The notes: a model not told the origin generated them from the letters alone. Positions 1 through 64,000 are shown, counted from the first letter of the stretch. The stretch is 64,000 bases of DNA from a virus (IMGVR_UViG_3300033074_001783:54964-118963); one strand, 5' to 3'. Numbers and translations: made by a program.

Positions 1-72
1 AATGTCACCCAACAACAGCAACGAAGTAATGGTTCAATTGCCCGACGGCAGAATGGTTCCAGCGGTATAAAC

Positions 73-1797
73 ATGACTAAATTATCTTCCATTGTCGCCA
101 GTGCAAAATCAAATAAAGATGTGGTTTTTGGTTCTGAGGCTCATGACGCCATGTTGAGGGGTGCAACCACATTGGCTTTGGCTGTTAAATCAACAATGGG
201 ACCTTCTGGTCACAATGTTATTATTGACAGAGAAATGAGTGGTCCTCTTATCACCAAAGATGGTGTTACGGTGGCCAAATCAATCAACCTTAAAGAAAAA
301 CTTCCTTCTATTGGGGCAGAACTTCTCAAAGAAGTTGCCGCAAAAACCAACGAACAAGCAGGAGATGGGACAACAACGGCAACCGTTTTGGCACACGCCA
401 TTTTTCAAGAAGGCGTGAAAATGATTGCTTCCGGCAGAAGTTCCATTGGTTTGAAACGAGGAATTGATTTTGGGGCAGCGAACATTATTGAGCATTTAAA
501 AAAGAACGCGATTCAAATCAGAAACGACAATGATATTGTAAGTGTTGGCACTATTTCAGCAAATGGCGACCGTCAAATTGGAGAGTTGCTTTCCTCGGCC
601 ATCTCAAAAGTAAGCCAAGATGGCATCATCACAATTGAAGCCGCAAAAAGCTTTGCTACAACACTGGAGGTGGTTGAAGGAATGCAGTTTGATTCAGGGT
701 ACGTTTCTCCTTATTTTATCACCAATCAAGAAAAAAATACTTTTGAAGCAACAGATCCATTTATTCTCATAACAAATAGAAAAATCTCTGCACTTCAAGA
801 AATTGTTGGTTTACTGGAACAGGTTGCCAATTCAGGAAAATCTTTGTTGATCATTGGAGACGAGATTGAAGCAGAAGCCTTGCACACTTTAATTGTCAAC
901 AAAATGAGAGGTATTTTGAACGCCTGCGCGGTACGAGCTCCTTCGTATGGCGATAACCGACAAGACATTTTACAAGACATCGCATTGGTCACAGGTGGTC
1001 AGGTGTTTGATGCTTCAAATCCTCAAGCATTAAAAAACGCAGATCTTTCTCAGCTTGGAACTTGTAAACGAGTGATCATCACCAGAAACGCAACCACCAT
1101 TGTTGGCAATTCAAGTGAGACCATTAAAAAATCTGTTGATGAAAGAATTTCACAACTACGCTCTGCGTTAGCAACAGATTTCACAATGGACGATTTGAGA
1201 CGACACAACTACAAACGCCGTCTTGCGAAATTGGCAGGAGGCGTCGCTGTTGTAAGGGTTGGTGGCTCTACCGAAACGGAAATTCTTGAAAAGAAAGATC
1301 GTGTGGAAGATGCGCTGAACGCAACCATTGCCGCTGTGCAAGAAGGAATAATCCCCGGTGGTGGAACTGCTTTGTTTTACGCGGCCACAGATCTTGCAGC
1401 CGATGCCAAAAAGATAGCTCCAGCTTCATTTGGAGATGATGAATTTGCTGGCATACAGGTCGTTGTCAATGCTTGCAAAGCGCCTCTTGCAACAATCGTT
1501 GAAAACACTGGTAAAAATTTCGGTGTTGTAATGCACGAGTTGGTAGATCCAAGAAACATGATCTGTACCCACTCCCAAGGATTCGGTGACACAACACCGG
1601 ATAAGTTTGAGAGAAACTACAATTTTGGGTACGATGCAAGCAAGCATCGTTATGGGGATCTTGTTGAGTGGGGAATTATTGACCCTGTGAAAGTTCCTAG
1701 ATTTGCCCTTGAACACGCAGCAAGTGTTGTTGGATTGATGTTAACATGCAATGCTGTTGTGTTGAACGAAGACAAGGAAGAAGTTCATGGCGAATAA
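73..1797 (+). CDS. groEL: Group I chaperonin (phage-encoded GroEL-like)
   Basis: [61 protein letters not shown] and GIIDPVKV motifs; no C-terminal GGM tail. Confidence 0.97.
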
Positions 1798-2026
1798 AGT
1801 TGTAAGAATGACGCCCGAGGCGGCAGAAGACTTGTTTGCTTATTTCAAACTTACGCCCGAATCATTCGCTGCCAAATTGTCTGAATTGTGTGGCGAACAA
1901 GTAACACCGCGAATGATGACTTGGACCGGAGAATGCCGGTTATATGAAGGAGAAGAGGAAGTGGATTATTTAATAGATCACCTCGGAAACATTACTTTAA
2001 AGGAGAAAAACAATGGCGCAAGGTGA
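1787..2026 (+). CDS. hypothetical protein
   Basis: 79-aa ORF overlapping the groEL stop, AGGA upstream. Confidence 0.7.
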   Translation: MANKVVRMTPEAAEDLFAYFKLTPESFAAKLSELCGEQVTPRMMTWTGECRLYEGEEEVDYLIDHLGNITLKEKNNGAR

Positions 2027-2369
2027 TAGAGTCAGAGCTCAGTTGGGCAGATTGTTTCATGGAGAATCACCCATTCCAATTTACAACGTTGCGGTTGATT
2101 CCCAAAATCGTTACGTGGTTGACAACTCGGGTTGTGTTAATCCGCAGTTTTGTGGAGGTGTCAAACCGGGTAGTTGTGGCATTATTGATGGACATCCCTG
2201 CAAAACCCCCAAGAGCAGCCTTAAAGGGTATGAGAAGACACACGCAATGGGAGCAGATTATGTAAATCTGTATCCAGTCTATTGGGAAAACTACAGACAA
2301 ATTGCTTGGATATCTTCAGATCACTTTGAAGTAATAGGCAGCAATCCAGATCTTGATCGGCAAGGCTAA
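2013..2369 (+). CDS. hypothetical protein
   Basis: 118-aa ORF with AAGGAG upstream, overlapping the previous stop. Confidence 0.7.
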   Translation: MAQGDRVRAQLGRLFHGESPIPIYNVAVDSQNRYVVDNSGCVNPQFCGGVKPGSCGIIDGHPCKTPKSSLKGYEKTHAMGADYVNLYPVYWENYRQIAWISSDHFEVIGSNPDLDRQG

Positions 2370-2372
2370 TTA
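2367..2372 (+). promoter_or_regulatory. candidate late-promoter motif TANTTA (TAATTA)
   Basis: 7 nt upstream of ATG 2380; same motif precedes other virion-type genes; overlaps the previous stop codon. Confidence 0.35.
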
Positions 2373-2379
2373 AAACATC

Positions 2380-2841
2380 ATGACTACACAGTGGCCAGAG
2401 CCAGGACCCAATCTTGTTGGGGAATATCAAATATCAGGTTTGCCTTATGCGACTTCTTCTGTTGTAACTTCAACAACAGTTCCGTTGCAAATAGCATTTC
2501 CTTTTGTTACAAGGTTTTTAACAGTTACCAACACTGGAACAAACTATCTCGGTGTAGGCTGGACTGCAAATGGTATAAAAGGTGGAGACAGATTTACTTT
2601 AGCGCCAAGCGGTTCTTACACAGGAGATTGGCGCGTTAAAGATTTGTATCTGTTGGGAATTGGCGGAAGTTGCAATTTTCAAGTGCAAGCGGGACTCACA
2701 ATGGTGAGGAGAAAAATGTTCCCCACTTTAACAGGTTCCGCTGCGGCAGGAGTTTTGTCGGCCAGTGCCAACTCCAGTGATTTTGGATATGGTAGCCCCA
2801 ATCCTTTGACCGGACTGCCATCTGTTTGTGGTTTGGGTTGA
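2380..2841 (+). CDS. putative small virion protein (beta-rich, Gly/Ser/Thr-rich)
   Basis: 153 aa, beta-strand pattern, TSS/SGS/TGS/SAS tripeptides as in the structural block; TANTTA upstream. Confidence 0.6.
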   Translation: MTTQWPEPGPNLVGEYQISGLPYATSSVVTSTTVPLQIAFPFVTRFLTVTNTGTNYLGVGWTANGIKGGDRFTLAPSGSYTGDWRVKDLYLLGIGGSCNFQVQAGLTMVRRKMFPTLTGSAAAGVLSASANSSDFGYGSPNPLTGLPSVCGLG

Positions 2842-3285
2842 TTACCTGTTGTAAGTGTTGGCAATTGCGCCAACGATCTCTTGCACGCGTCCGCGTGTGA
2901 CAAGTCCCATGCCAAGATTTTTGCAATGCTCTTTCACGGCTTTGCTGTGAAACTGTCCAATGTTTGCATGAATGATTGCAGAAATGCTTTCTGCAAGAGA
3001 AATCACCATGTCAAGATATTCATCAAGACTTGCCCTTGGATTGTTCGTCATTTCCTCAAGCCCGTTGAAAGCTCTTGGAATCATGGGGTTGATGTGCATG
3101 ACATTTTCTCCAACTGTCGGCTCTGTTGGTGATTTCAGTTCTCTGGCAAGTGTCTCTGTCGCCTCTTTGAGAATTGGGTGTAGAATTGCCACCTTTCTGG
3201 CAAGTGGTTCCACTTCTTGTTTTGACATTTTGGCAAGTTGAAAAGTGATAGCGGCAAATGTAGGAGGCAGATTCTCGGCGCCCAT
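2842..3285 (-). CDS. hypothetical protein
   Basis: ORF track gives 2842..3318; ATG at 3285 (MGAENLPP) preferred; stop abuts the convergent stop at 2841. Confidence 0.65.
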   Translation of the reverse strand: MGAENLPPTFAAITFQLAKMSKQEVEPLARKVAILHPILKEATETLARELKSPTEPTVGENVMHINPMIPRAFNGLEEMTNNPRASLDEYLDMVISLAESISAIIHANIGQFHSKAVKEHCKNLGMGLVTRGRVQEIVGAIANTYNR

Positions 3286-3337
3286 GTGATTCTCTTTCTT
3301 ATCAGAAGTTTGAAACAAGCAAAGCTATTCTAACTGA

Positions 3338-4183
3338 TCAAGAGACTGGTTTGAAGTGTTTGCCCCAAGTCTCGTGTTTCATGTTTGAATATAGCACATT
3401 TGGATCACAATCAGACAATCCTGACATTTGACCATCATTCAGTTCAACCACGTACCAAACTCCATTTTGTGCAAGGGCAACATCTACAACCACAAAATTA
3501 ACGTTTTCTTTAATCCGTTCCAAAGTCTTTTCAACCAGTTGGGTAGCTTCTGTTGGAATGGAAACTGGTAATTTACCTTTCAATTCTTCTGTCCAAGCGG
3601 CCCAATAGTAACCAGAGGCCATGATTTTACCGTACAAACAAAAAAACCTGTATTCCAATGTGATTGGTTGTTCGTTGAAACTTGTTGCAAATTGAACAAG
3701 AGGCACATACTTTCTTGCATAAAGAGTTTGCTCTTCACCAATCCAAGTATCCAACAAACGATTTGACACTTGGATTGCCTCTTGTTTGTTGTTCGCAAAC
3801 ATGTGTGTATTCCATCTGTCTTTTTTGCTGTTTGTAGCCCCTTTTACCACAACTGGTCCACAGTTGTCTGGCAGATACGGAATATTAAACCAAGTTGGAA
3901 ATGTTAAGTCTTCAATGTCTGCGTACCAATTTTGCAGGTCAGCCACATATTGATGTTGTCTGTAGGAGTTGACAAGAGTTCCGCCAACATGTTTGATATC
4001 TGCTTCAAGTTGTCGGTACATCGGAAGAACAGAATATCTTCCGATCACCAAATCGCCTCCTGTTATTTTCATACGAGAATTAACAATTACGAAATGTTGA
4101 CCACAGATCTTTTCTTCCGCTGCGTATTCGCCAGAAGGGTCAGACGGTGAAACAAATAAAACGACAGGTTGTTTTTGATTCAT
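3338..4183 (-). CDS. ATP-grasp fold ligase (R2K/DUF4343-like)
   Basis: PVVVKG..S.K, EYRFFCLYGK, FVVVDVA...WYVVELNDGQMSG motifs typical of stand-alone ATP-grasp enzymes. Confidence 0.8.
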   Translation of the reverse strand: MNQKQPVVLFVSPSDPSGEYAAEEKICGQHFVIVNSRMKITGGDLVIGRYSVLPMYRQLEADIKHVGGTLVNSYRQHQYVADLQNWYADIEDLTFPTWFNIPYLPDNCGPVVVKGATNSKKDRWNTHMFANNKQEAIQVSNRLLDTWIGEEQTLYARKYVPLVQFATSFNEQPITLEYRFFCLYGKIMASGYYWAAWTEELKGKLPVSIPTEATQLVEKTLERIKENVNFVVVDVALAQNGVWYVVELNDGQMSGLSDCDPNVLYSNMKHETWGKHFKPVS

Positions 4184-4188
4184 AGAAC

Positions 4189-4210
4189 GATATTACCACG
4201 CGGCAATATC
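4189..4210 (-). promoter_or_regulatory. intergenic hairpin overlapping an extended -10-like element
   Basis: minus strand GATATTGCC-GCGT-GGTAATATC (9-bp stem, one G-U), containing TGG-TAATAT, 5 nt upstream of ATG 4183; no U-tract. Confidence 0.4.
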
Positions 4211-4219
4211 ATGTTATCA

Positions 4220-7201
4220 TTATTGGTACATCCAAGCAAAAGAATTGCGCAGGTATTGATCCGCAGCCACTTGGTCGCGTCTTACACCCGGTTTTAATTT
4301 AACTCCGTTGTAAGATTCTGTTCTTGGCGCCATAAATTGATTGGAAACAGTTGGTTGAGGTGTAAATGGATCAGGCGTTGTTTGAGGCTCTTGACCAAAT
4401 CCAGCCAAAGAGGTGTTGATAGATCTCTTGGAAGTTGAGAAAGAAGCCAAAAAAGCCTTGTGCCAGTCGCTTATTGTTCCCTCTGTTGCAACGCTGCTTT
4501 GGAAAGAACCTTGCGGTGGAGCAACGTAACAACCGATTGCGAGAGCCATGATTAGATCGTCCGATCTGCCCTTGGCAGCCTGTCCTCGTTTTCCTGTCCA
4601 GTTAAAACTGCTCATTTGTTCTGCGAATCTTGCGGAGTAGATTTTCAGTTTTTTATTTCGCAATATCTCTTCTAAGTTGGAAAGAATCTGTTCTCTGCTT
4701 CCGGGTTGTGTTCCGGGTTTTGTTGTAAACCCCGGAAGTTTTTCTGCCAACTCTTCTGGAGTTAACAGCATCATTTCTTCTGGTGTGAGATCTGGCCAAT
4801 ACAAATTTGGATATTTTAGATCTCTTAATTTGATCGCAGTCGCGAGGCCGATGCTGTTTTTCTCTTGAACAATCAAAGCTGTGTTGTGTCTGTAGCCCAA
4901 TTCCACAAGGTACTCGCCATATCTATCGGGCGGTATTTTGCCAAGATACTCTGATGTTTGCTCCCAAGTGTTCATGTCAATGATCTCGGCGCCGCTGAAG
5001 TCTTCTGCGTCCCCTCTTGCAATGTCGGCACAAATGATATACTTGTGATCTGGTACTGGAACCTTCCATATGTGCAAATCTGTCAGGGCTTTCTGATGAG
5101 GACCACCATACATGACGGGAGGTTGTGTGCCTTGAGATACAGCGTCTATTGTTGTTTGATTGAAAAAAGTATTTCCAGAGGCTTCAAACGAGCAGTTGTG
5201 AACAATCAATCCTTGGACAACATAACTGTGGTCTTCTTCCACTTCAATGTTATAAACCACGCCATTCACAACACTGTGCGCAACTTGCTTGGTTTGAAAC
5301 ATGCCGACAACATAGTCATCAAAATTTCTTGTACGACTGGTTGGTTTCTCAAGAACTTCCTTGCCAACACGCATTACTTCTTGGATGGTTTTGGTCTGTA
5401 ATGATTCTAAACCATCCAATTCAATATACGAGTTGCCAGATGGATGATACCATACTCTTGGATAAAGACCGTACATGCCAAGCAAAATTCTAACCTGTTG
5501 CAGCAGTTTAGAAGAGGCACTAACCAATTTTAGTTTGTTGCCTTGGTTGTTGTGTTTAACGGCAGTTGGGTGATCGCCATCTCCGTCATAATGGCCAATA
5601 AGATAGCCGCGTACAAACTCTTCTGAACATGCAAGTACATGATTTAAACGTAAACGTTTTTCATGTGCTTTGCCATCTGTTACGAAATGTCTGTAACATG
5701 CTATGATGAATTTATTGCACGTACTCAACGTAAAACATTCCGAGTGTTGACGGATGTGTCTGGTATAAGTAACCCCCAATTCATCCAAATAATATTCAAC
5801 AAACTTACCCAAAGTGTCAAGTTCGTTTACGTGAAAAGCTAGTTGCAACGTTTCTGTCACAGCACCTTTTGGAGAAGTGTTTTTGATGATACACCCTTCA
5901 GCTACAGCTAACCCGATAAATCTACCAAGATTTTCATCAATTTTAACAAATCTCGGAATGGCTGGTGTGCGCTGTCGCCAATAGCTAACTTTTTCTGGAC
6001 CTATTGTTGCACATGCCACCGGAAGAGACGCCAAGTCAAGTGTGTGTTGTATGTTGCCAATAAGTTGTTTGTTGTTAATTGGATGTAAACATCCATAAAC
6101 ACGATTATTTGCATTTTTATCAAATGGGATTAACTCATCCAATGTGTTCCAACTTGGTTGGACACATTGGATTTTAATTTGATCCCATGCGTTGCCGCCT
6201 GTTGACCTGACATTTGTTTTGATAGACAAAACTGGGTGGTTACCAGTGATGTAAAATATGTCCTGTCTGTTGCAAGGTGTGGAAACTTGATACAGGTTTT
6301 CTCTTTGTTCCAAGTGCCTTGCTTGCGTTTGTTTGACTCGTTTGAATGTGCCGGTGTGGGTTAAAACCTCGTCGCCAACACAAATGTCTTTGGCATAAGA
6401 GTAACCGTGTGGTGTGAGTATTTTGGTATCACCTCCAACACAATTAAGTTCCTGCGCCATTTGTCTGTCATCCATGTTTTTTGACTCGGCATCAAACCAC
6501 GCTTGATCGTGGAATGGATGAACGTGCCAAGGAAGCTTCATGGTGACGAAGTTGTTTCTTTTTGCCTCCGCATCAATCCACAGTTTGTAGAATTGACCCG
6601 TCTTACCTCTTGGGGTGGAGAAAACAACAATGGACCCACCTTCTGTGGTGGTAGAAAGAATAGATTTCCAACCCTCCTCCAGTTTGGCATTGATTGCAGC
6701 TTCGTCAACAACCACGAAGGATGCTGCTTGACCACGGGCCGTGTCTTCTGTGGTGGGAAAAGCTTCTATTTTAGAACCGTTGGTTAGCTCAAGAACAGTG
6801 GCACTCTCACTTTTTGGAGCCGTGAGTTCAAGAACTTCTAACATCCAAGCTGGCAAGCCTCTCCAAGCTACTTTTATTTTTGCCAACATGTTTTTGCTAC
6901 CTCTGAAGTTGTCAGCGATGAGCAAAATGTTTTTATCTTTGTGAAACAACGCTAACCACAGGCAATAGGCGGACGTAACAGTTGTCAACCCCAACTGTCT
7001 GCTTTTTAGAATGATGTTATATCTGTTTGTCAAGAAGTTGTTGATAACATCTTCTTGGAATGGGTATAGTTCAAACTGAATTCTACCTTTGGTTGGGTGT
7101 TGGATTTCAAGGTAGGTTCTGATGAAATACAATGGGTCTTGGCCACATTTTAATATCTCATCTATCTGAGCGGATCTTTTCTTCTGAGACATACTAATCA
7201 A
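4220..7201 (-). CDS. terL: terminase large subunit (T4 gp17-like), intein-containing
   Basis: LYPFQ adenine motif, deviant Walker A KSRQLGLTT, Walker B VVVDEAA, STPRG coupling motif, RNase H nuclease ICADIARG..EDFS and SDDLIMALAI. Confidence 0.95.
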   Translation of the reverse strand: MISMSQKKRSAQIDEILKCGQDPLYFIRTYLEIQHPTKGRIQFELYPFQEDVINNFLTNRYNIILKSRQLGLTTVTSAYCLWLALFHKDKNILLIADNFRGSKNMLAKIKVAWRGLPAWMLEVLELTAPKSESATVLELTNGSKIEAFPTTEDTARGQAASFVVVDEAAINAKLEEGWKSILSTTTEGGSIVVFSTPRGKTGQFYKLWIDAEAKRNNFVTMKLPWHVHPFHDQAWFDAESKNMDDRQMAQELNCVGGDTKILTPHGYSYAKDICVGDEVLTHTGTFKRVKQTQARHLEQRENLYQVSTPCNRQDIFYITGNHPVLSIKTNVRSTGGNAWDQIKIQCVQPSWNTLDELIPFDKNANNRVYGCLHPINNKQLIGNIQHTLDLASLPVACATIGPEKVSYWRQRTPAIPRFVKIDENLGRFIGLAVAEGCIIKNTSPKGAVTETLQLAFHVNELDTLGKFVEYYLDELGVTYTRHIRQHSECFTLSTCNKFIIACYRHFVTDGKAHEKRLRLNHVLACSEEFVRGYLIGHYDGDGDHPTAVKHNNQGNKLKLVSASSKLLQQVRILLGMYGLYPRVWYHPSGNSYIELDGLESLQTKTIQEVMRVGKEVLEKPTSRTRNFDDYVVGMFQTKQVAHSVVNGVVYNIEVEEDHSYVVQGLIVHNCSFEASGNTFFNQTTIDAVSQGTQPPVMYGGPHQKALTDLHIWKVPVPDHKYIICADIARGDAEDFSGAEIIDMNTWEQTSEYLGKIPPDRYGEYLVELGYRHNTALIVQEKNSIGLATAIKLRDLKYPNLYWPDLTPEEMMLLTPEELAEKLPGFTTKPGTQPGSREQILSNLEEILRNKKLKIYSARFAEQMSSFNWTGKRGQAAKGRSDDLIMALAIGCYVAPPQGSFQSSVATEGTISDWHKAFLASFSTSKRSINTSLAGFGQEPQTTPDPFTPQPTVSNQFMAPRTESYNGVKLKPGVRRDQVAADQYLRNSFAWMYQ
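5195..6442 (-). mobile_element. intein with LAGLIDADG homing endonuclease (416 aa) in terL
   Basis: QELN/CVGGDTKILT N-junction, block B ITGNHPV, LAGLIDADG-like FIGLAVAEG and YLIGHYDGDG, block F VYNIEVEEDHSY, C-junction IVHN/CSF. Confidence 0.95.
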
Positions 7202-7655
7202 TTTCCAATCTTAAATTGAGTTTATAGTATGCCTTTTTTATATGAGCATGAATCGTTGTTTGGGTATATTCCAACTCTTCATGAATTGATTCATTGTTAA
7301 CGGATAACGAAACGGTCTTTTTGGACTCCTCGTTAACACGTTTTGCACGTTCCGCTTTGTACTCTTCTGAGATTTTTTTGATTTCGTCTTTTATGAAACC
7401 CAGAGCTTCTTCTCTGTGAGATTTCATCAGAGGATGCATGGGATGTTTTTGATTCACCGTGCAAATTGTTACAAATGTGGCGGAAACATGTTTGTCATCC
7501 AAGAGCTTAAAACTCAAATAATGATGACGAGCCAAACTTGATTGTTTGCCGAATGTGCGCTGAATTACAGTCGCAAGCAAATCAAATGTAGCTTTATCTG
7601 CAACTGGTTTTTGTGGAATGTGTATTTCTGGCACGGAATTTACCTTCGTGCTCAT
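7194..7655 (-). CDS. hypothetical protein, coupled to terL
   Basis: ORF overlaps terL start; ATG at 7655 preferred over TTG at 7664. Confidence 0.7.
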   Translation of the reverse strand: MSTKVNSVPEIHIPQKPVADKATFDLLATVIQRTFGKQSSLARHHYLSFKLLDDKHVSATFVTICTVNQKHPMHPLMKSHREEALGFIKDEIKKISEEYKAERAKRVNEESKKTVSLSVNNESIHEELEYTQTTIHAHIKKAYYKLNLRLEID

Positions 7656-7664
7656 AAATAGCAA

Positions 7665-7997
7665 TCAAACAAGTGAAATGTTTGTTTTGTACTGTTTCTC
7701 TCTAGAGGCAATATACTCGTTCCATTTGTCGGCCATGTCAGTCTTTGGGTTTAAAGTACCATTTCTTATTCTGGCCCCATGTGGCTTGATCCAGAAAAGA
7801 TCACAAAGATAGCAGACATGCTCTTGACGATACGACAAAGCATCGTCGGCGGTTCTTAGTGGCAGTTCACAAAATGGACAGAACAGAGGAACAATTACGT
7901 CGCTGTCAACAGGTTTTACAACGACCAAGTTTTCTTCAAATTTGGCAACCCTTTGTTTGTCAAGAGGCAACCATTCGTCAGAATGTTGTGTCTGCAT
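7665..7997 (-). CDS. Cys4 zinc-finger protein
   Basis: CPFC ... CYLC; ATG at 7997 (MQTQHS) preferred over 8066. Confidence 0.65.
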   Translation of the reverse strand: MQTQHSDEWLPLDKQRVAKFEENLVVVKPVDSDVIVPLFCPFCELPLRTADDALSYRQEHVCYLCDLFWIKPHGARIRNGTLNPKTDMADKWNEYIASREKQYKTNISLV

Positions 7998-8274
7998 GTG
8001 CTCTTTGTGCCAAGGAATCAAACGTTGATTCAAGATGATCCAACAGTTGATCATTTGTCGGATCAAGATTAGCCGCGCTCCACGCCTCCATGAGTTGTGA
8101 ATACTCGTTAGGGAAAAGTTTATTAGATATCGTCTGAAACGAAAGACCTGCTTTCGTTTGGTTTTCGTGCGTTGGATCTTGAACGGCAGCGAAGATGTTA
8201 TCCGCCATTTTGTAAATCCTGCTGTAAAGGTCGTAGTCGGCGGGAATGATTTTTGTTGTCATTTGGTTGTGCAT
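7978..8274 (-). CDS. hypothetical protein
   Basis: 98-aa ORF filling the gap downstream of the SbcCD fusion. Confidence 0.6.
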   Translation of the reverse strand: MHNQMTTKIIPADYDLYSRIYKMADNIFAAVQDPTHENQTKAGLSFQTISNKLFPNEYSQLMEAWSAANLDPTNDQLLDHLESTFDSLAQRAHADTTF

Positions 8275-8282
8275 TTTTTTCC

Positions 8283-11200
8283 TTATACTTCTACTTTTGA
8301 TTCTAGCCCTGTGTTGATTACTTCTATCATTTTATCTGCCACTTCTTTAACTTGCGGAATGTGTGAAATAACCAATATCAACTTAAAATGGTTTTTCAAC
8401 ATGACAAGCAATTGTAAACATTTTTGAATGCTGTCTTCGTCCAAGGCTCCAAAGCCTTCATCTACTATTAACATATCTGGTCTTGGAAGTGAAGACAAAT
8501 TGTTGAGCGCTACTCTTAGAGCCAAAGAAGCGATCATTTTTTCCATTCCAGAACCAAGTTCAATAATTCTTTTTGAGTGGCCATCCTCTATGTAAACGTC
8601 CAAAGTGTTGGAGGAAACTTCAGTTTCTAACACGAGTTTGAAGTCTACCACATTGTTCAGGATGTTTGAAAGTTCATTGTTTAACATCGGCAACTGTGTT
8701 TTCAAAACCATTGCAGGAATGCCATTTTTACTAAACGCCTCTTGCACGCTTCCAAGAATGGTTAATTTTGACAACACCTCTTGGTATTCTTTTCGTTCTG
8801 TAGTTAGCTGAGTTATTTTTGCACCAAGTTGACCTATCTCCATTAACAAATCATTTTTACTTGATTCTGCCACTGCAAGCAATTTTTTGGCTTGCGCAAG
8901 CTCACGGTTTTTGGCGACCAACTCAGAAGTGTCAGGAGCATTCGCAACGGCAATGGCCAGTTCATCTCTAGCAGAGGTTTTTGTTGCAATCTTTTCTTTT
9001 GTTGCAGAAATTTCAGACAAACCCAATTTTATTTGTGTTTTGCATTGCTGCAATTTGCTTTCAAGATTCGTTATAGAAGCCGCAAGGGTGGCATGAGTTT
9101 GTAGTTGTGCGTCTATGCCCATTTTTGTCAATTCAACAATCTGCAAATTCTCCTGATCGCGTTTGCTTGTTAAATCGCCAACCAACACCAACTGCTGTTG
9201 GATTTTGGTTTTGTCCTCGTGTCCATCTTTAATGAAACGACAATGAGGAAACATGTCGCCGCAAGGGACCGTTTCAAGTTTCTTTACTGCTTTATCTTGT
9301 TCTTTCAAGACATGTGATTCTGTTTGAAGAGACAAGTTTACTTTATTGAGGTTTTCCTTGTGGTTGTTCAGTTTGTTTTTGAGTTTTTCTATCTCTTTGA
9401 TGTTGATTTTTTCAAATGCTGTTTTGCTTTCTTCAAGCTGCAAAGCAAGTTTTGCGCCCAACATTACAGCATCTTCATGTAATTTGTGAGCTTTTTTCAA
9501 ATCAACATTCGTCAACGTCTGCAATTCTTGCTCAAGTTTGACAAGTTTTGCTTTTAGTTCATCCGTATTCACCTGTTGCGCATTTGATATTAACCAAACT
9601 CTCAGTTTGTCAACCTCGTTACGAAACTCCCTGATGGTATCTTCCAGTTCTACCAAATCTACTTTTTTATTTTCCAACAACACTTCGGTCGTTGTAATTG
9701 CCTGATCCCATTCAACTGTGCTGTATTTGGAAGTTCTGGCATTGATGGCCTTGTAATCGTCATCTGCGTATTTGTTAAGAATTCCAAAAATATCAAGGTC
9801 AAGGAACCTGTTTAGAATCGCTTTTCTTTGTGTGGCACCTTGGTCTATGAATCTTGAAATGTCGCCTTGGCTTGAATACGCAGTTAACTGGAAATCCGCT
9901 GGAGTTCCAATTATTTTGCGTATTACTTTGTCGGTGTCATTTCTTGTGATGTCGTTTTCACTTCCCAAAGGAACAAGTTTACCATTTTCATCCACACGAT
10001 TAAATGTCAGAGTGGTTGTGGTTGCCATGACATCCTCTTGCCCTTTTTTAACTTCTTTTAAAGCAAGAGCACGGTCAACAACGTAATTCGTACCATTTGC
10101 AGAAAACCTTACTTTACATTTGGCAGAGCGTTTAGATCTGTTGATGTAATGACCAACGGCTCTTCCAATTTCCCGTTCTGTTGTGTTGAACAGACCGTAC
10201 ATCAAAGCGCTAACAACAGAACTTTTGCCGGTTTTATTCGGCCCAAACACGCCGACAATTCCAGAAAGTTTGTTGAAGTTGACACGATTGTTTTCTCCAT
10301 ATCTGAACAGGTTTGAGAACTCCAATTCCTTAACCGCCCAAATGACATCTCTAGCGCTTTCTTCGTTGTTTTGTTCTTTGAACTTTTGCACATATTTGGC
10401 AATAAGTTCTTCTCCTTCTTTCAACTGCGCCTCTGTAAACTCCAATTTTGCCAAATGAGAGGCAACATATTCTTTATACAGCGATACAAGAGAATTTACA
10501 TCGTTTCTCAGACTTGTTTTACAAATCGTGACGTTGCCAGTTTGTATGGACTGCAAGTTGTTTCTTGTCACGTCTTCTTTGAAAGACAGTTCTTCGCATT
10601 GACGGTTTTCTCTGATCTCTTGATAAAGTTGTCTTTTTTCTACTTGGGAAATCAAAGTATTGGCGAGAACTCTAACGCGAGTGCCCGGAACAAAACTGCT
10701 GTTTCCCCTAAGAGACTCAACGGTTGCAAGCGTTGCTCTAACAGAACCCATCCAAGGGATTGATATAAATGGAGTTTTGTTTTGTAGAGGACAAAATTCT
10801 ACATCCCAATCGTCTTTGGCTCTGATATCCCAAACATAAAATCCTTTGGTTTCATCTTCGCCATAATTTTGTTGAATCAACGAACCGGGATAACCAATCC
10901 AAGGTTTCGCAACCCCATCTTTATCTGGTCTTGTGGAAAGAAACTGCTGTTTGTGGATATCGCCCAAAAAAGCAAAATCATACTCCCTAAAGAAATCCAA
11001 CTGTTCTTCACCGTGAGTCATTCTCCAGTCTGAATCAGTTGCACAACCTGCAACAGAACCGTGATACAGGGCGATTCTTATCTTGTTTTCTTCTTTTGGA
11101 ACACGCCTGACGTTTTGCCAACCATCTTTGTCAAAGCAAGAAAACACACAAAGATGAACTTTGTTTCCAAGAAGAACGCTCGGATGTTTGGTTTCGTAAT

Positions 11201-11585
11201 CGTAGTCATACTGTTCCTCCGTCATCCACTCAGACAAACTTGTTACTTGGCTTTTTTTAAGAAGAATGATTCTTGGATCATTCATTGCTTGAATGATCGG
11301 AGAGATGAAATCTTCTCTTGAATCATTCGCAAGATTGCCGTCATGATTACCAAGGAGAACATACAATGGAGCAATGTTTGAAAGTTTCTTAAAAGACCAA
11401 GAAACTTTTGTGATTGCTTCTGGTGTGATGTTTTGTGTTTTTGTGTGCCAAGTATCACCTGTGTTGATGATGATATCTGGTTTAATGTTTTTCAACTGCT
11501 CACACAGTTGTTCGTGAGCGTCAACATATTCTGCATGGCGCGTGAGACCGCGCCAATGTATGTCGCTGATGTGTGCTATTTTCAT
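8283..11585 (-). CDS. fused Mre11/SbcD nuclease - Rad50/SbcC ATPase (T4 gp47-gp46-like)
   Basis: N-terminal SDIH, TGD, GNHD, GDIH phosphoesterase motifs; Walker A GPNKTGKS; coiled coil with central PCGDMFPHC; signature GSGME; Walker B LIVDEGFGALD; H-loop VISH. Confidence 0.93.
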   Translation of the reverse strand: MKIAHISDIHWRGLTRHAEYVDAHEQLCEQLKNIKPDIIINTGDTWHTKTQNITPEAITKVSWSFKKLSNIAPLYVLLGNHDGNLANDSREDFISPIIQAMNDPRIILLKKSQVTSLSEWMTEEQYDYDYETKHPSVLLGNKVHLCVFSCFDKDGWQNVRRVPKEENKIRIALYHGSVAGCATDSDWRMTHGEEQLDFFREYDFAFLGDIHKQQFLSTRPDKDGVAKPWIGYPGSLIQQNYGEDETKGFYVWDIRAKDDWDVEFCPLQNKTPFISIPWMGSVRATLATVESLRGNSSFVPGTRVRVLANTLISQVEKRQLYQEIRENRQCEELSFKEDVTRNNLQSIQTGNVTICKTSLRNDVNSLVSLYKEYVASHLAKLEFTEAQLKEGEELIAKYVQKFKEQNNEESARDVIWAVKELEFSNLFRYGENNRVNFNKLSGIVGVFGPNKTGKSSVVSALMYGLFNTTEREIGRAVGHYINRSKRSAKCKVRFSANGTNYVVDRALALKEVKKGQEDVMATTTTLTFNRVDENGKLVPLGSENDITRNDTDKVIRKIIGTPADFQLTAYSSQGDISRFIDQGATQRKAILNRFLDLDIFGILNKYADDDYKAINARTSKYSTVEWDQAITTTEVLLENKKVDLVELEDTIREFRNEVDKLRVWLISNAQQVNTDELKAKLVKLEQELQTLTNVDLKKAHKLHEDAVMLGAKLALQLEESKTAFEKINIKEIEKLKNKLNNHKENLNKVNLSLQTESHVLKEQDKAVKKLETVPCGDMFPHCRFIKDGHEDKTKIQQQLVLVGDLTSKRDQENLQIVELTKMGIDAQLQTHATLAASITNLESKLQQCKTQIKLGLSEISATKEKIATKTSARDELAIAVANAPDTSELVAKNRELAQAKKLLAVAESSKNDLLMEIGQLGAKITQLTTERKEYQEVLSKLTILGSVQEAFSKNGIPAMVLKTQLPMLNNELSNILNNVVDFKLVLETEVSSNTLDVYIEDGHSKRIIELGSGMEKMIASLALRVALNNLSSLPRPDMLIVDEGFGALDEDSIQKCLQLLVMLKNHFKLILVISHIPQVKEVADKMIEVINTGLESKVEV

Positions 11586-11839
11586 GTACCTTTTACATCC
11601 ATTCTGACCAACCTTCTTGATTCAGTATTGTCCATAATCCCCAACATTTCTGCATGGGCAATTATCCATCCAATCCACCTAGCAGCTTTTTCGTTATCGG
11701 TGAACGATTGCATCTCTTTTATCATCCACAACAAATAACCGGGTTTGTTGGTCATGTTTTCTGTCTCGGTTGCATTGGGATTTGTTTGTAATATTCCAGA
11801 TGAGACAGCATTACACACATTGGGATAATATTTTAACAT
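11582..11839 (-). CDS. small hypothetical protein
   Basis: overlaps both neighbours; KAARWIGW core; start could be 11755. Confidence 0.55.
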   Translation of the reverse strand: MLKYYPNVCNAVSSGILQTNPNATETENMTNKPGYLLWMIKEMQSFTDNEKAARWIGWIIAHAEMLGIMDNTESRRLVRMDVKGT

Positions 11840-12843
11840 TGATTTAACCTGTACAAGAAAAGGTCTTTTGTTGTTATTGGTTTGGCTGTTTCACACAACT
11901 GTTTCACTTGGGCTTTAGTTAACTGGCCAAGATCGTTGTACTCGTTGGGAATGTCCAAATGCCTTATTTCAATGTCATATGACAACAACAGTTTGGTGAT
12001 GTTATAAGTTTTTTCCTTGGCGTCATTATCCAAACCGAGTAAAACAGGGGTGTTGTTTTCAATGATACGTTGAAACAATAAATAGTCTTTTGTGAGATCA
12101 CTGCCAAGCAAAGGAACAGTGTTGGGACCGCACTTTACAAGGTCAAAGGGACCTTCTACGAGAAGCACCTCTTTTGTCCAGTCTATGTTTATTTCATTAA
12201 ACACAACCGTTTCTCTTGGAAACTTGGGACCGTAATATTTTGGTTTGATTTTCTTTTTGATGGCTCTTGATGTAAAGAAATTCAAAATCCCATCTGTACC
12301 ATACGAAGGAATTATCACTCTGTCGGTATATTCAGCGTCTTGAGTTGCAACACCAAATCTGTAATACCACAGATCTTCTATTTCAAGCCCTCTGTTGAAA
12401 AGGTAATCCCTTGCTTCTTGCATCTGAACAGATTTGTTTTTAGTGCCAACAAGAGGTACAAATCCTTTTGGCAAAGATACAGAGATGTTCTCGTGCAGAT
12501 TTTCTTCTTTTTCAAGAAGATCATTGAATGTGGCAGAAAATGGTTTGCTGTGTCCTTCCTCTTCTTGAGAAGGCAGCATATCCGCAAACTCTGTCATAAA
12601 TTCATGAAGATTATCTGGGTGATACTTTTTTATCAAGCCAAGAACACTGCGACTCTTGTAAAGACAAACCCAACAGTGTGCCCAAAAACAATCTGTCCTA
12701 ATCACCAATTTTTTCTTGGTTTGCTCACCGGATGTTTCATGGCACACAGGACACAAAAAAGCTGCATTCAAACCGTTGTTTGACAGTTTGCTGTGTCCAA
12801 AGATCTTTTCTAGATGAGAGATTACTTCTCCGCGAGTATGCAC
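11833..12843 (-). CDS. DNA primase (DnaG/T4 gp61-like)
   Basis: zinc-binding CPVC...HCWVC, YLFNRGL, RVIIP, TOPRIM VEGPFD and LDND, DLG. Confidence 0.9.
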   Translation of the reverse strand: MHTRGEVISHLEKIFGHSKLSNNGLNAAFLCPVCHETSGEQTKKKLVIRTDCFWAHCWVCLYKSRSVLGLIKKYHPDNLHEFMTEFADMLPSQEEEGHSKPFSATFNDLLEKEENLHENISVSLPKGFVPLVGTKNKSVQMQEARDYLFNRGLEIEDLWYYRFGVATQDAEYTDRVIIPSYGTDGILNFFTSRAIKKKIKPKYYGPKFPRETVVFNEINIDWTKEVLLVEGPFDLVKCGPNTVPLLGSDLTKDYLLFQRIIENNTPVLLGLDNDAKEKTYNITKLLLSYDIEIRHLDIPNEYNDLGQLTKAQVKQLCETAKPITTKDLFLYRLNQC

Positions 12844-12874
12844 AGGGTGCAGCTTGGACTGTTGGAATTGATGA

Positions 12875-13144
12875 TTATAACTGTTTCACGCCACCATGTT
12901 TTTGACTTATGTGGTAACGTGTGGAGTGAGAGTTTGTTAAGGAGGTGTATTGACTTACCTTTTTGCTTTTTATTTCCAAAACTAAGGTATTCTTTTTGTT
13001 TGGTTTAATCTCAGGCCAGATGTCAACAAAACCATCATATTTTTGTGTGATCAACAAATCATAAAGCAGTTCTTGCGTTGCTTTGTCGGCTTGCATCTTG
13101 ATGGTATAACTCAAACGTTCTTGTTCTGTAATGGGTCTCAACAT
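12875..13144 (-). CDS. hypothetical protein
   Basis: ATG at 13144 (MLRPITEQ) avoids the 115-nt overlap of the longer track ORF. Confidence 0.55.
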   Translation of the reverse strand: MLRPITEQERLSYTIKMQADKATQELLYDLLITQKYDGFVDIWPEIKPNKKNTLVLEIKSKKVSQYTSLTNSHSTRYHISQKHGGVKQL

Positions 13145-13167
13145 GGATGCATCACCTGTCCTATTCC

Positions 13168-13755
13168 TTAATTGTGTGAAGGAAATAACAATTGACCGGC
13201 TTTTACAATAACAAACGAGTCGTTCATGTCTTTGTTGATGGCGTTGTATACGGTCTGTCCTTTGACTATATGTGTGATCCAAGGAAACTCAGGATGCATG
13301 GCGAGAGTCTGTTGGAAAACCTGATCTTTTTGATTCTTTCCTTTGACCTTGTAGCCAAGCTTTGATCTGGCCGAGATAACGTTTACGTCTTGAATCTCGC
13401 AACCGAAAATCTTTCTTGACAAGTAACAAACAATCCCATTGAACTTGGCAAGTGTGAGTACCGTGTCGGCGCTGCTTTGAGCAGAGAACCTCTTAGCATT
13501 TTCTTCCACAAAGATCCTTCTAACGCCACCTGTAGGAATTTGCAGATTTCGTAAAAGCCTCTCCATCTCATCTGCCTTATCCCAGAGAGTTGGGAATTTT
13601 GGACCTAACTGGAAAGCTTTAAGACAGGCCAGTTGTCCAGTAGAGGTGAGGAGAGCAAGGCCAGTGCAACTTGTTGAGATGTCAAGTCCAAGGTCGTAGG
13701 GACCTTCTGCAAGGAATTCAATTCGTTCAACTTCTTGATTGTGTGATTTGCCCAT
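13168..13755 (-). CDS. RuvC-like Holliday junction resolvase
   Basis: LGLDISTSCTG, IFVEE, LAKFNGIV, KDQV and DMNDS give the RNase H-fold D-E-D-D set. Confidence 0.82.
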   Translation of the reverse strand: MGKSHNQEVERIEFLAEGPYDLGLDISTSCTGLALLTSTGQLACLKAFQLGPKFPTLWDKADEMERLLRNLQIPTGGVRRIFVEENAKRFSAQSSADTVLTLAKFNGIVCYLSRKIFGCEIQDVNVISARSKLGYKVKGKNQKDQVFQQTLAMHPEFPWITHIVKGQTVYNAINKDMNDSFVIVKAGQLLFPSHN

Positions 13756-14108
13756 ATTTCAAATATAACTCCATTTTGTTCGCACCATACCCTAGCAGCG
13801 TTGCTTTTTTTAATCACCAAGGCGTTGGCTATTTTGTCTCCTCGTTTTACCTCAATCAGTTTACGGGTTCCATCTTTGTAGACAACTAGGAAATCAGGGT
13901 AATATCTACGAACTCTACCAGTTTTCAAATTGGAAATATAGGGAATAACAATGGATTCGTATGAATAGGAAACTACATTTTGATCTTGATCAAAATAGGT
14001 TGCAGCAACGAGCTCCCATCCAGACCTGTAATGCATAGGTCCGTTGGAAAGTTTCTCACTTGTGTGGATTCCTGTTTTGTATCTACTTTTTCTCTTCTTC
14101 TTTTTCAT
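13605..14108 (-). CDS. head completion nuclease (T4 gp4-like, TnsA_N PD-(D/E)XK fold)
   Basis: YRSGWE, YSYESIVIPY, RRYYPDF, LIEVK, K..AA..WC motifs; ATG at 14108 preferred over TTG at 14126. Confidence 0.85.
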   Translation of the reverse strand: MKKKKRKSRYKTGIHTSEKLSNGPMHYRSGWELVAATYFDQDQNVVSYSYESIVIPYISNLKTGRVRRYYPDFLVVYKDGTRKLIEVKRGDKIANALVIKKSNAARVWCEQNGVIFEIWANHTIKKLNELNSLQKVPTTLDLTSQQVALALLSSPLLDNWPVLKLSS

Positions 14109-14109
14109 G

Positions 14110-14133
14110 TAATGGAACCTAACCAATAGGAGA
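14110..14133 (-). repeat. 24-nt motif copy 1: TCTCCTATTGGTTAGGTTCCATTA
   Basis: 22/24 identical (17-nt exact core) to 48541..48564 on the opposite strand. Confidence 0.6.
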
Positions 14134-14820
14134 TCATTGTTTCAAGGAACTGTAAAATTGGAATGCCATTCTTATCATCACTGAATCAAACATGCGATAA
14201 ATTTCAGTATTTGTTTTTTGTAGTGTTTTCATGGTTTCTTCGTTTTTTTGAACAAGGGAAGAGAAGTTCACTGGTTGTTTGATGGCAAATGCATAGTTCA
14301 AATTTTCATCGTTTCCAAGGTTTGATTCATCGGAAAAAGAACCTTCAGATGGCATCTTTTTGATGTAGAATTCGTTTGCCCGATTAGTGAGATAATAAGC
14401 CCAAACTCTTCGTGCAAACTGAGACACATGTTTGCGATCAGAGGATAAAAATTCTGGTGATATGGAACTCATTGCAATATCGTACATTGGAGGTCCATAT
14501 CCTTTCAGGGCCGCGGCATAGCCAACATTCCAAGCACCAAACTCAGCCAAGTTTTCGTTTTTGATTTCCATGTAACCAACAATCACTTGTGGAGCAGCTT
14601 GCCTTAGAGATTCTTTTTCTTTTGCTTTTGGGTTGTTTGTAACAAATTTCAACAGTGTTTCTGGTTTATAGAAAATGAAATCTCGGTTTGTGCCATCATC
14701 ATCTACAAAAAGAGCAATTCCTTGTGATGCCAATGAATCAACAGAAACAGCAGCTTCATCCAGCAACTCTTCCGACAAAACCGATTCTGTCAATGATTTT
14801 AAAAGCAAGGATGATTTCAT
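14134..14820 (-). CDS. GNAT-like paralog 7 of 7 with acidic leader (putative internal head protein)
   Basis: leader LTESVLSEELLDEAA; core WNVGYAAALKGYGPPMYDIAMS...SDRKHVSQFARRVW. Confidence 0.75.
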   Translation of the reverse strand: MKSSLLLKSLTESVLSEELLDEAAVSVDSLASQGIALFVDDDGTNRDFIFYKPETLLKFVTNNPKAKEKESLRQAAPQVIVGYMEIKNENLAEFGAWNVGYAAALKGYGPPMYDIAMSSISPEFLSSDRKHVSQFARRVWAYYLTNRANEFYIKKMPSEGSFSDESNLGNDENLNYAFAIKQPVNFSSLVQKNEETMKTLQKTNTEIYRMFDSVMIRMAFQFYSSLKQ

Positions 14821-15467
14821 GAAAAATAACGTCCTTCAAAATATTTCATTGCCAGTTCAACCAATTCTTCTTCTGCTAGTTTTGGTTCAGACAACTTCCT
14901 CATTGTTTGTTTGTTGTTTACAACAAGTTTACCAAAATCTATTTTGTTTTTGATTGCGAACATGTAGTTCAAAGCTTTGTCATTTGGTTGCACGTCGTGC
15001 CAGCAAGCACCTTTTGGTGAAACTTGTTTGATCATGTAATCGTTTGCTCTTACGGTTAGCATGTAGTTCCAAACTTTTCTAGCTTGTTTACTTACGTTTT
15101 CTCTGTCTGCCGTTAGCAATTGTGGGCTTATGATACTCATTGCAATGTCGTACATCAAAGGACCATAGCCTTGCCTTGCTGCAATGGAGGAAACCACCCA
15201 ACCACCACAAAGTTTTTCGTAAGAAGAAGTTATTGCCATATAACCAACGACAACATATTCCGGTTCTATTGATTCTTGTTCATTCATCAAAGAAATAAAT
15301 TCATTTGGCTCATACAAAACTATGAATTTGGTAGCTCCTCCGTCTTTTATCAACAAAGCATAACCTTCGTTGAGAGCATCACCAACTGATCTGGCTGCTT
15401 CATCCAGTATCTCTTCTTTGATTGTTTCTTCGGTTAAGAATTCAACAATTTGCTGTACACTCATCAT
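14817..15467 (-). CDS. GNAT-like paralog 6 of 7 with acidic leader
   Basis: LTEETIKEEILDEAA; AARQGYGPLMYDIAMS...ADRENVSKQARKVWNYMLTVRANDY; 4-nt overlaps. Confidence 0.75.
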   Translation of the reverse strand: MMSVQQIVEFLTEETIKEEILDEAARSVGDALNEGYALLIKDGGATKFIVLYEPNEFISLMNEQESIEPEYVVVGYMAITSSYEKLCGGWVVSSIAARQGYGPLMYDIAMSIISPQLLTADRENVSKQARKVWNYMLTVRANDYMIKQVSPKGACWHDVQPNDKALNYMFAIKNKIDFGKLVVNNKQTMRKLSEPKLAEEELVELAMKYFEGRYFS

Positions 15468-16117
15468 CCACCAATTTTCAATCCAAAGAATATGAAACCT
15501 GCATCTTGAATAAGCTCTGCAATGTTTTCTTCGTTCAATCCATCGTCATTCACCATGTTTTGTATACATCTTTGGTGGTTCGCAATCAAAGGTTTGTAGT
15601 TGACCGGATCTTTGATTGCGAACGAGTATCTCATTGCAGCGTCACCGTTTTCATTTCCATGTTTGCAGTTTTGCCCGACGGGTTGAATGTTGTAATCATT
15701 TGCTCTTACAGTCAGCATGTAAGCCCAAACTCTTCGTGCAGACTCAGAGGTGTCTCTTCTGTCGGCCATTAAACTTTCCGGGGATATACGACTCATTGCC
15801 ATGTCATACAACACAGGACCATAGCCACGTTCTGCACCTGCCATTTTCGTAACCCAAGCATTGCAGTCGTCGTCTTTGGCCATGCTGAAATAGCCAACAA
15901 TCGCGGCTTCAGCAACAGCCTCATACCCTTCGCTATATTTCTCTCTCAACACGTCTGGTCTGTACAGGATGAATTTGCAGATTCCTCTACCGTAATCTTC
16001 CACTAGGAGTGCGATGTCCTCAAAATCCAAATCTGCAATTTGTTTTGCAGCTTCGTCCAACAACTCTTCTGAAAGAACGTTCTCAGCAAGAGATCGTATT
16101 ATCTTGTTTTTTTTCAT
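15464..16117 (-). CDS. GNAT-like paralog 5 of 7 with acidic leader
   Basis: LAENVLSEELLDEAA; GAERGYGPVLYDMAMS...ADRRDTSESARRVW. Confidence 0.75.
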   Translation of the reverse strand: MKKNKIIRSLAENVLSEELLDEAAKQIADLDFEDIALLVEDYGRGICKFILYRPDVLREKYSEGYEAVAEAAIVGYFSMAKDDDCNAWVTKMAGAERGYGPVLYDMAMSRISPESLMADRRDTSESARRVWAYMLTVRANDYNIQPVGQNCKHGNENGDAAMRYSFAIKDPVNYKPLIANHQRCIQNMVNDDGLNEENIAELIQDAGFIFFGLKIGG

Positions 16118-16767
16118 TTTTCTCTTGTCCTGTACTTCTCGTTGAAGAATTCTGTTTCACTTGAGGTAATAATTTGCTGTAAGTCTTCAATCGGATACGA
16201 ATATGTCTTCATTAAGTATTCAATTGTTTTGTTGTGATTTTCAACAAGAGATTTGTAGTCAATCGGATTTTTGATTGCAAAGGCATGATTCAAAGCAGGT
16301 TCATTTTGATGGAGTGGAGCAGGAGATGGTTTCACCTCATACTCGTTCGCTCTTAAAGTTAGGTTGTGATTCCAGATTTTCTTTGCAGCCTTGGAAACAG
16401 ATGACAAATCAGAACGCAAAAAATCAGGTTTGATGTATGACATTAAAATATCATACATCAAAGGACCGTAACCTTGAACTGCCGCAGAACCAGTCACAAT
16501 CCATGTGTGTTTGTAATTGTTGCTTTTTTTGGCTGCAATCGTACCAATGGTCATCAAGAGTTTGTTGCTTCTTGAAGCAAACCCGTCTATAATCATGTTT
16601 TCAAGAATGTTGGGATCATACAAGGCAAATGTTGTCTCGTTGTTTTGTGAAATATACAAAGCAAGATGACTGGCATCTCCGATGGATTTGGCAACTTCGT
16701 CCAACAGTTCTTCCGACATTGCCTCTGAAATGATTTTGTCAACTATTTGGTTTAAATTTGATTTCAA
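16114..16767 (-). CDS. GNAT-like paralog 4 of 7 with acidic leader
   Basis: IISEAMSEELLDEVA; SAAVQGYGPLMYDILMS...SDLSSVSKAAKKIW; TTG at 16767 preferred (track gives 16791). Confidence 0.75.
   Translation of the reverse strand: MKSNLNQIVDKIISEAMSEELLDEVAKSIGDASHLALYISQNNETTFALYDPNILENMIIDGFASRSNKLLMTIGTIAAKKSNNYKHTWIVTGSAAVQGYGPLMYDILMSYIKPDFLRSDLSSVSKAAKKIWNHNLTLRANEYEVKPSPAPLHQNEPALNHAFAIKNPIDYKSLVENHNKTIEYLMKTYSYPIEDLQQIITSSETEFFNEKYRTREK
16254..16304. repeat. 51-bp exact direct repeat, copy 1 (paralog 4)
   Basis: tgtagtcaatcggatttttgattgcaaaggcatgattcaaagcaggttcat identical to 16876..16926. Confidence 0.92.
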
Positions 16768-17380
16768 AATATTTATTGCCCCCTCTCTCAATTGCGTGCA
16801 AAACTGTTGGTGTTTTCACATTGTATATTCTGTCTAACATCGCTACAGTTTTTACATGGTTTGTTAACAGCTTGCTGTAGTCAATCGGATTTTTGATTGC
16901 AAAGGCATGATTCAAAGCAGGTTCATCCCTGTTGTCAGAAATTTGTTTAATGATAAAATCGTTTGGTCTTACGGTCAACATGTAGTTCCAAACTTTTCTA
17001 GCAGAACTTGAAACACTGCTTCTATCTGAAGTAAGATAACCCGGCGAAACAGCCGACATGGTGATGTCGTAAAGTAAAGGTCCAAATCCTTTTTCCGCTG
17101 CTGAACCACCTATTACCCAAGCGTCCAGAGTGTTTTTAAACTCCGCATACATTGTCGCAACAATTATGTTGCTCAATCCTTTATCTGAGTAGTCATTGTT
17201 TTCAACGAGGTCTTCCAACTCTTTGGGGCTGTACAGATCAATATAAATTTCCGTGTTGTTTTTCTTGACACAAAGTGCCAAACCTTCTTGAATAGCGGAA
17301 CCAATGTCTACGGCTGCTTCATCAAGAAATTCTTCATCTAGTGTTTGTTCCGTAAGTGTACGAATTATGTTATTTGTCAT
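16739..17380 (-). CDS. GNAT-like paralog 3 of 7 with acidic leader
   Basis: LTEQTLDEEFLDEAA; SAAEKGFGPLLYDITMS...SDRSSVSSSARKVW. Confidence 0.75.
   Translation of the reverse strand: MTNNIIRTLTEQTLDEEFLDEAAVDIGSAIQEGLALCVKKNNTEIYIDLYSPKELEDLVENNDYSDKGLSNIIVATMYAEFKNTLDAWVIGGSAAEKGFGPLLYDITMSAVSPGYLTSDRSSVSSSARKVWNYMLTVRPNDFIIKQISDNRDEPALNHAFAIKNPIDYSKLLTNHVKTVAMLDRIYNVKTPTVLHAIERGGNKYFEIKFKPNS
16876..16926. repeat. 51-bp exact direct repeat, copy 2 (paralog 3)
   Basis: identical to 16254..16304. Confidence 0.92.
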
Positions 17381-17994
17381 GTTTCACCTGACATTACGGT
17401 AAAAAAATGATCTCCCGAATTAAGCAGCGTTCTTGTGGCATTTGTGTTTTTCATTTTTTTCATCAATGATTCATGTCTTGCCACAAGAGAAGAAAAATCA
17501 ATCGGATTTTTGATTGAAAATACACGTTTTAATTCTTCTTCTTGGTAACCAGCTAAACATTTGTTACCTTGTAGTTTTTTGGTGTTGAAATCGTGTGCCC
17601 TAACAGTCAACATGTAAGCCCAAACTCTTCTAGCTTGTAGTGATACAGAGTTCCTATCGGCTCCAAGATAATCAGGTGCGATAGCACTCATCGCAATATC
17701 ATACATCAAAGGACCGTAACCTTTTAATGCTGCGGAATATTGAACAAACCAAACATCACAGTTTTGATTATAAGTGATATTTATAAATCCTACAATTGAA
17801 TCTGTTAAAAGTTGGGTGCCAGATTTGAAAGACCAAGCAAATACCTCTGGTCTATAAAGAACAAACTGTTTCCCCAGACCATCTTTATGATACAGCAAAG
17901 CCAATTTTTCTTGGTCTGATTGCTGAATGGTTTTTGCTGCTTCGTCAAGAATTTCTTCCGACAACACATTTTCTATGAGTTGATTTAATTTCAT
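17377..17994 (-). CDS. GNAT-like paralog 2 of 7 with acidic leader
   Basis: LIENVLSEEILDEAA; SAALKGYGPLMYDIAMS...ADRNSVSLQARRVW; ATGA overlap at 17994. Confidence 0.75.
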   Translation of the reverse strand: MKLNQLIENVLSEEILDEAAKTIQQSDQEKLALLYHKDGLGKQFVLYRPEVFAWSFKSGTQLLTDSIVGFINITYNQNCDVWFVQYSAALKGYGPLMYDIAMSAIAPDYLGADRNSVSLQARRVWAYMLTVRAHDFNTKKLQGNKCLAGYQEEELKRVFSIKNPIDFSSLVARHESLMKKMKNTNATRTLLNSGDHFFTVMSGET

Positions 17995-18632
17995 GACCAC
18001 CTTCTGTTGAACTCTTCTTCCGCAGCACCTTCCAAGGTCATCGCGTATTGGTCCTCAATGTACATATCCTCCGCTTTTTTAAGCCAATCAAGATGAGTGT
18101 AAAGAAGAGGTTTGTAATCAATCGGATTTTTGATTGAGAAGGCATAGTTGAGAAAATCTGGTTTTCCCAAACCGTTTTTGTCGTAAAAACTACAACCGGC
18201 GGGTTTGATGTTGTAATCATTAGAACGCACGGTAAACATGTAGTTCCAAATTTTCCTAGCAGATGCAGATACACGTCTTCTGTCCGAGATAAGAAATTCT
18301 GGAGCGATGTAAGACATGGCCAAATCATACATCAAAGGGCCATATCCTTTTTGTGCAACCGTTGTTGTGATTTCCCATGCACCACACTCGCTTACATCCG
18401 TTTCAAAAAATATACTTCCAACAACAAGTTCTGTGCTGCTTACGCTCTCACGTTGTTGAATTCTTGGAATTATCAATTTTGGTTCGTAAAGGATCATTCT
18501 GATGGATTCATTCTGATCATCAACATACAAAGCCAAACCGTTGTTTATTGCGTCTTGTGCCGAAGACGCAGCTTCGTCCAACAACTCTTCTTGTAGAGTT
18601 CGTTCAACAAGCAGATCTAAAAGTGGTTGCAT
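17991..18632 (-). CDS. GNAT-like paralog 1 of 7 with acidic leader
   Basis: LVERTLQEELLDEAA; VAQKGYGPLMYDLAMS...SDRRRVSASARKIW. Confidence 0.75.
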   Translation of the reverse strand: MQPLLDLLVERTLQEELLDEAASSAQDAINNGLALYVDDQNESIRMILYEPKLIIPRIQQRESVSSTELVVGSIFFETDVSECGAWEITTTVAQKGYGPLMYDLAMSYIAPEFLISDRRRVSASARKIWNYMFTVRSNDYNIKPAGCSFYDKNGLGKPDFLNYAFSIKNPIDYKPLLYTHLDWLKKAEDMYIEDQYAMTLEGAAEEEFNRRWS

Positions 18633-18637
18633 GTTCT

Positions 18638-18643
18638 TAAATA
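18638..18643 (-). promoter_or_regulatory. candidate late-promoter motif TANTTA (TATTTA) heading the paralog array
   Basis: 5 nt upstream of ATG 18632 in a 15-bp gap. Confidence 0.4.
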
Positions 18644-18647
18644 CCGT

Positions 18648-21008
18648 TCAGAAATCAAGACGCGTTTTAAACATGATTCTGTCGGTTGTTCTCAACACAA
18701 TAGGCTGTGCCAAAGAAGTACGCATGATGACATTCAAGTTGTCATCATGAATGTTGATTCCGGTTATGTAAGAAAAACGTTTGTCTACATCTGTGTCCAA
18801 CACAGATGCGCTAACTGGCATGTAACTTGGGTTTGAAGAAGAGACGTGCTCATAGGGGTTTGCCAACAAACTAAAATGCAACACATGAATGTTTCTGTCC
18901 CCTTGGAAATCAATGGAAAATTCTTCTTTGCCAAAGAAATATGTTTGTGGGTGTTTCAGAACAACAATTCCTTCATTGTAGAAGATGTTTCCAACAGATG
19001 CCCAAGTTGCGTGTGAACCAGTGGAATCTGCCCTGTACAAATTACCTTCTCCGTCATCTCTGATGGTCATTCTTACTTTACCGCCAGAGCCGGATAGATT
19101 TGAATCTGTCAAAACAAAAGAGCGAGGTTTGATTCTGTCTCCATAATAAAGGTTGCTTATGTCAAAGAAAACGGTTTGATTGGATGAATCATCTCTTGTT
19201 CTTTGAAGTATGGTATATGTCTCTCCGACTGGAAGTGTCAAGGCACTTGGCCCCGCCCCTTGCAAGTTTGACACTATTGAACCTGTTAATGTATCTTCAG
19301 CCATTCCTTTGGACAAGCTTCCGGTTGGAATGACATGCCGCAAAGATACATTCCCAATATCTTGGTTGCCAAGATCATTTACAAACTGACTTTTATTTAA
19401 AGGCCCCAAGAAGCCGCTGAAGTTTGGATAGAAAGTTCCGTTGTCGCATGGCAGCACAGTTAAACTGCGCTTTCTTACAGAAGAGGTTGCATAGAGAATT
19501 TCATTGGCCGTTTGTGGAATGTCGGAAGTTGTACTAATAACAGAACCAGACAACTCCCAAAGTCTTGGGTAAGCGCCATTCACGAATTCTCTTGTGTAGT
19601 TTTCAAGGTTCGTGTAATGACCTCCAACCGAGAAAGCCATCCCAACAGCAAATGGCATATCTGTGGTGCCATCATAAGTGTAGAAAGGTGTTTCCAACAC
19701 ACCTCCTGAACCGTTGTAATAGGTTCTGGTGGGTGATTCTTTTGTGAAAAAAGGTGGCAGATAAAACAACAGCCCATTTTGGTTTTTTGGACCAGATACC
19801 CTTAAATCTGCTATTTCGTCTAATGTTAAATATTTGCTGTAGATTTTCAAATCATGGATTTCGGCATTTAACGGATGAGCAAACCTATAACCCAAAGGAG
19901 CAAATCCAGAATCAACAATTAGTTCTTGCAATCCTTCTCTGGTGCTTGTATCTGTGCTAAAAAAATAAGCCATGCTAGCACTACCAGCATTCAATCCTTC
20001 ATAGTAGTTGCCAACGCACAAAACACATGGATCGTCTTTCGTGGGGGAAAATGTGCGTGGTATTATGGAAGCAGAAGGAATCGCAAAACTGCCAACCTCT
20101 TCATCATCAACTACAAAAGAACCAGAACCCAAGTTGTATTCAAGCGAGCCCCAACGAATTGTTACATGATGCCAGTTATTCTTTATCAGACAATTGTCAT
20201 TGGAGGCGAAAGCAAACTGTGGAAGACCACCAATAGAGAGAGAAGAGGGGCTAGAATCTGCACTGTTTGATAGTTGTAATAAAAGTCTGAATTTATCAGG
20301 TTTGCCAGAGCCGTCTTTTGATGAGCCGGTCACAAGAGAAACTGCATAACAAGAGGAGAGATGCAATATGGTTCCCGCGTGAAAATGGGAAACATCTTCA
20401 TCTGAACTGTATTTCGGATTGATCCAAAAATCAAACGAAAAAGCACCAGACGGTATGTAGGGACCAGATATTGTACCATCCACTGAAGATGTGATTGGAT
20501 TGGCATACAAAAGAGAACTGCCGGTTGGTACAAAAGAACTGGTAAAAAAATTCAAAGAGTGATAATTGGTAAAGCCATAATGGGCATTTGGGTAACTTGT
20601 TCTGTAGTAGGGATACAAAGAGTTTAAAATAGAAGATTTACGCAATGCGTCTTGGTCCAAAGAAACCCCCGGCGTAAATCTTATGACATCCACCTGTTGT
20701 TGCAACCTTGCAGAAATCTGCTGATTGTTTAGTGCAGACAAGTAGTCGGTAATGTGCATCTGGTTGCTGCCACTGATGTCTGATGCATTTTTAGCGGAGC
20801 GCAACAGTTGGTTGAGATCAAGATCATGGAAAAAAGAACTTGAATATATGGCCAAAGGGACGACTTCTTTTTCTCTTGGAGATCTCCTTGGAAATACATT
20901 TAGTTTTCCTGTGGAATTGCCAAAAGAACTAGAAACGTAATGTCTGGTGGGGTGTGTTTGCAGAGAAAATGTTTCTACATCTTCTGGCAGAATGCGTTTT
21001 ATTGCCAT
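18648..21008 (-). CDS. virion structural protein with LamG-like domain and tail-collar-like C-terminus
   Basis: FSFDFWINP, NNWHHVTIRW, AEIHDLKIY (LamG pattern); C-terminal YITGINIHDDNLNVIMRTSLAQP...RLDF; many SGS/TGS. Confidence 0.7.
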   Translation of the reverse strand: MAIKRILPEDVETFSLQTHPTRHYVSSSFGNSTGKLNVFPRRSPREKEVVPLAIYSSSFFHDLDLNQLLRSAKNASDISGSNQMHITDYLSALNNQQISARLQQQVDVIRFTPGVSLDQDALRKSSILNSLYPYYRTSYPNAHYGFTNYHSLNFFTSSFVPTGSSLLYANPITSSVDGTISGPYIPSGAFSFDFWINPKYSSDEDVSHFHAGTILHLSSCYAVSLVTGSSKDGSGKPDKFRLLLQLSNSADSSPSSLSIGGLPQFAFASNDNCLIKNNWHHVTIRWGSLEYNLGSGSFVVDDEEVGSFAIPSASIIPRTFSPTKDDPCVLCVGNYYEGLNAGSASMAYFFSTDTSTREGLQELIVDSGFAPLGYRFAHPLNAEIHDLKIYSKYLTLDEIADLRVSGPKNQNGLLFYLPPFFTKESPTRTYYNGSGGVLETPFYTYDGTTDMPFAVGMAFSVGGHYTNLENYTREFVNGAYPRLWELSGSVISTTSDIPQTANEILYATSSVRKRSLTVLPCDNGTFYPNFSGFLGPLNKSQFVNDLGNQDIGNVSLRHVIPTGSLSKGMAEDTLTGSIVSNLQGAGPSALTLPVGETYTILQRTRDDSSNQTVFFDISNLYYGDRIKPRSFVLTDSNLSGSGGKVRMTIRDDGEGNLYRADSTGSHATWASVGNIFYNEGIVVLKHPQTYFFGKEEFSIDFQGDRNIHVLHFSLLANPYEHVSSSNPSYMPVSASVLDTDVDKRFSYITGINIHDDNLNVIMRTSLAQPIVLRTTDRIMFKTRLDF

Positions 21009-21018
21009 ACTTGCAGAT

Positions 21019-21024
21019 TAAGTA
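21019..21024 (-). promoter_or_regulatory. candidate late-promoter motif TANTTA (TACTTA)
   Basis: 10 nt upstream of ATG 21008. Confidence 0.4.
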
Positions 21025-21056
21025 GTTTCTGACAAATAAGGCAGAAGTTTAGGGAA

Positions 21057-22196
21057 TCAGAAATCTTGTCTGACTTTAATTGTGAAGCTACGCTGAGAGT
21101 CTTTCAAAGCAGGTCTTGATAGCTTGGCAACCCACAGAGTGTTCCCTTGGGCATCACATCCAGCAATTGAAGTGACAAAAGTAAAAGCTCTTTGCGAGTC
21201 TTCTTGACCGGGGTCTATGACAACAATTCTGTTGTTGTCATCCGTGTAGGTTGGATTAGACGAGTAGTTGTATTCGTCTGGCAAAAACCTACAAAAATAA
21301 ATGGTACTGTTCAAAACGGTTTCACTTTGAAGCCCTATTGCTGTTGAGGTGCTGTTTGAAAAATGGACAGAACACACATGATCAAGGATGTCATCAACTG
21401 AAGCTGAAACAAAAAACTGGTTTATTGTGCCGTTAAATGTTTGTGTTCCTGAAGCGTTGACAGCTTGAATAGAACCAGAAAACGATTGAGAAACGGCAAA
21501 AATTCTTTGGCTATCAAGAACTGCCAATCCGCGATCAAGATAGAAAAGACCGACTGGATAAGAAGTGTTGGCGCTGTCAACAATTGTGCTGACTTGTCCG
21601 CCAAATGAAAATTCTTTGTTCGCAGAGGATCCGACATCTGTGTAGATTTTTGATCCTTGTGGTGGACCATTGATGTGAGCGGCTGATTGATAAAAATGTA
21701 TTCCTAACGTTTCTCGTTTGATACGGTCTCTACCCAACAGACGCTTGACACCAAGAAACAATGGTTCACGAATGTAGTTTGTTGTACTTCCGCTCACCAA
21801 AGTAAATTCTCTATTGGCATTACCCAACAACTGTTGAGCCATTTGCCTGTAAAGATCCATTTTTTCTCTCATCATCACCGACTGAGATGGGAAATAGGAT
21901 TTTCCGGTTGTGCTGTCAAGGTAAGTTCTTGAGCCAGAAACCAAACTGCTGTTTGGTGAAATTCCGAAAGATATGTCCATAATGGCATTGGCAGTTTGTA
22001 AAGTGAAATCTTGGTCAAAAACTGTGTGCCACAAAGAGGATGTAATCCCCGGTCCCAATCCACCTGATACGAAATGCTGATACTTTTTTCTTGTTGTGCT
22101 GCCAGAAATATCATTTTGCAAAAAGTCTATTGCCTGATCAAGAACATCTCTGTCCGTTTTGATTTCATCTGGTGCGAATTCGTGGAATATTCCCAT
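21057..22196 (-). CDS. virion/baseplate structural protein
   Basis: C-terminal NYSSNPTY...FVTSIAGCDAQGNTLWVAKLSRP...KVRQDF is homologous to the C-terminus of 18648..21008. Confidence 0.7.
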   Translation of the reverse strand: MGIFHEFAPDEIKTDRDVLDQAIDFLQNDISGSTTRKKYQHFVSGGLGPGITSSLWHTVFDQDFTLQTANAIMDISFGISPNSSLVSGSRTYLDSTTGKSYFPSQSVMMREKMDLYRQMAQQLLGNANREFTLVSGSTTNYIREPLFLGVKRLLGRDRIKRETLGIHFYQSAAHINGPPQGSKIYTDVGSSANKEFSFGGQVSTIVDSANTSYPVGLFYLDRGLAVLDSQRIFAVSQSFSGSIQAVNASGTQTFNGTINQFFVSASVDDILDHVCSVHFSNSTSTAIGLQSETVLNSTIYFCRFLPDEYNYSSNPTYTDDNNRIVVIDPGQEDSQRAFTFVTSIAGCDAQGNTLWVAKLSRPALKDSQRSFTIKVRQDF

Positions 22197-22210
22197 TTTC
22201 TTTTCTTTTC

Positions 22211-22924
22211 TTAGTTTGTTTTTGTTATTTGAACTTCAAACTCAAGTACAGACCCCGATTGCAAACCTGAGACGCGAACAAATGTACTAATCAGACTTTT
22301 GTTATTTCTTGCCCCGTATACTTGAAACTGTGATTCTGATATGGCTTTAGTTGCAATGGTGAACGTGAGTCTTGAACCTCCCACAGAAGTTTCGCCGGGA
22401 TCTCTTGGCAGAGTGTATGTGGCCCTTTGATTGCCGTCTATGTTGTCAGGAGCCAGACCTTGTATCTGCAAAAATTGATTACTTAACTCAACAACAAAAC
22501 CTTGATCTCTAAGTTCTACATCTATGGATGTTTCATTCAAAATATCTTGATAGACAGAGATGGTTCTACGTTTTACTGTTGTGTTACCAATTGATACTAT
22601 TTTAGTTGACGAATCAACTCCTTCACCATTCATAGAAATAACTGGAAGTCTTACCAAATTTGGGTTTGACACAGAAACCAAATGATATTTTTGAGCAAAC
22701 TGTTGATTTGTAATTGCTTCAAAAACAGGGGTATTTCTTTCTATTTTGGCTTTTCCAAGCGTTCTGCCAAATTTCTGTATAAGGGTGTAATCCACTTCAT
22801 CGTCAGCGGGCACCCATTTCACAACAGAAAAGCTTCCGTCATTTCTTGCAATGTACTGTCTTCCAAGATCTGTCAACACAGCATCCACGAGAACAGAATT
22901 TGTATCATTTTGTAAATAACCCAT
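22211..22924 (-). CDS. virion/baseplate structural protein
   Basis: N-terminal MGYL...DAVLTDLGRQYIA...DDEVDY resembles the tail-collar N-terminal motif; paralogous start to 30331..31332. Confidence 0.7.
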   Translation of the reverse strand: MGYLQNDTNSVLVDAVLTDLGRQYIARNDGSFSVVKWVPADDEVDYTLIQKFGRTLGKAKIERNTPVFEAITNQQFAQKYHLVSVSNPNLVRLPVISMNGEGVDSSTKIVSIGNTTVKRRTISVYQDILNETSIDVELRDQGFVVELSNQFLQIQGLAPDNIDGNQRATYTLPRDPGETSVGGSRLTFTIATKAISESQFQVYGARNNKSLISTFVRVSGLQSGSVLEFEVQITKTN

Positions 22925-22935
22925 GTTTTTCTTTC

Positions 22936-24648
22936 TTAATTCCTAGTTTGAACGTTGATTCTTACAATTTCTTGTTTTTGCAAATCAATGTTCAAAAGCT
23001 GTAACACATACGTATCTTCTACTCCTGTTTTGAGAAGTCCCAAGTCGCGTCCTTCCTTGTCGGTTAACGACAAAAATTCAGGATTAAAATAAACAGACAT
23101 TTTAGTGTAACCTTCTGTTTTAAAGGTGTCAACAAACGTGTCTTCGTTAAGAAACGCGTTGGGATAACTTTTTGGTGCTCCAGCTACAGATATCAGTTTT
23201 TGTGAAATGGTGTTTTTTGTTTTGTTGTATGCGATTTGAAGCTGCATGGAATAATTTGAAGAAATTCCATGTGCATCTATACAGCAGAGGGTATAAATGT
23301 AACTGGTATCTCTGGTGAATTCTTTGTCAAAAAAATAGCAAACTGGCGCCGCCACTTTCTGAACCAAGAATGGTTCCGGTGTTTCGTGATAAGGTGTTTT
23401 TATTTCGCTGTCATCAAAATCGTACATTGCTATCAGTTGATATGGCTCATAGATGTTTCTTCTTCTAAACACTTGAAATTGTTTTACATCTCTTTGTGAG
23501 TTTGGCGGAAGAGACCAAGTTAAACGGCTGCATTCTTTTTGGTGATCCCACACAATTTTAAAGTCAGATGGTGGTGGTGGGGCGACGTATTCAAAACATT
23601 CTACCACAACGGCAGGACTAGGAGTAGATGAAACCAAAAACCCAAGAATCAATTGCTGCTTCTCTTCTGTGTCTTGTGCGATTGTTTCAACATATGATAC
23701 TGCTTTGATTTTGTAGGTATATTTTGCTCCGTATTTAACCTGCTGATCTGCGACATAAGAAATGTTTGGGTTTTCAACATATATCGGAGGTAACGGGACA
23801 AGAGTTCCATCTACAATTTCCCATTTTTCAACAATGTAACCGACAGGCTGAATAATTGGATCATATGTTTGTGAATTGATTGCTTTAACGGTAATGTAAT
23901 CTCTCACGATGGTTTCATAATCTTCTACTGAAAAAACAGAAGAATCATGCGTTGTTTGTGACTGTTTTGAAACGATGAGTGCTTTGTCAAGCATGGAAGA
24001 TGCTTCATCAGAAAACGGGGAAGAAGGATCTTGCTGTACCTCGTTTAACATTTGATACAAAAATTTACTGTTTATTTTTGTATTAAGGCCAACTTGTTTC
24101 AATTCTGTTAAAAGAGAAACACCATTTGGATTGTCTGCAAACGAGACACCCAACGCATTTGGGTTGTTTAAACCATTGGCCAAGAACTCTGTTGTAACAC
24201 CTTTGTGTGTGGAAGAGTTTACATTTCTGGCGTGCCCCAAAATAGAATCGTTATTTTGGTGGAGCCCGATGTTTGAGATTGCTTTTTGCACAAAAAAAGC
24301 AATCCTGCCATCTATCCCACTGTCTTGAAAAAAGATATGAGAAAAAGCATCGGTAGAGAACTCTCGTTCGTCTATAATTTTTCCAGCATTAGCTTCAATG
24401 GAAATTTTATTGATCAAATCTGTTCTTTTGTTGTTGACAATTGGTTTCCAAGTAAGCGCGATGTATCTTGGAGTTCTTCTGTTGTAATCAACAAAATTAT
24501 TTGGAATCGTTTCTGAAACGGATATGTCTCCTTTGGTGTTGATTCTTTCGTCTTTGACAAAAAAATTATAACAGAATAAGGCATCTATTTTTTTCACATC
24601 TGGCAAATCAACAATAACAATTTTTTTGGATGGCAAAGAGGTTTCCAT
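22936..24648 (-). CDS. putative virion protein with FN3/Ig-like repeats
   Basis: DQQVKYGAKYTYKIKAV, PPPPSDF...LTW, FFDKEF....YIYTLCCID patterns; structural context. Confidence 0.6.
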   Translation of the reverse strand: METSLPSKKIVIVDLPDVKKIDALFCYNFFVKDERINTKGDISVSETIPNNFVDYNRRTPRYIALTWKPIVNNKRTDLINKISIEANAGKIIDEREFSTDAFSHIFFQDSGIDGRIAFFVQKAISNIGLHQNNDSILGHARNVNSSTHKGVTTEFLANGLNNPNALGVSFADNPNGVSLLTELKQVGLNTKINSKFLYQMLNEVQQDPSSPFSDEASSMLDKALIVSKQSQTTHDSSVFSVEDYETIVRDYITVKAINSQTYDPIIQPVGYIVEKWEIVDGTLVPLPPIYVENPNISYVADQQVKYGAKYTYKIKAVSYVETIAQDTEEKQQLILGFLVSSTPSPAVVVECFEYVAPPPPSDFKIVWDHQKECSRLTWSLPPNSQRDVKQFQVFRRRNIYEPYQLIAMYDFDDSEIKTPYHETPEPFLVQKVAAPVCYFFDKEFTRDTSYIYTLCCIDAHGISSNYSMQLQIAYNKTKNTISQKLISVAGAPKSYPNAFLNEDTFVDTFKTEGYTKMSVYFNPEFLSLTDKEGRDLGLLKTGVEDTYVLQLLNIDLQKQEIVRINVQTRN

Positions 24649-27600
24649 TAGTTCACCGTTTCTACAGAGACAAATAGGTCATCAAAAACAAACGAGTCCT
24701 CATTGTCTCTTGAGATGTATTCTTGGTCTCCCACTCGTTTAATTCTCTTTTGTGTTCTTGAGTTTTCGTAACTTGTTGTACCTGCAAAAGTTTGTTTTGT
24801 TGTTTCAACATCTATTGGGAAATCGTCTACGTCAACAGGTATAATGAAAACTCTATCAAATAGTTTTTTACCAAGAATATTTTTGTTTAATGTTTTGTCA
24901 GAAAACAATCCACTTGACAAAGATATCAAATTCAATTCGTCAACGAGTTCTTTCGGTATAATGCCCGTGGTTGGAATGGGTGTGTTTTTCACAACAGCAA
25001 AATAGTTTTTCACCAAACGGTCAACCGCTGGATTTATATCTGTTTTTACCTGATCGTTTAGAACAAATGTTTCTTCTGCTGTTGGCAAACTTGCAGCCAA
25101 CAGCAAATAAGAAGATAGCAAACCCGATTCAAAATGATTTTTGAATAGCGATTCTTTTTCTGGTCTGCTTAAAGAATCGTATTTCTGATTTGTAAGCAAA
25201 CTGTTTCTTGAAATTGTTCTGGCAGTTCCATCAGAAAAATCAAACAAGGAAACAGCATCCAACACCCTTGAATAAGAAGTGTTTAAAGTGATGTCAAAAC
25301 CTGTTGGTTGATTGTAAAACAAAGACATATCAAACAGGAATTTTTGTGGTTTGAACACAACGTCATCAAATTCCATCATTTTTTTGTTTACAACAATTTT
25401 GAAGGTGTCCAAATCATTTTTTGAAAATGTTTGGTTGTTGATTTTGTTGCGTTTTGCACGATTGGTGAGATTGTCAATAAAACCAGTTGGAATGCCAACA
25501 ACCAACAACTTGACTCTCTGGTTTTTGTATGGATTCTCTTTGGTCAAAGACAAAATCAAATTGCGCTCATTGGTTGAGACTAGTTTGGTGCCACTAAAAC
25601 CTGTTTTTGGGGTTTTGGTAAAAATATAGTTTGCCAATTTCAACTGGCCCAATGGAACTTGAGTTGGTGCTCTCTCTTGTGCTTTTTCTAATGAGAAATA
25701 AACGCTTGCCCTACGAGATGCTTGTGTGATTCGTGTGCTTAAAACTGACAATATATGCATAACATTTTGCACATATATTTCTTCCTTTTCAAGTTTTTCA
25801 AAAATGTTGTTTAAGACAACCTCAAGAACGCTGCTGGCAGTTGTTTTTGTAGTTTGTTGATTCAACTGTTTGGCACCAACTGGCAACGGAGTTGAACTGG
25901 TGCTTCCGGTTGGTGGTTTGTGCAAAGAAAATTGATTGAAAATCATCTTTGTGTTGTGGTTGGCAACCACATTGACTTCTACATTGAATGATAAAATTTG
26001 ATTGTTTTTTACAAAATCTACAAAAACATATCTTTTTGATATTGCTCCAAAGAGTTCATACAACATCGCGACCAAGTAAGATGAACTCAAATAATTGAAT
26101 TTTGTCCTACCGCTGTTGTCTTCCAGTAGATAAGAAAATTCGTCTCCATTCAACATCGCTTCTTGATCAACATCATTGCAAAAATTGATAAATTCTTTGA
26201 AAATTGAATTTCTAACAGAACCAACAGATAGCATTAGTATTCTTGAAATGGCCCCTCTTTCCACAAGAATGGTGGTTTTGTCTGGATCGGAATTTGATTG
26301 TGGTACGATTCCAAACGACGCAACAGACACTCTGGCATCTGGGTTCATTATAGCAAAAACGCGGGCTTCTATTTCTTCAGAACAGGAATTTATTTTTCTT
26401 TGCAGAGAAGATAGGTTTGGCAGAAGAGTTTTGTCGTTTTGTTCATTTAATGCTCTTGTGAATATTGGTTTTGTGTCATTTGATGCTGCTCCTAATAAAA
26501 GTAAAAATTTCAACAGCAGCATTCTGAGTTGCTTGTCTGTAGAACTCAACCTAAACAAAGCAAATCCAACAGCATCTTCAATTTGAACTGTACGCTTATT
26601 GGAAAGATTTTCCAGCAAAGTTGCCCAAGCTGTCAAAGCGTTTTTTAGAATGCTTGCAGGACTGTTTGAATAATTCTCAAATTCAAACAATTCTCTTAAA
26701 ACAAGATTAACATCACCAATTGATGTTGCAAATTTGTTTGCATAGTCAATGAACGGCTGAACGTTGAAATCCCCGTTATTTGTCAGATTTACAATGGAAT
26801 CAACATAATAACGAACGCCGGGAATAAACGTAGACTGGTTGTCGTCTATGAATTTACTCTCAAACGGTAACACGAAATTATTTTCATTCAATTTGGAATA
26901 AAATAGACTTGACAGAGATCTTGTCCCAAGTGGAGCATCAAAAATTGTGTCCCCCGGCAAACCAATCATGTTGTCAAAAGGATTTCCATCTCTTGTGGCT
27001 AAAAAAGTGTCTGTTAGTTTTCTTTTTACAACTGGTTTCGCCAAACCTTTTGAGACTCGCAACTCTTTGGATAAAGAATGAACCAAAAGTTTCAAACGAT
27101 CATCTGGATTTTGTGGCAGCGCAGCGACGAAAGAAGAAAATTCTTTTTGTTCAAGAATGTTTCTTGGGGTGTTTGTTGACCGAAAACTTTCAATTGTAAA
27201 ATTACGCGTAATGGTTTTGTCAAGTGTTGTTGGATTCTTGTCTTCTGATCTATCTTGGTCTGTTGTGTCAAACAGACCAAGAGAGTAACTTTCCAACGAT
27301 TGTCTGAAATCAAACAGCATTTGTTGTAAGATTTTTGTTTCGGAGAACGTGTAAAACAAAGAAGGTTGGTACTGCATACCTCTTTCAAAAAATGACCGAG
27401 GTGTCATGAACCGAGAAGTGTCAAACATGGTGTCTGGAATCGTTTTCACATCAAACGATTTGGCAATCTCAGTGAGTTCTACAAAATCTGCGGTTTGACC
27501 AACCAGCGAAGATTCAATAACGCCCAATCTTCTTGTGTAGTCAATCTGAACATTCTGCAATTCTTGGGCAAGGGTAGAGGAACCCGTTATAGCCGAGTAC

Positions 27601-28016
27601 ATCCCTGCAAGTGTATCGGCGCGCAGTAGTCTTGATTGATATTCCACGTCTAGCAATTTGCCAAATTTGGTTAGTTCATAACCCGTTCTATCCAACGGTT
27701 TCTCATAATCAGACAACATGATTATTTCTGGCCTATAAGAAGAAACCCCGTTTCTAGGGACGGGAGTATATCTGTTGTTTACAACGAAATTTTCTGACAG
27801 GGTAAGCGTGTCTGAATGATACGTTTTTGGAGTAGGGGAAGTGAATGGGATGTACGACAACACCATTGGTCCATTACTTCTTGACATTGTTGGCACAGAA
27901 GAATCAACACTTCCAACGCCTGACGCAGTTGGAGGAATGGCCCTCGTTGACAATCCTCCAACGTTAACTGTTTTGTTGTTCCTTGTTGTAGGACCAAAAT
28001 TGATTACACCACCCAT
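24648..28016 (-). CDS. large hypothetical protein, probably virion-associated
   Basis: 1122-aa ORF, 1-nt coupled to both neighbours in the structural block. Confidence 0.6.
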   Translation of the reverse strand: MGGVINFGPTTRNNKTVNVGGLSTRAIPPTASGVGSVDSSVPTMSRSNGPMVLSYIPFTSPTPKTYHSDTLTLSENFVVNNRYTPVPRNGVSSYRPEIIMLSDYEKPLDRTGYELTKFGKLLDVEYQSRLLRADTLAGMYSAITGSSTLAQELQNVQIDYTRRLGVIESSLVGQTADFVELTEIAKSFDVKTIPDTMFDTSRFMTPRSFFERGMQYQPSLFYTFSETKILQQMLFDFRQSLESYSLGLFDTTDQDRSEDKNPTTLDKTITRNFTIESFRSTNTPRNILEQKEFSSFVAALPQNPDDRLKLLVHSLSKELRVSKGLAKPVVKRKLTDTFLATRDGNPFDNMIGLPGDTIFDAPLGTRSLSSLFYSKLNENNFVLPFESKFIDDNQSTFIPGVRYYVDSIVNLTNNGDFNVQPFIDYANKFATSIGDVNLVLRELFEFENYSNSPASILKNALTAWATLLENLSNKRTVQIEDAVGFALFRLSSTDKQLRMLLLKFLLLLGAASNDTKPIFTRALNEQNDKTLLPNLSSLQRKINSCSEEIEARVFAIMNPDARVSVASFGIVPQSNSDPDKTTILVERGAISRILMLSVGSVRNSIFKEFINFCNDVDQEAMLNGDEFSYLLEDNSGRTKFNYLSSSYLVAMLYELFGAISKRYVFVDFVKNNQILSFNVEVNVVANHNTKMIFNQFSLHKPPTGSTSSTPLPVGAKQLNQQTTKTTASSVLEVVLNNIFEKLEKEEIYVQNVMHILSVLSTRITQASRRASVYFSLEKAQERAPTQVPLGQLKLANYIFTKTPKTGFSGTKLVSTNERNLILSLTKENPYKNQRVKLLVVGIPTGFIDNLTNRAKRNKINNQTFSKNDLDTFKIVVNKKMMEFDDVVFKPQKFLFDMSLFYNQPTGFDITLNTSYSRVLDAVSLFDFSDGTARTISRNSLLTNQKYDSLSRPEKESLFKNHFESGLLSSYLLLAASLPTAEETFVLNDQVKTDINPAVDRLVKNYFAVVKNTPIPTTGIIPKELVDELNLISLSSGLFSDKTLNKNILGKKLFDRVFIIPVDVDDFPIDVETTKQTFAGTTSYENSRTQKRIKRVGDQEYISRDNEDSFVFDDLFVSVETVN

Positions 28017-30334
28017 TAGATTTGTACCCTGTTAGTTGTTGTTTCTTTGCCGCGAGAAAAATCATAAAACACAGGGGTTATTTGATACAACAAAGACCCG
28101 CGCTCCCCTGAGTCCAGCACATCTACAAACTGGAACAAGCCAGAATCAGAAATGTTATGGCATTTCCCAACTATTGATTTGTTACCAAGATAGATCATTG
28201 AAATAAGATAATGATCTATCTTGTTTGTATTGCCGTGTGTACGCCATTGAATTTTTACCAGTTTTTTATTTAACAACGAAGCAGATGCTTTCAAGACATT
28301 TGGCAAACTCTCTTTAAAAGACGCATCTACAGAAATGATTTTTCCGACAGTGCCAAAAGTGTATTCGTTTTGAGCGTGGTTTGCTTTTATTGAAGCTGCA
28401 TTCCCAATGTTCCCATACAGAGAAACTATTGGATGTTTCCATTTCGCAGGGGAAAACGAATAAGACAAATTTGGGTTTATTGTGTTTGTTACCGTTTGAA
28501 CATAGTTGCTCAAGGAGGTGGTAATTGGTGTGAAAAACGTAGTGATGGTATAACGATATTCGCAACCAAGCATCAACGGTTTTACGTTTCTAAGTTCTCT
28601 CAACTCGGCATCTGAAAACAAATCGTTTGTTAGAAGACCAAATTCTTCTTGTTCGCCTGTTGTGAGATTTGTCCTTGTTACTCTGTGGGCTACTAAATTT
28701 TGCAAATTTTCCTTAGATACGTCTCCTCCAAAAAGGTTGGCCAAACCAAGCCTGTCAATTTCGTTTTTGATTCTGGTTTCATTGGTTTCTTTGAACGAAA
28801 ACGAAACTTTAAAACGAACATCCATTACGTCATCTGACGATATCACTTGGAAATTGTCGTAAGAAACCTCAACAAGACTGCTTGTCTCGGGCGAATGTTG
28901 ATAAACAATTGTAGCCGCTTCATGCGTCAAGTTGTTTTTTGACAATAGTTCACAAGAGTAAAAATACGTTTTGTTTTTTGTGACACTTGTATCTGTAAAT
29001 GTTATGGAATTTGTTTGCAGGCCACCAAGGCGTCTGGGTGTTTCAACCAAAGTTTTCTTTTGTCCCGGCGTTTTTCTATAAATTGCAACCGAAAGAAACC
29101 CCGCTGGTATTTCAGTTATTTCCAATTTAACACTTGTGGAATCGCCGGTTGCCACAAGAGCAACTCTTGGTTTAAGAGAGTGTTTGTTTGCTCTGCAAAC
29201 AACACCAGAAAACTCAGAAGCAAGTACGCCATTTTCGCCATATGGAATCACGCGATAAATGGCGGGGTTATAATTTGATGTTGTGTCGGTAAATTTTTGT
29301 TCGCCATTGCGTGTGACAAGTGGAAAATCGGCCACAAACGAATAGGTGGCATCTTTCTGAAATTGATTGACATTCAATAATCTTTTCAATATTTTCACAC
29401 CCACAGCATTTGGATCAACTTGTTTGATAAACAAAGTGTTCTTCATTTCTTTGTTGCAAACAAGTGTTTTTACCACAGGCGCCAAAACTGGTGTTTTCAA
29501 AACAGCAACATTTTTTGCGTGCTCAATGGTTCCTGTTATGGTTTCAATGACAACCCCATTGTTGTTGTACAAATTTATAACAACAAACACTTCTGGTGTT
29601 TTCACAGCGGTAATATCCAGCAGGATTGTTTCATTCATTGTATAGTAATTGGAAGTTGCCGTTGTTTGAATTGGCACTATATCTTCTTGATTTAAAGCAG
29701 TTGTTGCAGAAGAGATAAAAGCATTTTGTGAAACTGTTGTTGGCTGATAAACGCCTGCCATCAAACTTCCAACAGTTGCATTTGTTCTGTTTCTTGTTCC
29801 AAGAACAGAAGGATCTTGGTGTTTTTCGTGAATCAAATCAAAAGACAACTCTTGTGCCGACAAAACACTTGATACTTCAGACGGTTTTGCAACACTGTAA
29901 ACTGGAACAGAAAGACCTTGTGCGCTTAGATCTTTCAGCCGAGCCAAGGAGATAGTACGTGTTGTTTTTGCTTCGGCTACGCCACGATAAAGTGCAGATA
30001 CTTTATCGTTTGGGATGACAGAAGTTATGTCAGAAATCTTTTCGGCAATCTGCGGATTCTCTTGGGAGGCAGCTAGGCTTTTTGAAATGGCACTTCTTTG
30101 TTGGATTTCTTGAATCGTTGCAGAAGTTGGATTCACAGAAGTTTTCACAGAAGTTTTTGTTGGTTTGGAATAAACAACTATCTTGGCTGTTGTGGCTTTG
30201 TTTTGCAATGCCCTTGAAACGTCTACCAAATATTTGATTTCGTAAACATATTTGTTGTTCATGATTTTTTGTAGGAACGAAAAATCATCTGGCAACACAA
30301 TTATTTCTTTTTCTTTTTTAAGAGTTATTTTCAT
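28016..30334 (-). CDS. putative virion protein with FN3/Ig-like repeats
   Basis: recurrent F(T/S/V)D...Y.Y motifs (FTDTT..YRVIP, FTDTSV..YFYSC, FSDA..YRYTIT, FVDV..YQITP); ATGA start at 30334. Confidence 0.6.
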   Translation of the reverse strand: MKITLKKEKEIIVLPDDFSFLQKIMNNKYVYEIKYLVDVSRALQNKATTAKIVVYSKPTKTSVKTSVNPTSATIQEIQQRSAISKSLAASQENPQIAEKISDITSVIPNDKVSALYRGVAEAKTTRTISLARLKDLSAQGLSVPVYSVAKPSEVSSVLSAQELSFDLIHEKHQDPSVLGTRNRTNATVGSLMAGVYQPTTVSQNAFISSATTALNQEDIVPIQTTATSNYYTMNETILLDITAVKTPEVFVVINLYNNNGVVIETITGTIEHAKNVAVLKTPVLAPVVKTLVCNKEMKNTLFIKQVDPNAVGVKILKRLLNVNQFQKDATYSFVADFPLVTRNGEQKFTDTTSNYNPAIYRVIPYGENGVLASEFSGVVCRANKHSLKPRVALVATGDSTSVKLEITEIPAGFLSVAIYRKTPGQKKTLVETPRRLGGLQTNSITFTDTSVTKNKTYFYSCELLSKNNLTHEAATIVYQHSPETSSLVEVSYDNFQVISSDDVMDVRFKVSFSFKETNETRIKNEIDRLGLANLFGGDVSKENLQNLVAHRVTRTNLTTGEQEEFGLLTNDLFSDAELRELRNVKPLMLGCEYRYTITTFFTPITTSLSNYVQTVTNTINPNLSYSFSPAKWKHPIVSLYGNIGNAASIKANHAQNEYTFGTVGKIISVDASFKESLPNVLKASASLLNKKLVKIQWRTHGNTNKIDHYLISMIYLGNKSIVGKCHNISDSGLFQFVDVLDSGERGSLLYQITPVFYDFSRGKETTTNRVQI

Positions 30335-31332
30335 GACCACACCAAAGTAAACAGGTTCACAAAAGTATCAGAATTGTTACTGTCTCTGAATAGTTTGCCA
30401 ACAAAGAATACGTGTTTGGTAGCAGCCGTCATGCCTCTGTCTTCTGCCCTTTGCTTGTCCTCTTCTGTGAAAGCATTGTTGTTTACCGAAAATGTACCAA
30501 AATCTATCACGTCCAATTTTGTCATCTGAGACCCTGCACACTCAAAAATTTGTCCAACAATTCTGTTGGTTTTAGATGTTTCTGTAAACAAAACATCTTG
30601 TTTGAAACCTTGCCGGTGCAACGATTCAAGCTCAGGAGTCAAATCAGAAAATTCAAAAATTGGACGTTGGTTTATTTGGACAAAAGACCCCAACGAAGTT
30701 GTTTCCGTTGTACCTTGTCTTGGTTTGTTTACTGGTGGTAAAAATTGATAATTTGGAATATGCGACAATCTTTTGTCGGCAAACAAACTTTCAACCATGT
30801 CAACATTTGCCGATTTGGCTTCTGTACTCGGAATGGGCCGTTCATCCGTTATGGTGTAGGTGATTTGTTTTGGGGAGAGATCAAATGTTCTTTCTTCTTC
30901 AAGAAAAGGTGCAAGCAAATATAAGTTTTTGAAATTGTCAACAGATGAACTTAGAACCGTGTTGGTGGCGTTAAAAAATTCTGTTGAATCTGTTATTTGA
31001 GTTTTTGTTCCACCGAATGAACCAGAAAAAAATTGCCCGTTCAACACGCAAACAGAACTACCATTGAGAAATTTCAATTCACGTACCAGCAGTTTCCCAC
31101 TGTCATCTATTTCTTGAACAATTCTGTCTTGTGGTAAATTGCTGGCCTCCAAAATTGGCCTCGCGGCGAAATCTTTGGAACCGCTTGCGAACGTATCTGT
31201 TATATCATAAAAAGCTGCTGAATCTGTGAATGAATAAAAAACAGATTTCAATTTACCACTGGCTAGTTGGTTTTTACCTTCTTGTGTCAAGATGGTGTCA
31301 AAGATTCGTGTCTTCGGATCTAGAAAACTCAT
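30331..31332 (-). CDS. virion/baseplate structural protein
   Basis: MSFLDPKTRIFDTILTQEGKNQLA...FTDSAAFY parallels 22211..22924; ATG at 31332 preferred. Confidence 0.65.
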   Translation of the reverse strand: MSFLDPKTRIFDTILTQEGKNQLASGKLKSVFYSFTDSAAFYDITDTFASGSKDFAARPILEASNLPQDRIVQEIDDSGKLLVRELKFLNGSSVCVLNGQFFSGSFGGTKTQITDSTEFFNATNTVLSSSVDNFKNLYLLAPFLEEERTFDLSPKQITYTITDERPIPSTEAKSANVDMVESLFADKRLSHIPNYQFLPPVNKPRQGTTETTSLGSFVQINQRPIFEFSDLTPELESLHRQGFKQDVLFTETSKTNRIVGQIFECAGSQMTKLDVIDFGTFSVNNNAFTEEDKQRAEDRGMTAATKHVFFVGKLFRDSNNSDTFVNLFTLVWS

Positions 31333-31343
31333 GCAGATATGTA

Positions 31344-32468
31344 TCAAACATCTACAAAGGGTTGGCCAGATCTCATCTCGTTATCAAATTGTCCAAGATC
31401 GTTTGGGTTCAGAGAAGATGGATTGCTTGCCGTAAGCCACGCCTGCGTGCCAGAAACGAATTGTACCGAAATTGGTATATCAAAAGCGTTGGTTGTTTGG
31501 TTGAGTGTTTTGGTATAAATCCTCGGCTCCAACATATCTCTCAGTTGACCAAATTTGCCTATTCTGTAGATCGCTTTTGGTGAAGTTGGTATACCGTTAT
31601 AAATTCCATATTTCCATCCTTGAATTACGGCACCGTACGAGTATTTGTACTCTGTCAATGAACCCGTTATGTCGGCCACACAAAAACTTGCGCCAAATCC
31701 AAAAAACCCTTTTAACAAATCATTTCTATCTGTTCCCGCAAGAGATGCGGTGGTTGTTGTTGTTGGGTGTGCAAGACTTTGTGCAACAGTTGGATAAAAT
31801 TTTGGATTATAGTATCCGCTTATTTTAAACAAAGAATCATTGGAGCCATCCGAGTAACACAAAATGTATTTTGTAGAAGAAGTGATTTCTGTGGCAGGCG
31901 AAAAATACAAAGTATCAGAAGGCATGTTGTCCTCATAGGTTGAAACACCTACAAGGTTTTCTGTGTTGATTATTCTTGGTATTCCGCTGTATCTTTGCAT
32001 AAAAGGATACTGACACGGCCAGACATTATCGGCAATTGGATGCCCGTCGGATCCAGTTAATTGACCGTTTGTTGTCAAGATAATTTTCAAAAGAGGCGCT
32101 TCTAATCCACTAGAAGCAGACGGAAACAATGCTGGAATAGAATACTTCCAAGATTTGTCATCCCATTTTGCCGCTACGAGTTTACCAGAATTCAATAAAT
32201 AAATTCCAAGAAAAGAAGGCATAATTGAATCATAAATGATTTTTGATTGGTTAATGAATCCTATTCCTCTCAAAGAGGAAGACCTGTAACCCGGATTTAG
32301 CAGCTTCACATAGTATTGTGACAACCCGACTTCTCCAAGATGTTCCGTGCTGCCCGATATTGCACTTCCAACCAGCCCTCTTGAACCATTCGGCAACATG
32401 GAACCAGAAATGAGTTTGTCTGTGTAAGAAAGGTAATAACTTTCTTTTGGTTCTACTTCAAATTCCAT
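31344..32468 (-). CDS. putative virion protein
   Basis: 374 aa, SGS/TGS-rich, structural context. Confidence 0.6.
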   Translation of the reverse strand: MEFEVEPKESYYLSYTDKLISGSMLPNGSRGLVGSAISGSTEHLGEVGLSQYYVKLLNPGYRSSSLRGIGFINQSKIIYDSIMPSFLGIYLLNSGKLVAAKWDDKSWKYSIPALFPSASSGLEAPLLKIILTTNGQLTGSDGHPIADNVWPCQYPFMQRYSGIPRIINTENLVGVSTYEDNMPSDTLYFSPATEITSSTKYILCYSDGSNDSLFKISGYYNPKFYPTVAQSLAHPTTTTTASLAGTDRNDLLKGFFGFGASFCVADITGSLTEYKYSYGAVIQGWKYGIYNGIPTSPKAIYRIGKFGQLRDMLEPRIYTKTLNQTTNAFDIPISVQFVSGTQAWLTASNPSSLNPNDLGQFDNEMRSGQPFVDV

Positions 32469-34119
32469 AATTTTCCACCGTTACAACATCTGTTGGGCAA
32501 GACTGTTCAAATGATTCATGAAACTCTTTGTTGTCTCTCAACAAAGAACCGTAAAAAATAATTTTGTGAACCCCGTTCATGCTTGCGGTCAAAGCAGGAC
32601 CAGCACCCGGATACATTGGAAGATCTGAAGAATTTTCATTGAAAGTGAGATATGAATACGGCAATTGCCAACCAAAAATGAGTTTGTCTGTTGGCAACAA
32701 CAAATAAGGATTTACTTTGCTGTAGCTTTTATTTATTTGCCTTGTAATTGGGCTTGTCCAGAAACTGCTAAATCGTGCGTTTCCAACCACAGTTGGAGAT
32801 GTGTCAGGATTCAAAAAACTACGACCATTGTCACCAATAAGATTTCTACCAGAAACATTGAAACTTTCAGCATATTCGGCAGTTTTTTGATTGACATCAG
32901 ATGTGACATTGATAATGCAGTTATATCCTTGGTCATATTTGATAGCACTTTTCACAGCGCCAGAAACCACAAATTGTTTTGAAAATTCAGACCTTAACGG
33001 AGCCGAACCAAACAACGAGTTATAAGTCGCTTCTCTTCTTAACCCTTCATCATAAACTGGCTCCCCTGAATTAGCATTTTTACTAATCTGCATCCAAGTC
33101 ACCAAATCTCTTGTGCTGTGTAAGTTGTGACTAGACGACACCAGCGGTATCAGGGAAACACTTGCTGAGTTGTACGTCAAAGAAATGTCCAAATTGTTTA
33201 TTTGGGCGCCACGTTGGTTGAGGATAAAAAAAGTTGAAATGCAAGCGTAGGACCCAATGTAAGTGTGGTTGTTGAGGGCACCACTGAAATATAGTACAAC
33301 TTTTTCCAGTAGAAATGGCTCAGAAATATATCTGTTCATTGGTATCAGACAAGAAGAGGTTGCTTCATATTTTTCCGAGGATGGAAATCCAAAATTGCTT
33401 ATTGGGTTGCAAACAAGATAAGACGCACTAACGATTGTTGAAGAAACGGTTCCTTCGTCAAGAACCGCACCAAAACCAATGGCTTTCTCGGATAAAAAGT
33501 GCAACAACCCTGCTTCATTTCTTTCTGAAATGTATGTGGAAAACTCTTTTCCACTGCCAACTCCCTCATATCTTCTTGTGTCTTTATTCCAGTAAGACAT
33601 TAAATAATTTGAAGATCCGCTTGTGTAATTTTGTATTCCAAATGCGCTATCGTTTACAGGAGTGATGTCAATTTCAAATTTGGTTTTGCTCCAGAGAGGA
33701 GTTTCAAACCCTTCTCCCACCAAAGAAACTTCGCTGCCGGTAAGATAAAATTGCTCTCTGGTTGAAATGGCATCAGAGGCAGGGTTGCAATGATCATCAA
33801 ACGGCTCAAAAGAAGAACTGCTTGGTGTAACTGGAATGAGAAATTTGTCTGCTATTCCTCTTTGCACAACTCCTGTTGTTGAAATCCCTGTTGTTAGTTC
33901 TGAAGTGAGATATTGAGATCCTACCGGCAAACAAGATGGTATGTTGATTGAAGTGGTTAGTTGTAAGTCCAAAACAGAAGAATCGTTGAAAACCAACACC
34001 TGTTCTCCCATTTTGTTAACTCTTTTAACAACCTCCACGGGTCTCCATTGATTAGCCAATTGTGTTTGCAATCTTGGTGGCAAATATTTAGCTCTACTGC
34101 CTTTTTCTGTCCTTGGCAC
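32458..34119 (-). CDS. putative virion protein
   Basis: 553 aa, GTG start, Ser-rich with SGS/SAS/TGS. Confidence 0.6.
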   Translation of the reverse strand: MPRTEKGSRAKYLPPRLQTQLANQWRPVEVVKRVNKMGEQVLVFNDSSVLDLQLTTSINIPSCLPVGSQYLTSELTTGISTTGVVQRGIADKFLIPVTPSSSSFEPFDDHCNPASDAISTREQFYLTGSEVSLVGEGFETPLWSKTKFEIDITPVNDSAFGIQNYTSGSSNYLMSYWNKDTRRYEGVGSGKEFSTYISERNEAGLLHFLSEKAIGFGAVLDEGTVSSTIVSASYLVCNPISNFGFPSSEKYEATSSCLIPMNRYISEPFLLEKVVLYFSGALNNHTYIGSYACISTFFILNQRGAQINNLDISLTYNSASVSLIPLVSSSHNLHSTRDLVTWMQISKNANSGEPVYDEGLRREATYNSLFGSAPLRSEFSKQFVVSGAVKSAIKYDQGYNCIINVTSDVNQKTAEYAESFNVSGRNLIGDNGRSFLNPDTSPTVVGNARFSSFWTSPITRQINKSYSKVNPYLLLPTDKLIFGWQLPYSYLTFNENSSDLPMYPGAGPALTASMNGVHKIIFYGSLLRDNKEFHESFEQSCPTDVVTVENYGI

Positions 34120-34122
34120 TGG

Positions 34123-34917
34123 TCAACTTCCTCTCAACAATCCAACAAAAGCAAAACTATCTGTGCGATATCTTGCGGCATTAGGCCCGTAACAACTATT
34201 GCCACGCGAAGAAAAAGGAGGAGTTAAACCAAATGACATGTTGCTTCCTGACATCGCAGCATAAGCATCAACAAATGGTTGACTTAAATTTGTGAAAAAA
34301 TTTATGTAGTTGGCTTCTTGGGTCGTATCTTCAAAAGCAGACTGATAGGTTGGATCGTTGGAAGCAAACCCAGACACCAAGACGGCACCCTCATAAGAAT
34401 CCCCAAATTTTTCTTCTCCTTCGTCAAGAAAAGGCATTACACTTTCTCCTGTGATAAATTGCTCATTTTCTGAATCCCAAGAGGCGTGCACGCCTCTTGT
34501 TTGTTTGACACCTTCAGCAGACGGCAACTTAAAAACAATTGGCAATGGTTCTATGGCAGCTTCTTGTTGCCGCTGCGGGCCACCGTTTAACCATATTGGA
34601 AAACGATAGTCAGACCCAAAGGTCAAATAAGATACAATGTCAAATTTTGGCAAATCTTCTTGAGCTACCGAACCAAAGAAATCAGTGAAAGGTGTAACAT
34701 CACCTATGGTATTGAAATTCTGTTCATGGGAAATGACTCCAAAAGAATCAACTTGGCCACCCCACACTTTTGGTTGAGAGGAACCATAAAGTTGAGACAT
34801 GTTTTTCAAATCTATTCCTTGGCGAAGGTTGCCGAAGGCTGACGTATCGGTGTTAGGATCTGTGGTTAAAACTTGTTTTGTTGGAGGCAGGATGGTATCA
34901 TCAAAAACGAAACTCAT
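34123..34917 (-). CDS. putative virion protein
   Basis: 264 aa in the structural block. Confidence 0.55.
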   Translation of the reverse strand: MSFVFDDTILPPTKQVLTTDPNTDTSAFGNLRQGIDLKNMSQLYGSSQPKVWGGQVDSFGVISHEQNFNTIGDVTPFTDFFGSVAQEDLPKFDIVSYLTFGSDYRFPIWLNGGPQRQQEAAIEPLPIVFKLPSAEGVKQTRGVHASWDSENEQFITGESVMPFLDEGEEKFGDSYEGAVLVSGFASNDPTYQSAFEDTTQEANYINFFTNLSQPFVDAYAAMSGSNMSFGLTPPFSSRGNSCYGPNAARYRTDSFAFVGLLRGS

Positions 34918-34932
34918 GGGAAAATGGTCCTT

Positions 34933-37900
34933 TTAGAACTTTGAGATGTTTCCCGCGAATTGCTGAAGTGTTATCGTATCTTTCAATCCGTGACGAGTAT
35001 CTTCTCCCAAATACATATCAGAGAAACGATATTCTATTTTTGGTCGTTCCAGCATGTGCGACTCAACAACATAATTTGTGCCAAGAAATTTCGTTTTTCT
35101 TGGCAGTAGATTGGCAATCGTTTTGCCAAGATTCATGTCAAACCATTTGTAAAACTCAAAAAATATTTTGATTTGTATTTTGTCCACAAGACGGTTGAAG
35201 TAAACATTTCTAAGTTGCTCAAGGTCTTTGTAGTCGGATGCGAACATTTGCTCTGTTCCTCCCAACACATTGTTCAACTCATCCAAACTAGCAAACATGG
35301 TAATGATGTCTTGATTGAGCAGGTCTACAACGGACATGTCAATAGAAAACCTTGCGTTGTCCTGTGGCTCTTCTGATTTTTCTATGTCATACGTTGGAGC
35401 CATAGAAACATAATCGTTTTCTTCGTTTGATATGTTCTCAAAATTTTGGAAACTGCGAACCCTAACTTTGTTTGTTGTGGCTCCATCATCAAAATGGCTG
35501 GATAAATAACTGTAGTAAATTGTCTCAGGTGAAATGATATTCGCGCTAGGTGCAAAACCAACCCCCGACAGGTGCATGTTGTTTTGGGAATAGTCAAACA
35601 ACTGCAACTCACCAGAAATGTTTGAAGAGGTGACAGCTTGATCACAAGGCACATCCAGCCTCAAACGTTCATATGAACCAGAAGCGCTCGTGACGAAATT
35701 AAAATAAGTTTTTGGGTTAAGAACGCCCAACGATTTTGGATTTCTTACATGTTCTTTCCACTCTTTGTCTGAAATGCCTTTGGACCAAAATCTTATTTGT
35801 GATATTTTACTATCAGTATAAGTGCTGTTTGCACCAGATATTGAATTAAGACAACAATCTGATGCTGCAAATGACTGAGAGCCATAAACCAAATAAGAAC
35901 CAGAAGGATTATAACTGCCGTTTAAAGAAGAAAACAGATTGAGGCCATAACCACCAAAACCATTGTCATCAAAAAACACAGAAGAACTATACGCTTCCTC
36001 TATATCTCCGTAACTCTGTCGTGCTGCTCTTAAAAAATACGAAGAAGAAACATGCCCCAATTCATCTCCTCTGTTTCTTCCAAATGAAATTGACCAATTC
36101 TGTCCGTCCATTGGGTTAAACCCGGTTAATGACATTGACAACGTTGGTGCGGAGCCAGTGGCATTAGGTCTAGCATAAAGGGTAACACCTGTGCCTGACA
36201 ATGCCAACAAATTTGCAAGCAGATATGTTTGACTTCCGGTTGTTTGTAGTCTTGCTATGCTTTGTGTTGGGTAAGAAGGTCTGAAAAATTTATAAGTTCC
36301 CTCAACTGTCCACGACCCAGAAGTCCACAACCCATCACTTGCTGTTCCTTGAACGGTTGGATATCCCGGCTCTATTCTGCTTGAAGACAAGAAAGGAGAG
36401 TAAGCTAAAGCGCTGCCAGAAAGATTCAACGTTCCGACCGCTTCGCTTCGTTTTTCTCTTGCTCCGATGAGAGATCTTTTGGTTGCACCTCCGTACTCTC
36501 TTATACGGAAATTGTTGTCTGGGTCTATTCCTATAGAACGAATAAAAGATTTAACTCCATGTATGGTTCCTTTGGAGTTAAGAACGTCTTGTATGTTTAT
36601 CAAAATTCTTCGCCAAATGCTGTTTTGGATTTCAAAAAGACTTCTGTCTCCGTTCTCAAGATTTTCTGCATTGATAAACTGTTGAACAGAAGAATTTGAA
36701 AACAAACTTGGTAGTTTTATGCCAAATTTATCAGCAAGGGTTTGTAAAAACTCGTCTGGAACTGTATCGTTTGTGTCGTAGTCAACCGCGAGTATATTTC
36801 CGAACGAATCCAAAAACAGTTTCAACTCATCATAAAAACTTGCGCATGTGTACAGAAGCATTAGCAGCACTTGTGTTTTGCCCAACGAAGCATCTCTCAC
36901 GCCCGTTGTGCCGTAGTTCAAAAGATCTACAACATCTCCATCCACGGTTGACAAAGCATCTTGGTACTGTCCCTCCAACAACATGTGCGGCGGAATTAAA
37001 TTAACAATCCAATTTGGGTTGTTGTTGTCATGTGTTTTAGCCAAAGATATTAAAGAACCTGTTAGTTCAGCTATGCTTGGTACAGCGCTGAAAAGTATTG
37101 GGTTATTTTTCAATTGTTCTTTGGTGACAGGAGAAACGCCTGCATAACTTGAGGTTGCAAATTCTCTAACGCCCAACACGGTTGAAGAATAAGAATTCAA
37201 AGTACCGTGCAAACCATTACCTGAATGATCCAAAACTATTTGACTTGCACTTCCAGAAGGTTCGTTAAACTTATAATAAAGTTTAAGATCATCGTTAGCA
37301 TATACGCTCCTGTTTTGATAGGTGTTTCGTTCTTCTGGTGTTCTGATAGAATGCCAGATTCTCAATTCATCAATGGCACCGGACAGTGTGTTGATTGGTG
37401 TGAATCCACCCATCTCCGAGCCAGAACCAATCGTTATTGGCGCTGCATCAAACAGCAGATTGCCAATCTCAAATGCACTTGAGCTCGCCACAAGTTGTTG
37501 ATTGTTAAATCCATAGATTTTTGAGATACCGGGAGTACGATCCCACACAAAAGCAAGATGATTAAATACGCCCTTTGTAATTGGTACAGCAGAAGAACTA
37601 AGCACAGAAGAGCCAGACACGATAACCATCTGCACATCTGCCGTGCTAGTGGAACTAGTTCCACTAAGGAATATTCCAAAACCTTGGTTATTGGATCCAA
37701 AAGAGGAAGAAACTTTCTGTAAAATAACCTGATTGGAATTTGTAATGGTTGGCAAAAATAAATGAAACTCTGTTGTCATTGACAACGAACCGGGATTTAT
37801 GATACTTCTTCCTGTGGCCGAACGAACCAGAGTGGGGTATTCACCACCAACTATATCTTTTGTGGTAACGAAAGTTCCACCACCAGACTCATAACCGCTT

Positions 37901-38304
37901 TTAGTTCCAGACAAACACAGATAACCAACATTTTTTGGGAAAAGATCATAAACATATTTTTCATATCCAGTTAAAGAATCAAAAAATACTTCATTTTCTT
38001 CTTTGGTTCCATCAAAAGGAAATACATCAAATATTTTTCTTACCGCAGCGTTGACTTTTACTTGTGCAGAATGAAAAAAAACATGGTTTGCAAAATCACT
38101 CCAATCAACTTTTAGTTGTTGAGTAGACTTGAGGCCGTGACCCTGTAGATCGTATCTGTAAGAAGAACTGTTGCCCAACGCCGACGCAGACATTTCAGAA
38201 AGTGTAAACGTCTGAACATTTCCACCTGTTTGACGAATAGATCTTACAACCGATGGAACAAACAAAGTTGGTTTGTTGATAAGCAGGTTTCTTGGGGCTG
38301 GCAT
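34933..38304 (-). CDS. baseplate wedge-like protein with LamG-like domains
   Basis: FNHLAFVWD, GAIDELRIW, KISQIRFW (LamG); IWRRILINI..VLNSKGT..GVKSFI resembles the P2 gpI/T4 gp7-type wedge motif. Confidence 0.7.
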   Translation of the reverse strand: MPAPRNLLINKPTLFVPSVVRSIRQTGGNVQTFTLSEMSASALGNSSSYRYDLQGHGLKSTQQLKVDWSDFANHVFFHSAQVKVNAAVRKIFDVFPFDGTKEENEVFFDSLTGYEKYVYDLFPKNVGYLCLSGTKSGYESGGGTFVTTKDIVGGEYPTLVRSATGRSIINPGSLSMTTEFHLFLPTITNSNQVILQKVSSSFGSNNQGFGIFLSGTSSTSTADVQMVIVSGSSVLSSSAVPITKGVFNHLAFVWDRTPGISKIYGFNNQQLVASSSAFEIGNLLFDAAPITIGSGSEMGGFTPINTLSGAIDELRIWHSIRTPEERNTYQNRSVYANDDLKLYYKFNEPSGSASQIVLDHSGNGLHGTLNSYSSTVLGVREFATSSYAGVSPVTKEQLKNNPILFSAVPSIAELTGSLISLAKTHDNNNPNWIVNLIPPHMLLEGQYQDALSTVDGDVVDLLNYGTTGVRDASLGKTQVLLMLLYTCASFYDELKLFLDSFGNILAVDYDTNDTVPDEFLQTLADKFGIKLPSLFSNSSVQQFINAENLENGDRSLFEIQNSIWRRILINIQDVLNSKGTIHGVKSFIRSIGIDPDNNFRIREYGGATKRSLIGAREKRSEAVGTLNLSGSALAYSPFLSSSRIEPGYPTVQGTASDGLWTSGSWTVEGTYKFFRPSYPTQSIARLQTTGSQTYLLANLLALSGTGVTLYARPNATGSAPTLSMSLTGFNPMDGQNWSISFGRNRGDELGHVSSSYFLRAARQSYGDIEEAYSSSVFFDDNGFGGYGLNLFSSLNGSYNPSGSYLVYGSQSFAASDCCLNSISGANSTYTDSKISQIRFWSKGISDKEWKEHVRNPKSLGVLNPKTYFNFVTSASGSYERLRLDVPCDQAVTSSNISGELQLFDYSQNNMHLSGVGFAPSANIISPETIYYSYLSSHFDDGATTNKVRVRSFQNFENISNEENDYVSMAPTYDIEKSEEPQDNARFSIDMSVVDLLNQDIITMFASLDELNNVLGGTEQMFASDYKDLEQLRNVYFNRLVDKIQIKIFFEFYKWFDMNLGKTIANLLPRKTKFLGTNYVVESHMLERPKIEYRFSDMYLGEDTRHGLKDTITLQQFAGNISKF

Positions 38305-39848
38305 TATTCTATCACCTTAAAAGAAAACCCTTGATTTAATATCAAATAATCACGATTATTTTCACGGATTAAAAATTCCAACTCATACATTTGATTTATC
38401 TCTAGATCTTCCATGTGCATGTCAAAGTACATACCTTCGCCATCGCTTGAAAGTTTTGTTCCGTTGTAAACGGTATCAAACGGAATTGCTATTTGTTGAC
38501 TATACGGCACTTTCAACCTCCAGTGCATGTTGGCATACACTTCTGAGGCTAATTCTACTGGTATCATGTTGTGTCGTAAATCTGTGTTAAAATCTTGAAC
38601 AAAAACACGAAATCTGACTATCTCGTTTTTAGAATATTGGTATTTCAAATTTATGATATTCATCATAAAATTTCGTTCCGCAACATTGCTTGCCGTTCCA
38701 ATCATTTTTTTGATTGTCAGATAACTTGCAGAAGTAAACGTAACCGTGCGATCAAGTGATTGCCACAAAGGCAAAAAACTGGCCTTTTCATCATTCGCAA
38801 GAAACGATTTAAGGTAATCTGAATTTGAATCAAGACTGAATGTGGCGTAGTAAATGCCTTCCTGTTCTCTGGAGCCAGTGAAGGAACTTGAAAAATAAAC
38901 AAAAGAAGATGAGTAATAGGTCACATTCGCTTTGTGCGTATCGCTATAACTCGTTGTCAACACGTTTATGCTTTTAGAACCAACCAGTGTTAGCATCAAA
39001 GGAGAAGAGCCTGACATCGGAAAACTTCCAGAATAGAAATCTTCGTTTGTTCCGAATGGACGATTGAAAATATAAATTTTGTTCTGTCTGTTGAAATAGG
39101 CATTTAAAGATGTGTCTGTCGTGCTGTCATCAAAATGCAAATCTATTCTCGGATGAGTTAAATGATCTCTGGTGTGTCTTGTTGAAAAACGTTTTACAAA
39201 ATAAGTTGTTTCATTTTCTTCCTCAGATGGCGTGTAAGAAAGCCTGAAACCGTAATCTGGAATTACTCCAGCAACCACTCCAGATACCAGAGTTGTCACA
39301 TCCATACAGAGGTTTTCGTCTCCTCTTGCAAAGCTCTGTGTAACCCACAGTGGAACACTACCAATAGAAGGAGAGAGAGTACCAGAAACATAGTAATCCA
39401 AATCACTTGTTCCAAGCGTGCCGGATGCCATAACCCCACCAGACGCCCAAAGATTGCCCACCGAAGAAGACAACCAATTGGTTGCATCAATATCCCTGTA
39501 GCCAATTACATCTATTCCTCTCCCTTCTTGGAAACTTCTTGCAAGAGGCGCAAGAGAGAGGGTATAGTTTGATGGAACAGGGTGACCCGAATAAATGTCA
39601 GACAAACGTAAAAAACATTTAAAATTTGGTTGTGTTAAATTAGAAGAAGAAATAGAAGACAAGTCAAATTTTAATAAACCCCTGCTTATCTCAACGGGCG
39701 CTACCGTGCCGGATAGAAACGTTTCATCAAACAGTTTATATAAATCCAATGTACCAGCTTGCCCTGTGTTGGAATCATACACACGACTGCCTTGTACTAT
39801 TTTTGATGTGACATAAGCGTCTTGAATGCACGGTAGAATTCTTCTCAT
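38304..39848 (-). CDS. virion protein with DNRLRE/CBM96-like N-terminal domain
   Basis: QDAYV...SNTG...SRGLLKFDLS...MDVTTLV...YGFRL...PRI pattern. Confidence 0.6.
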   Translation of the reverse strand: MRRILPCIQDAYVTSKIVQGSRVYDSNTGQAGTLDLYKLFDETFLSGTVAPVEISRGLLKFDLSSISSSNLTQPNFKCFLRLSDIYSGHPVPSNYTLSLAPLARSFQEGRGIDVIGYRDIDATNWLSSSVGNLWASGGVMASGTLGTSDLDYYVSGTLSPSIGSVPLWVTQSFARGDENLCMDVTTLVSGVVAGVIPDYGFRLSYTPSEEENETTYFVKRFSTRHTRDHLTHPRIDLHFDDSTTDTSLNAYFNRQNKIYIFNRPFGTNEDFYSGSFPMSGSSPLMLTLVGSKSINVLTTSYSDTHKANVTYYSSSFVYFSSSFTGSREQEGIYYATFSLDSNSDYLKSFLANDEKASFLPLWQSLDRTVTFTSASYLTIKKMIGTASNVAERNFMMNIINLKYQYSKNEIVRFRVFVQDFNTDLRHNMIPVELASEVYANMHWRLKVPYSQQIAIPFDTVYNGTKLSSDGEGMYFDMHMEDLEINQMYELEFLIRENNRDYLILNQGFSFKVIE

Positions 39849-39856
39849 GATACCCT

Positions 39857-40351
39857 TTATTTTTCTGCCACGAGACCCAAAGCTCTGTATGCGGCGCCGA
39901 GGTTGTCTCTTACTTTTGCAGCCATACTTTGTGCTTTTGGCGCATTGGTAGCCTCTCTAGCAATAAGATCATATATGTTTACCAAACCTTCAATAATTTG
40001 ACCGTGACCAATTCTTTGGTCAAAGAATTTTGGTTCATTGATTTTTGCGGCACCTTTGATGATCATTTGATTACCAACTTTCAACCCCAAGATCAAATGA
40101 TCATTCCGTGTTGTTGGAGTTGGTTTTGGCTCAGATGGTTTTGCTGTCTCTTTCCAAGAAGGAGAGCCAATCCTTGTTGCAGGCGTAGGCGCAGGTTGTG
40201 TGGGAGCAGGACTTGGTGTTTGTCCCAATTTTGATCCGTCTGTTGGTTGGTTTTTACGACCAGTTATCTTGTCCCAAAAACCAGCTTCTTCCAACTCTTG
40301 TTCTTCTTCTGTAACGAGTTGTTCTAAAAGTAGAAATTCTTGTATTTGCAT
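39857..40351 (-). CDS. putative internal head protein with acidic leader and Pro/Thr-rich linker
   Basis: MQIQEFLLLEQLVTEEEQELEEAG leader; TPSPAPTQPAPTPAT linker; TACTTA upstream. Confidence 0.55.
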   Translation of the reverse strand: MQIQEFLLLEQLVTEEEQELEEAGFWDKITGRKNQPTDGSKLGQTPSPAPTQPAPTPATRIGSPSWKETAKPSEPKPTPTTRNDHLILGLKVGNQMIIKGAAKINEPKFFDQRIGHGQIIEGLVNIYDLIAREATNAPKAQSMAAKVRDNLGAAYRALGLVAEK

Positions 40352-40356
40352 GAACG

Positions 40357-40362
40357 TAAGTA
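40357..40362 (-). promoter_or_regulatory. candidate late-promoter motif TANTTA (TACTTA)
   Basis: 5 nt upstream of ATG 40351. Confidence 0.4.
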
Positions 40363-40372
40363 TGAAGAAACT

Positions 40373-42214
40373 TCACACCACGGTTCCTATGAGGTCATGT
40401 TCTTTGTATTTGATTTCAAACATAGATCCCGGTGGTCCTATCAAGAGTCCTTTGTAGGTGTTGGAAGAAACATCAAATTGAACATCACTATAGGTACGAG
40501 TACCAGCAGTGCCGGTTATGTTACGAAACTGCAAATTCTGTACGCTAACAACACCTTGGTTGTTGAAAATAATGTTTCTCACATGCTCAAGGCTAAGTGC
40601 TTGATCAATTTCAAATTTTTTAATGTTGAAATAATCAGCCAGTTTTACCAAAACTCCTTGCAATATCTGTTGTTTGTTGTTTGAATCTGGGTCTGCAACA
40701 ATGGTAAATTCCAATTGCAAATTCACAACAGCAACATCCAGAATATCGTAAGCATCGCTGATCAATCTAAATTCATTGAGATATTTTGCAATGTTCTTTT
40801 TAAGTAAATCTGGTGCTATGGCCAGTTCTCCGTTTTGATTGCGAGAAATTACATAAATCCTTGTAGCAAGAGGATTGTTTGGGTTCTCTCTGGTTGCCAC
40901 TCTGAATGCACGACCAAAATTAGATGGCATCCTGTATATTCTTGAAATTAAATCTGGATTAGAAACTATTCTTCCTTGGGCGTTTTTTGCGCTACCAATC
41001 AACATTTTCAGATCGTCCAAAGTTGGAGGATCATCTCCTCCTCCTCCTTCTTTCAAATTTGTTGCGTCCGTTGAATCTCTTACGAAAGCAGCAACAGAAC
41101 TGGTTGGTGAATTTGGAAAAGACATGTTTAGAGTTCCAACACCGCGAATACTTTTTGGAGGAATGTTGTGCGACAGACCGCCTCCATATCTGTAAACAAC
41201 GGTCAAAGTCGTGTTTGGTGCAATGACGCCCAATGTTGAGGTTTGCAACAAGTTGCCGGGATTTATTGCAAATCTTGAAAAAGATGTTTTTCCATACAAA
41301 GGAAGTGCAAACTCGCTTGGATCGGGCACAATGTCATCATTAAGTGTTTGAGCGTTGCCGCCGCCAAATGTCAAAGATGTTAGTCTTGAAGAAATGGACA
41401 TCTGTTTGGTAAATCTGTATGGCGCAGGGGTTATTACCAATGCTTCTTTGACAAGTTGTCTATCGGCCCCTCTGTTTACAACACTTTGGAAAACTGTATC
41501 TTGTGTCAAGTTTTCCACTTCATAATAAACATTTCCAACGTCATCTGTCACGGAGATTATTTCTGTGACATTTTCTTTGGAGAGAGTTACTTTCTTAAAA
41601 GCCTCAAAAGAGCCAATGTCAAAAGTTTCATAAGCGCGCAATCCAGAAACACAAATTCCGTCAAGCGTCATCACGAAACTTGTTGGCATTCCGTTGGCGT
41701 CCACACTTCCAATGGTTACTCCAGCTTTATAACCGTTGTCGTTCAGTTCTCTGAAATCCAATGTTTCAATGAGTTCAAAAACAACGCCTCCATCTGAGAT
41801 AAGGGTTGTACCGGCTTGAATAACAGGTAAAGCACTTGTTAGAATTTCAGGAGGAGAAGAGCCGGGTCTTATTGGAACTTTTATGTAAAAAGTGCCAGTA
41901 ACCACTGCTGACGCAGCGCCTACAATCTCTACGTTACTGGCTCTAAGATGTCTCTCTATGTTTTTCGGTTCTACCGCTGTTTCTGGATTTAGTTCATGAA
42001 ACAAGTGGTCTTGGTAATAAGACATTACGTCACCGACGTACGCGTTCATTTCCAAAAACAACCCTCCGAGGCTGTTTTCGCTGAAATCTTTGTTTACGTC
42101 AGGGAAAAATTGTGCGCCGTGATTTTTCAAATCGGCTCTAAATCCATCAAAATCGCGATTAAGATATTTTCTGTCTTTAACCGATTTGAGGAGTTGTCTG
42201 CGGCTGTCTATCAT
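40373..42214 (-). CDS. baseplate wedge subunit (T4 gp6/baseplate J-like)
   Basis: YLNRDFDGFR..L, DFSENSLGGLFLEMNAYVGDVMSYYQD, LTFGGG, YRYGGG, GGGD, AQGRIVS..D. Confidence 0.88.
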   Translation of the reverse strand: MIDSRRQLLKSVKDRKYLNRDFDGFRADLKNHGAQFFPDVNKDFSENSLGGLFLEMNAYVGDVMSYYQDHLFHELNPETAVEPKNIERHLRASNVEIVGAASAVVTGTFYIKVPIRPGSSPPEILTSALPVIQAGTTLISDGGVVFELIETLDFRELNDNGYKAGVTIGSVDANGMPTSFVMTLDGICVSGLRAYETFDIGSFEAFKKVTLSKENVTEIISVTDDVGNVYYEVENLTQDTVFQSVVNRGADRQLVKEALVITPAPYRFTKQMSISSRLTSLTFGGGNAQTLNDDIVPDPSEFALPLYGKTSFSRFAINPGNLLQTSTLGVIAPNTTLTVVYRYGGGLSHNIPPKSIRGVGTLNMSFPNSPTSSVAAFVRDSTDATNLKEGGGGDDPPTLDDLKMLIGSAKNAQGRIVSNPDLISRIYRMPSNFGRAFRVATRENPNNPLATRIYVISRNQNGELAIAPDLLKKNIAKYLNEFRLISDAYDILDVAVVNLQLEFTIVADPDSNNKQQILQGVLVKLADYFNIKKFEIDQALSLEHVRNIIFNNQGVVSVQNLQFRNITGTAGTRTYSDVQFDVSSNTYKGLLIGPPGSMFEIKYKEHDLIGTVV

Positions 42215-42218
42215 GTGT

Positions 42219-42698
42219 TTAGATAGCGAACAATGTTATTTCAATCAATTTTTGACCAATGGACGCTTTTGGAACAGAATATTGGACAAATATTTTAATA
42301 ATCCCTGTATACTGATTGTTGTGATACTGTACTTCCGACCTATAACCGTCAAGTTGAATGAATGGCATATATTTCGCCACGGCGGTGTTGATTCTCAACA
42401 TCGCTTCACTGTCAAAATCTTCTTCTGAACTATAGTCTGCGGCCAATGGCAAAAGATTTGCTCCGTAATCCCCAAGGACAAGTCTTTCTCCGTGATTGGT
42501 CAACAACAAATTTTTTAAGTTGTCTTCTATCTGACTTTCCAATGTCATGTTCATGGCAAAGGTTCCTTGATCCCTTTGTCCCATTGCAAGAGGTGTTTTA
42601 ATGCCAATTGGCATTAAACTTTGAGACACCGTTTGTATCATGCGTGTCTCAAACTGACGAACCCCTACATTTTTAAATGTTGCAAAGCTTTGTGACAT
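42219..42698 (-). CDS. baseplate gp25/GPW-like protein
   Basis: QIEDNLKNLLLTNHGER...YGANL...AKYMPFI; adjacent to gp6-like gene. Confidence 0.88.
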   Translation of the reverse strand: MSQSFATFKNVGVRQFETRMIQTVSQSLMPIGIKTPLAMGQRDQGTFAMNMTLESQIEDNLKNLLLTNHGERLVLGDYGANLLPLAADYSSEEDFDSEAMLRINTAVAKYMPFIQLDGYRSEVQYHNNQYTGIIKIFVQYSVPKASIGQKLIEITLFAI

Positions 42699-42707
42699 GA
42701 TTTTCTT

Positions 42708-42956
42708 TCATGGATTATAGGCGTTAAAACCTGTGGCATTAACCACTACCGTACCAGTACCAACCCCTTGGAATGCACCGGGCATTTTCAAAGCATTTGC
42801 CATGCTGATCATGTTTATTTTGACATAATGTTCAATCGCCGCAGATATTTTTTCAACGACTTCTTCTCTTGTTTGGACGCCTTCATCTGGGGTAGAAGTA
42901 CCTCTGGTTGTGAGGGCGTTTCTTATTTCTTGTCTCAGTGTCAATTCACCAGCCAT
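42708..42956 (-). CDS. small baseplate-region protein
   Basis: 82 aa, GAGG upstream, between the gp5-like and gp25-like genes. Confidence 0.55.
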   Translation of the reverse strand: MAGELTLRQEIRNALTTRGTSTPDEGVQTREEVVEKISAAIEHYVKINMISMANALKMPGAFQGVGTGTVVVNATGFNAYNP

Positions 42957-42965
42957 GTTATTTCC

Positions 42966-44555
42966 TCATTCTCCAAACAATTTTCTACTCTTGGCGTCCA
43001 CTGGATTGATCGTGTCAATCCGTTGTTTGACGGCATTGATTACGTTCCCTGTTTCTTGGTCAACAAGTGGCCCCACGGCTGCAAGTGTGGCAATGGGAAC
43101 AAATGGAGATGCAACAGAATTGACAAATGCTCTATTGTAGGCAGTTGTAATTGTTTTCATTTGATCAGCTAGGGTTTTAATTTGATTTTTTAATTCTGTG
43201 ATATGACTTTCATAAACAGACCATTTGATATAAGGCTCATTTTTGGCGGTTGCTTGACCAAGATAAATTTCTTTGGCTTCTAGTTGCGCAGAACCTCCTT
43301 CAAGAAACAAGAACGACAAATCATCATTTGCCGCACCTTCTCTGAGAATCAAAACATCACCAGAAACATTTGGATCAGTTTCTTTTCTTCCAACAACTCT
43401 TACGTGATCCGCTTTGGCAACTACGTAAGAGTTTCCAATGCCACCTTCCGTTGAAGGTGTTTGTGTTGGTTTTTTTGTGTTTGGAGGATAGTTTAAACCT
43501 GTTCTTTCGTCTGTTGAATGACCTGTGCGGAAATTATCATCTCCGAGAGTGTTCATTGAAACATAAACTCTGGCGGCATCTCGTTTGAAATCCGCGTTGC
43601 CTTCATTTGGATTTCTGGTTTTATTTTGTGTCGCCAACGTTTTGTTGGTTTCTTTGTCCCCTCTTGAATTCACTACAGAGGCAGGCGAAGTGCCTGTTTT
43701 TTCGCTGGTTGGGTTTGGTTCAATTGAAGGGTTGTAAGGAATGCCACCTCTTCCTCTGCCACAAACAACATCCACAGTTCCAGCGTAAGAAATTCTGTCT
43801 TTCTGATTACTTCCGCTAACTCTAAGAGCCGGTCCTGTTCTATCTTGGCCCAACACAATCAGAGAATTGTTCATTCCTTGGAACACCAACTCCTGCGGTC
43901 TTTTTACCCATCTTGGAACAGGTTCTTTTTGTGCTATTTTTGCTGCGGAAGAATTGTTGACAATGGCATCATAAGGATTTGTACTGCCACTTGGCATGAG
44001 CGTATATGCCCCCGCAACACCTGCACCATTCGGGAATGTTGGGGTTTGGGTTGTTGTAGCATTGTCAGACAATCTACGAAAAGAAGGAATTAAATTTGGA
44101 TCAAGTCTTCTGTCGGAGTGAGTGTAGTTTACATCTTCTATGAAACTGTTTTCATGAATTCTTGAAACCCATTTACCATTTGTTGATCCGTGAGCTTCGT
44201 AATCTTCAAAAATAATGTAAACCATTTCTCCTGCCTGTAATGGCAGTTGGAAATGTGAACAAAACAAAGGAAGAAATATGGCAGGATTGTTGTTTGTTAA
44301 ATCTTGACCATTTGTTACCAATCGTCCAATGATTGTGTTGGGCGGCATAGTGTCAACAAACTCTGGATTTGACACCATGTTTTTTATGTTTGTTTTTGTG
44401 GCTTCATCTAAAGAATCTGGATCAAACAACACGTCAACAACAACAGCCTTGAAAAGATTTGGTGTTGTTCCACGAGTCAGAGAGGCTCTTGCATCGGCAC
44501 CAACTTCTGAGGTGCCGACTCCTCCAACCATTCTTCTGGTTACACTGATCCCCAT
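42966..44555 (-). CDS. baseplate hub/spike protein (gp5/VgrG-like, no evident lysozyme domain)
   Basis: N-terminal OB-like KAVVVDV..LP..GEMVYI; ELVFQG.NNSLIVLG, VVAKADHVRVVGR, IYLG beta-repeat pattern; position before gp25. Confidence 0.65.
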   Translation of the reverse strand: MGISVTRRMVGGVGTSEVGADARASLTRGTTPNLFKAVVVDVLFDPDSLDEATKTNIKNMVSNPEFVDTMPPNTIIGRLVTNGQDLTNNNPAIFLPLFCSHFQLPLQAGEMVYIIFEDYEAHGSTNGKWVSRIHENSFIEDVNYTHSDRRLDPNLIPSFRRLSDNATTTQTPTFPNGAGVAGAYTLMPSGSTNPYDAIVNNSSAAKIAQKEPVPRWVKRPQELVFQGMNNSLIVLGQDRTGPALRVSGSNQKDRISYAGTVDVVCGRGRGGIPYNPSIEPNPTSEKTGTSPASVVNSRGDKETNKTLATQNKTRNPNEGNADFKRDAARVYVSMNTLGDDNFRTGHSTDERTGLNYPPNTKKPTQTPSTEGGIGNSYVVAKADHVRVVGRKETDPNVSGDVLILREGAANDDLSFLFLEGGSAQLEAKEIYLGQATAKNEPYIKWSVYESHITELKNQIKTLADQMKTITTAYNRAFVNSVASPFVPIATLAAVGPLVDQETGNVINAVKQRIDTINPVDAKSRKLFGE

Positions 44556-44556
44556 T

Positions 44557-44961
44557 TCAAATCTTCTTTTTGTTTTTTAACAACCTGTCATATATGTTGA
44601 CAGGTTCATCTTCTTCGTGAGTGTTGTTGTCTTTTGCTTTATCAACCAACTCCGCTAGTTTCAGCAGTTGACCATTTGCTTTTTCCATTCTCTCAAGGTA
44701 TTTTGCCAAATTTGGTCCATGTATTGCGTGCATGTCTGGTTTGCTGTGACAGTTGATGTAAAGATCAACGTACGCTATGTTGGCGTGTTTGCGATCTGTA
44801 ACAGCATTCTCATAGATCTGCCGCCACAAGGCTTTCATTTTACTGTCTAACGAAGAAATGCCGTCCAATAATGCAACAAATTCTCCTAGTTTAGAAGTAA
44901 TTTGTTCTTCCATTTCCTCGGAATTGGTTTGTTGAATGGGGCAGTTGGCGTTGTCGGTCAT
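44557..44961 (-). CDS. helical hypothetical protein
   Basis: 134 aa, ATGA-coupled to the sigma-like gene. Confidence 0.65.
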   Translation of the reverse strand: MTDNANCPIQQTNSEEMEEQITSKLGEFVALLDGISSLDSKMKALWRQIYENAVTDRKHANIAYVDLYINCHSKPDMHAIHGPNLAKYLERMEKANGQLLKLAELVDKAKDNNTHEEDEPVNIYDRLLKNKKKI

Positions 44962-45707
44962 AACACAAATTCTCCGTTTCTACGCAAGTCTTTATATTGT
45001 TTTTTCAGATTTGACAAAACAACCGAAAGTTGTTTGGGAGACAAAGAAGTTATATCTCTCACATACGCAAGCACTGCCCTTTTGTTTATCAGGTCTATTT
45101 CTTCAACACTGTCAAGTATGATACTAATTGCATCTACGCACAAAATTTCATTGGGTGTGCGAGATTTTGTTTTCATGTGTTCAAGTATTTTTTTAATATT
45201 CTCACGAAATTCTTCATGGGAAGAAACTTCATCACATGCTGGCAAAAAATTATGTCCTTCAATTGTTTCAAGATCATGTGCTGATAATGCTTCTCTGTTA
45301 TCAATTGAAACAAACACTTGAGCATTTTTTGCATTTCTTTTGCTCATTATTGTCAACCAATGTTTCGCCACAACATTGAAATAAGCAAAAGCTTTGCTCC
45401 CTCGTGACTCATCAAATTTCATGATAATCGTATAAAGAAATTGAACGCATTCATTTCTTAAATCTTCTTTTGATTCAAAACCCGATTGAAATTTATAAAC
45501 GTTAATCAAATTGTCAACAAGGGTTTTAAACGCAAGATTTATTTCGTTTTTGTAGATCAGTTCTCTAATGTCTGGATCTGTCTCTTTTTGCAGTCTTACG
45601 ATTGCATCTTGAGTGTGCTCGTCAAAATAGTAACGTTTTGGAGAGGTGTCACCGGGTTTGCGTCTGACGATTTTTCTTTTTGGTGCTGTGGTTTGTGTTG
45701 TCATCAT
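44958..45707 (-). CDS. phage late-transcription sigma factor (T4 gp55-like)
   Basis: YYF N-terminus; DLRNECVQFL...KFDESRGSKAFAYFNVVAKHWL resembles the sigma region 2 / gp55 'FD..K...FAYF' motif. Confidence 0.7.
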   Translation of the reverse strand: MMTTQTTAPKRKIVRRKPGDTSPKRYYFDEHTQDAIVRLQKETDPDIRELIYKNEINLAFKTLVDNLINVYKFQSGFESKEDLRNECVQFLYTIIMKFDESRGSKAFAYFNVVAKHWLTIMSKRNAKNAQVFVSIDNREALSAHDLETIEGHNFLPACDEVSSHEEFRENIKKILEHMKTKSRTPNEILCVDAISIILDSVEEIDLINKRAVLAYVRDITSLSPKQLSVVLSNLKKQYKDLRRNGEFVL

Positions 45708-46015
45708 TCCTCTTCAATGGTAACGTACTTATTTTTGCTAAGACGTACGAAATCTTCCGCCACCTGTTGTGTAGCTGCTTTGCAAATTTTGACATCCTCT
45801 AAAACTTCTGTTGCTGCTTTAAGGATAGCAGGGCTATCATAAAACATTGGCATTTCAAGCAAAGCGTTCATCGTGTTTAATGTTCTTACATGAACAGCTA
45901 TGGCTTCCGATAAATGATCTTCTATTGCCATGATCGGCATTACAAGTTTGTAAATAAGATATGCTTCAAAAATCACTACTCCAAATAAAACCACGACAAA
46001 CAAATAGATCATCAT
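45704..46015 (-). CDS. membrane-anchored protein
   Basis: N-terminal hydrophobic segment IYLFVVVLFGVVIFEAYLIY followed by helical domain. Confidence 0.65.
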   Translation of the reverse strand: MMIYLFVVVLFGVVIFEAYLIYKLVMPIMAIEDHLSEAIAVHVRTLNTMNALLEMPMFYDSPAILKAATEVLEDVKICKAATQQVAEDFVRLSKNKYVTIEEE

Positions 46016-47193
46016 TGGCCAACAAACGCATCCTTTAGTGCTTCATTGTAAAGTGACTCAATATTTTTATGGCTATACTTTTCAAGTATTTTTGTTCTGA
46101 TTTCTTTTGCCCAAGCAGTAGGAATCTGTGGTTTGTCAAAAAACGTTAACATACGTTCTTTAGCATGACCCTCGTCGGCAAAAGCCCACTTTGCTCCGGG
46201 CATGAAGATTTGGTTGTCTACTCTTGAAGAGTTGATGACACCCAATTGACAGTTGATTGGCAGCCATTTCTTTGGTGGAAGAAACTCTTTGTGAGCGCTC
46301 CAATCTGTTGCCAACACAGGAAGTCCCGATGCTGCTGCTTCAAGAAGAGGCAGACCGAATCCTTCACCGTGGGTCAAGGACAACAAAGCTTTTATTTGTG
46401 GGTGCCTGTATAAAGCTCCCATTTCTTCGTCTGTTAAATCACCGTGCAACAAATAAAACTTGGGTCCATTTGGCGTCTGCAACTGATGCTGTTGCAGCAT
46501 GGTGTTGAACAAATTTTCGCACATCATCCTGTCAAGATGAGTCAAACGAAACATGTTGGTTTTAAACACAATCCCAACTTCAGGATTACCAGCAAAAGCT
46601 TCTGAAAACCATTTCAGAGTATACATGATTGATTTTCTATCATTCTCTGGGTTGTTTCCTGTTAGCTGTCCTATGACCAAAAAATTAAATGGTGTGGAGA
46701 ATTCTACTGGCAGTTGAGCGATGGATTCTTTGGAGAATGCATCTGGATAGGATTCAGGGACAACAACAATTGGAGTTGTTACTCTGCCAGAATTTAGAAA
46801 TGTTTGTTTGGTAAATTCGGACGGCACCACCACAAGCTGCATCCTGTTGATGGCTTGTATCCAAGCTGGATTGCAGATGTCTGTTTCTACCCCCGCTGTA
46901 ACGCCAACATTATAAGAGGCTGCGAAGGGATTCCATTCATTAGGAAGTTGGATTTGTACTGATATGTCGTAGAATGGTTTTGTGTTGTTTGATGATTGAA
47001 GTATTTCACCAACAAGCCCATCGCAAGCGTTTACATCTGTCAACCAAGGGGTCACTCCCCAAGGTAAGGTTTCGCAAGCAATGTCAAGTTGTTTCTCGGA
47101 TGCAACATCAAACAACCATCTCGCAATTTGACGAGCATGTGTTCCGTATCCCGACTTGCTTAAAAGTGGTCCTCTTAAAAGAACTGATTTCAT
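46012..47193 (-). CDS. glycosyltransferase GT4 (GT-B)
   Basis: SGYG, RK, EGFGLPLLEAAASGLPV. Confidence 0.9.
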   Translation of the reverse strand: MKSVLLRGPLLSKSGYGTHARQIARWLFDVASEKQLDIACETLPWGVTPWLTDVNACDGLVGEILQSSNNTKPFYDISVQIQLPNEWNPFAASYNVGVTAGVETDICNPAWIQAINRMQLVVVPSEFTKQTFLNSGRVTTPIVVVPESYPDAFSKESIAQLPVEFSTPFNFLVIGQLTGNNPENDRKSIMYTLKWFSEAFAGNPEVGIVFKTNMFRLTHLDRMMCENLFNTMLQQHQLQTPNGPKFYLLHGDLTDEEMGALYRHPQIKALLSLTHGEGFGLPLLEAAASGLPVLATDWSAHKEFLPPKKWLPINCQLGVINSSRVDNQIFMPGAKWAFADEGHAKERMLTFFDKPQIPTAWAKEIRTKILEKYSHKNIESLYNEALKDAFVGQ

Positions 47194-48524
47194 TTGTTTC
47201 TGCTACCTTTTGGTTGGTTAATTTTTGTTGAAGTTGCTTTTGTCAAATTTACTTCTTCCAATCCCAATTTGACAATTTCCCAAGTCTTTGGTTTGTTTGT
47301 TTGCCAAGTTTGCACAGTTTCTTGTAAAGTTCTGTCCCATTCTGAAATCATTTTGTCATAATTGAATTCAAAATCAGCATACGCAATACATTTTTTACCT
47401 AACTCTTCTCTTCCAAACGGCCCAAGACGGTACATTTTCAACAACGCTTCAGTTAAAGCCTTTTTGTCCACAATGTCTTCATAGATGAAGGGAACCATTT
47501 GAGAACCGATCAAACTTCTCGTGATCGGTTCTATTGCAAATCCATTTTCTGAGTTATCTCTCCAGTCCACCACCTGTCTTGTAAGACCACCTGTTTTTAA
47601 GGCAATGATTGGTTTGCCGCACTGAAGAGAAATGAGAGTTGACAATCCGAAGCCTTCTGCTTTAGAAATGGACACAGAACAGTCGGCCATGTTGTGAAGA
47701 GCATTCATCTCTTCGTAACCAATTCTTTGTGTGCTAAACACGACATTTTGTTGAATCCCCAACATGTCTGATACAGCCAACAGATTGGGTCCTTCAAGAT
47801 CTTGTGGATCTGTGTGCATGATTAACAGCGCTTCTTTATGACCCTCTTCCGCTTGCAAAAGATCAAGGAAATTCTTCCAAGATTCAAGTAAGTCAGACGG
47901 CATTTTTCGGTGAGCGTTTCGGTTAACCCACAAAACTTTAAACCAGTTTGATTTGTCTTGAAAATTTTGCCATTTCATCATCGCCACTTCTGCTTTTGGC
48001 ATTGGGAAATAAATGCTCTTTGGGAATGCGTGGGGAATATAGTTCACTTTGCCGGGAGCAGGGTGGTTGGCTTTCACCATTTCATATGTTTTCCAAGAAA
48101 GACAGTTAATCAACTCCGTAGATTCATACCAAGGATTGTTGACTGTTGGATAAGGATCATTATCCCAAACGTGCCAATAAACAATTGGACACACCTGTTT
48201 AATTTCATCCTCCACTTCCCACAACCAAATAAACTGTCTTGGATCTGTAAAAATAAACAAAGCGTCTGGCTGCTCTGTGGTCAGAATTTGTCTTACTTGT
48301 TCTCTTGTTCCAAAACCATCAACAGGTTTGATGATGAAATCAGGGGTCACTTGAACTGTGTCATAATTGTCGTGTCTGACGGCGCCACCCAAAACACGAA
48401 AAGTATATTTACCCGTGCGCAAAAGACCTTCAATCAGCATTCGTGCTTGCACACCCACGCCAGATGTGCACAGGGGATGATCTGTGAGAGCAAGTATTTT
48501 TAGTTTTCTTTGTGTGTTGTTCAT
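47190..48524 (-). CDS. glycosyltransferase GT4 (GT-B)
   Basis: TSGVG, NRNAHRK, EGFGLSTLISLQCGKPII (second catalytic E replaced). Confidence 0.88.
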   Translation of the reverse strand: MNNTQRKLKILALTDHPLCTSGVGVQARMLIEGLLRTGKYTFRVLGGAVRHDNYDTVQVTPDFIIKPVDGFGTREQVRQILTTEQPDALFIFTDPRQFIWLWEVEDEIKQVCPIVYWHVWDNDPYPTVNNPWYESTELINCLSWKTYEMVKANHPAPGKVNYIPHAFPKSIYFPMPKAEVAMMKWQNFQDKSNWFKVLWVNRNAHRKMPSDLLESWKNFLDLLQAEEGHKEALLIMHTDPQDLEGPNLLAVSDMLGIQQNVVFSTQRIGYEEMNALHNMADCSVSISKAEGFGLSTLISLQCGKPIIALKTGGLTRQVVDWRDNSENGFAIEPITRSLIGSQMVPFIYEDIVDKKALTEALLKMYRLGPFGREELGKKCIAYADFEFNYDKMISEWDRTLQETVQTWQTNKPKTWEIVKLGLEEVNLTKATSTKINQPKGSRNK

Positions 48525-48540
48525 ACCACTTTTTTTCTTC

Positions 48541-48564
48541 TCTTCTATTGGTTAGGTTCCACTA
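48541..48564 (+). repeat. 24-nt motif copy 2: TCTTCTATTGGTTAGGTTCCACTA
   Basis: intergenic; inverted near-copy of 14110..14133. Confidence 0.6.
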
Positions 48565-48571
48565 ACTGTGT

Positions 48572-49522
48572 TCACAAAACTTCAAGAAGTCTTTCAATGC
48601 GGTTGATATATGTGTGATGTTCGCGAACAAATCCGACAAGGCGATCAGATGTTTTTTGGGTCATCTGATCTTCTTCTGTTCGTCCAAACTCAGACATCTC
48701 AAGTGGAGATGCACAAGGAAGCATTTCTTCAAAGAAATTTCGCACAGCGAAACTGTTTGTTGTTGGCAACCTTCCGTAAGATATATTTTTAAACACGCGA
48801 CAAGGGATGTAACCTTTCTCCACTTGCCATTTTCCTTGAATTGCTGGAGCCGTGTGAGAGGCTAGCAGCACTTTCTTAGCCTGTTCCTCTGGAACTCTTA
48901 ATACCCCAAACTGCACATTCTTCTTTGATGCGCCAATGGCAAACTCTTGCAACTCTTGGGTGTTGCCCATCTCACCTCCGCAAACACTGCCAACCCAAAA
49001 GGTTCTGTCCGTCATACGAGCAGCCTTCATTGCGGAAACGTCAATGTTGTGAATTTCTTGAGGAAGAAGGTTGGTTGCCCAAGGCATGTAGAGAGTCCTG
49101 TTGTTGATGCCAACCTGAGTTGTATCTTCAACGCTCTTGTTTTGATAGTAAATGCACTCTTCCACCTTCTCTGCATTGCGTTCGGGCTTCAAGCAGTCGT
49201 GCGTATAAACCTGCATGTTCAAACAGTCTTTAATAACGTCTTGATATTTGGTGAGATCGCAGTTGTGAAGAATGTACTTGCAACCTTTGATGATAGGCAA
49301 GTTCCGATCCACTTGGCCTTCTGTCAGAAAGATGGTGCCGGGTTTGAATTGTTTATCAAGTGGATAAGAAGGACACACCATGTTGTCTTCGTTGCTCAAC
49401 CAACTTGTGTCATGACCTAGATGTTTGAATGCCTTGAAAAAGGCTTGGTGAACGAAGCTGTGAGTGTGTCCGTACTCGGGTCTGTGTCCCCAGATGACTA
49501 CTTGTGGTTTGTTGCTATCCAT
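48572..49522 (-). CDS. putative GT-B glycosyltransferase-like protein
   Basis: HTHSFVH..FFKAF..LG, PWATNLLP, FWVGS, YIPCRVFKNISYG, HHTYINRI patterns; glycan-gene context. Confidence 0.6.
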   Translation of the reverse strand: MDSNKPQVVIWGHRPEYGHTHSFVHQAFFKAFKHLGHDTSWLSNEDNMVCPSYPLDKQFKPGTIFLTEGQVDRNLPIIKGCKYILHNCDLTKYQDVIKDCLNMQVYTHDCLKPERNAEKVEECIYYQNKSVEDTTQVGINNRTLYMPWATNLLPQEIHNIDVSAMKAARMTDRTFWVGSVCGGEMGNTQELQEFAIGASKKNVQFGVLRVPEEQAKKVLLASHTAPAIQGKWQVEKGYIPCRVFKNISYGRLPTTNSFAVRNFFEEMLPCASPLEMSEFGRTEEDQMTQKTSDRLVGFVREHHTYINRIERLLEVL

Positions 49523-49547
49523 GCAACAAGCCTAGTAAATAATGTTG

Positions 49548-49928
49548 TTAAATGGTTGGTTCTTCTTTTTGAAGAGCGGGCGAATATCCGTGTGACATGT
49601 AAAACTCTTTGTTGTCATTCAAACGAATGAAATGCAAACCTTGTGGGCGATCTTCAATGATGGCAACAGGTATATCAAAAACTGTTGCAAAATCATATTT
49701 GTATCTTCCTTCATAGTTTGCAAAAAGTCGTTTTTCCAATTCTTCCCAAGAGTCTGCCAATGCGTAAGAACCAGTAATTGTGCAATACAATTTGACAATT
49801 TTTGGTTTAGGAGTCTGTTGTTTGACGACGTTGCCAATTGGATCTATCCAAGCATTCGCAGAAAAAGACCAACTCATGTATGGATGGCCGGGACAGAACC
49901 GAGTTGGAATCATGTCTTGTACGTTCAT
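49548..49928 (-). CDS. hypothetical protein
   Basis: ATGA overlap at 49928 preferred over 49952. Confidence 0.55.
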   Translation of the reverse strand: MNVQDMIPTRFCPGHPYMSWSFSANAWIDPIGNVVKQQTPKPKIVKLYCTITGSYALADSWEELEKRLFANYEGRYKYDFATVFDIPVAIIEDRPQGLHFIRLNDNKEFYMSHGYSPALQKEEPTI

Positions 49929-50515
49929 TTGTAAAACACAATTCCTTTCCATGTCTTAGGCATCCGGTTTTTATCAAGCAAGTAACGCCATGTCGTTGCA
50001 AGTGTACGATGAGTGCCATCTATCACCTGTAGCTTCTGGTCTTTGTTCATAGTCCAGATGGAGCGGTGATAGTCGTACTCTTCGTTGAAATCTGTTATCC
50101 AACCAGCATCAACAGATGGCAGTTGTCTCTGTCTTCGCTTAACATCTTTGACGCACTCCCAAGGTTTCTCTATCTCTTTGTATTTGAAACTGCGTTTTTC
50201 TTCATAGGCTTCTTTAAACTGTTTGGCAACCTCAATCATTGGAACATCTTTCCACACACACAAAACGTTCTCAATGTCAGATCTCTCAATTTCCATCTCA
50301 GCGAATGACTGCCCGACAAGAAGGTCATACAACCATCTTCTGCCCTTGGTGTTTTTAAGATACTCAAGTCGTAAAGCGTTCTGTTTAGCGTTGAGAAAAT
50401 CTGGAGTTGTGATCAACTTTGGTGAAAGGTAACTCTCCAGATCGCCACAAGCATGATCTCCTTTGATCACTGCCCACACAGGAATATTTTGATTGATTGG
50501 TTGTAGGATTTTCAT
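49925..50515 (-). CDS. hypothetical protein with ParB/Srx-like IDGTHR motif
   Basis: C-terminal VIDGTHRT; ATGA overlap at 50515. Confidence 0.5.
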   Translation of the reverse strand: MKILQPINQNIPVWAVIKGDHACGDLESYLSPKLITTPDFLNAKQNALRLEYLKNTKGRRWLYDLLVGQSFAEMEIERSDIENVLCVWKDVPMIEVAKQFKEAYEEKRSFKYKEIEKPWECVKDVKRRQRQLPSVDAGWITDFNEEYDYHRSIWTMNKDQKLQVIDGTHRTLATTWRYLLDKNRMPKTWKGIVFYK

Positions 50516-51249
50516 TTGCCAACTCCGTCTCTCCACAATTTGTAGTCAAGAGGTGCTTTGTAAAGTTTCACATCTCCTGTGCGAATGATTTGAGCTCCCA
50601 ACATCATTTCTGGAACAGAGTCAACGCCCAAAAAGTAGAGTTGATGGTAGTAGTGGTATGTGTCACAAGCTATGTCCATCGCTGCTGGTCTTGCGATCAA
50701 GATGTGATCGCAAGCAAAGTGTTCTACTCTTGAACCGGGATGATGTGCTCCCATTTGAGGAACCGTCACTGTCATAGGATGAATATCTCTTGATAAATGA
50801 TGAAATGGGAGCGGTTGCCCAAGACACACGTCTGTTCTTGAACTTACGATGAAATCGTATGGTTCGTTGGCAATTTTTCTCAGAAAGTTGCTCTGGTGTC
50901 TTGAATACAACATGCTTAGAGTATTGTGTGGATTCGCGTACCACTCTCTATCGGGCGAGCGCACCAGCAGCTTTTGTCTTGAAATCTGCGGATTGATTGC
51001 GGAGGGAACAAGCGATCTGTCGTGGTGCCTGATGTTCGTAGAAGTCACAAAGTTGAGACCGAAATCTTTTTGAGGTTCAGAAACATGGATCACTGGATTG
51101 AAACAAGATAAATCAGGTTTTCCACTGTCCGAAATCCATGTGTGCGCATAAACATCCACGTCATGCTTCTGTAATAGGTTTAGATCCCAATAAGGGAATG
51201 ACTCTTTAACATCTCTTGCTTGCCCAAATAAACACAGAGCTATTTTCAT
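50512..51249 (-). CDS. putative glycosyltransferase (KIALCL.GQ.R family), paralog A
   Basis: MKIALCLFGQAR, DVYAHTW, SMLYS, YDFIVSSRTD, CDH; paralogous to 53073..53792. Confidence 0.6.
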   Translation of the reverse strand: MKIALCLFGQARDVKESFPYWDLNLLQKHDVDVYAHTWISDSGKPDLSCFNPVIHVSEPQKDFGLNFVTSTNIRHHDRSLVPSAINPQISRQKLLVRSPDREWYANPHNTLSMLYSRHQSNFLRKIANEPYDFIVSSRTDVCLGQPLPFHHLSRDIHPMTVTVPQMGAHHPGSRVEHFACDHILIARPAAMDIACDTYHYYHQLYFLGVDSVPEMMLGAQIIRTGDVKLYKAPLDYKLWRDGVGK

Positions 51250-51716
51250 GATTGGTTTGCTTTCATTGCAACAATGTAATCAGAACAAATCCCAAAACAC
51301 TCAGACATATCTTCTGTTTTGTAGTCTGTTTTCTCTGGCAGAACGGCAATTGACCAGCCAGACATAAGTCGTTTGTTGGGATAGGTCCACAACGTTCCAT
51401 TGGACACAACCGACACCGTGTCGTTTTCATGCCAGAAATAAGGCGGATCTGTCTCTCGCCAATCCGTTTGCAATGCTACAAGAGCCTCAAGATTTTTGGC
51501 ATGAATCCAAAATTGTTTAAAAGATCTGAGCCAATCTCTGCTGACTTTGTATTGAGCTTTGTCGTGACCAAGAAACCATTCGTTGTACTTTGGGAAATAA
51601 CGAACGTCAATTTCCACATCAAAACCTTTGTTCAATGCCTCTTGGATGTAGCGCGGTCTGTTTTCAAGAAAAGGATCGGAACCATACAGGTTCCCTCGGT
51701 GGGAAATAAATCTCAT
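51246..51716 (-). CDS. short glycerophosphodiester phosphodiesterase-like protein
   Basis: ISHRGN..EN, GFDVEIDV, LGHD, WIHAKN, GICSD. Confidence 0.75.
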   Translation of the reverse strand: MRFISHRGNLYGSDPFLENRPRYIQEALNKGFDVEIDVRYFPKYNEWFLGHDKAQYKVSRDWLRSFKQFWIHAKNLEALVALQTDWRETDPPYFWHENDTVSVVSNGTLWTYPNKRLMSGWSIAVLPEKTDYKTEDMSECFGICSDYIVAMKANQS

Positions 51717-51737
51717 GGGTTACATGATCGTAACCCA
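51716..51737. promoter_or_regulatory. perfect 8-bp inverted repeat abutting the start codon
   Basis: TGGGTTAC-atgatc-GTAACCCA in the gap between 51750 and 51716. Confidence 0.5.
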
Positions 51738-51749
51738 AGATAAGAATGA

Positions 51750-53069
51750 CTATCTGCTGAGATATAACTCAAGATCTTCTGGGGTGCCAAGGCCGTGCAT
51801 GGCGGTTTTATCAACAGGATAGATGCCAATGTTTAGTTCTCGGTCCAGATAGTTAAACGCAGGGCAAACATAGAATTCATTTTTTGATCTGTCGTTACAA
51901 GCGATCATGTCTGTAGCGGCTTTTACAAAAGATCTTCCGCGCCTGAAGTAATAGATGCCAGCGGTGGCGTTGTCTGAAATTGGGTCTTTCTCTTTTGTTT
52001 CAGTGACATATCCCATCTCATCCACTTTGGCAAAAGACCATTTTGGGTTTGTGTCTTTGAAAGTGACAATTGATCCTCCCAACAACAACTGGTCTGCTGT
52101 CTTGACAAACTGTTCTGCTGAAAAATCTACAATTTGATCCGAGTTGGCAATGATAAGTCTCTGATCGTTGTCAATCAATTCTCGCGCCAACAACACGGTG
52201 CAAGCAGCGCCTTCCGTCAACTTGTCAACAGGAATGACAGTCATGTTAGGAAACCTGTTGAACAAGTCTTTAAAAGAATCTGCACGTTCTGTGATGTGTT
52301 CTTTTCTAGCAAGTAGTATGAAACGAACTCCGTCAAAGTGCAGATTATTTAAAACCTTCTCTATCATGGGAATTCCATCCACACTTATGAATGGTTTTGG
52401 ATCTTTGTAACCTTTGTCACGAAAACGCTGACCGTTACCTGCCATCGGGATTACAACATTCACAGGCTCGGCCATTATTTCAAGAACATCTGTCACTTGA
52501 GTTACGTCCTCAAGGCCGTTAACTTTAAACACATTGCAACCAGCATTTCTTGCAGCCGCTATGCCGTTTTCATTATCTTCTACCACAAGACACTCTTGTG
52601 GTTTAACATGCAATATTTTGGCTGCCAAAAGATAAATTTCTGGATCTGGTTTTGGGTTCTTAACCTGCTCATTGGACAGCAACACTTGGAATTCTCTACC
52701 AAGTCCGACTTTTTCCAATCCGGCAACCACCGTTCTCAACACGGCGTTGGAGCAACAGGCAAGTTTATATCCTCTTTTTTTAAGATTTTTCATCAAACGG
52801 ACATGAGGGTCATAAGGTTTTGCTAGTTTTTCAATGAGTTCCAATGTTATTTGTTGTTTGTCGGCATTGATGATTTTCTGTTTTTCCTCGTTGCAACCAA
52901 GACGCGTGAGTTTTTGTCTGGTGGACAAACCATTGAATTTTGTTTCGTGATCTTCTTTTGAGATTTCTGGTAAACCGTGACGTTTCAACGCTTCGTTTAA
53001 AGCCAGAAAATGCCAATCACGAGCATCAAGCAAAACTCCATCAAGATCAAACAATATTGCTTTTATCAT
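51750..53069 (-). CDS. HAD phosphatase - sugar nucleotidyltransferase fusion
   Basis: FDLDGVL, CSN, KPDPEIY, VVED (HAD); VIPMAGNGQRF..PKPFI, TEGAACT, NSDQ, KEK, EFYVCP, LGTPEDL (NTP-transferase). Confidence 0.88.
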   Translation of the reverse strand: MIKAILFDLDGVLLDARDWHFLALNEALKRHGLPEISKEDHETKFNGLSTRQKLTRLGCNEEKQKIINADKQQITLELIEKLAKPYDPHVRLMKNLKKRGYKLACCSNAVLRTVVAGLEKVGLGREFQVLLSNEQVKNPKPDPEIYLLAAKILHVKPQECLVVEDNENGIAAARNAGCNVFKVNGLEDVTQVTDVLEIMAEPVNVVIPMAGNGQRFRDKGYKDPKPFISVDGIPMIEKVLNNLHFDGVRFILLARKEHITERADSFKDLFNRFPNMTVIPVDKLTEGAACTVLLARELIDNDQRLIIANSDQIVDFSAEQFVKTADQLLLGGSIVTFKDTNPKWSFAKVDEMGYVTETKEKDPISDNATAGIYYFRRGRSFVKAATDMIACNDRSKNEFYVCPAFNYLDRELNIGIYPVDKTAMHGLGTPEDLELYLSR

Positions 53070-53072
53070 AAT

Positions 53073-53792
53073 TCAACCTCTGATTATTGTCAGATTTCCT
53101 GACCAGTTGTGTTCTTGAACGGGCACTTTCATGTCTTGAAGACCATAGCCCAAAACAACCTCTCCACACAAAGGAACACTGTGAGGAGGCTCGTTGTACA
53201 TGCGAAGTTGTCTGTACATGAGGCTGTAGGGAATCATGTTAGTAGTGTTTCCCACCGCAAACAGATCACTCACCGAGTAAGGTGTATGTTTTGGTTTGTT
53301 GTGGACGTGCAAACGCTCTGGATCAAGATCCGATAAATCAATTGGGTTGATGAAGCCAGCATCAAACCTAGCTCTAATTGTCAAATCATATTCGTCGTGC
53401 AAAAACCCGGCGTGTTCGTATTCAAACTTCAGTCTCAACACACGATCAATACCATAAAACATCGCCACCATGTTCTCAGGAAACACAGAATACGGTCCAA
53501 CAGAGAGACCTGAGATGTTGAACGTTTTCCTTGGCTCAAACACAAACACTTTTGGTTTGTAGAGAGACAGTGCCAGTTCCTTAGCTCCCTTTGGCATCGC
53601 GCCTTTCATAGCTTCATAGCCGCGCTGAAATGGTTGCCCTTCCATTGACTCATCATACCAAGTGTGGATAAACACGTCTGTGTTATATTTTTCTGAGTTG
53701 AAGTCAATCAGTTTCTTGTGGAGTTTGTAGCCTTCCTCCAAAAACCTCATCTCCCCAGACAAACAGAATGCAAGGTGTTTTTTATCAGGCAT
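53073..53792 (-). CDS. putative glycosyltransferase (KIALCL.GQ.R family), paralog B
   Basis: LAFCLSGEMR, DVFIHTW, AMFYG, YDLTIRARFD, SDLFAVG; start 53792 or 53804. Confidence 0.6.
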   Translation of the reverse strand: MPDKKHLAFCLSGEMRFLEEGYKLHKKLIDFNSEKYNTDVFIHTWYDESMEGQPFQRGYEAMKGAMPKGAKELALSLYKPKVFVFEPRKTFNISGLSVGPYSVFPENMVAMFYGIDRVLRLKFEYEHAGFLHDEYDLTIRARFDAGFINPIDLSDLDPERLHVHNKPKHTPYSVSDLFAVGNTTNMIPYSLMYRQLRMYNEPPHSVPLCGEVVLGYGLQDMKVPVQEHNWSGNLTIIRG

Positions 53793-54390
53793 CGGCAGTC
53801 GCAATCATGATGTCGTTTGGAAGAACTTTTTGGATGTGTGTTTGATATCCATCTTGGTAGGAGAATTTGGTATTTGGGCCAAGAATCTGGCGCACTCGCG
53901 CCTCAAGTTGATCTTGGGAAATGGTAAAACCCCAAGCTTTCATTTGGTTTTCAGGAGGATCACGGAAATAGCCGCAGTCATCAATAAGAATAATTGGCAA
54001 TGGAAGATCAGGATTTTGACTTGCCCATTTTGCCACCGCATCAAGTTCTTGCATGATGGGTTGTGGGTTATCGGCTCCACCTGTGCCGGGTCCTGAATAA
54101 TGACCATCCAACCAACAGGTAACTCGTTTGGTACGGTCAAGATTTGTTGCAATGTCAAGAACATGACTTAGAATTTTGCTTGAGTCACCAAGGTAAATGC
54201 TAATTTGTGTATATGGGGCAAATGCAGCCCTTGCCCTATCATACAGCGGTTTGTCAATCTCAATCGTGTGGACTTCTTTAAAACCGCCATTTACAGCGTG
54301 AATTACTCCTTCGCCAAGGTAGGTTCCTGTTTCAACAAGGCAATCTGATACTTTGGCGAACTGTCTGAAAAAATTTGGATGGGTTGGCAT
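53785..54390 (-). CDS. class I SAM-dependent methyltransferase-like protein
   Basis: LVETGTYLG, HTIEI, LGDS, WLDGH, ILIDD. Confidence 0.75.
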   Translation of the reverse strand: MPTHPNFFRQFAKVSDCLVETGTYLGEGVIHAVNGGFKEVHTIEIDKPLYDRARAAFAPYTQISIYLGDSSKILSHVLDIATNLDRTKRVTCWLDGHYSGPGTGGADNPQPIMQELDAVAKWASQNPDLPLPIILIDDCGYFRDPPENQMKAWGFTISQDQLEARVRQILGPNTKFSYQDGYQTHIQKVLPNDIMIATADA

Positions 54391-54569
54391 GTTGTTGGAT
54401 CGTATCCTCCATCATTTCCAACCTGTTTGTACAAATAAGTGTTTTGCAATGGCACATAAGGATGAAAAAAGATAATGTTTTGCTCTGTGTCGTGCCAAAA
54501 GGTTCTACCATTGGTCATTATTTTATCTTTTTCAGCCAAAGAAAGAGAATTCCATTCATCTATTTTCAC
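54303..54569 (-). CDS. hypothetical protein
   Basis: GTG start 2 nt after the GT6 stop; 88-nt overlap with the next gene. Confidence 0.4.
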   Translation of the reverse strand: MKIDEWNSLSLAEKDKIMTNGRTFWHDTEQNIIFFHPYVPLQNTYLYKQVGNDGGYDPTTCQPIQIFSDSSPKYQIALLKQEPTLAKE

Positions 54570-54571
54570 AA

Positions 54572-55303
54572 TTAACTTCTCATTTCTGCGTGGTTTTTAT
54601 CTAGTGCAAGAAGTTTTCTTGGAAATGGAAGATGTCGCCAAGTCTCTGGGCAACAGTAACCGGGATGCAAAACCCTAGTTGGTGGGTGATCTATGCAGTA
54701 ACGATTCCAATGGCTTTCATCATGCCAAACTGCAATTTTGCCCAACATCAGGTCTGTTCGGATGTTGGAGGAGCACACGTTGATTGCGGTTAAATAAGCC
54801 TCACAAGATCCACCTTGGAACCCTCCAGCAAAATAATAGATTCCTTCATCTTGTCTCACGGCCGCGTGTGACTTTGTATCTGTCTCATAAGTAAACATTT
54901 CGCGAGGTTTGTTGAAAAACCCCGGATGGGCTGTTGCTGTCAGCCCTTGGGTTAGAATTTCTTCACCAACTGTATCCACAAACAACATGTCTACATCACA
55001 GTAGAACATGTGAGAAAACACTGAAAAATCAGTTGTTGCTGACTTGAAAATCTCGTACCTTAAAAGAGTCATATAAGGCCAAGGAGCGTGTTCCTGTTTC
55101 ACTGGAACAACTTGCACCCTGTCGTTGCTGGATCTTCTTGACAGATCTAACGCTTGCTGCTCTTGATTTGTAAACAGATACACTACCACTTTTCGTGTTG
55201 GTAAAAAGAATTTTTCCACCGATTCAATCAATGGTTTTGTGAAGTTGATGTATTTGTTCGTTGCTATGACAAACAAAGCTACAGGTTTAATATTTTGGTT
55301 CAT
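54572..55303 (-). CDS. glycosyltransferase family 6 (ABO/Forssman-like alpha-1,3-Gal(NAc) transferase)
   Basis: IATNKY, YLFT, PWPYMTLLRY, CDVDM, YYFAGGFQGG, AVWHDESHWNRY, KNH. Confidence 0.9.
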   Translation of the reverse strand: MNQNIKPVALFVIATNKYINFTKPLIESVEKFFLPTRKVVVYLFTNQEQQALDLSRRSSNDRVQVVPVKQEHAPWPYMTLLRYEIFKSATTDFSVFSHMFYCDVDMLFVDTVGEEILTQGLTATAHPGFFNKPREMFTYETDTKSHAAVRQDEGIYYFAGGFQGGSCEAYLTAINVCSSNIRTDLMLGKIAVWHDESHWNRYCIDHPPTRVLHPGYCCPETWRHLPFPRKLLALDKNHAEMRS

Positions 55304-55305
55304 TA

Positions 55306-55311
55306 TAGTTA
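55306..55311 (+). promoter_or_regulatory. candidate late-promoter motif TANTTA (TAGTTA)
   Basis: in the 23-bp divergent gap, 15 nt upstream of ATG 55327. Confidence 0.4.
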
Positions 55312-55326
55312 TCTTTCCAAGGATAG

Positions 55327-55686
55327 ATGAAAAAGGTTACTATTGGCACTGTAAAAAACTTTGTTGACAAACTTGTAAAAGAGGCCATTCAACAAGAAGC
55401 CCCAAGAATGATTGACAGGTCTGTAGATGTGGATTCAATACCGAACGAGTACGAACAAGATCCACATGAGTTTCTTAGAACGCTAACATTTGAACAGTTG
55501 TTTGACGGAACAGCTTATAAAGCACTTGTTTCAAAATTTGATCTTGACAGAGAAGAGGCATCTGCTTTGATTCGTACGGTTATGCAACAAGAATCCCCGA
55601 ATTCAAATGGTGAATGGTCGTCAATTTTCAGAATGTTTCCAAGAGATCCTCAACATCCTCACCCGTTGGACCCAGATGATGACTGA
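55327..55686 (+). CDS. putative internal head protein (lone plus-strand gene)
   Basis: fills a 330-bp gap in the minus-strand run; AAGGA upstream; leader MKKVT..VKNFVDKLVKEAIQQEA. Confidence 0.6.
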   Translation: MKKVTIGTVKNFVDKLVKEAIQQEAPRMIDRSVDVDSIPNEYEQDPHEFLRTLTFEQLFDGTAYKALVSKFDLDREEASALIRTVMQQESPNSNGEWSSIFRMFPRDPQHPHPLDPDDD

Positions 55687-55910
55687 CACTTGAGTTTCAA
55701 CGGACAGCCACATTGAATGCAATGTGTCAAATGAGATCTTTGTTCAAGACCGCAATAGGTACAACCAACTTTTGAGCCACCAAAGCAATTACCACACACG
55801 CAGCTACGAAACACTTCAATACCAGCCACGGTTGTTTTCTTGACTGTCCCAACAAATTCAATCTCACCTTTTAGAGCAGCTTCAATATTTTCCGGCGTTA
55901 GACAACTCAC
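55659..55910 (-). CDS. small Cys-rich zinc-ribbon protein
   Basis: CVCGNC, CTYCG, CIQCG; GTGA overlap with the upstream gene. Confidence 0.55.
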   Translation of the reverse strand: MSCLTPENIEAALKGEIEFVGTVKKTTVAGIEVFRSCVCGNCFGGSKVGCTYCGLEQRSHLTHCIQCGCPLKLKCQSSSGSNG

Positions 55911-56116
55911 TTGTTTGGTTCTTTCGTTAGTTGTTTCAAGGCAAACACAAGATCATCCAACAAGCACACATCTTGAACATGGTATTCATCTGGAGTTGAT
56001 TCAAGAGACTGGCTGTAGTTGTCGTACACCAATTCTTCATTTGAATGTTCTTCCATGAATTTCAAGAATCTTTCAATCGCAATCAATGACAAATTATCAA
56101 CATCTACAACTGGCAT
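55907..56116 (-). CDS. small acidic hypothetical protein
   Basis: 69 aa, starts 4 nt after the GT2 stop. Confidence 0.55.
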   Translation of the reverse strand: MPVVDVDNLSLIAIERFLKFMEEHSNEELVYDNYSQSLESTPDEYHVQDVCLLDDLVFALKQLTKEPNK

Positions 56117-56120
56117 GTGG

Positions 56121-56906
56121 TTAGGTAGATGGAAACGTCCTTGAAATTAGGTTGTAAACGTGGGAAGCGGCCTGTGGGCTCAAGGGATTATAATTTGGAT
56201 TTTGGGTGGCGGTGTAATCCATCATGACTTCCGGCATGTTGGCAAACTTACAACCAACCTTTGCAGCTTTGCACCAAAGCCAAAAATCTTCAGCCATCGG
56301 GAACAAGTCGTCATACATGCCTGCTCTATCCATCACAGATGGTTTGAACATCACGCTTGGATGGGCAATCGGATTCCTTGCAACCGTAAGCCACTCTTTA
56401 ATTCCCTTGTCATCACAAGGGTTCTGAGACACGGTTCCATGTAGGTACGAAACATCACTCACCAGACGTATTTGAGTCCCAAGAATGTCAATCTCGGGAT
56501 GCTCTAGCATATAGGAAACCTGTCTTTCTAGTTTGGTTGGATACCACACATCGTCCGCATCCATACGAGCAATAAAGTGTGGTTTACTTACATTCCTCCA
56601 CTCCTCTTGTTCGTGGCGTTCATCTTGTTCACACAAACAGTTGCGTGCATGTGTGATTCCTGTGTTAAGCGCAGGCACAATTCCTTTGGTGGATTTCAAA
56701 AATACCCAATTGATATTTCTGTTATCATTGTCCCCCAAATACTGAAGCGCCACTCTTTGATCTTCTTGTATTGTGTCCCCGTTGAAAATCAAAACAATGT
56801 CAAGCGGGTTGTCAGCAACATAAGTCTGTAAACAAACCGACTCAAGGGCTCTCTCAAGCGTATTAGCTGCTTTGTAAACTGGAATGATAACCGACACCAT
56901 TGTCAT
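56121..56906 (-). CDS. glycosyltransferase family 2
   Basis: VSVIIPVYK, ALNTG, IARMDADD, HPSVM, AEDFWLW; true start is ATGA at 56906 (track ORF over-extended to 57116). Confidence 0.9.
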   Translation of the reverse strand: MTMVSVIIPVYKAANTLERALESVCLQTYVADNPLDIVLIFNGDTIQEDQRVALQYLGDNDNRNINWVFLKSTKGIVPALNTGITHARNCLCEQDERHEQEEWRNVSKPHFIARMDADDVWYPTKLERQVSYMLEHPEIDILGTQIRLVSDVSYLHGTVSQNPCDDKGIKEWLTVARNPIAHPSVMFKPSVMDRAGMYDDLFPMAEDFWLWCKAAKVGCKFANMPEVMMDYTATQNPNYNPLSPQAASHVYNLISRTFPST

Positions 56907-57880
56907 GTTGCATTTCCCTTGTACCACTCGTAGGTGGTTTTGAGATTCTTGAAGAGGTCGTTGGCATCTGGCACAAAACCAAACGTTGCTTTGAATATCT
57001 CTGTGTCTGCTTTGGTCCAACGCACGTCTCCTTGTCTTGCCTCTGTGTGGTAGGCAAAAACTTCTTTGCCAGCAACCTTTGGCATGAGAGCATAAAGATC
57101 GTTCAATGAAACACAAACTCCAGTTCCAACGTTCTTGGCTCGCTCACCAAAAAGGCTGATTGGAACGTCTGAATACAACGACCTAACCATCGCTTCCACA
57201 ACATCGTCCACATAAACATAATCACGAAGACTACTACCATCTCCATTGATTTCAATTGGTGTGTTGTTTACAATGTTTTTGAACCAACTTGGAAATACAC
57301 CACCACCACGTTGTCTTGGACCATACACATTAAACAGACGAAGAACCATCGTTTCAAGTCCAAACTGTTTTGTGTACAGTTGACAATAGTCTTCTACGCA
57401 AGCTTTTTGAATGGCATACGGGGAAGTTCTCGTTGCACTGTTGGCCTCTCCCTCCCTTTGTTTGAGAGGAGTGAAAGTTGTTGATTCACCGTACACTGCG
57501 CTTGAGGAAGCAAAGATAAAACGTTCCACATTTCCTATCCGAGATGCTTCCAACAATGCAACACTTTTATTGATATTATTTAAATCTGTGGCAACAGGTT
57601 TGTTTACGCTATAAGGTACACTAGCGTCAGCGGCAAGATGTATAACATGCGTGTAGTGCCCTTTGGCAAGTGGTTCTAACACCAATTCTCTGCTTGCACA
57701 ATCACCTCTGATTGTATTCCAAGAATTGTATTTGGAAGAAACAATGTTTGGGCGCAAACCGTTGTTAGCCCTAAAGTCATCAACTCCAGCCACTTGAATG
57801 TTTTCTCGTTTTAAACGATCGCACAAGTGAGAGCCAATAAAACCCGCGGCACCTGTTACAAGAACTTTAGCGTTTCTCAT
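56903..57880 (-). CDS. NAD-dependent sugar epimerase (WbpP/GalE-like UDP-Glc(NAc) 4-epimerase)
   Basis: TGAAGFIG, HLAA.ASVP.S, ASSSAVYG, SPYAIQK, FNVYGPRQ, RDYVYVDD, RQGDVR. Confidence 0.88.
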   Translation of the reverse strand: MRNAKVLVTGAAGFIGSHLCDRLKRENIQVAGVDDFRANNGLRPNIVSSKYNSWNTIRGDCASRELVLEPLAKGHYTHVIHLAADASVPYSVNKPVATDLNNINKSVALLEASRIGNVERFIFASSSAVYGESTTFTPLKQREGEANSATRTSPYAIQKACVEDYCQLYTKQFGLETMVLRLFNVYGPRQRGGGVFPSWFKNIVNNTPIEINGDGSSLRDYVYVDDVVEAMVRSLYSDVPISLFGERAKNVGTGVCVSLNDLYALMPKVAGKEVFAYHTEARQGDVRWTKADTEIFKATFGFVPDANDLFKNLKTTYEWYKGNAT

Positions 57881-58107
57881 GATTTCTTGATGTTTTCATT
57901 TTTGGTTTCAACCTCTGTGACATGCGAATCCCAAATTTTCACATACAAAGGTTCGTACAATTTAACAAGTGAAACTTTGGAATTGGAACGAAGAATTGTT
58001 CCAAACACACGAGAAGCATGATCGCCCAAAAGATAAACGCTCACTTCTGTGCCGGGGGCGAATGCTTCTGATTCCATCAATTGAAGATCTCCTTTGAAAA
58101 GGGTCAT
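57877..58107 (-). CDS. small beta-barrel-like hypothetical protein
   Basis: 76 aa, ATGA overlaps on both sides. Confidence 0.55.
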   Translation of the reverse strand: MTLFKGDLQLMESEAFAPGTEVSVYLLGDHASRVFGTILRSNSKVSLVKLYEPLYVKIWDSHVTEVETKNENIKKS

Positions 58108-58268
58108 TCTACATGCTCTCTTGTTGCTAGAATAGCTTTAATAAGCCCCATATGAACCTCCCAATCAAAATCATCTTGACATTCAGGGGGCGACATTTTA
58201 TTCCATTTTCTTTTATACGCAAGGAGTCGCTTGGTCGGTAGCTTCTCTAGTTGCTCTTTGGTCAACAT
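58104..58268 (-). CDS. 54-aa small protein absent from the ORF track
   Basis: MLTKEQLEKLPTKRLLAYKRKWNKMSPPECQDDFDWEVHMGLIKAILATREHVE; GGAG upstream; TGA overlaps the next ATG. Confidence 0.6.
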   Translation of the reverse strand: MLTKEQLEKLPTKRLLAYKRKWNKMSPPECQDDFDWEVHMGLIKAILATREHVE

Positions 58269-59127
58269 TTGTTGTTCTCCATTTTATAGGCATTTCTGTG
58301 TGTGGGGCAGCGTTTGAAACCCCTTGGTAAACCGAAACATCTATTCTTTCTCCAAGGAGAAAACGTTTGTTTATTTCCTCGGCTGTCGTTTCATTCCCAC
58401 ATCTGTTTTGCGCAACATCTTGAACACGATTTAAAGGGTTATTGACCAGTTTACTTTCGCTTTCATAACACACCATCGTTGGTAGATTAGAAAAAACTCC
58501 CATTCCAACAAGCTGTGCCATGTTGCCTTCAAAAACGTTTGGATTGGAAAATTGCAGAGCTCGCGTGACACGTAGAATGAAATCTGTGCGATAAACATGC
58601 CCATCAACGCTCATTGGATATCCCCAATCACCAGATTGGTTAACCCAATTAAATACTAAAGTATCATCTTTGAGTTTTGAAAATTTTGGAGCAGGGGATG
58701 GTGAGTTTGTTGGATAACAGTGATTTATACCCTTCCACAATCTCAGAGAGGTGCATATTATGGTTTTTGGTGCATCCTTCACCAACTGGAATGCAAAATC
58801 ATGAATGGAAAACTCACCTTTAAACACAATGTCATCTACCAAAAACATTGTCAGTTCATGTGATTCGTCAATAGAACTCAGGACCAGATCTCTGAAGTTA
58901 GAATCATCCATTTGGTACTTGAGATTGATGCCTTTATGAAGGGCAGGCCCATATTGCTCAGTGTCTTTAAAAAGCCTCAAATATCCTCTTGGGGCTCCCA
59001 ACATGTCATCTTTAAAAATAACAGAGATGTTTGCTCCCTCGTAACCATGCACCATGTTGAGCTTTAAAGAGGTCAACAGAGCATCAAGCTGTGCAGGACG
59101 ATTGCGACTGAATATTACGATGTTCAT
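58213..59127 (-). CDS. GT-A fold glycosyltransferase-like protein
   Basis: IVIFSRNRPAQLDALLTSL, MFLVDDIVF, WGYPMSVDGH, PNVFE. Confidence 0.65.
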   Translation of the reverse strand: MNIVIFSRNRPAQLDALLTSLKLNMVHGYEGANISVIFKDDMLGAPRGYLRLFKDTEQYGPALHKGINLKYQMDDSNFRDLVLSSIDESHELTMFLVDDIVFKGEFSIHDFAFQLVKDAPKTIICTSLRLWKGINHCYPTNSPSPAPKFSKLKDDTLVFNWVNQSGDWGYPMSVDGHVYRTDFILRVTRALQFSNPNVFEGNMAQLVGMGVFSNLPTMVCYESESKLVNNPLNRVQDVAQNRCGNETTAEEINKRFLLGERIDVSVYQGVSNAAPHTEMPIKWRTTNVDQRATREATDQATPCV

Positions 59128-59131
59128 GTTG

Positions 59132-59446
59132 TCACCTGTAGTAAGGATCTTGTGGCAATTCTAGTTTTGCCGGTTTGTTGACTGCATCAAGTAATTTTTC
59201 CATTGGGACAGCAATAATATTTGGATTTCTTGGTATTTGCATTATTCTGCCTGTGAACAAATCTAAACGTGGATACTGTTTATCCCAACAAACAGATAAC
59301 TCTGCACTGTCCCTCAATAATTTATCTTTAAACATATCCTGTGTGCAATTCAACGTTTGAATGAACCCTGTAGCAATTTCTGTTTCACCTATTAGCAAAC
59401 GAATTTTTGCTGTTTGAATTTTTTGAATTGTTTCGTAGCTATTCAT
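59132..59446 (-). CDS. hypothetical protein
   Basis: ATG at 59446 (MNSYET) overlaps the upstream stop; track gives 59512. Confidence 0.5.
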   Translation of the reverse strand: MNSYETIQKIQTAKIRLLIGETEIATGFIQTLNCTQDMFKDKLLRDSAELSVCWDKQYPRLDLFTGRIMQIPRNPNIIAVPMEKLLDAVNKPAKLELPQDPYYR

Positions 59447-59678
59447 AAATTGGCTCCAGTCTTTCAAGGCCAACGCAAACTTTGTTGGTCCAAAGGGTAA
59501 ACTCCAGCCCAACCACCATCTCTACTTCTTTTTCCAAGATTACAACAACCTGCAATGGTTCTGGGAACCTGTGTGGTTTGATTTCCAAAACTGTTCCTTT
59601 CACGGGAATATGAAGTAAAACCCAAACACGGTTGCCCACTTCCAATGACTGCTGTTCGTACTTGTATGGAACTGTCAT
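59439..59678 (-). CDS. small beta-barrel-like hypothetical protein
   Basis: 79 aa, LEVGNRVWV..KGTVLEI; ATGA overlap. Confidence 0.55.
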   Translation of the reverse strand: MTVPYKYEQQSLEVGNRVWVLLHIPVKGTVLEIKPHRFPEPLQVVVILEKEVEMVVGLEFTLWTNKVCVGLERLEPIYE

Positions 59679-60022
59679 GGAAGTCCAAGCCTTGTTCTGT
59701 CGGGTGTGTTGATAGCGTACTGTACCAAACTTTCAAGATCTTCCGCAACCCAAATCTGCCCACCGCTCTGACAATCCCAACCTGTGTAGTCGCACCAAGC
59801 TGTCACAAAGATACAACGACCATCCAGCAGTCGGAAGACCCCCAACCAGTTCTCCACGTCATGAGCTCCTTCATCAGAAGCAATCACTTGTACGATGTCA
59901 TTAACAGATATACCTGTACTGTTGCCATTGTAGTTGGCACACGGCATACTGCGACTTACTTCAAAAGCCTGCTGCCAATTGTAACTGTCTTTGATTTCTT
60001 CTACTGAACACTGTTGAGCCAT
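59675..60022 (-). CDS. hypothetical protein
   Basis: 115 aa, W.GVFRL.DGR...AWCDYTGWDCQ; AAGGA upstream. Confidence 0.65.
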   Translation of the reverse strand: MAQQCSVEEIKDSYNWQQAFEVSRSMPCANYNGNSTGISVNDIVQVIASDEGAHDVENWLGVFRLLDGRCIFVTAWCDYTGWDCQSGGQIWVAEDLESLVQYAINTPDRTRLGLP

Positions 60023-61020
60023 GATTGAATTTCCTTTGGGTGAGTCATGTTAATGTTGATGCCGTGAGTTCTTTCGCCATTCCAAGGGGAATGGAAAATG
60101 TGTCCGCAGCATCCCTCTTCCAGTTCTTTTGCTTTTGCCTTTATCATTTGATCTGTCACTTCAGACCAAGTGAAACCGGGAAAGAACGGGTTGCTTCGTT
60201 CATCCCTTGATTCAGCGTAAAGAGAAGGCCAAAACCCTGTCCAAAACTGTTTGTACTGTTTGATTTTTCTTTCAATGTTCCACCAAGAGTAATGGAACAC
60301 GGCAGGTACATTTGTGTTGTTTTCATCAAACCATTTTGCAAACAAATGTCTAGCCCCTTGCATCCCCATAGAAGCATGTTTTTGAGCAATTCTTAATCCT
60401 TGTGGGACAACACTTAAACATGGAACAGGTCTTCCGGTCATCACATAAATGTAGTCACAACCATCTGTCCCATGCTCCGCGTACAACAATCCATCAACGT
60501 ATTTGCGATGCGTTTCTGGTATGCCATGAGTGATGTTTGGATCGTTAATAGAAAAACGCCATTTTTCTATGTTTATATCCAAACGAATTTGTCCTGAGCT
60601 ACCCCAGAATTCAACTACTGGAAGTGCCAAGAGCGGTGCTTGTTGAAAAGTATTTGGATTTGCTAGATTTTTGATCAATGGTGCGTGGTCTTCGTGAACC
60701 ACTTCATCCAAGTCAAACTGCCAGAGATATTTCCCTGTACACAAGGATCTTGCTTTGGCTTTTGCTTGACCGTCAAGAATCCCGTGATTTGGTGAGTACC
60801 AATCCCACATTAGATCACTGTAAACTTTGACACGCGAATCTGCTAATTCTAGTTGACTTAACAGAGCGCAGGTTCCGTCATCAGGTATTTCATCCGTGGT
60901 GTTGAATATCACCACCTCGTCAGCAAAAGCCAACATGGATTTCACGGATTCTTTGATTGGGTATTCCATACTCACTGCGTTGCGGCAAGTGGTGTAGGCG
61001 GATATGAGAGGTGCTTCCAT
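60001..61020 (-). CDS. GT2-like glycosyltransferase
   Basis: ISAYTTCRN, FADEVVI, DDGT, WQFDLDE (DxD), FHYSW; start 61020 or 61035. Confidence 0.75.
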   Translation of the reverse strand: MEAPLISAYTTCRNAVSMEYPIKESVKSMLAFADEVVIFNTTDEIPDDGTCALLSQLELADSRVKVYSDLMWDWYSPNHGILDGQAKAKARSLCTGKYLWQFDLDEVVHEDHAPLIKNLANPNTFQQAPLLALPVVEFWGSSGQIRLDINIEKWRFSINDPNITHGIPETHRKYVDGLLYAEHGTDGCDYIYVMTGRPVPCLSVVPQGLRIAQKHASMGMQGARHLFAKWFDENNTNVPAVFHYSWWNIERKIKQYKQFWTGFWPSLYAESRDERSNPFFPGFTWSEVTDQMIKAKAKELEEGCCGHIFHSPWNGERTHGININMTHPKEIQSWLNSVQ

Positions 61021-61064
61021 GACACCAAGAAGCATAACAAAACTAAAGGCAGTTTTGCAAACTT

Positions 61065-61394
61065 TTATTCTTCTTCTTCGTTGGGAAGAACAGGTTCGCG
61101 TTTTTTAATTTTGCGCAATTCTTTTTTAAATTCCTGTTCTTGCTCAGATGGCTCATCCTCTGGTTCGTTGTCATTGGAAAAGTTTTGTGATTCAACAATC
61201 TCACACAGAACAGTACCGAAACCGGCGATGTTCTCAAGACGATCATAAATTTCTGCAATTCCATCTGTGTCGTCTTGGGAATTTTTCAACGTAGCTCTCA
61301 GTTGCCCCAGACGAGCAATCATGCCAAGGCGAAATGTTTCCACAACTTCCGAAGAGACAAGATCAAAAAGTTCTGTTTCCATGTTGTTCACCAA
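61065..61394 (-). CDS. acidic hypothetical protein
   Basis: 109 aa; start 61394 or 61382. Confidence 0.6.
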   Translation of the reverse strand: MVNNMETELFDLVSSEVVETFRLGMIARLGQLRATLKNSQDDTDGIAEIYDRLENIAGFGTVLCEIVESQNFSNDNEPEDEPSEQEQEFKKELRKIKKREPVLPNEEEE

Positions 61395-62452
61395 TCTCCG
61401 TTTGTGATTTCGTTGGGGTTAACCTTGGGCGGCGACCAAGGAATTTTTACTGTGATTTTCTCTTGTAGCAAAGAATGATCCTCTTGATTCAAGAGATTTT
61501 TCTCTTTGTCAATTTCTGATATTGTCTTGATGTTGGCCAAAGCCCCTGAACCAGAAATAGAAGGGGCGCTCTCATCATACAACTCGTACCAAGCGTAGCC
61601 AGCAAATTCGTACATTTTGCGTGTAATTGGAGTTGTTGGAGGATCTTCTCCGGTAATTTCGCGATACATCACACTATTCACAATGTGAACGAATACCTTT
61701 TCTCCTGCTGACTGATCCCAGACATCAACATCGTATTCTGACTCGTAGATCTTTTGGGTGATTTCTCCACCTTCACCAAGGCCCATTTCCATTCTCCTTG
61801 TCGCACAAGCAACAGCCGAAATGGGATATGAGTCCATTGTTGATTCTAAAGAAGAAGAATACAAAACGGAACCTCTATTAAAACTCAGTGGTTTTGGATC
61901 TTTGATTGCACCCTTTTTGCTTGGATATGTGAGAATCTGGATGCCTCCAACATCTTCTTTGCCGGTGACCTGCGCTTCTACCGTGTATCCGCCACCAAGA
62001 GGCATGGCAACGAACTGCTTTACCGTTCCCTTGCTTGTATTGAAACCGTCCAGCCAAGGTTGGCTTGTCCCGTTATAACGACTGTTGTGAACTACAACAT
62101 AGTCTTGCTGTGGGTCTTTTGAGACTCCAACTGTTTTTGATTGGATTTCTGTCTTCCAAGGTTTGCCAGAAATGGCATTTATTTTACCACACGCTACTTT
62201 CACGGCAACTGGTTTGACGGCTCTGAAATTCATCCACATAGCTTCTCGCTGGTACATGCAGATGAAAACCCCGCCGTGCGCAACCCAAGAGGCAGGCACT
62301 TTGGTCTTGTAGTCTTCTACTCGTTTAATGGGGAATGATCCACAGGATGCTGGCAAGCCATGTTCTTTACCATCTTCGGGGATACGAAGTGTTCGTTCAA
62401 ACGAGAGAATAAAACCGTTATCAAATACAATTGTTTTGTCGTGTATCTCCAT
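61388..62452 (-). CDS. conserved uncharacterised protein (RTLRIP...YQREAMW...QPWLDG...QFVAMPLG family)
   Basis: dense conserved-looking motifs; ATG at 62452 preferred. Confidence 0.75.
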   Translation of the reverse strand: MEIHDKTIVFDNGFILSFERTLRIPEDGKEHGLPASCGSFPIKRVEDYKTKVPASWVAHGGVFICMYQREAMWMNFRAVKPVAVKVACGKINAISGKPWKTEIQSKTVGVSKDPQQDYVVVHNSRYNGTSQPWLDGFNTSKGTVKQFVAMPLGGGYTVEAQVTGKEDVGGIQILTYPSKKGAIKDPKPLSFNRGSVLYSSSLESTMDSYPISAVACATRRMEMGLGEGGEITQKIYESEYDVDVWDQSAGEKVFVHIVNSVMYREITGEDPPTTPITRKMYEFAGYAWYELYDESAPSISGSGALANIKTISEIDKEKNLLNQEDHSLLQEKITVKIPWSPPKVNPNEITNGDW

Positions 62453-62461
62453 GATGGTTGG

Positions 62462-62490
62462 ATCTTGCCATCTAAGAAAACGAATGTAAA
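62462..62490 (-). promoter_or_regulatory. sigma70-type promoter candidate
   Basis: TTTACA-17 nt-CAAGAT with TG extension, 9 nt upstream of ATG 62452. Confidence 0.5.
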
Positions 62491-62497
62491 ACAATTG

Positions 62498-63367
62498 TCA
62501 GCGACAGTGTTCCGTGTTTTTATACTCGCAATAAGTGCAAGAGTTCCTGTTTTTAGTTTTGAACCCTTTTTTTACGCTTCCCAACATTCTGCCTAAATCA
62601 TCAAGAGCGGCTTGCATGGTTTTTGGTCCAACAGAAACAGGAACAAGTTCTATACGAGATTTTGTCTTACCTGTTTCTTTATCTTTGGCGGGCGTGCGCT
62701 TCAGTAGAATAAAACCGCACTTTATGTCTTCAAATGGGATGCCGAGTTTCTTGGACCAAAAATGTTTGTAAAATGCTAATTGCATTGTTTTCTTTCGGTC
62801 TGTTTTCTTTTCCATAGTCCAGCCCCAAGCGCATGTTTTCCAGTCAACAATCCAATACTCATACTCATCTGGTTTGGCTCTTTTCAGCCTAGCGCTTTTT
62901 TTAATCTTGACGATTCCGTCAATGAAACCTTTGAAGAATCTATCTTCTTGAACCATTACAGCTTCATAGAGTTGTTCCTCTGCTGCGATATATTCCCAAT
63001 CACCAAAAGTTTCTGTAAGGAATTGCGGAACCTCTGCAAGAATTGGTTCAACGGTGTCGTGAAACTCTTTTTCTTTTACAGAAATGTTGTATTTCGCAAA
63101 TGCTTCTTTAAGGTTTTCTATCACCGTTTCAGAAGATGGCATCACTCGCGTTCCAAGAAACGTCTGTAGTGCTTCGTGCATTACGTGACCAAATTCAGTG
63201 TGTTCACTTTGTGAATCAAGTTTGATTTTTTGAATATATTTTTGAAAATGCTTCCAAGAACAATCAAGCCACGTTACCAATTCAGAATAAGAAACGTGTT
63301 TTTTTGGTTGTTCAACTGCAATGTCATTTTCCTGTAAAACAGGTAATAGGTTACTCATTCCACCCAC
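62498..63367 (-). CDS. PD-(D/E)XK exonuclease (RecB/AddB/Cas4-like, 4-Cys cluster)
   Basis: SYS...C, FG..HE, E, GFID, IVDWKT, QLAFY, C-terminal CTYC.....C. Confidence 0.85.
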   Translation of the reverse strand: MGGMSNLLPVLQENDIAVEQPKKHVSYSELVTWLDCSWKHFQKYIQKIKLDSQSEHTEFGHVMHEALQTFLGTRVMPSSETVIENLKEAFAKYNISVKEKEFHDTVEPILAEVPQFLTETFGDWEYIAAEEQLYEAVMVQEDRFFKGFIDGIVKIKKSARLKRAKPDEYEYWIVDWKTCAWGWTMEKKTDRKKTMQLAFYKHFWSKKLGIPFEDIKCGFILLKRTPAKDKETGKTKSRIELVPVSVGPKTMQAALDDLGRMLGSVKKGFKTKNRNSCTYCEYKNTEHCR

Positions 63368-63373
63368 TTTGCT

Positions 63374-64000
63374 TTATTTTGTAGCAGTTGTGAAAGAATC
63401 CCAAAAATCTGCTGCACTTTGACGCAAATATGAATCTGTTGTTTCAACAGAGCCGGAAAACCATACTTCATTTTTGTGTAAAACATTGTCATTCAATGTA
63501 AGATCTATTCCCATCAATTTTGCTTCAATTGTAACTCTTGGGCAAGTGTCATAATCTTGTGGCATAAACACCAATTCTTGAACCTTTGCCAATTTTGTTA
63601 AAAATGATTTGTAGTCTTTGTCGGCAATAGAAACAACGTTTTTATTACGCAACTTACACCAAGCCAAAGTTTGTTCTATCCCTTTAATCCAGCTTCCAGA
63701 CCCAAGAACGCCTGTTGTTCTCGGCTCAATGACACGCTTGTGTCTAAACGTTGCCAAAATGTCCAACGTTTCGTCATCAAACACAGATGAAATAACCAAA
63801 CTATTTTTTTTTGCAAGAGCAGGAAGTTTTGATTCAACGATCTGTCCTTGGCGTTCACTCATCCAATATATCATTTTTGCTTTGGTAAACAAATCTGATA
63901 TTTTTTGACCGTGCTCTGTTTTATGGCAATCGCACGGATTGCCAGTTTCCAACAAATGCCTTCTTTCGGATCTGTAAGCACAATATTTGAAATCATATTC
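63374..64000 (-). CDS. GT-B glycosyltransferase-like protein, 5' end beyond the window
   Basis: frame open to the window edge (EYDFKYCAYRS...PCDC); WIKG, VFMP..YDTCPRVTIEAKLMG resembles the GT4 EX7E region. Confidence 0.6.
   Translation of the reverse strand, partial: EYDFKYCAYRSERRHLLETGNPCDCHKTEHGQKISDLFTKAKMIYWMSERQGQIVESKLPALAKKNSLVISSVFDDETLDILATFRHKRVIEPRTTGVLGSGSWIKGIEQTLAWCKLRNKNVVSIADKDYKSFLTKLAKVQELVFMPQDYDTCPRVTIEAKLMGIDLTLNDNVLHKNEVWFSGSVETTDSYLRQSAADFWDSFTTATK

Follow-up and report, generated by a model that had tools for sequence, protein, structure and literature searches.

Seven tandem GNAT-like proteins with T4-type head-loading leaders as probable injected enzymes of a large uncultured T4-related phage

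Proteins that are injected by phages act ahead of any phage gene expression, and the few that are understood, such as Alt and IPI of T4 and the Dar proteins of P1, are host-takeover or anti-defence factors. [quoted passage not shown] One leader is common to otherwise unrelated proteins, and the diverse cargo genes are clustered in a variable locus (PMC9026906, PMC3012670). The propeptides as read from NC_000866 are MKTYQEFIAE/A and MAKINELLRE/S (the slash marks the cleavage position), and the capsid protein gp23 has FLTE/A at E65. A second precedent is provided by the head ejection proteins documented in phiKZ and SPN3US. They form paralog families of 2-20 members (family A, PF12699, with 2-7 members and family B with 2-20), and a T4-related prohead protease strips them of their N-terminal propeptides (PMC5694885). 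Finally, Iyer et al. in 2017 described GNAT domains within the polyvalent proteins of phages, as well as GNATs that stand alone among late structural genes, and proposed their deployment from the capsid (PMC5512222).

Here we describe seven GNAT-like proteins encoded by consecutive genes of a large uncultured T4-related phage, in the 64,000-nucleotide stretch of DNA that was analysed (the window). Each of these acetyltransferase-fold proteins carries a T4-type head-loading leader, which leads to the prediction, by analogy with T4, that the phage probably injects them into its host as enzymes. The family itself is new, whereas both head-packaged paralog arrays and capsid-deployed GNATs have been described before. 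The interpretation put forward in an earlier note on this DNA is borne out in part. Its statement that no such array had been described was too strong, given the paralog families of PMC5694885, the capsid-deployed GNATs of PMC5512222, and the other contigs that hold 4-7 members of the family each, arrays included.

Table 1. Positions in the window of the seven paralogs and of the features discussed with them.
Feature	Position	Strand	Remarks
gp4-type head-completion / TnsA-like nuclease	13605..14126	(-)	directly downstream of the array; phrog_218 8e-22, PF08722 6e-16
Paralog 1	14134..14820	(-)	228 aa; last gene of the array; 7 nt between its end and the gp4-like gene
Paralog 2	14817..15467	(-)	216 aa; copy used for the structure model
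Paralog 3	15464..16117	(-)	217 aa
Paralog 4	16114..16767	(-)	217 aa from TTG at 16767; longest ORF, from TTG at 16791, 225 aa
Paralog 5	16739..17380	(-)	213 aa
Paralog 6	17377..17994	(-)	205 aa from ATG at 17994, equal to database call P0005; longest start GTG at 18000 (207 aa)
Paralog 7	17991..18632	(-)	213 aa; first gene of the array; leader MQPLLDLLVE-RTLQEELLDE/AA
GTATTTAA	18637..18644	(-)	contains the array's single TATTTA, ~4-5 nt before the ATG of paralog 7
LamG-domain virion protein	18648..21008	(-)	786 aa; directly upstream of the array, 15-nt gap
gp6- and gp25-like baseplate wedge genes	40373-42698		part of the upstream block of large virion proteins
Glycan island	44958-64000		large glycosylation island, ~26 kb from the array

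The ORF listing of 14134-18632 confirms the seven consecutive minus-strand paralogs of 205-228 aa that had been claimed (Table 1), as well as their coupling through ATGA overlaps, which are found at five of the six junctions. The ATGA junction at paralog 6 fixes its start at the ATG at 17994. At the sixth junction, between paralogs 5 and 4, the overlap is 29 nt with the paralog 4 start at TTG 16767, from which the protein begins MKSNLNQ..., resembling its siblings and the ortholog in L084. Paralogs 4 and 5 have an exact 51-nt tract in common. The pairwise identity between the paralogs is 31-42%, and their alignment has 31 invariant columns, among them E-E-x-L-D-E-x-A, A-L, Y-x-P, W, G-x-G-P-x-x-Y-D, D, S, A, W, T-x-R, and F-x-I-K, in accord with the leader and core motifs given in the earlier note.

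The hypervariable segments reported between the conserved parts are also real, the conservation per 10 residues (paralog 2 numbering) being 0.27-0.39 at 41-50, 61-70, 151-160, and 191-210 as against 0.7-0.87 in the core. The further claim, that variable faces have diversified against host targets, finds no support in dN/dS: the overall value is 0.10-0.17, the variable segments have 0.33-0.45, and no region has a value above 1. These values refer to comparisons other than paralog with paralog, since between paralogs synonymous change has reached saturation at 31-42% identity.

The leader has LDE at residues 20-23 in 7/7 paralogs, and in about 100 of the 105 family members it ends in (L/I/V/F/M)-x-E-x-A. 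Taken by position, P3 is L, I, V, F, or M and P1 is Glu in 102/104 each, and P2′ is Ala in 100/105. As in T4, the leader is accompanied by a gp21-type prohead protease (phrog_207, 6e-44; G000 48005-48625) and a gp23-type major capsid protein (MCP; phrog_138, 6e-70) with a homologous cleavage site, VLQE/A at E70, which is the positional equivalent of FLTE/A at E65 and lies 41 aa before SVQPM (47 aa in T4). The gp21-type protease is predicted from this homology to cut the MCP after the Glu of VLQE/A. The T4-type leader claimed previously is thereby supported. When the protease and residues 1-60 containing the leader were predicted as a complex, the score was 0.00, which speaks neither for nor against.

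The leader is not confined to the family. Among non-family proteins, a leader HMM built without Met columns matched N-terminally in 27 of 39 cases as against 4.6 expected (p ~7e-17), the prohead-core protein adjoining the protease gene being included, and each single match is weak (E >0.05). In fused doublets of the family, hydrophobic-x-E-x-A is retained at the junction in 4/6. The leader rule also flags an ADP-ribosyltransferase-like neighbour, with a model of low confidence (pLDDT 61.5) and weak fold matches.

Several differences from the known systems should be mentioned. Unlike in the T4 internal proteins, the leader is about twice as long, usually has two hydrophobic-x-E motifs (86/105), and has Ala nearly always at P2′. 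The array is one GNAT-fold family expanded sevenfold, whereas the T4 cargo consists of unrelated small basic proteins; it bears no sequence similarity to any T4 internal protein. With the phiKZ and SPN3US families it has in common that paralogs of a giant phage lie in tandem or in clusters, in numbers that vary among related phages (PMC5694885). However, the proteases of those phages cut at S/A/G-x-E rather than at L/I-x-E, and no enzymatic fold is predicted for families A and B. PF12699 did not match the seven paralogs in Pfam (E up to 1), nor was there tblastn similarity to cultured phages.

The AlphaFold2 model of paralog 2 (pLDDT 91.9) consists of the leader (residues 1-23), a GNAT-like core (~27-177), and C-terminal helices (179-214). 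In a VIA structure search with this model, the top 50 matches all have the GNAT fold (Z 5.4-7.7, rmsd 2.6-4.8 Å, 84-121 residues aligned within model residues ~27-177) and include NatD, Elp3, TacT3, AtaT, and AcrVA5. Foldseek against the PDB is led by MOF, HBO1, KacT, and KKT23, and the BFVD matches are viral GNAT/NAT_SF proteins. In the three structure libraries, the top matches are thus exclusively GNAT/MYST acetyltransferases, which supports the GNAT-like fold proposed in the earlier note, at modest scores (Z <8; Foldseek E 3e-3 or weaker). In neighbouring ESM Atlas clusters, 15-48% of the members have PF00583, and relatives (P0057, L043) occur as fusions with Pfam-recognised GNAT domains.

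TacT3 (Z 6.6), AtaT (6.5), and AcrVA5 (5.7) illustrate how a phage-delivered GNAT might act: TacT and AtaT acetylate aminoacyl-tRNA and AcrVA5 acetylates Cas12a, while phiKMV Rac acetylates the alpha subunit of RNA polymerase. At an identity of 11-15%, such effectors and toxins are not set apart by their scores from housekeeping GNATs. To our knowledge, none of TacT/AtaT, AcrVA5, and phiKMV Rac is virion-packaged.

GNATs have a mixed α/β fold built on a central sheet. In them, the motif A loop, Q/R-x-x-G-x-G/A, lies between β4 and α3, its first position usually being Gln or Arg, and the cofactor cleft is formed by β4-α3 and β5-α4. In the model, A-x-(K/Q/R)-G-(Y/F)-G-P falls exactly at the β4/α3 junction; over 105 sequences G102 is invariant and G100 is conserved in at least 90%. 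The loop claimed previously as a CoA-binding motif is a candidate motif A, with G-x-G in that position and Ala (in at least 90% of the 105 sequences) in place of the usual Gln/Arg. The most conserved residues in the 105 sequences are G100, G102, P103, Y106, D121, R122, A129, W133, and R140, and the invariant residues are located on the β4-GxG-α3 and β5-α4 elements, which bind CoA in GNATs.

Sequence profiles do not recognise this relationship. Pfam and PHROGs gave no family match and no GNAT profile for the seven paralogs and 105 relatives, PF00583 did not match this genome at E up to 10, and a profile search of PDB sequences with the family returned noise only. An hhalign comparison of the family with a Pfam-positive canonical GNAT domain was not significant (E 0.2), though the motifs are in register. 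The GNATs of Iyer et al., in contrast, are RimI-like and recognised by standard profiles.

The absence of a GNAT profile match and the motif A lacking its usual Gln/Arg are both compatible with the paralogs being packaged non-enzymes, that is, internal head, core, or ejection proteins in which a degenerate GNAT scaffold is used for binding, either as stoichiometric defence inhibitors like T4 IPI* or as bulk internal proteins like families A and B of phiKZ/SPN3US. The leader, the synteny, and the expansion pattern, which resemble those of T-even IP loci and of the phiKZ/SPN3US head paralog families (PMC3012670, PMC5694885), would be accommodated as well. We nevertheless consider this quite unlikely, because the most conserved positions across the 105 sequences fall on the acyl-CoA-site elements of GNATs and are kept even in copies embedded in tape-measure proteins, and because fusions of relatives with canonical GNAT domains exist.

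The array is placed, as had been noted, between the head-completion gene and the virion block, with the gp4-type gene downstream and large virion proteins upstream. GTATTTAA equals CTA[GT]TTAA with one mismatch, at the first base, and CTA[GT]TTAA is found at equal spacing ahead of the portal and tube genes and others of the head module. The G variant of the motif before the array shows no enrichment. The T4 late promoter TATAAATA showed no enrichment (1 match vs 1.2 expected). The TATTTA said to head the array is indeed present there as a single copy before the ATG of paralog 7, but the sequence that contains it departs from the late-gene motif by one mismatch. From this resemblance we infer that GTATTTAA may be the promoter of the array.

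Late-gene placement is equally compatible with a role during assembly, in which the paralogs would be unpackaged cytoplasmic GNAT enzymes modifying phage or host molecules, such as the N-termini of structural proteins or sugars and amines tied to the glycan island. The N-terminal helix would then serve in oligomerisation or localisation and E-x-A would be structural. The GNAT-like fold with its conserved cofactor motifs, the N-terminal acetyltransferase NatD as the best single structural match (Z 7.7), and the presence of the glycosylation island in the same window all fit such a role. It is, however, an unlikely one, though to be taken seriously: the array is distant from the island, and it would leave unexplained the same leader type on unrelated neighbours including the prohead-core protein, the gp21 rule at P3 and P1 in ~100/105 members, and the domain built into tape-measure proteins.

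The family is large and virus-restricted, with ~2,000 representative clusters, and is almost absent from cellular genomes: a scan of the genomes of 185,579 prokaryote species found 3 loci, all in MAGs. No match in cultured phages was found by blastn and tblastn with four family queries against 50,697 phage records, and a profile search did not find the family in Mel-JY01, immuto, LR756508, or LR756511, the four records whose capsid proteins are closest. It follows the MCP directly at ~10 loci, lies between the LamG protein and gp4 at 9, and is beside sheath or tube genes at 4; the 786-aa LamG-domain protein is its syntenic partner in the closest relatives. The core domain also occurs, without the leader, inside three giant proteins of 4189-5102 aa, with the PF10145 tape-measure domain confirmed in two, where it occupies residues 1837-1988 (protein of 4648 aa) and 1639-1714 (protein of 4189 aa) with motifs intact; such embedding is a feature of relatives, not of the window's own seven genes. 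Synteny with head and tail modules and the embedding in tape-measure proteins support the virion association that had been claimed. An acetyltransferase fold, a predicted delivery with the DNA, and an occurrence either solo near structural genes or inside giant virion proteins are also characteristic of the GNATs of Iyer et al., but their giant hosts are polyvalent rather than tape-measure proteins, and neither a T4-type leader nor tandem expansion is described for them.

Position also raises the idea of counterparts of T4 gp2, the DNA-end protector encoded next to gene 4, or of the protease inhibitor Inh, whose gene lies downstream of genes 23 and 24. The array abuts a gp4-like gene, as T4 gene 2 does, the family follows the MCP in many relatives, roughly at the T4 inh position, and the sizes are similar (226-274 aa). 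These identities are very improbable and were dropped, because hhalign of the family profile revealed no relationship (E 0.34 for Inh and 0.25 for gp2, with only 14-32 columns aligned); moreover, there is no PHROG match, and the fold matches are uniformly GNAT.

We thus favour, with a probability of about 0.5, the reading that the array is a tandem expansion of this virus-restricted family into leader-loaded, protease-cut, injected acyl-CoA enzymes with differing targets. Each protein has two parts, an amphipathic N-terminal leader of 20-23 residues ending L-D-E/A-A and a divergent GNAT-fold domain of ~190 residues that keeps the G-x-G loop and the β5-α4 elements of the acyl-CoA site. The paralogs would be made together with the late structural genes and docked by the leader to the prohead core, where the gp21-type protease would cut after the Glu, as predicted for the capsid protein. 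The mature enzymes of 21-23 kDa would remain in the head, enter the host along with the DNA, and use host acyl-CoA to modify targets that differ per paralog. Against packaging and cleavage, the conserved E-x-A might cap the domain structurally instead of marking a cleavage site, and the mature paralogs (pI 4.8-9.2) are mostly acidic to neutral, whereas the T4 internal proteins are basic. More tentatively, the family may be a general class of virion-delivered acyltransferase effectors with two routes in different phages, head leader or tape-measure insertion. The array would then be a multi-target arsenal in which each paralog acylates its own component of host defence, transcription, or translation within seconds after the DNA has entered.

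A very large unannotated, virus-only family gains in this way a testable assignment, with an acetyltransferase-like fold, a leader obeying the T4 rule, and independent virion links, namely head-module synteny and tape-measure fusions. If confirmed, protein or RNA acylation would join the chemistry delivered by virions, a sequence rule would be at hand for head cargo in uncultured T4-related phages, and the seven paralogs would constitute a ready-made panel for target discovery.

The seven open reading frames described in the earlier note are present and, with the most plausible starts, encode proteins of 213, 205, 213, 217, 217, 216, and 228 aa in minus-strand transcription order. Their reported coupling is borne out by ATGA overlaps at five of the six junctions, and at the remaining one paralogs 5 and 4 overlap by 29 nt, provided that paralog 4 begins with TTG 16767, a start that gives MKSNLNQ..., as in its siblings and in the ortholog of a near relative (L084). 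The paralogs are about equidistant from one another (31-42% pairwise identity) and have 31 invariant columns in common. In line with the alternation of conserved and variable segments proposed earlier, conservation is high in the core and in the leader, the N-terminal segment of about 20-23 residues ending L-D-E↓A-A (the arrow marks the predicted gp21-type protease cut), and low at residues 41-50, 61-70, 81-90, 151-160, and 191-210 (paralog 2 numbering).

The AlphaFold2 model of paralog 2, built from a 105-sequence alignment, has a mean pLDDT of 91.9. In a scan of 48,161 PDB representatives the top 50 matches are exclusively GNAT-fold proteins (Z 5.4-7.7, residues about 27-177), including NatD, the GNAT domain of ICL2, Elp3, TacT3, AtaT, and AcrVA5. 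In Foldseek searches the leading PDB matches are MOF, HBO1, KacT, and KKT23 (E 3e-3 or weaker), and the leading BFVD matches are viral GNAT and NAT_SF proteins. It is the uniformity of these lists that argues for a GNAT fold, the absolute scores being modest, and the scores do not separate tRNA-acetylating toxins, an anti-CRISPR acetyltransferase, and N-terminal acetyltransferases among the neighbours. The best-conserved positions of the 105 sequences (A97, G100, G102, P103, Y106, D121, R122, A129, W133, and R140) map to beta4-loop-alpha3 (A-x-K/Q/R-G-Y-G-P) and beta5-alpha4 (D-R-x-x-V-S-x-x-A-x-x-V-W), the elements that in GNAT structures bind acyl-CoA by its pyrophosphate and pantetheine. 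This conservation speaks against a reading of the proteins as packaged but non-catalytic, which we consider improbable.

The earlier assignment to the GNATs thus stands at the level of fold but not of sequence profile. The seven paralogs matched no Pfam or PHROGs model, and GNAT membership was found neither with Pfam on the paralogs and the 105 relatives, nor with PF00583 against the genome, nor with hhalign against a Pfam-positive GNAT domain; we therefore speak of a GNAT fold and do not assign the proteins to any named GNAT family. GNAT domains that Pfam does recognise occur in fusions with the family domain in relatives, namely in a 1367-aa multi-GNAT polyprotein (P0057), in which three family domains are followed by two PF00583/PF14542 domains and then an HNH, and in a protein of locus L043, in which a canonical GNAT precedes the family domain.

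A search of 1.84 billion representative proteins with the profile of the seven paralogs yields 1,977 representative clusters at E up to 1e-3, and IMG/VR yields 67 loci. The ESM Atlas neighbours are 89-100% viral, and a scan of 185,579 prokaryotic genomes gave only three family loci, all in MAGs. No cultured carrier was found among 50,697 phage records by blastn/tblastn, nor by profile in the four records with the closest capsids.

The genome is that of a distant T4 superfamily member. Its contig of 118,963 bp, of which the window is the last 64 kb, comes from IMG/VR and is estimated to be 32% complete, which implies a phage genome of about 350 kb or larger. The window encodes a large terminase with inserts, an Mre11-Rad50 fusion, a primase, a RuvC-like gene, GroEL, a gp4-type head-completion nuclease, gp6- and gp25-like baseplate wedge proteins, and a gp55-like late sigma factor. 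Directly upstream lie the portal, a gp21-type prohead protease (phrog_207, 6e-44), a small prohead-core protein, a scaffold-like protein, and a gp23-type capsid protein (phrog_138, 6e-70), and also two sheath paralogs and the tube. The capsid protein matches 2,578 T4-like phage records, the best being Microcystis phage Mel-JY01, Flavobacterium immuto phages, and two uncultured phages of 484 and 595 kb.

Between its N- and C-terminal matches the terminase carries an insert matching ribonucleotide-reductase- and helicase-type PHROGs, which looks like an intein or other inserted element. An Mre11-type phosphoesterase and a Rad50/SMC-type ATPase are encoded as one ORF, a fusion kept in a 317-kb relative (L075); in T4 these functions lie on separate genes (gp47 and gp46). 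The two adjoining sheath paralogs both match phrog_23 in their C-terminal thirds.

Coordinates of the features discussed. G000, parent contig, with L078 and L079 as pieces of its head/tail module upstream of the window; other L numbers, IMG/VR loci with family relatives or neighbours.
Feature	Location	Strand	Size
Large terminase	window 4220-7201	-	993 aa
Mre11-Rad50 fusion	window 8283-11585	-	1100 aa
Seven-gene array	window 14134-18632	-	
Exact tract in paralogs 4 and 5	window 16254-16304, 16876-16926		51 nt
Leader-bearing protein	G000 25124-25882 (L078, L079)		252 aa
Tail-sheath paralogs	G000 28043-31036, 31127-34225 (L078)		997, 1032 aa
Leader-bearing protein, phrog_4301	G000 36267-36980 (L078, L079)		237 aa
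Possible Alt-like protein	G000 37675-38382 (L078:13675-14382)	-	235 aa
Prohead-core protein, leader-bearing	G000 47673-48008 (L078, L079)		111 aa
gp21-type prohead protease	G000 48005-48625		
CTA[GT]TTAA, candidate late promoter	G000 25888-25895, 27297-27304, 36985-36992, 42294-42301, 49441-49448, 51424-51431 (L078, L079)		
Fused family doublets	L010:1163-2380, L011:9356-10558		~400 aa
GIY-YIG homing-endonuclease-like genes (weak)	L008:6400-7900, L076:4815-5687		

Gene context, read from loci with 10-kb flanks, places the family in three recurrent positions. In portal-protease-core-scaffold-MCP modules it lies directly 3' of the capsid gene (L015, L024, L025, L045, L067, L068, L070, L072, and L074) or, in L016, two genes further on. 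In the closest relatives it stands between a LamG-domain protein and the gp4-like gene (L008-L011 and L075-L077; the 317-kb contig has two copies), and in L020 after the gp4-like gene. Elsewhere it adjoins sheath or tube genes (L017, L038, L054, and L062). The core with all its motifs is also embedded in three giant proteins. A PF10145 tape-measure domain is confirmed in those of 4189 and 4648 aa, and the 5102-aa protein has the same N-terminus. Tape-measure proteins exit the virion at infection, so the embedded copies would be delivered with it. In some relatives (L008, L076) the family locus or a neighbouring gene is broken up by homing-endonuclease-like genes (GIY-YIG, weak), which suggests that mobile elements contribute to turnover of the locus.

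The leader itself is of T4 type. The pre-domain position of the 105-sequence alignment reads hydrophobic (L 70, I 18, V/F/M 14), x, Glu (102/104), x, Ala (100/105), at a median of 19 residues from the protein start, and 86 of the 105 sequences have a second hydrophobic-x-E further upstream. The T4 propeptides (NC_000866) are MKTYQEFIAE↓A in IPII and IPIII, MAKINELLRE↓S in gp24, and MLKEQLIAE↓A in gp22, with ...FLTE↓A at E65 of gp23, and family N-termini from very different contigs resemble them, for instance MKLSEIFDELFE↓A, MRLTRRQLRYLIKE↓A, and MKISVCNLRILVNMLSE↓A. In T4, replacing the Glu before the cut by Asp blocks cleavage. In T4 IPIII the first 10 residues are enough for capsid targeting, and residues 8 and 10 control processing (PMC9026906). 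In the capsid protein of the present phage VLQE↓A stands at E70 and SVQPM follows 41 residues later, as T4 has LTE↓A 47 residues before GVQPM; from this match in position and motif, the protease specificity is probably conserved.

With the Met columns left out of the leader HMM, 27 of the 39 best non-family matches fall at neighbours' N-termini against 4.6 expected (p about 7e-17), including the phage's prohead-core protein beside the protease (MKITRSELKSVIKECLKELITE↓G) and its orthologs. Family copies inside larger proteins begin at profile positions 36-86, without the leader, whereas four of six fused doublets retain hydrophobic-x-E-x-A at the inter-domain junction. Together these two findings make a detachable signal more plausible than a structural element. 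The doublets of L010 and L011 keep SLDEAA there, as if cut apart by the prohead protease. We read the family as head-packaged, protease-trimmed, and injected GNAT-fold enzymes, with a probability of about one half. Roles like those of gp2 or Inh are disfavoured by hhalign of the family profile against T4 Inh and T4 gp2, and we give them very little credence.

A further alternative, that these are late GNATs that stay out of the capsid, is unlikely in our estimate, though less so than the non-catalytic reading. The 33-kb head/tail module contains six copies of CTA[GT]TTAA against about 1.3 expected, all on the coding strand, ending 4-5 nt before the ATG of the portal and four other genes and 15 nt before that of the tube. 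It is a candidate late promoter, and by comparison with T4 late promoters, late mRNAs started at this spacing would have little or no leader. T4's TATAAATA showed no enrichment. The array is headed by GTATTTAA at the same 4-nt spacing and begins only 15 nt after the upstream structural gene, which makes its late expression likely, although the G variant of the motif is not enriched in the window.

Packaged, trimmed enzymes had also been expected to show faces diversified against different targets, which dN/dS by region does not bear out: ortholog values are 0.10-0.17 for the genes as a whole, reach 0.33-0.45 in the variable segments, and never exceed 1. The genes are under purifying selection with relaxed surfaces. 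The near relative L084 keeps the order 7-6-5-4 (100, 81, 95, and 89% identity), and the more distant L085 has 5-like, 3-like, and 2-like genes at 52-68%. Paralogs 4 and 5, whose proteins are 41% identical, have an exact 51-nt tract in common, and relative to the L084 orthologs their synonymous divergence varies patchily, between 0 and 0.67 per 30-codon block; both observations point to gene conversion or recombination within the array. Expansion recurs elsewhere: L046/L048 gives seven matches, L058 six, and L014 four, and L010/L011 carries a fused doublet together with two more family genes.

Other proteins of the phage bear such leaders. Those of 237, 252, and 111 aa are candidates for additional head cargo, and homologs of the 237-aa protein in L012, L021, and L059 also begin with MK..L..E leaders. 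The 235-aa protein begins MKLNLLIENMVMGVLQE↓G, a T4-type leader, and its alignment contains an Arg, an S-W-T, and an E-x-E block. Nearly all structural matches of its model, which is of low confidence (pLDDT 61.5), are ADP-ribosyltransferase folds, with weak scores (Z 2.5-5.7). It is possibly an Alt-like packaged enzyme. Its homologs adjoin family members in L026 and L029, and the L029 homolog begins MKIRLSELRRMIRE↓A. If true, it would be a counterpart of T4 Alt using the leader of the family, the support being weak but independent.

T-even phages are established to have capsid targeting sequences and diverse internal proteins (PMC3012670, PMC9026906), phiKZ and SPN3US are known to have families of head paralogs with 2-20 members (PMC5694885), and phage GNATs have been predicted as capsid-deployed or in polyvalent proteins (PMC5512222, PMC7824862). 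What is new here is a very large, unannotated, virus-restricted GNAT-fold family with a near-universal T4-type leader, with what appear to be two delivery contexts and with repeated tandem expansion.
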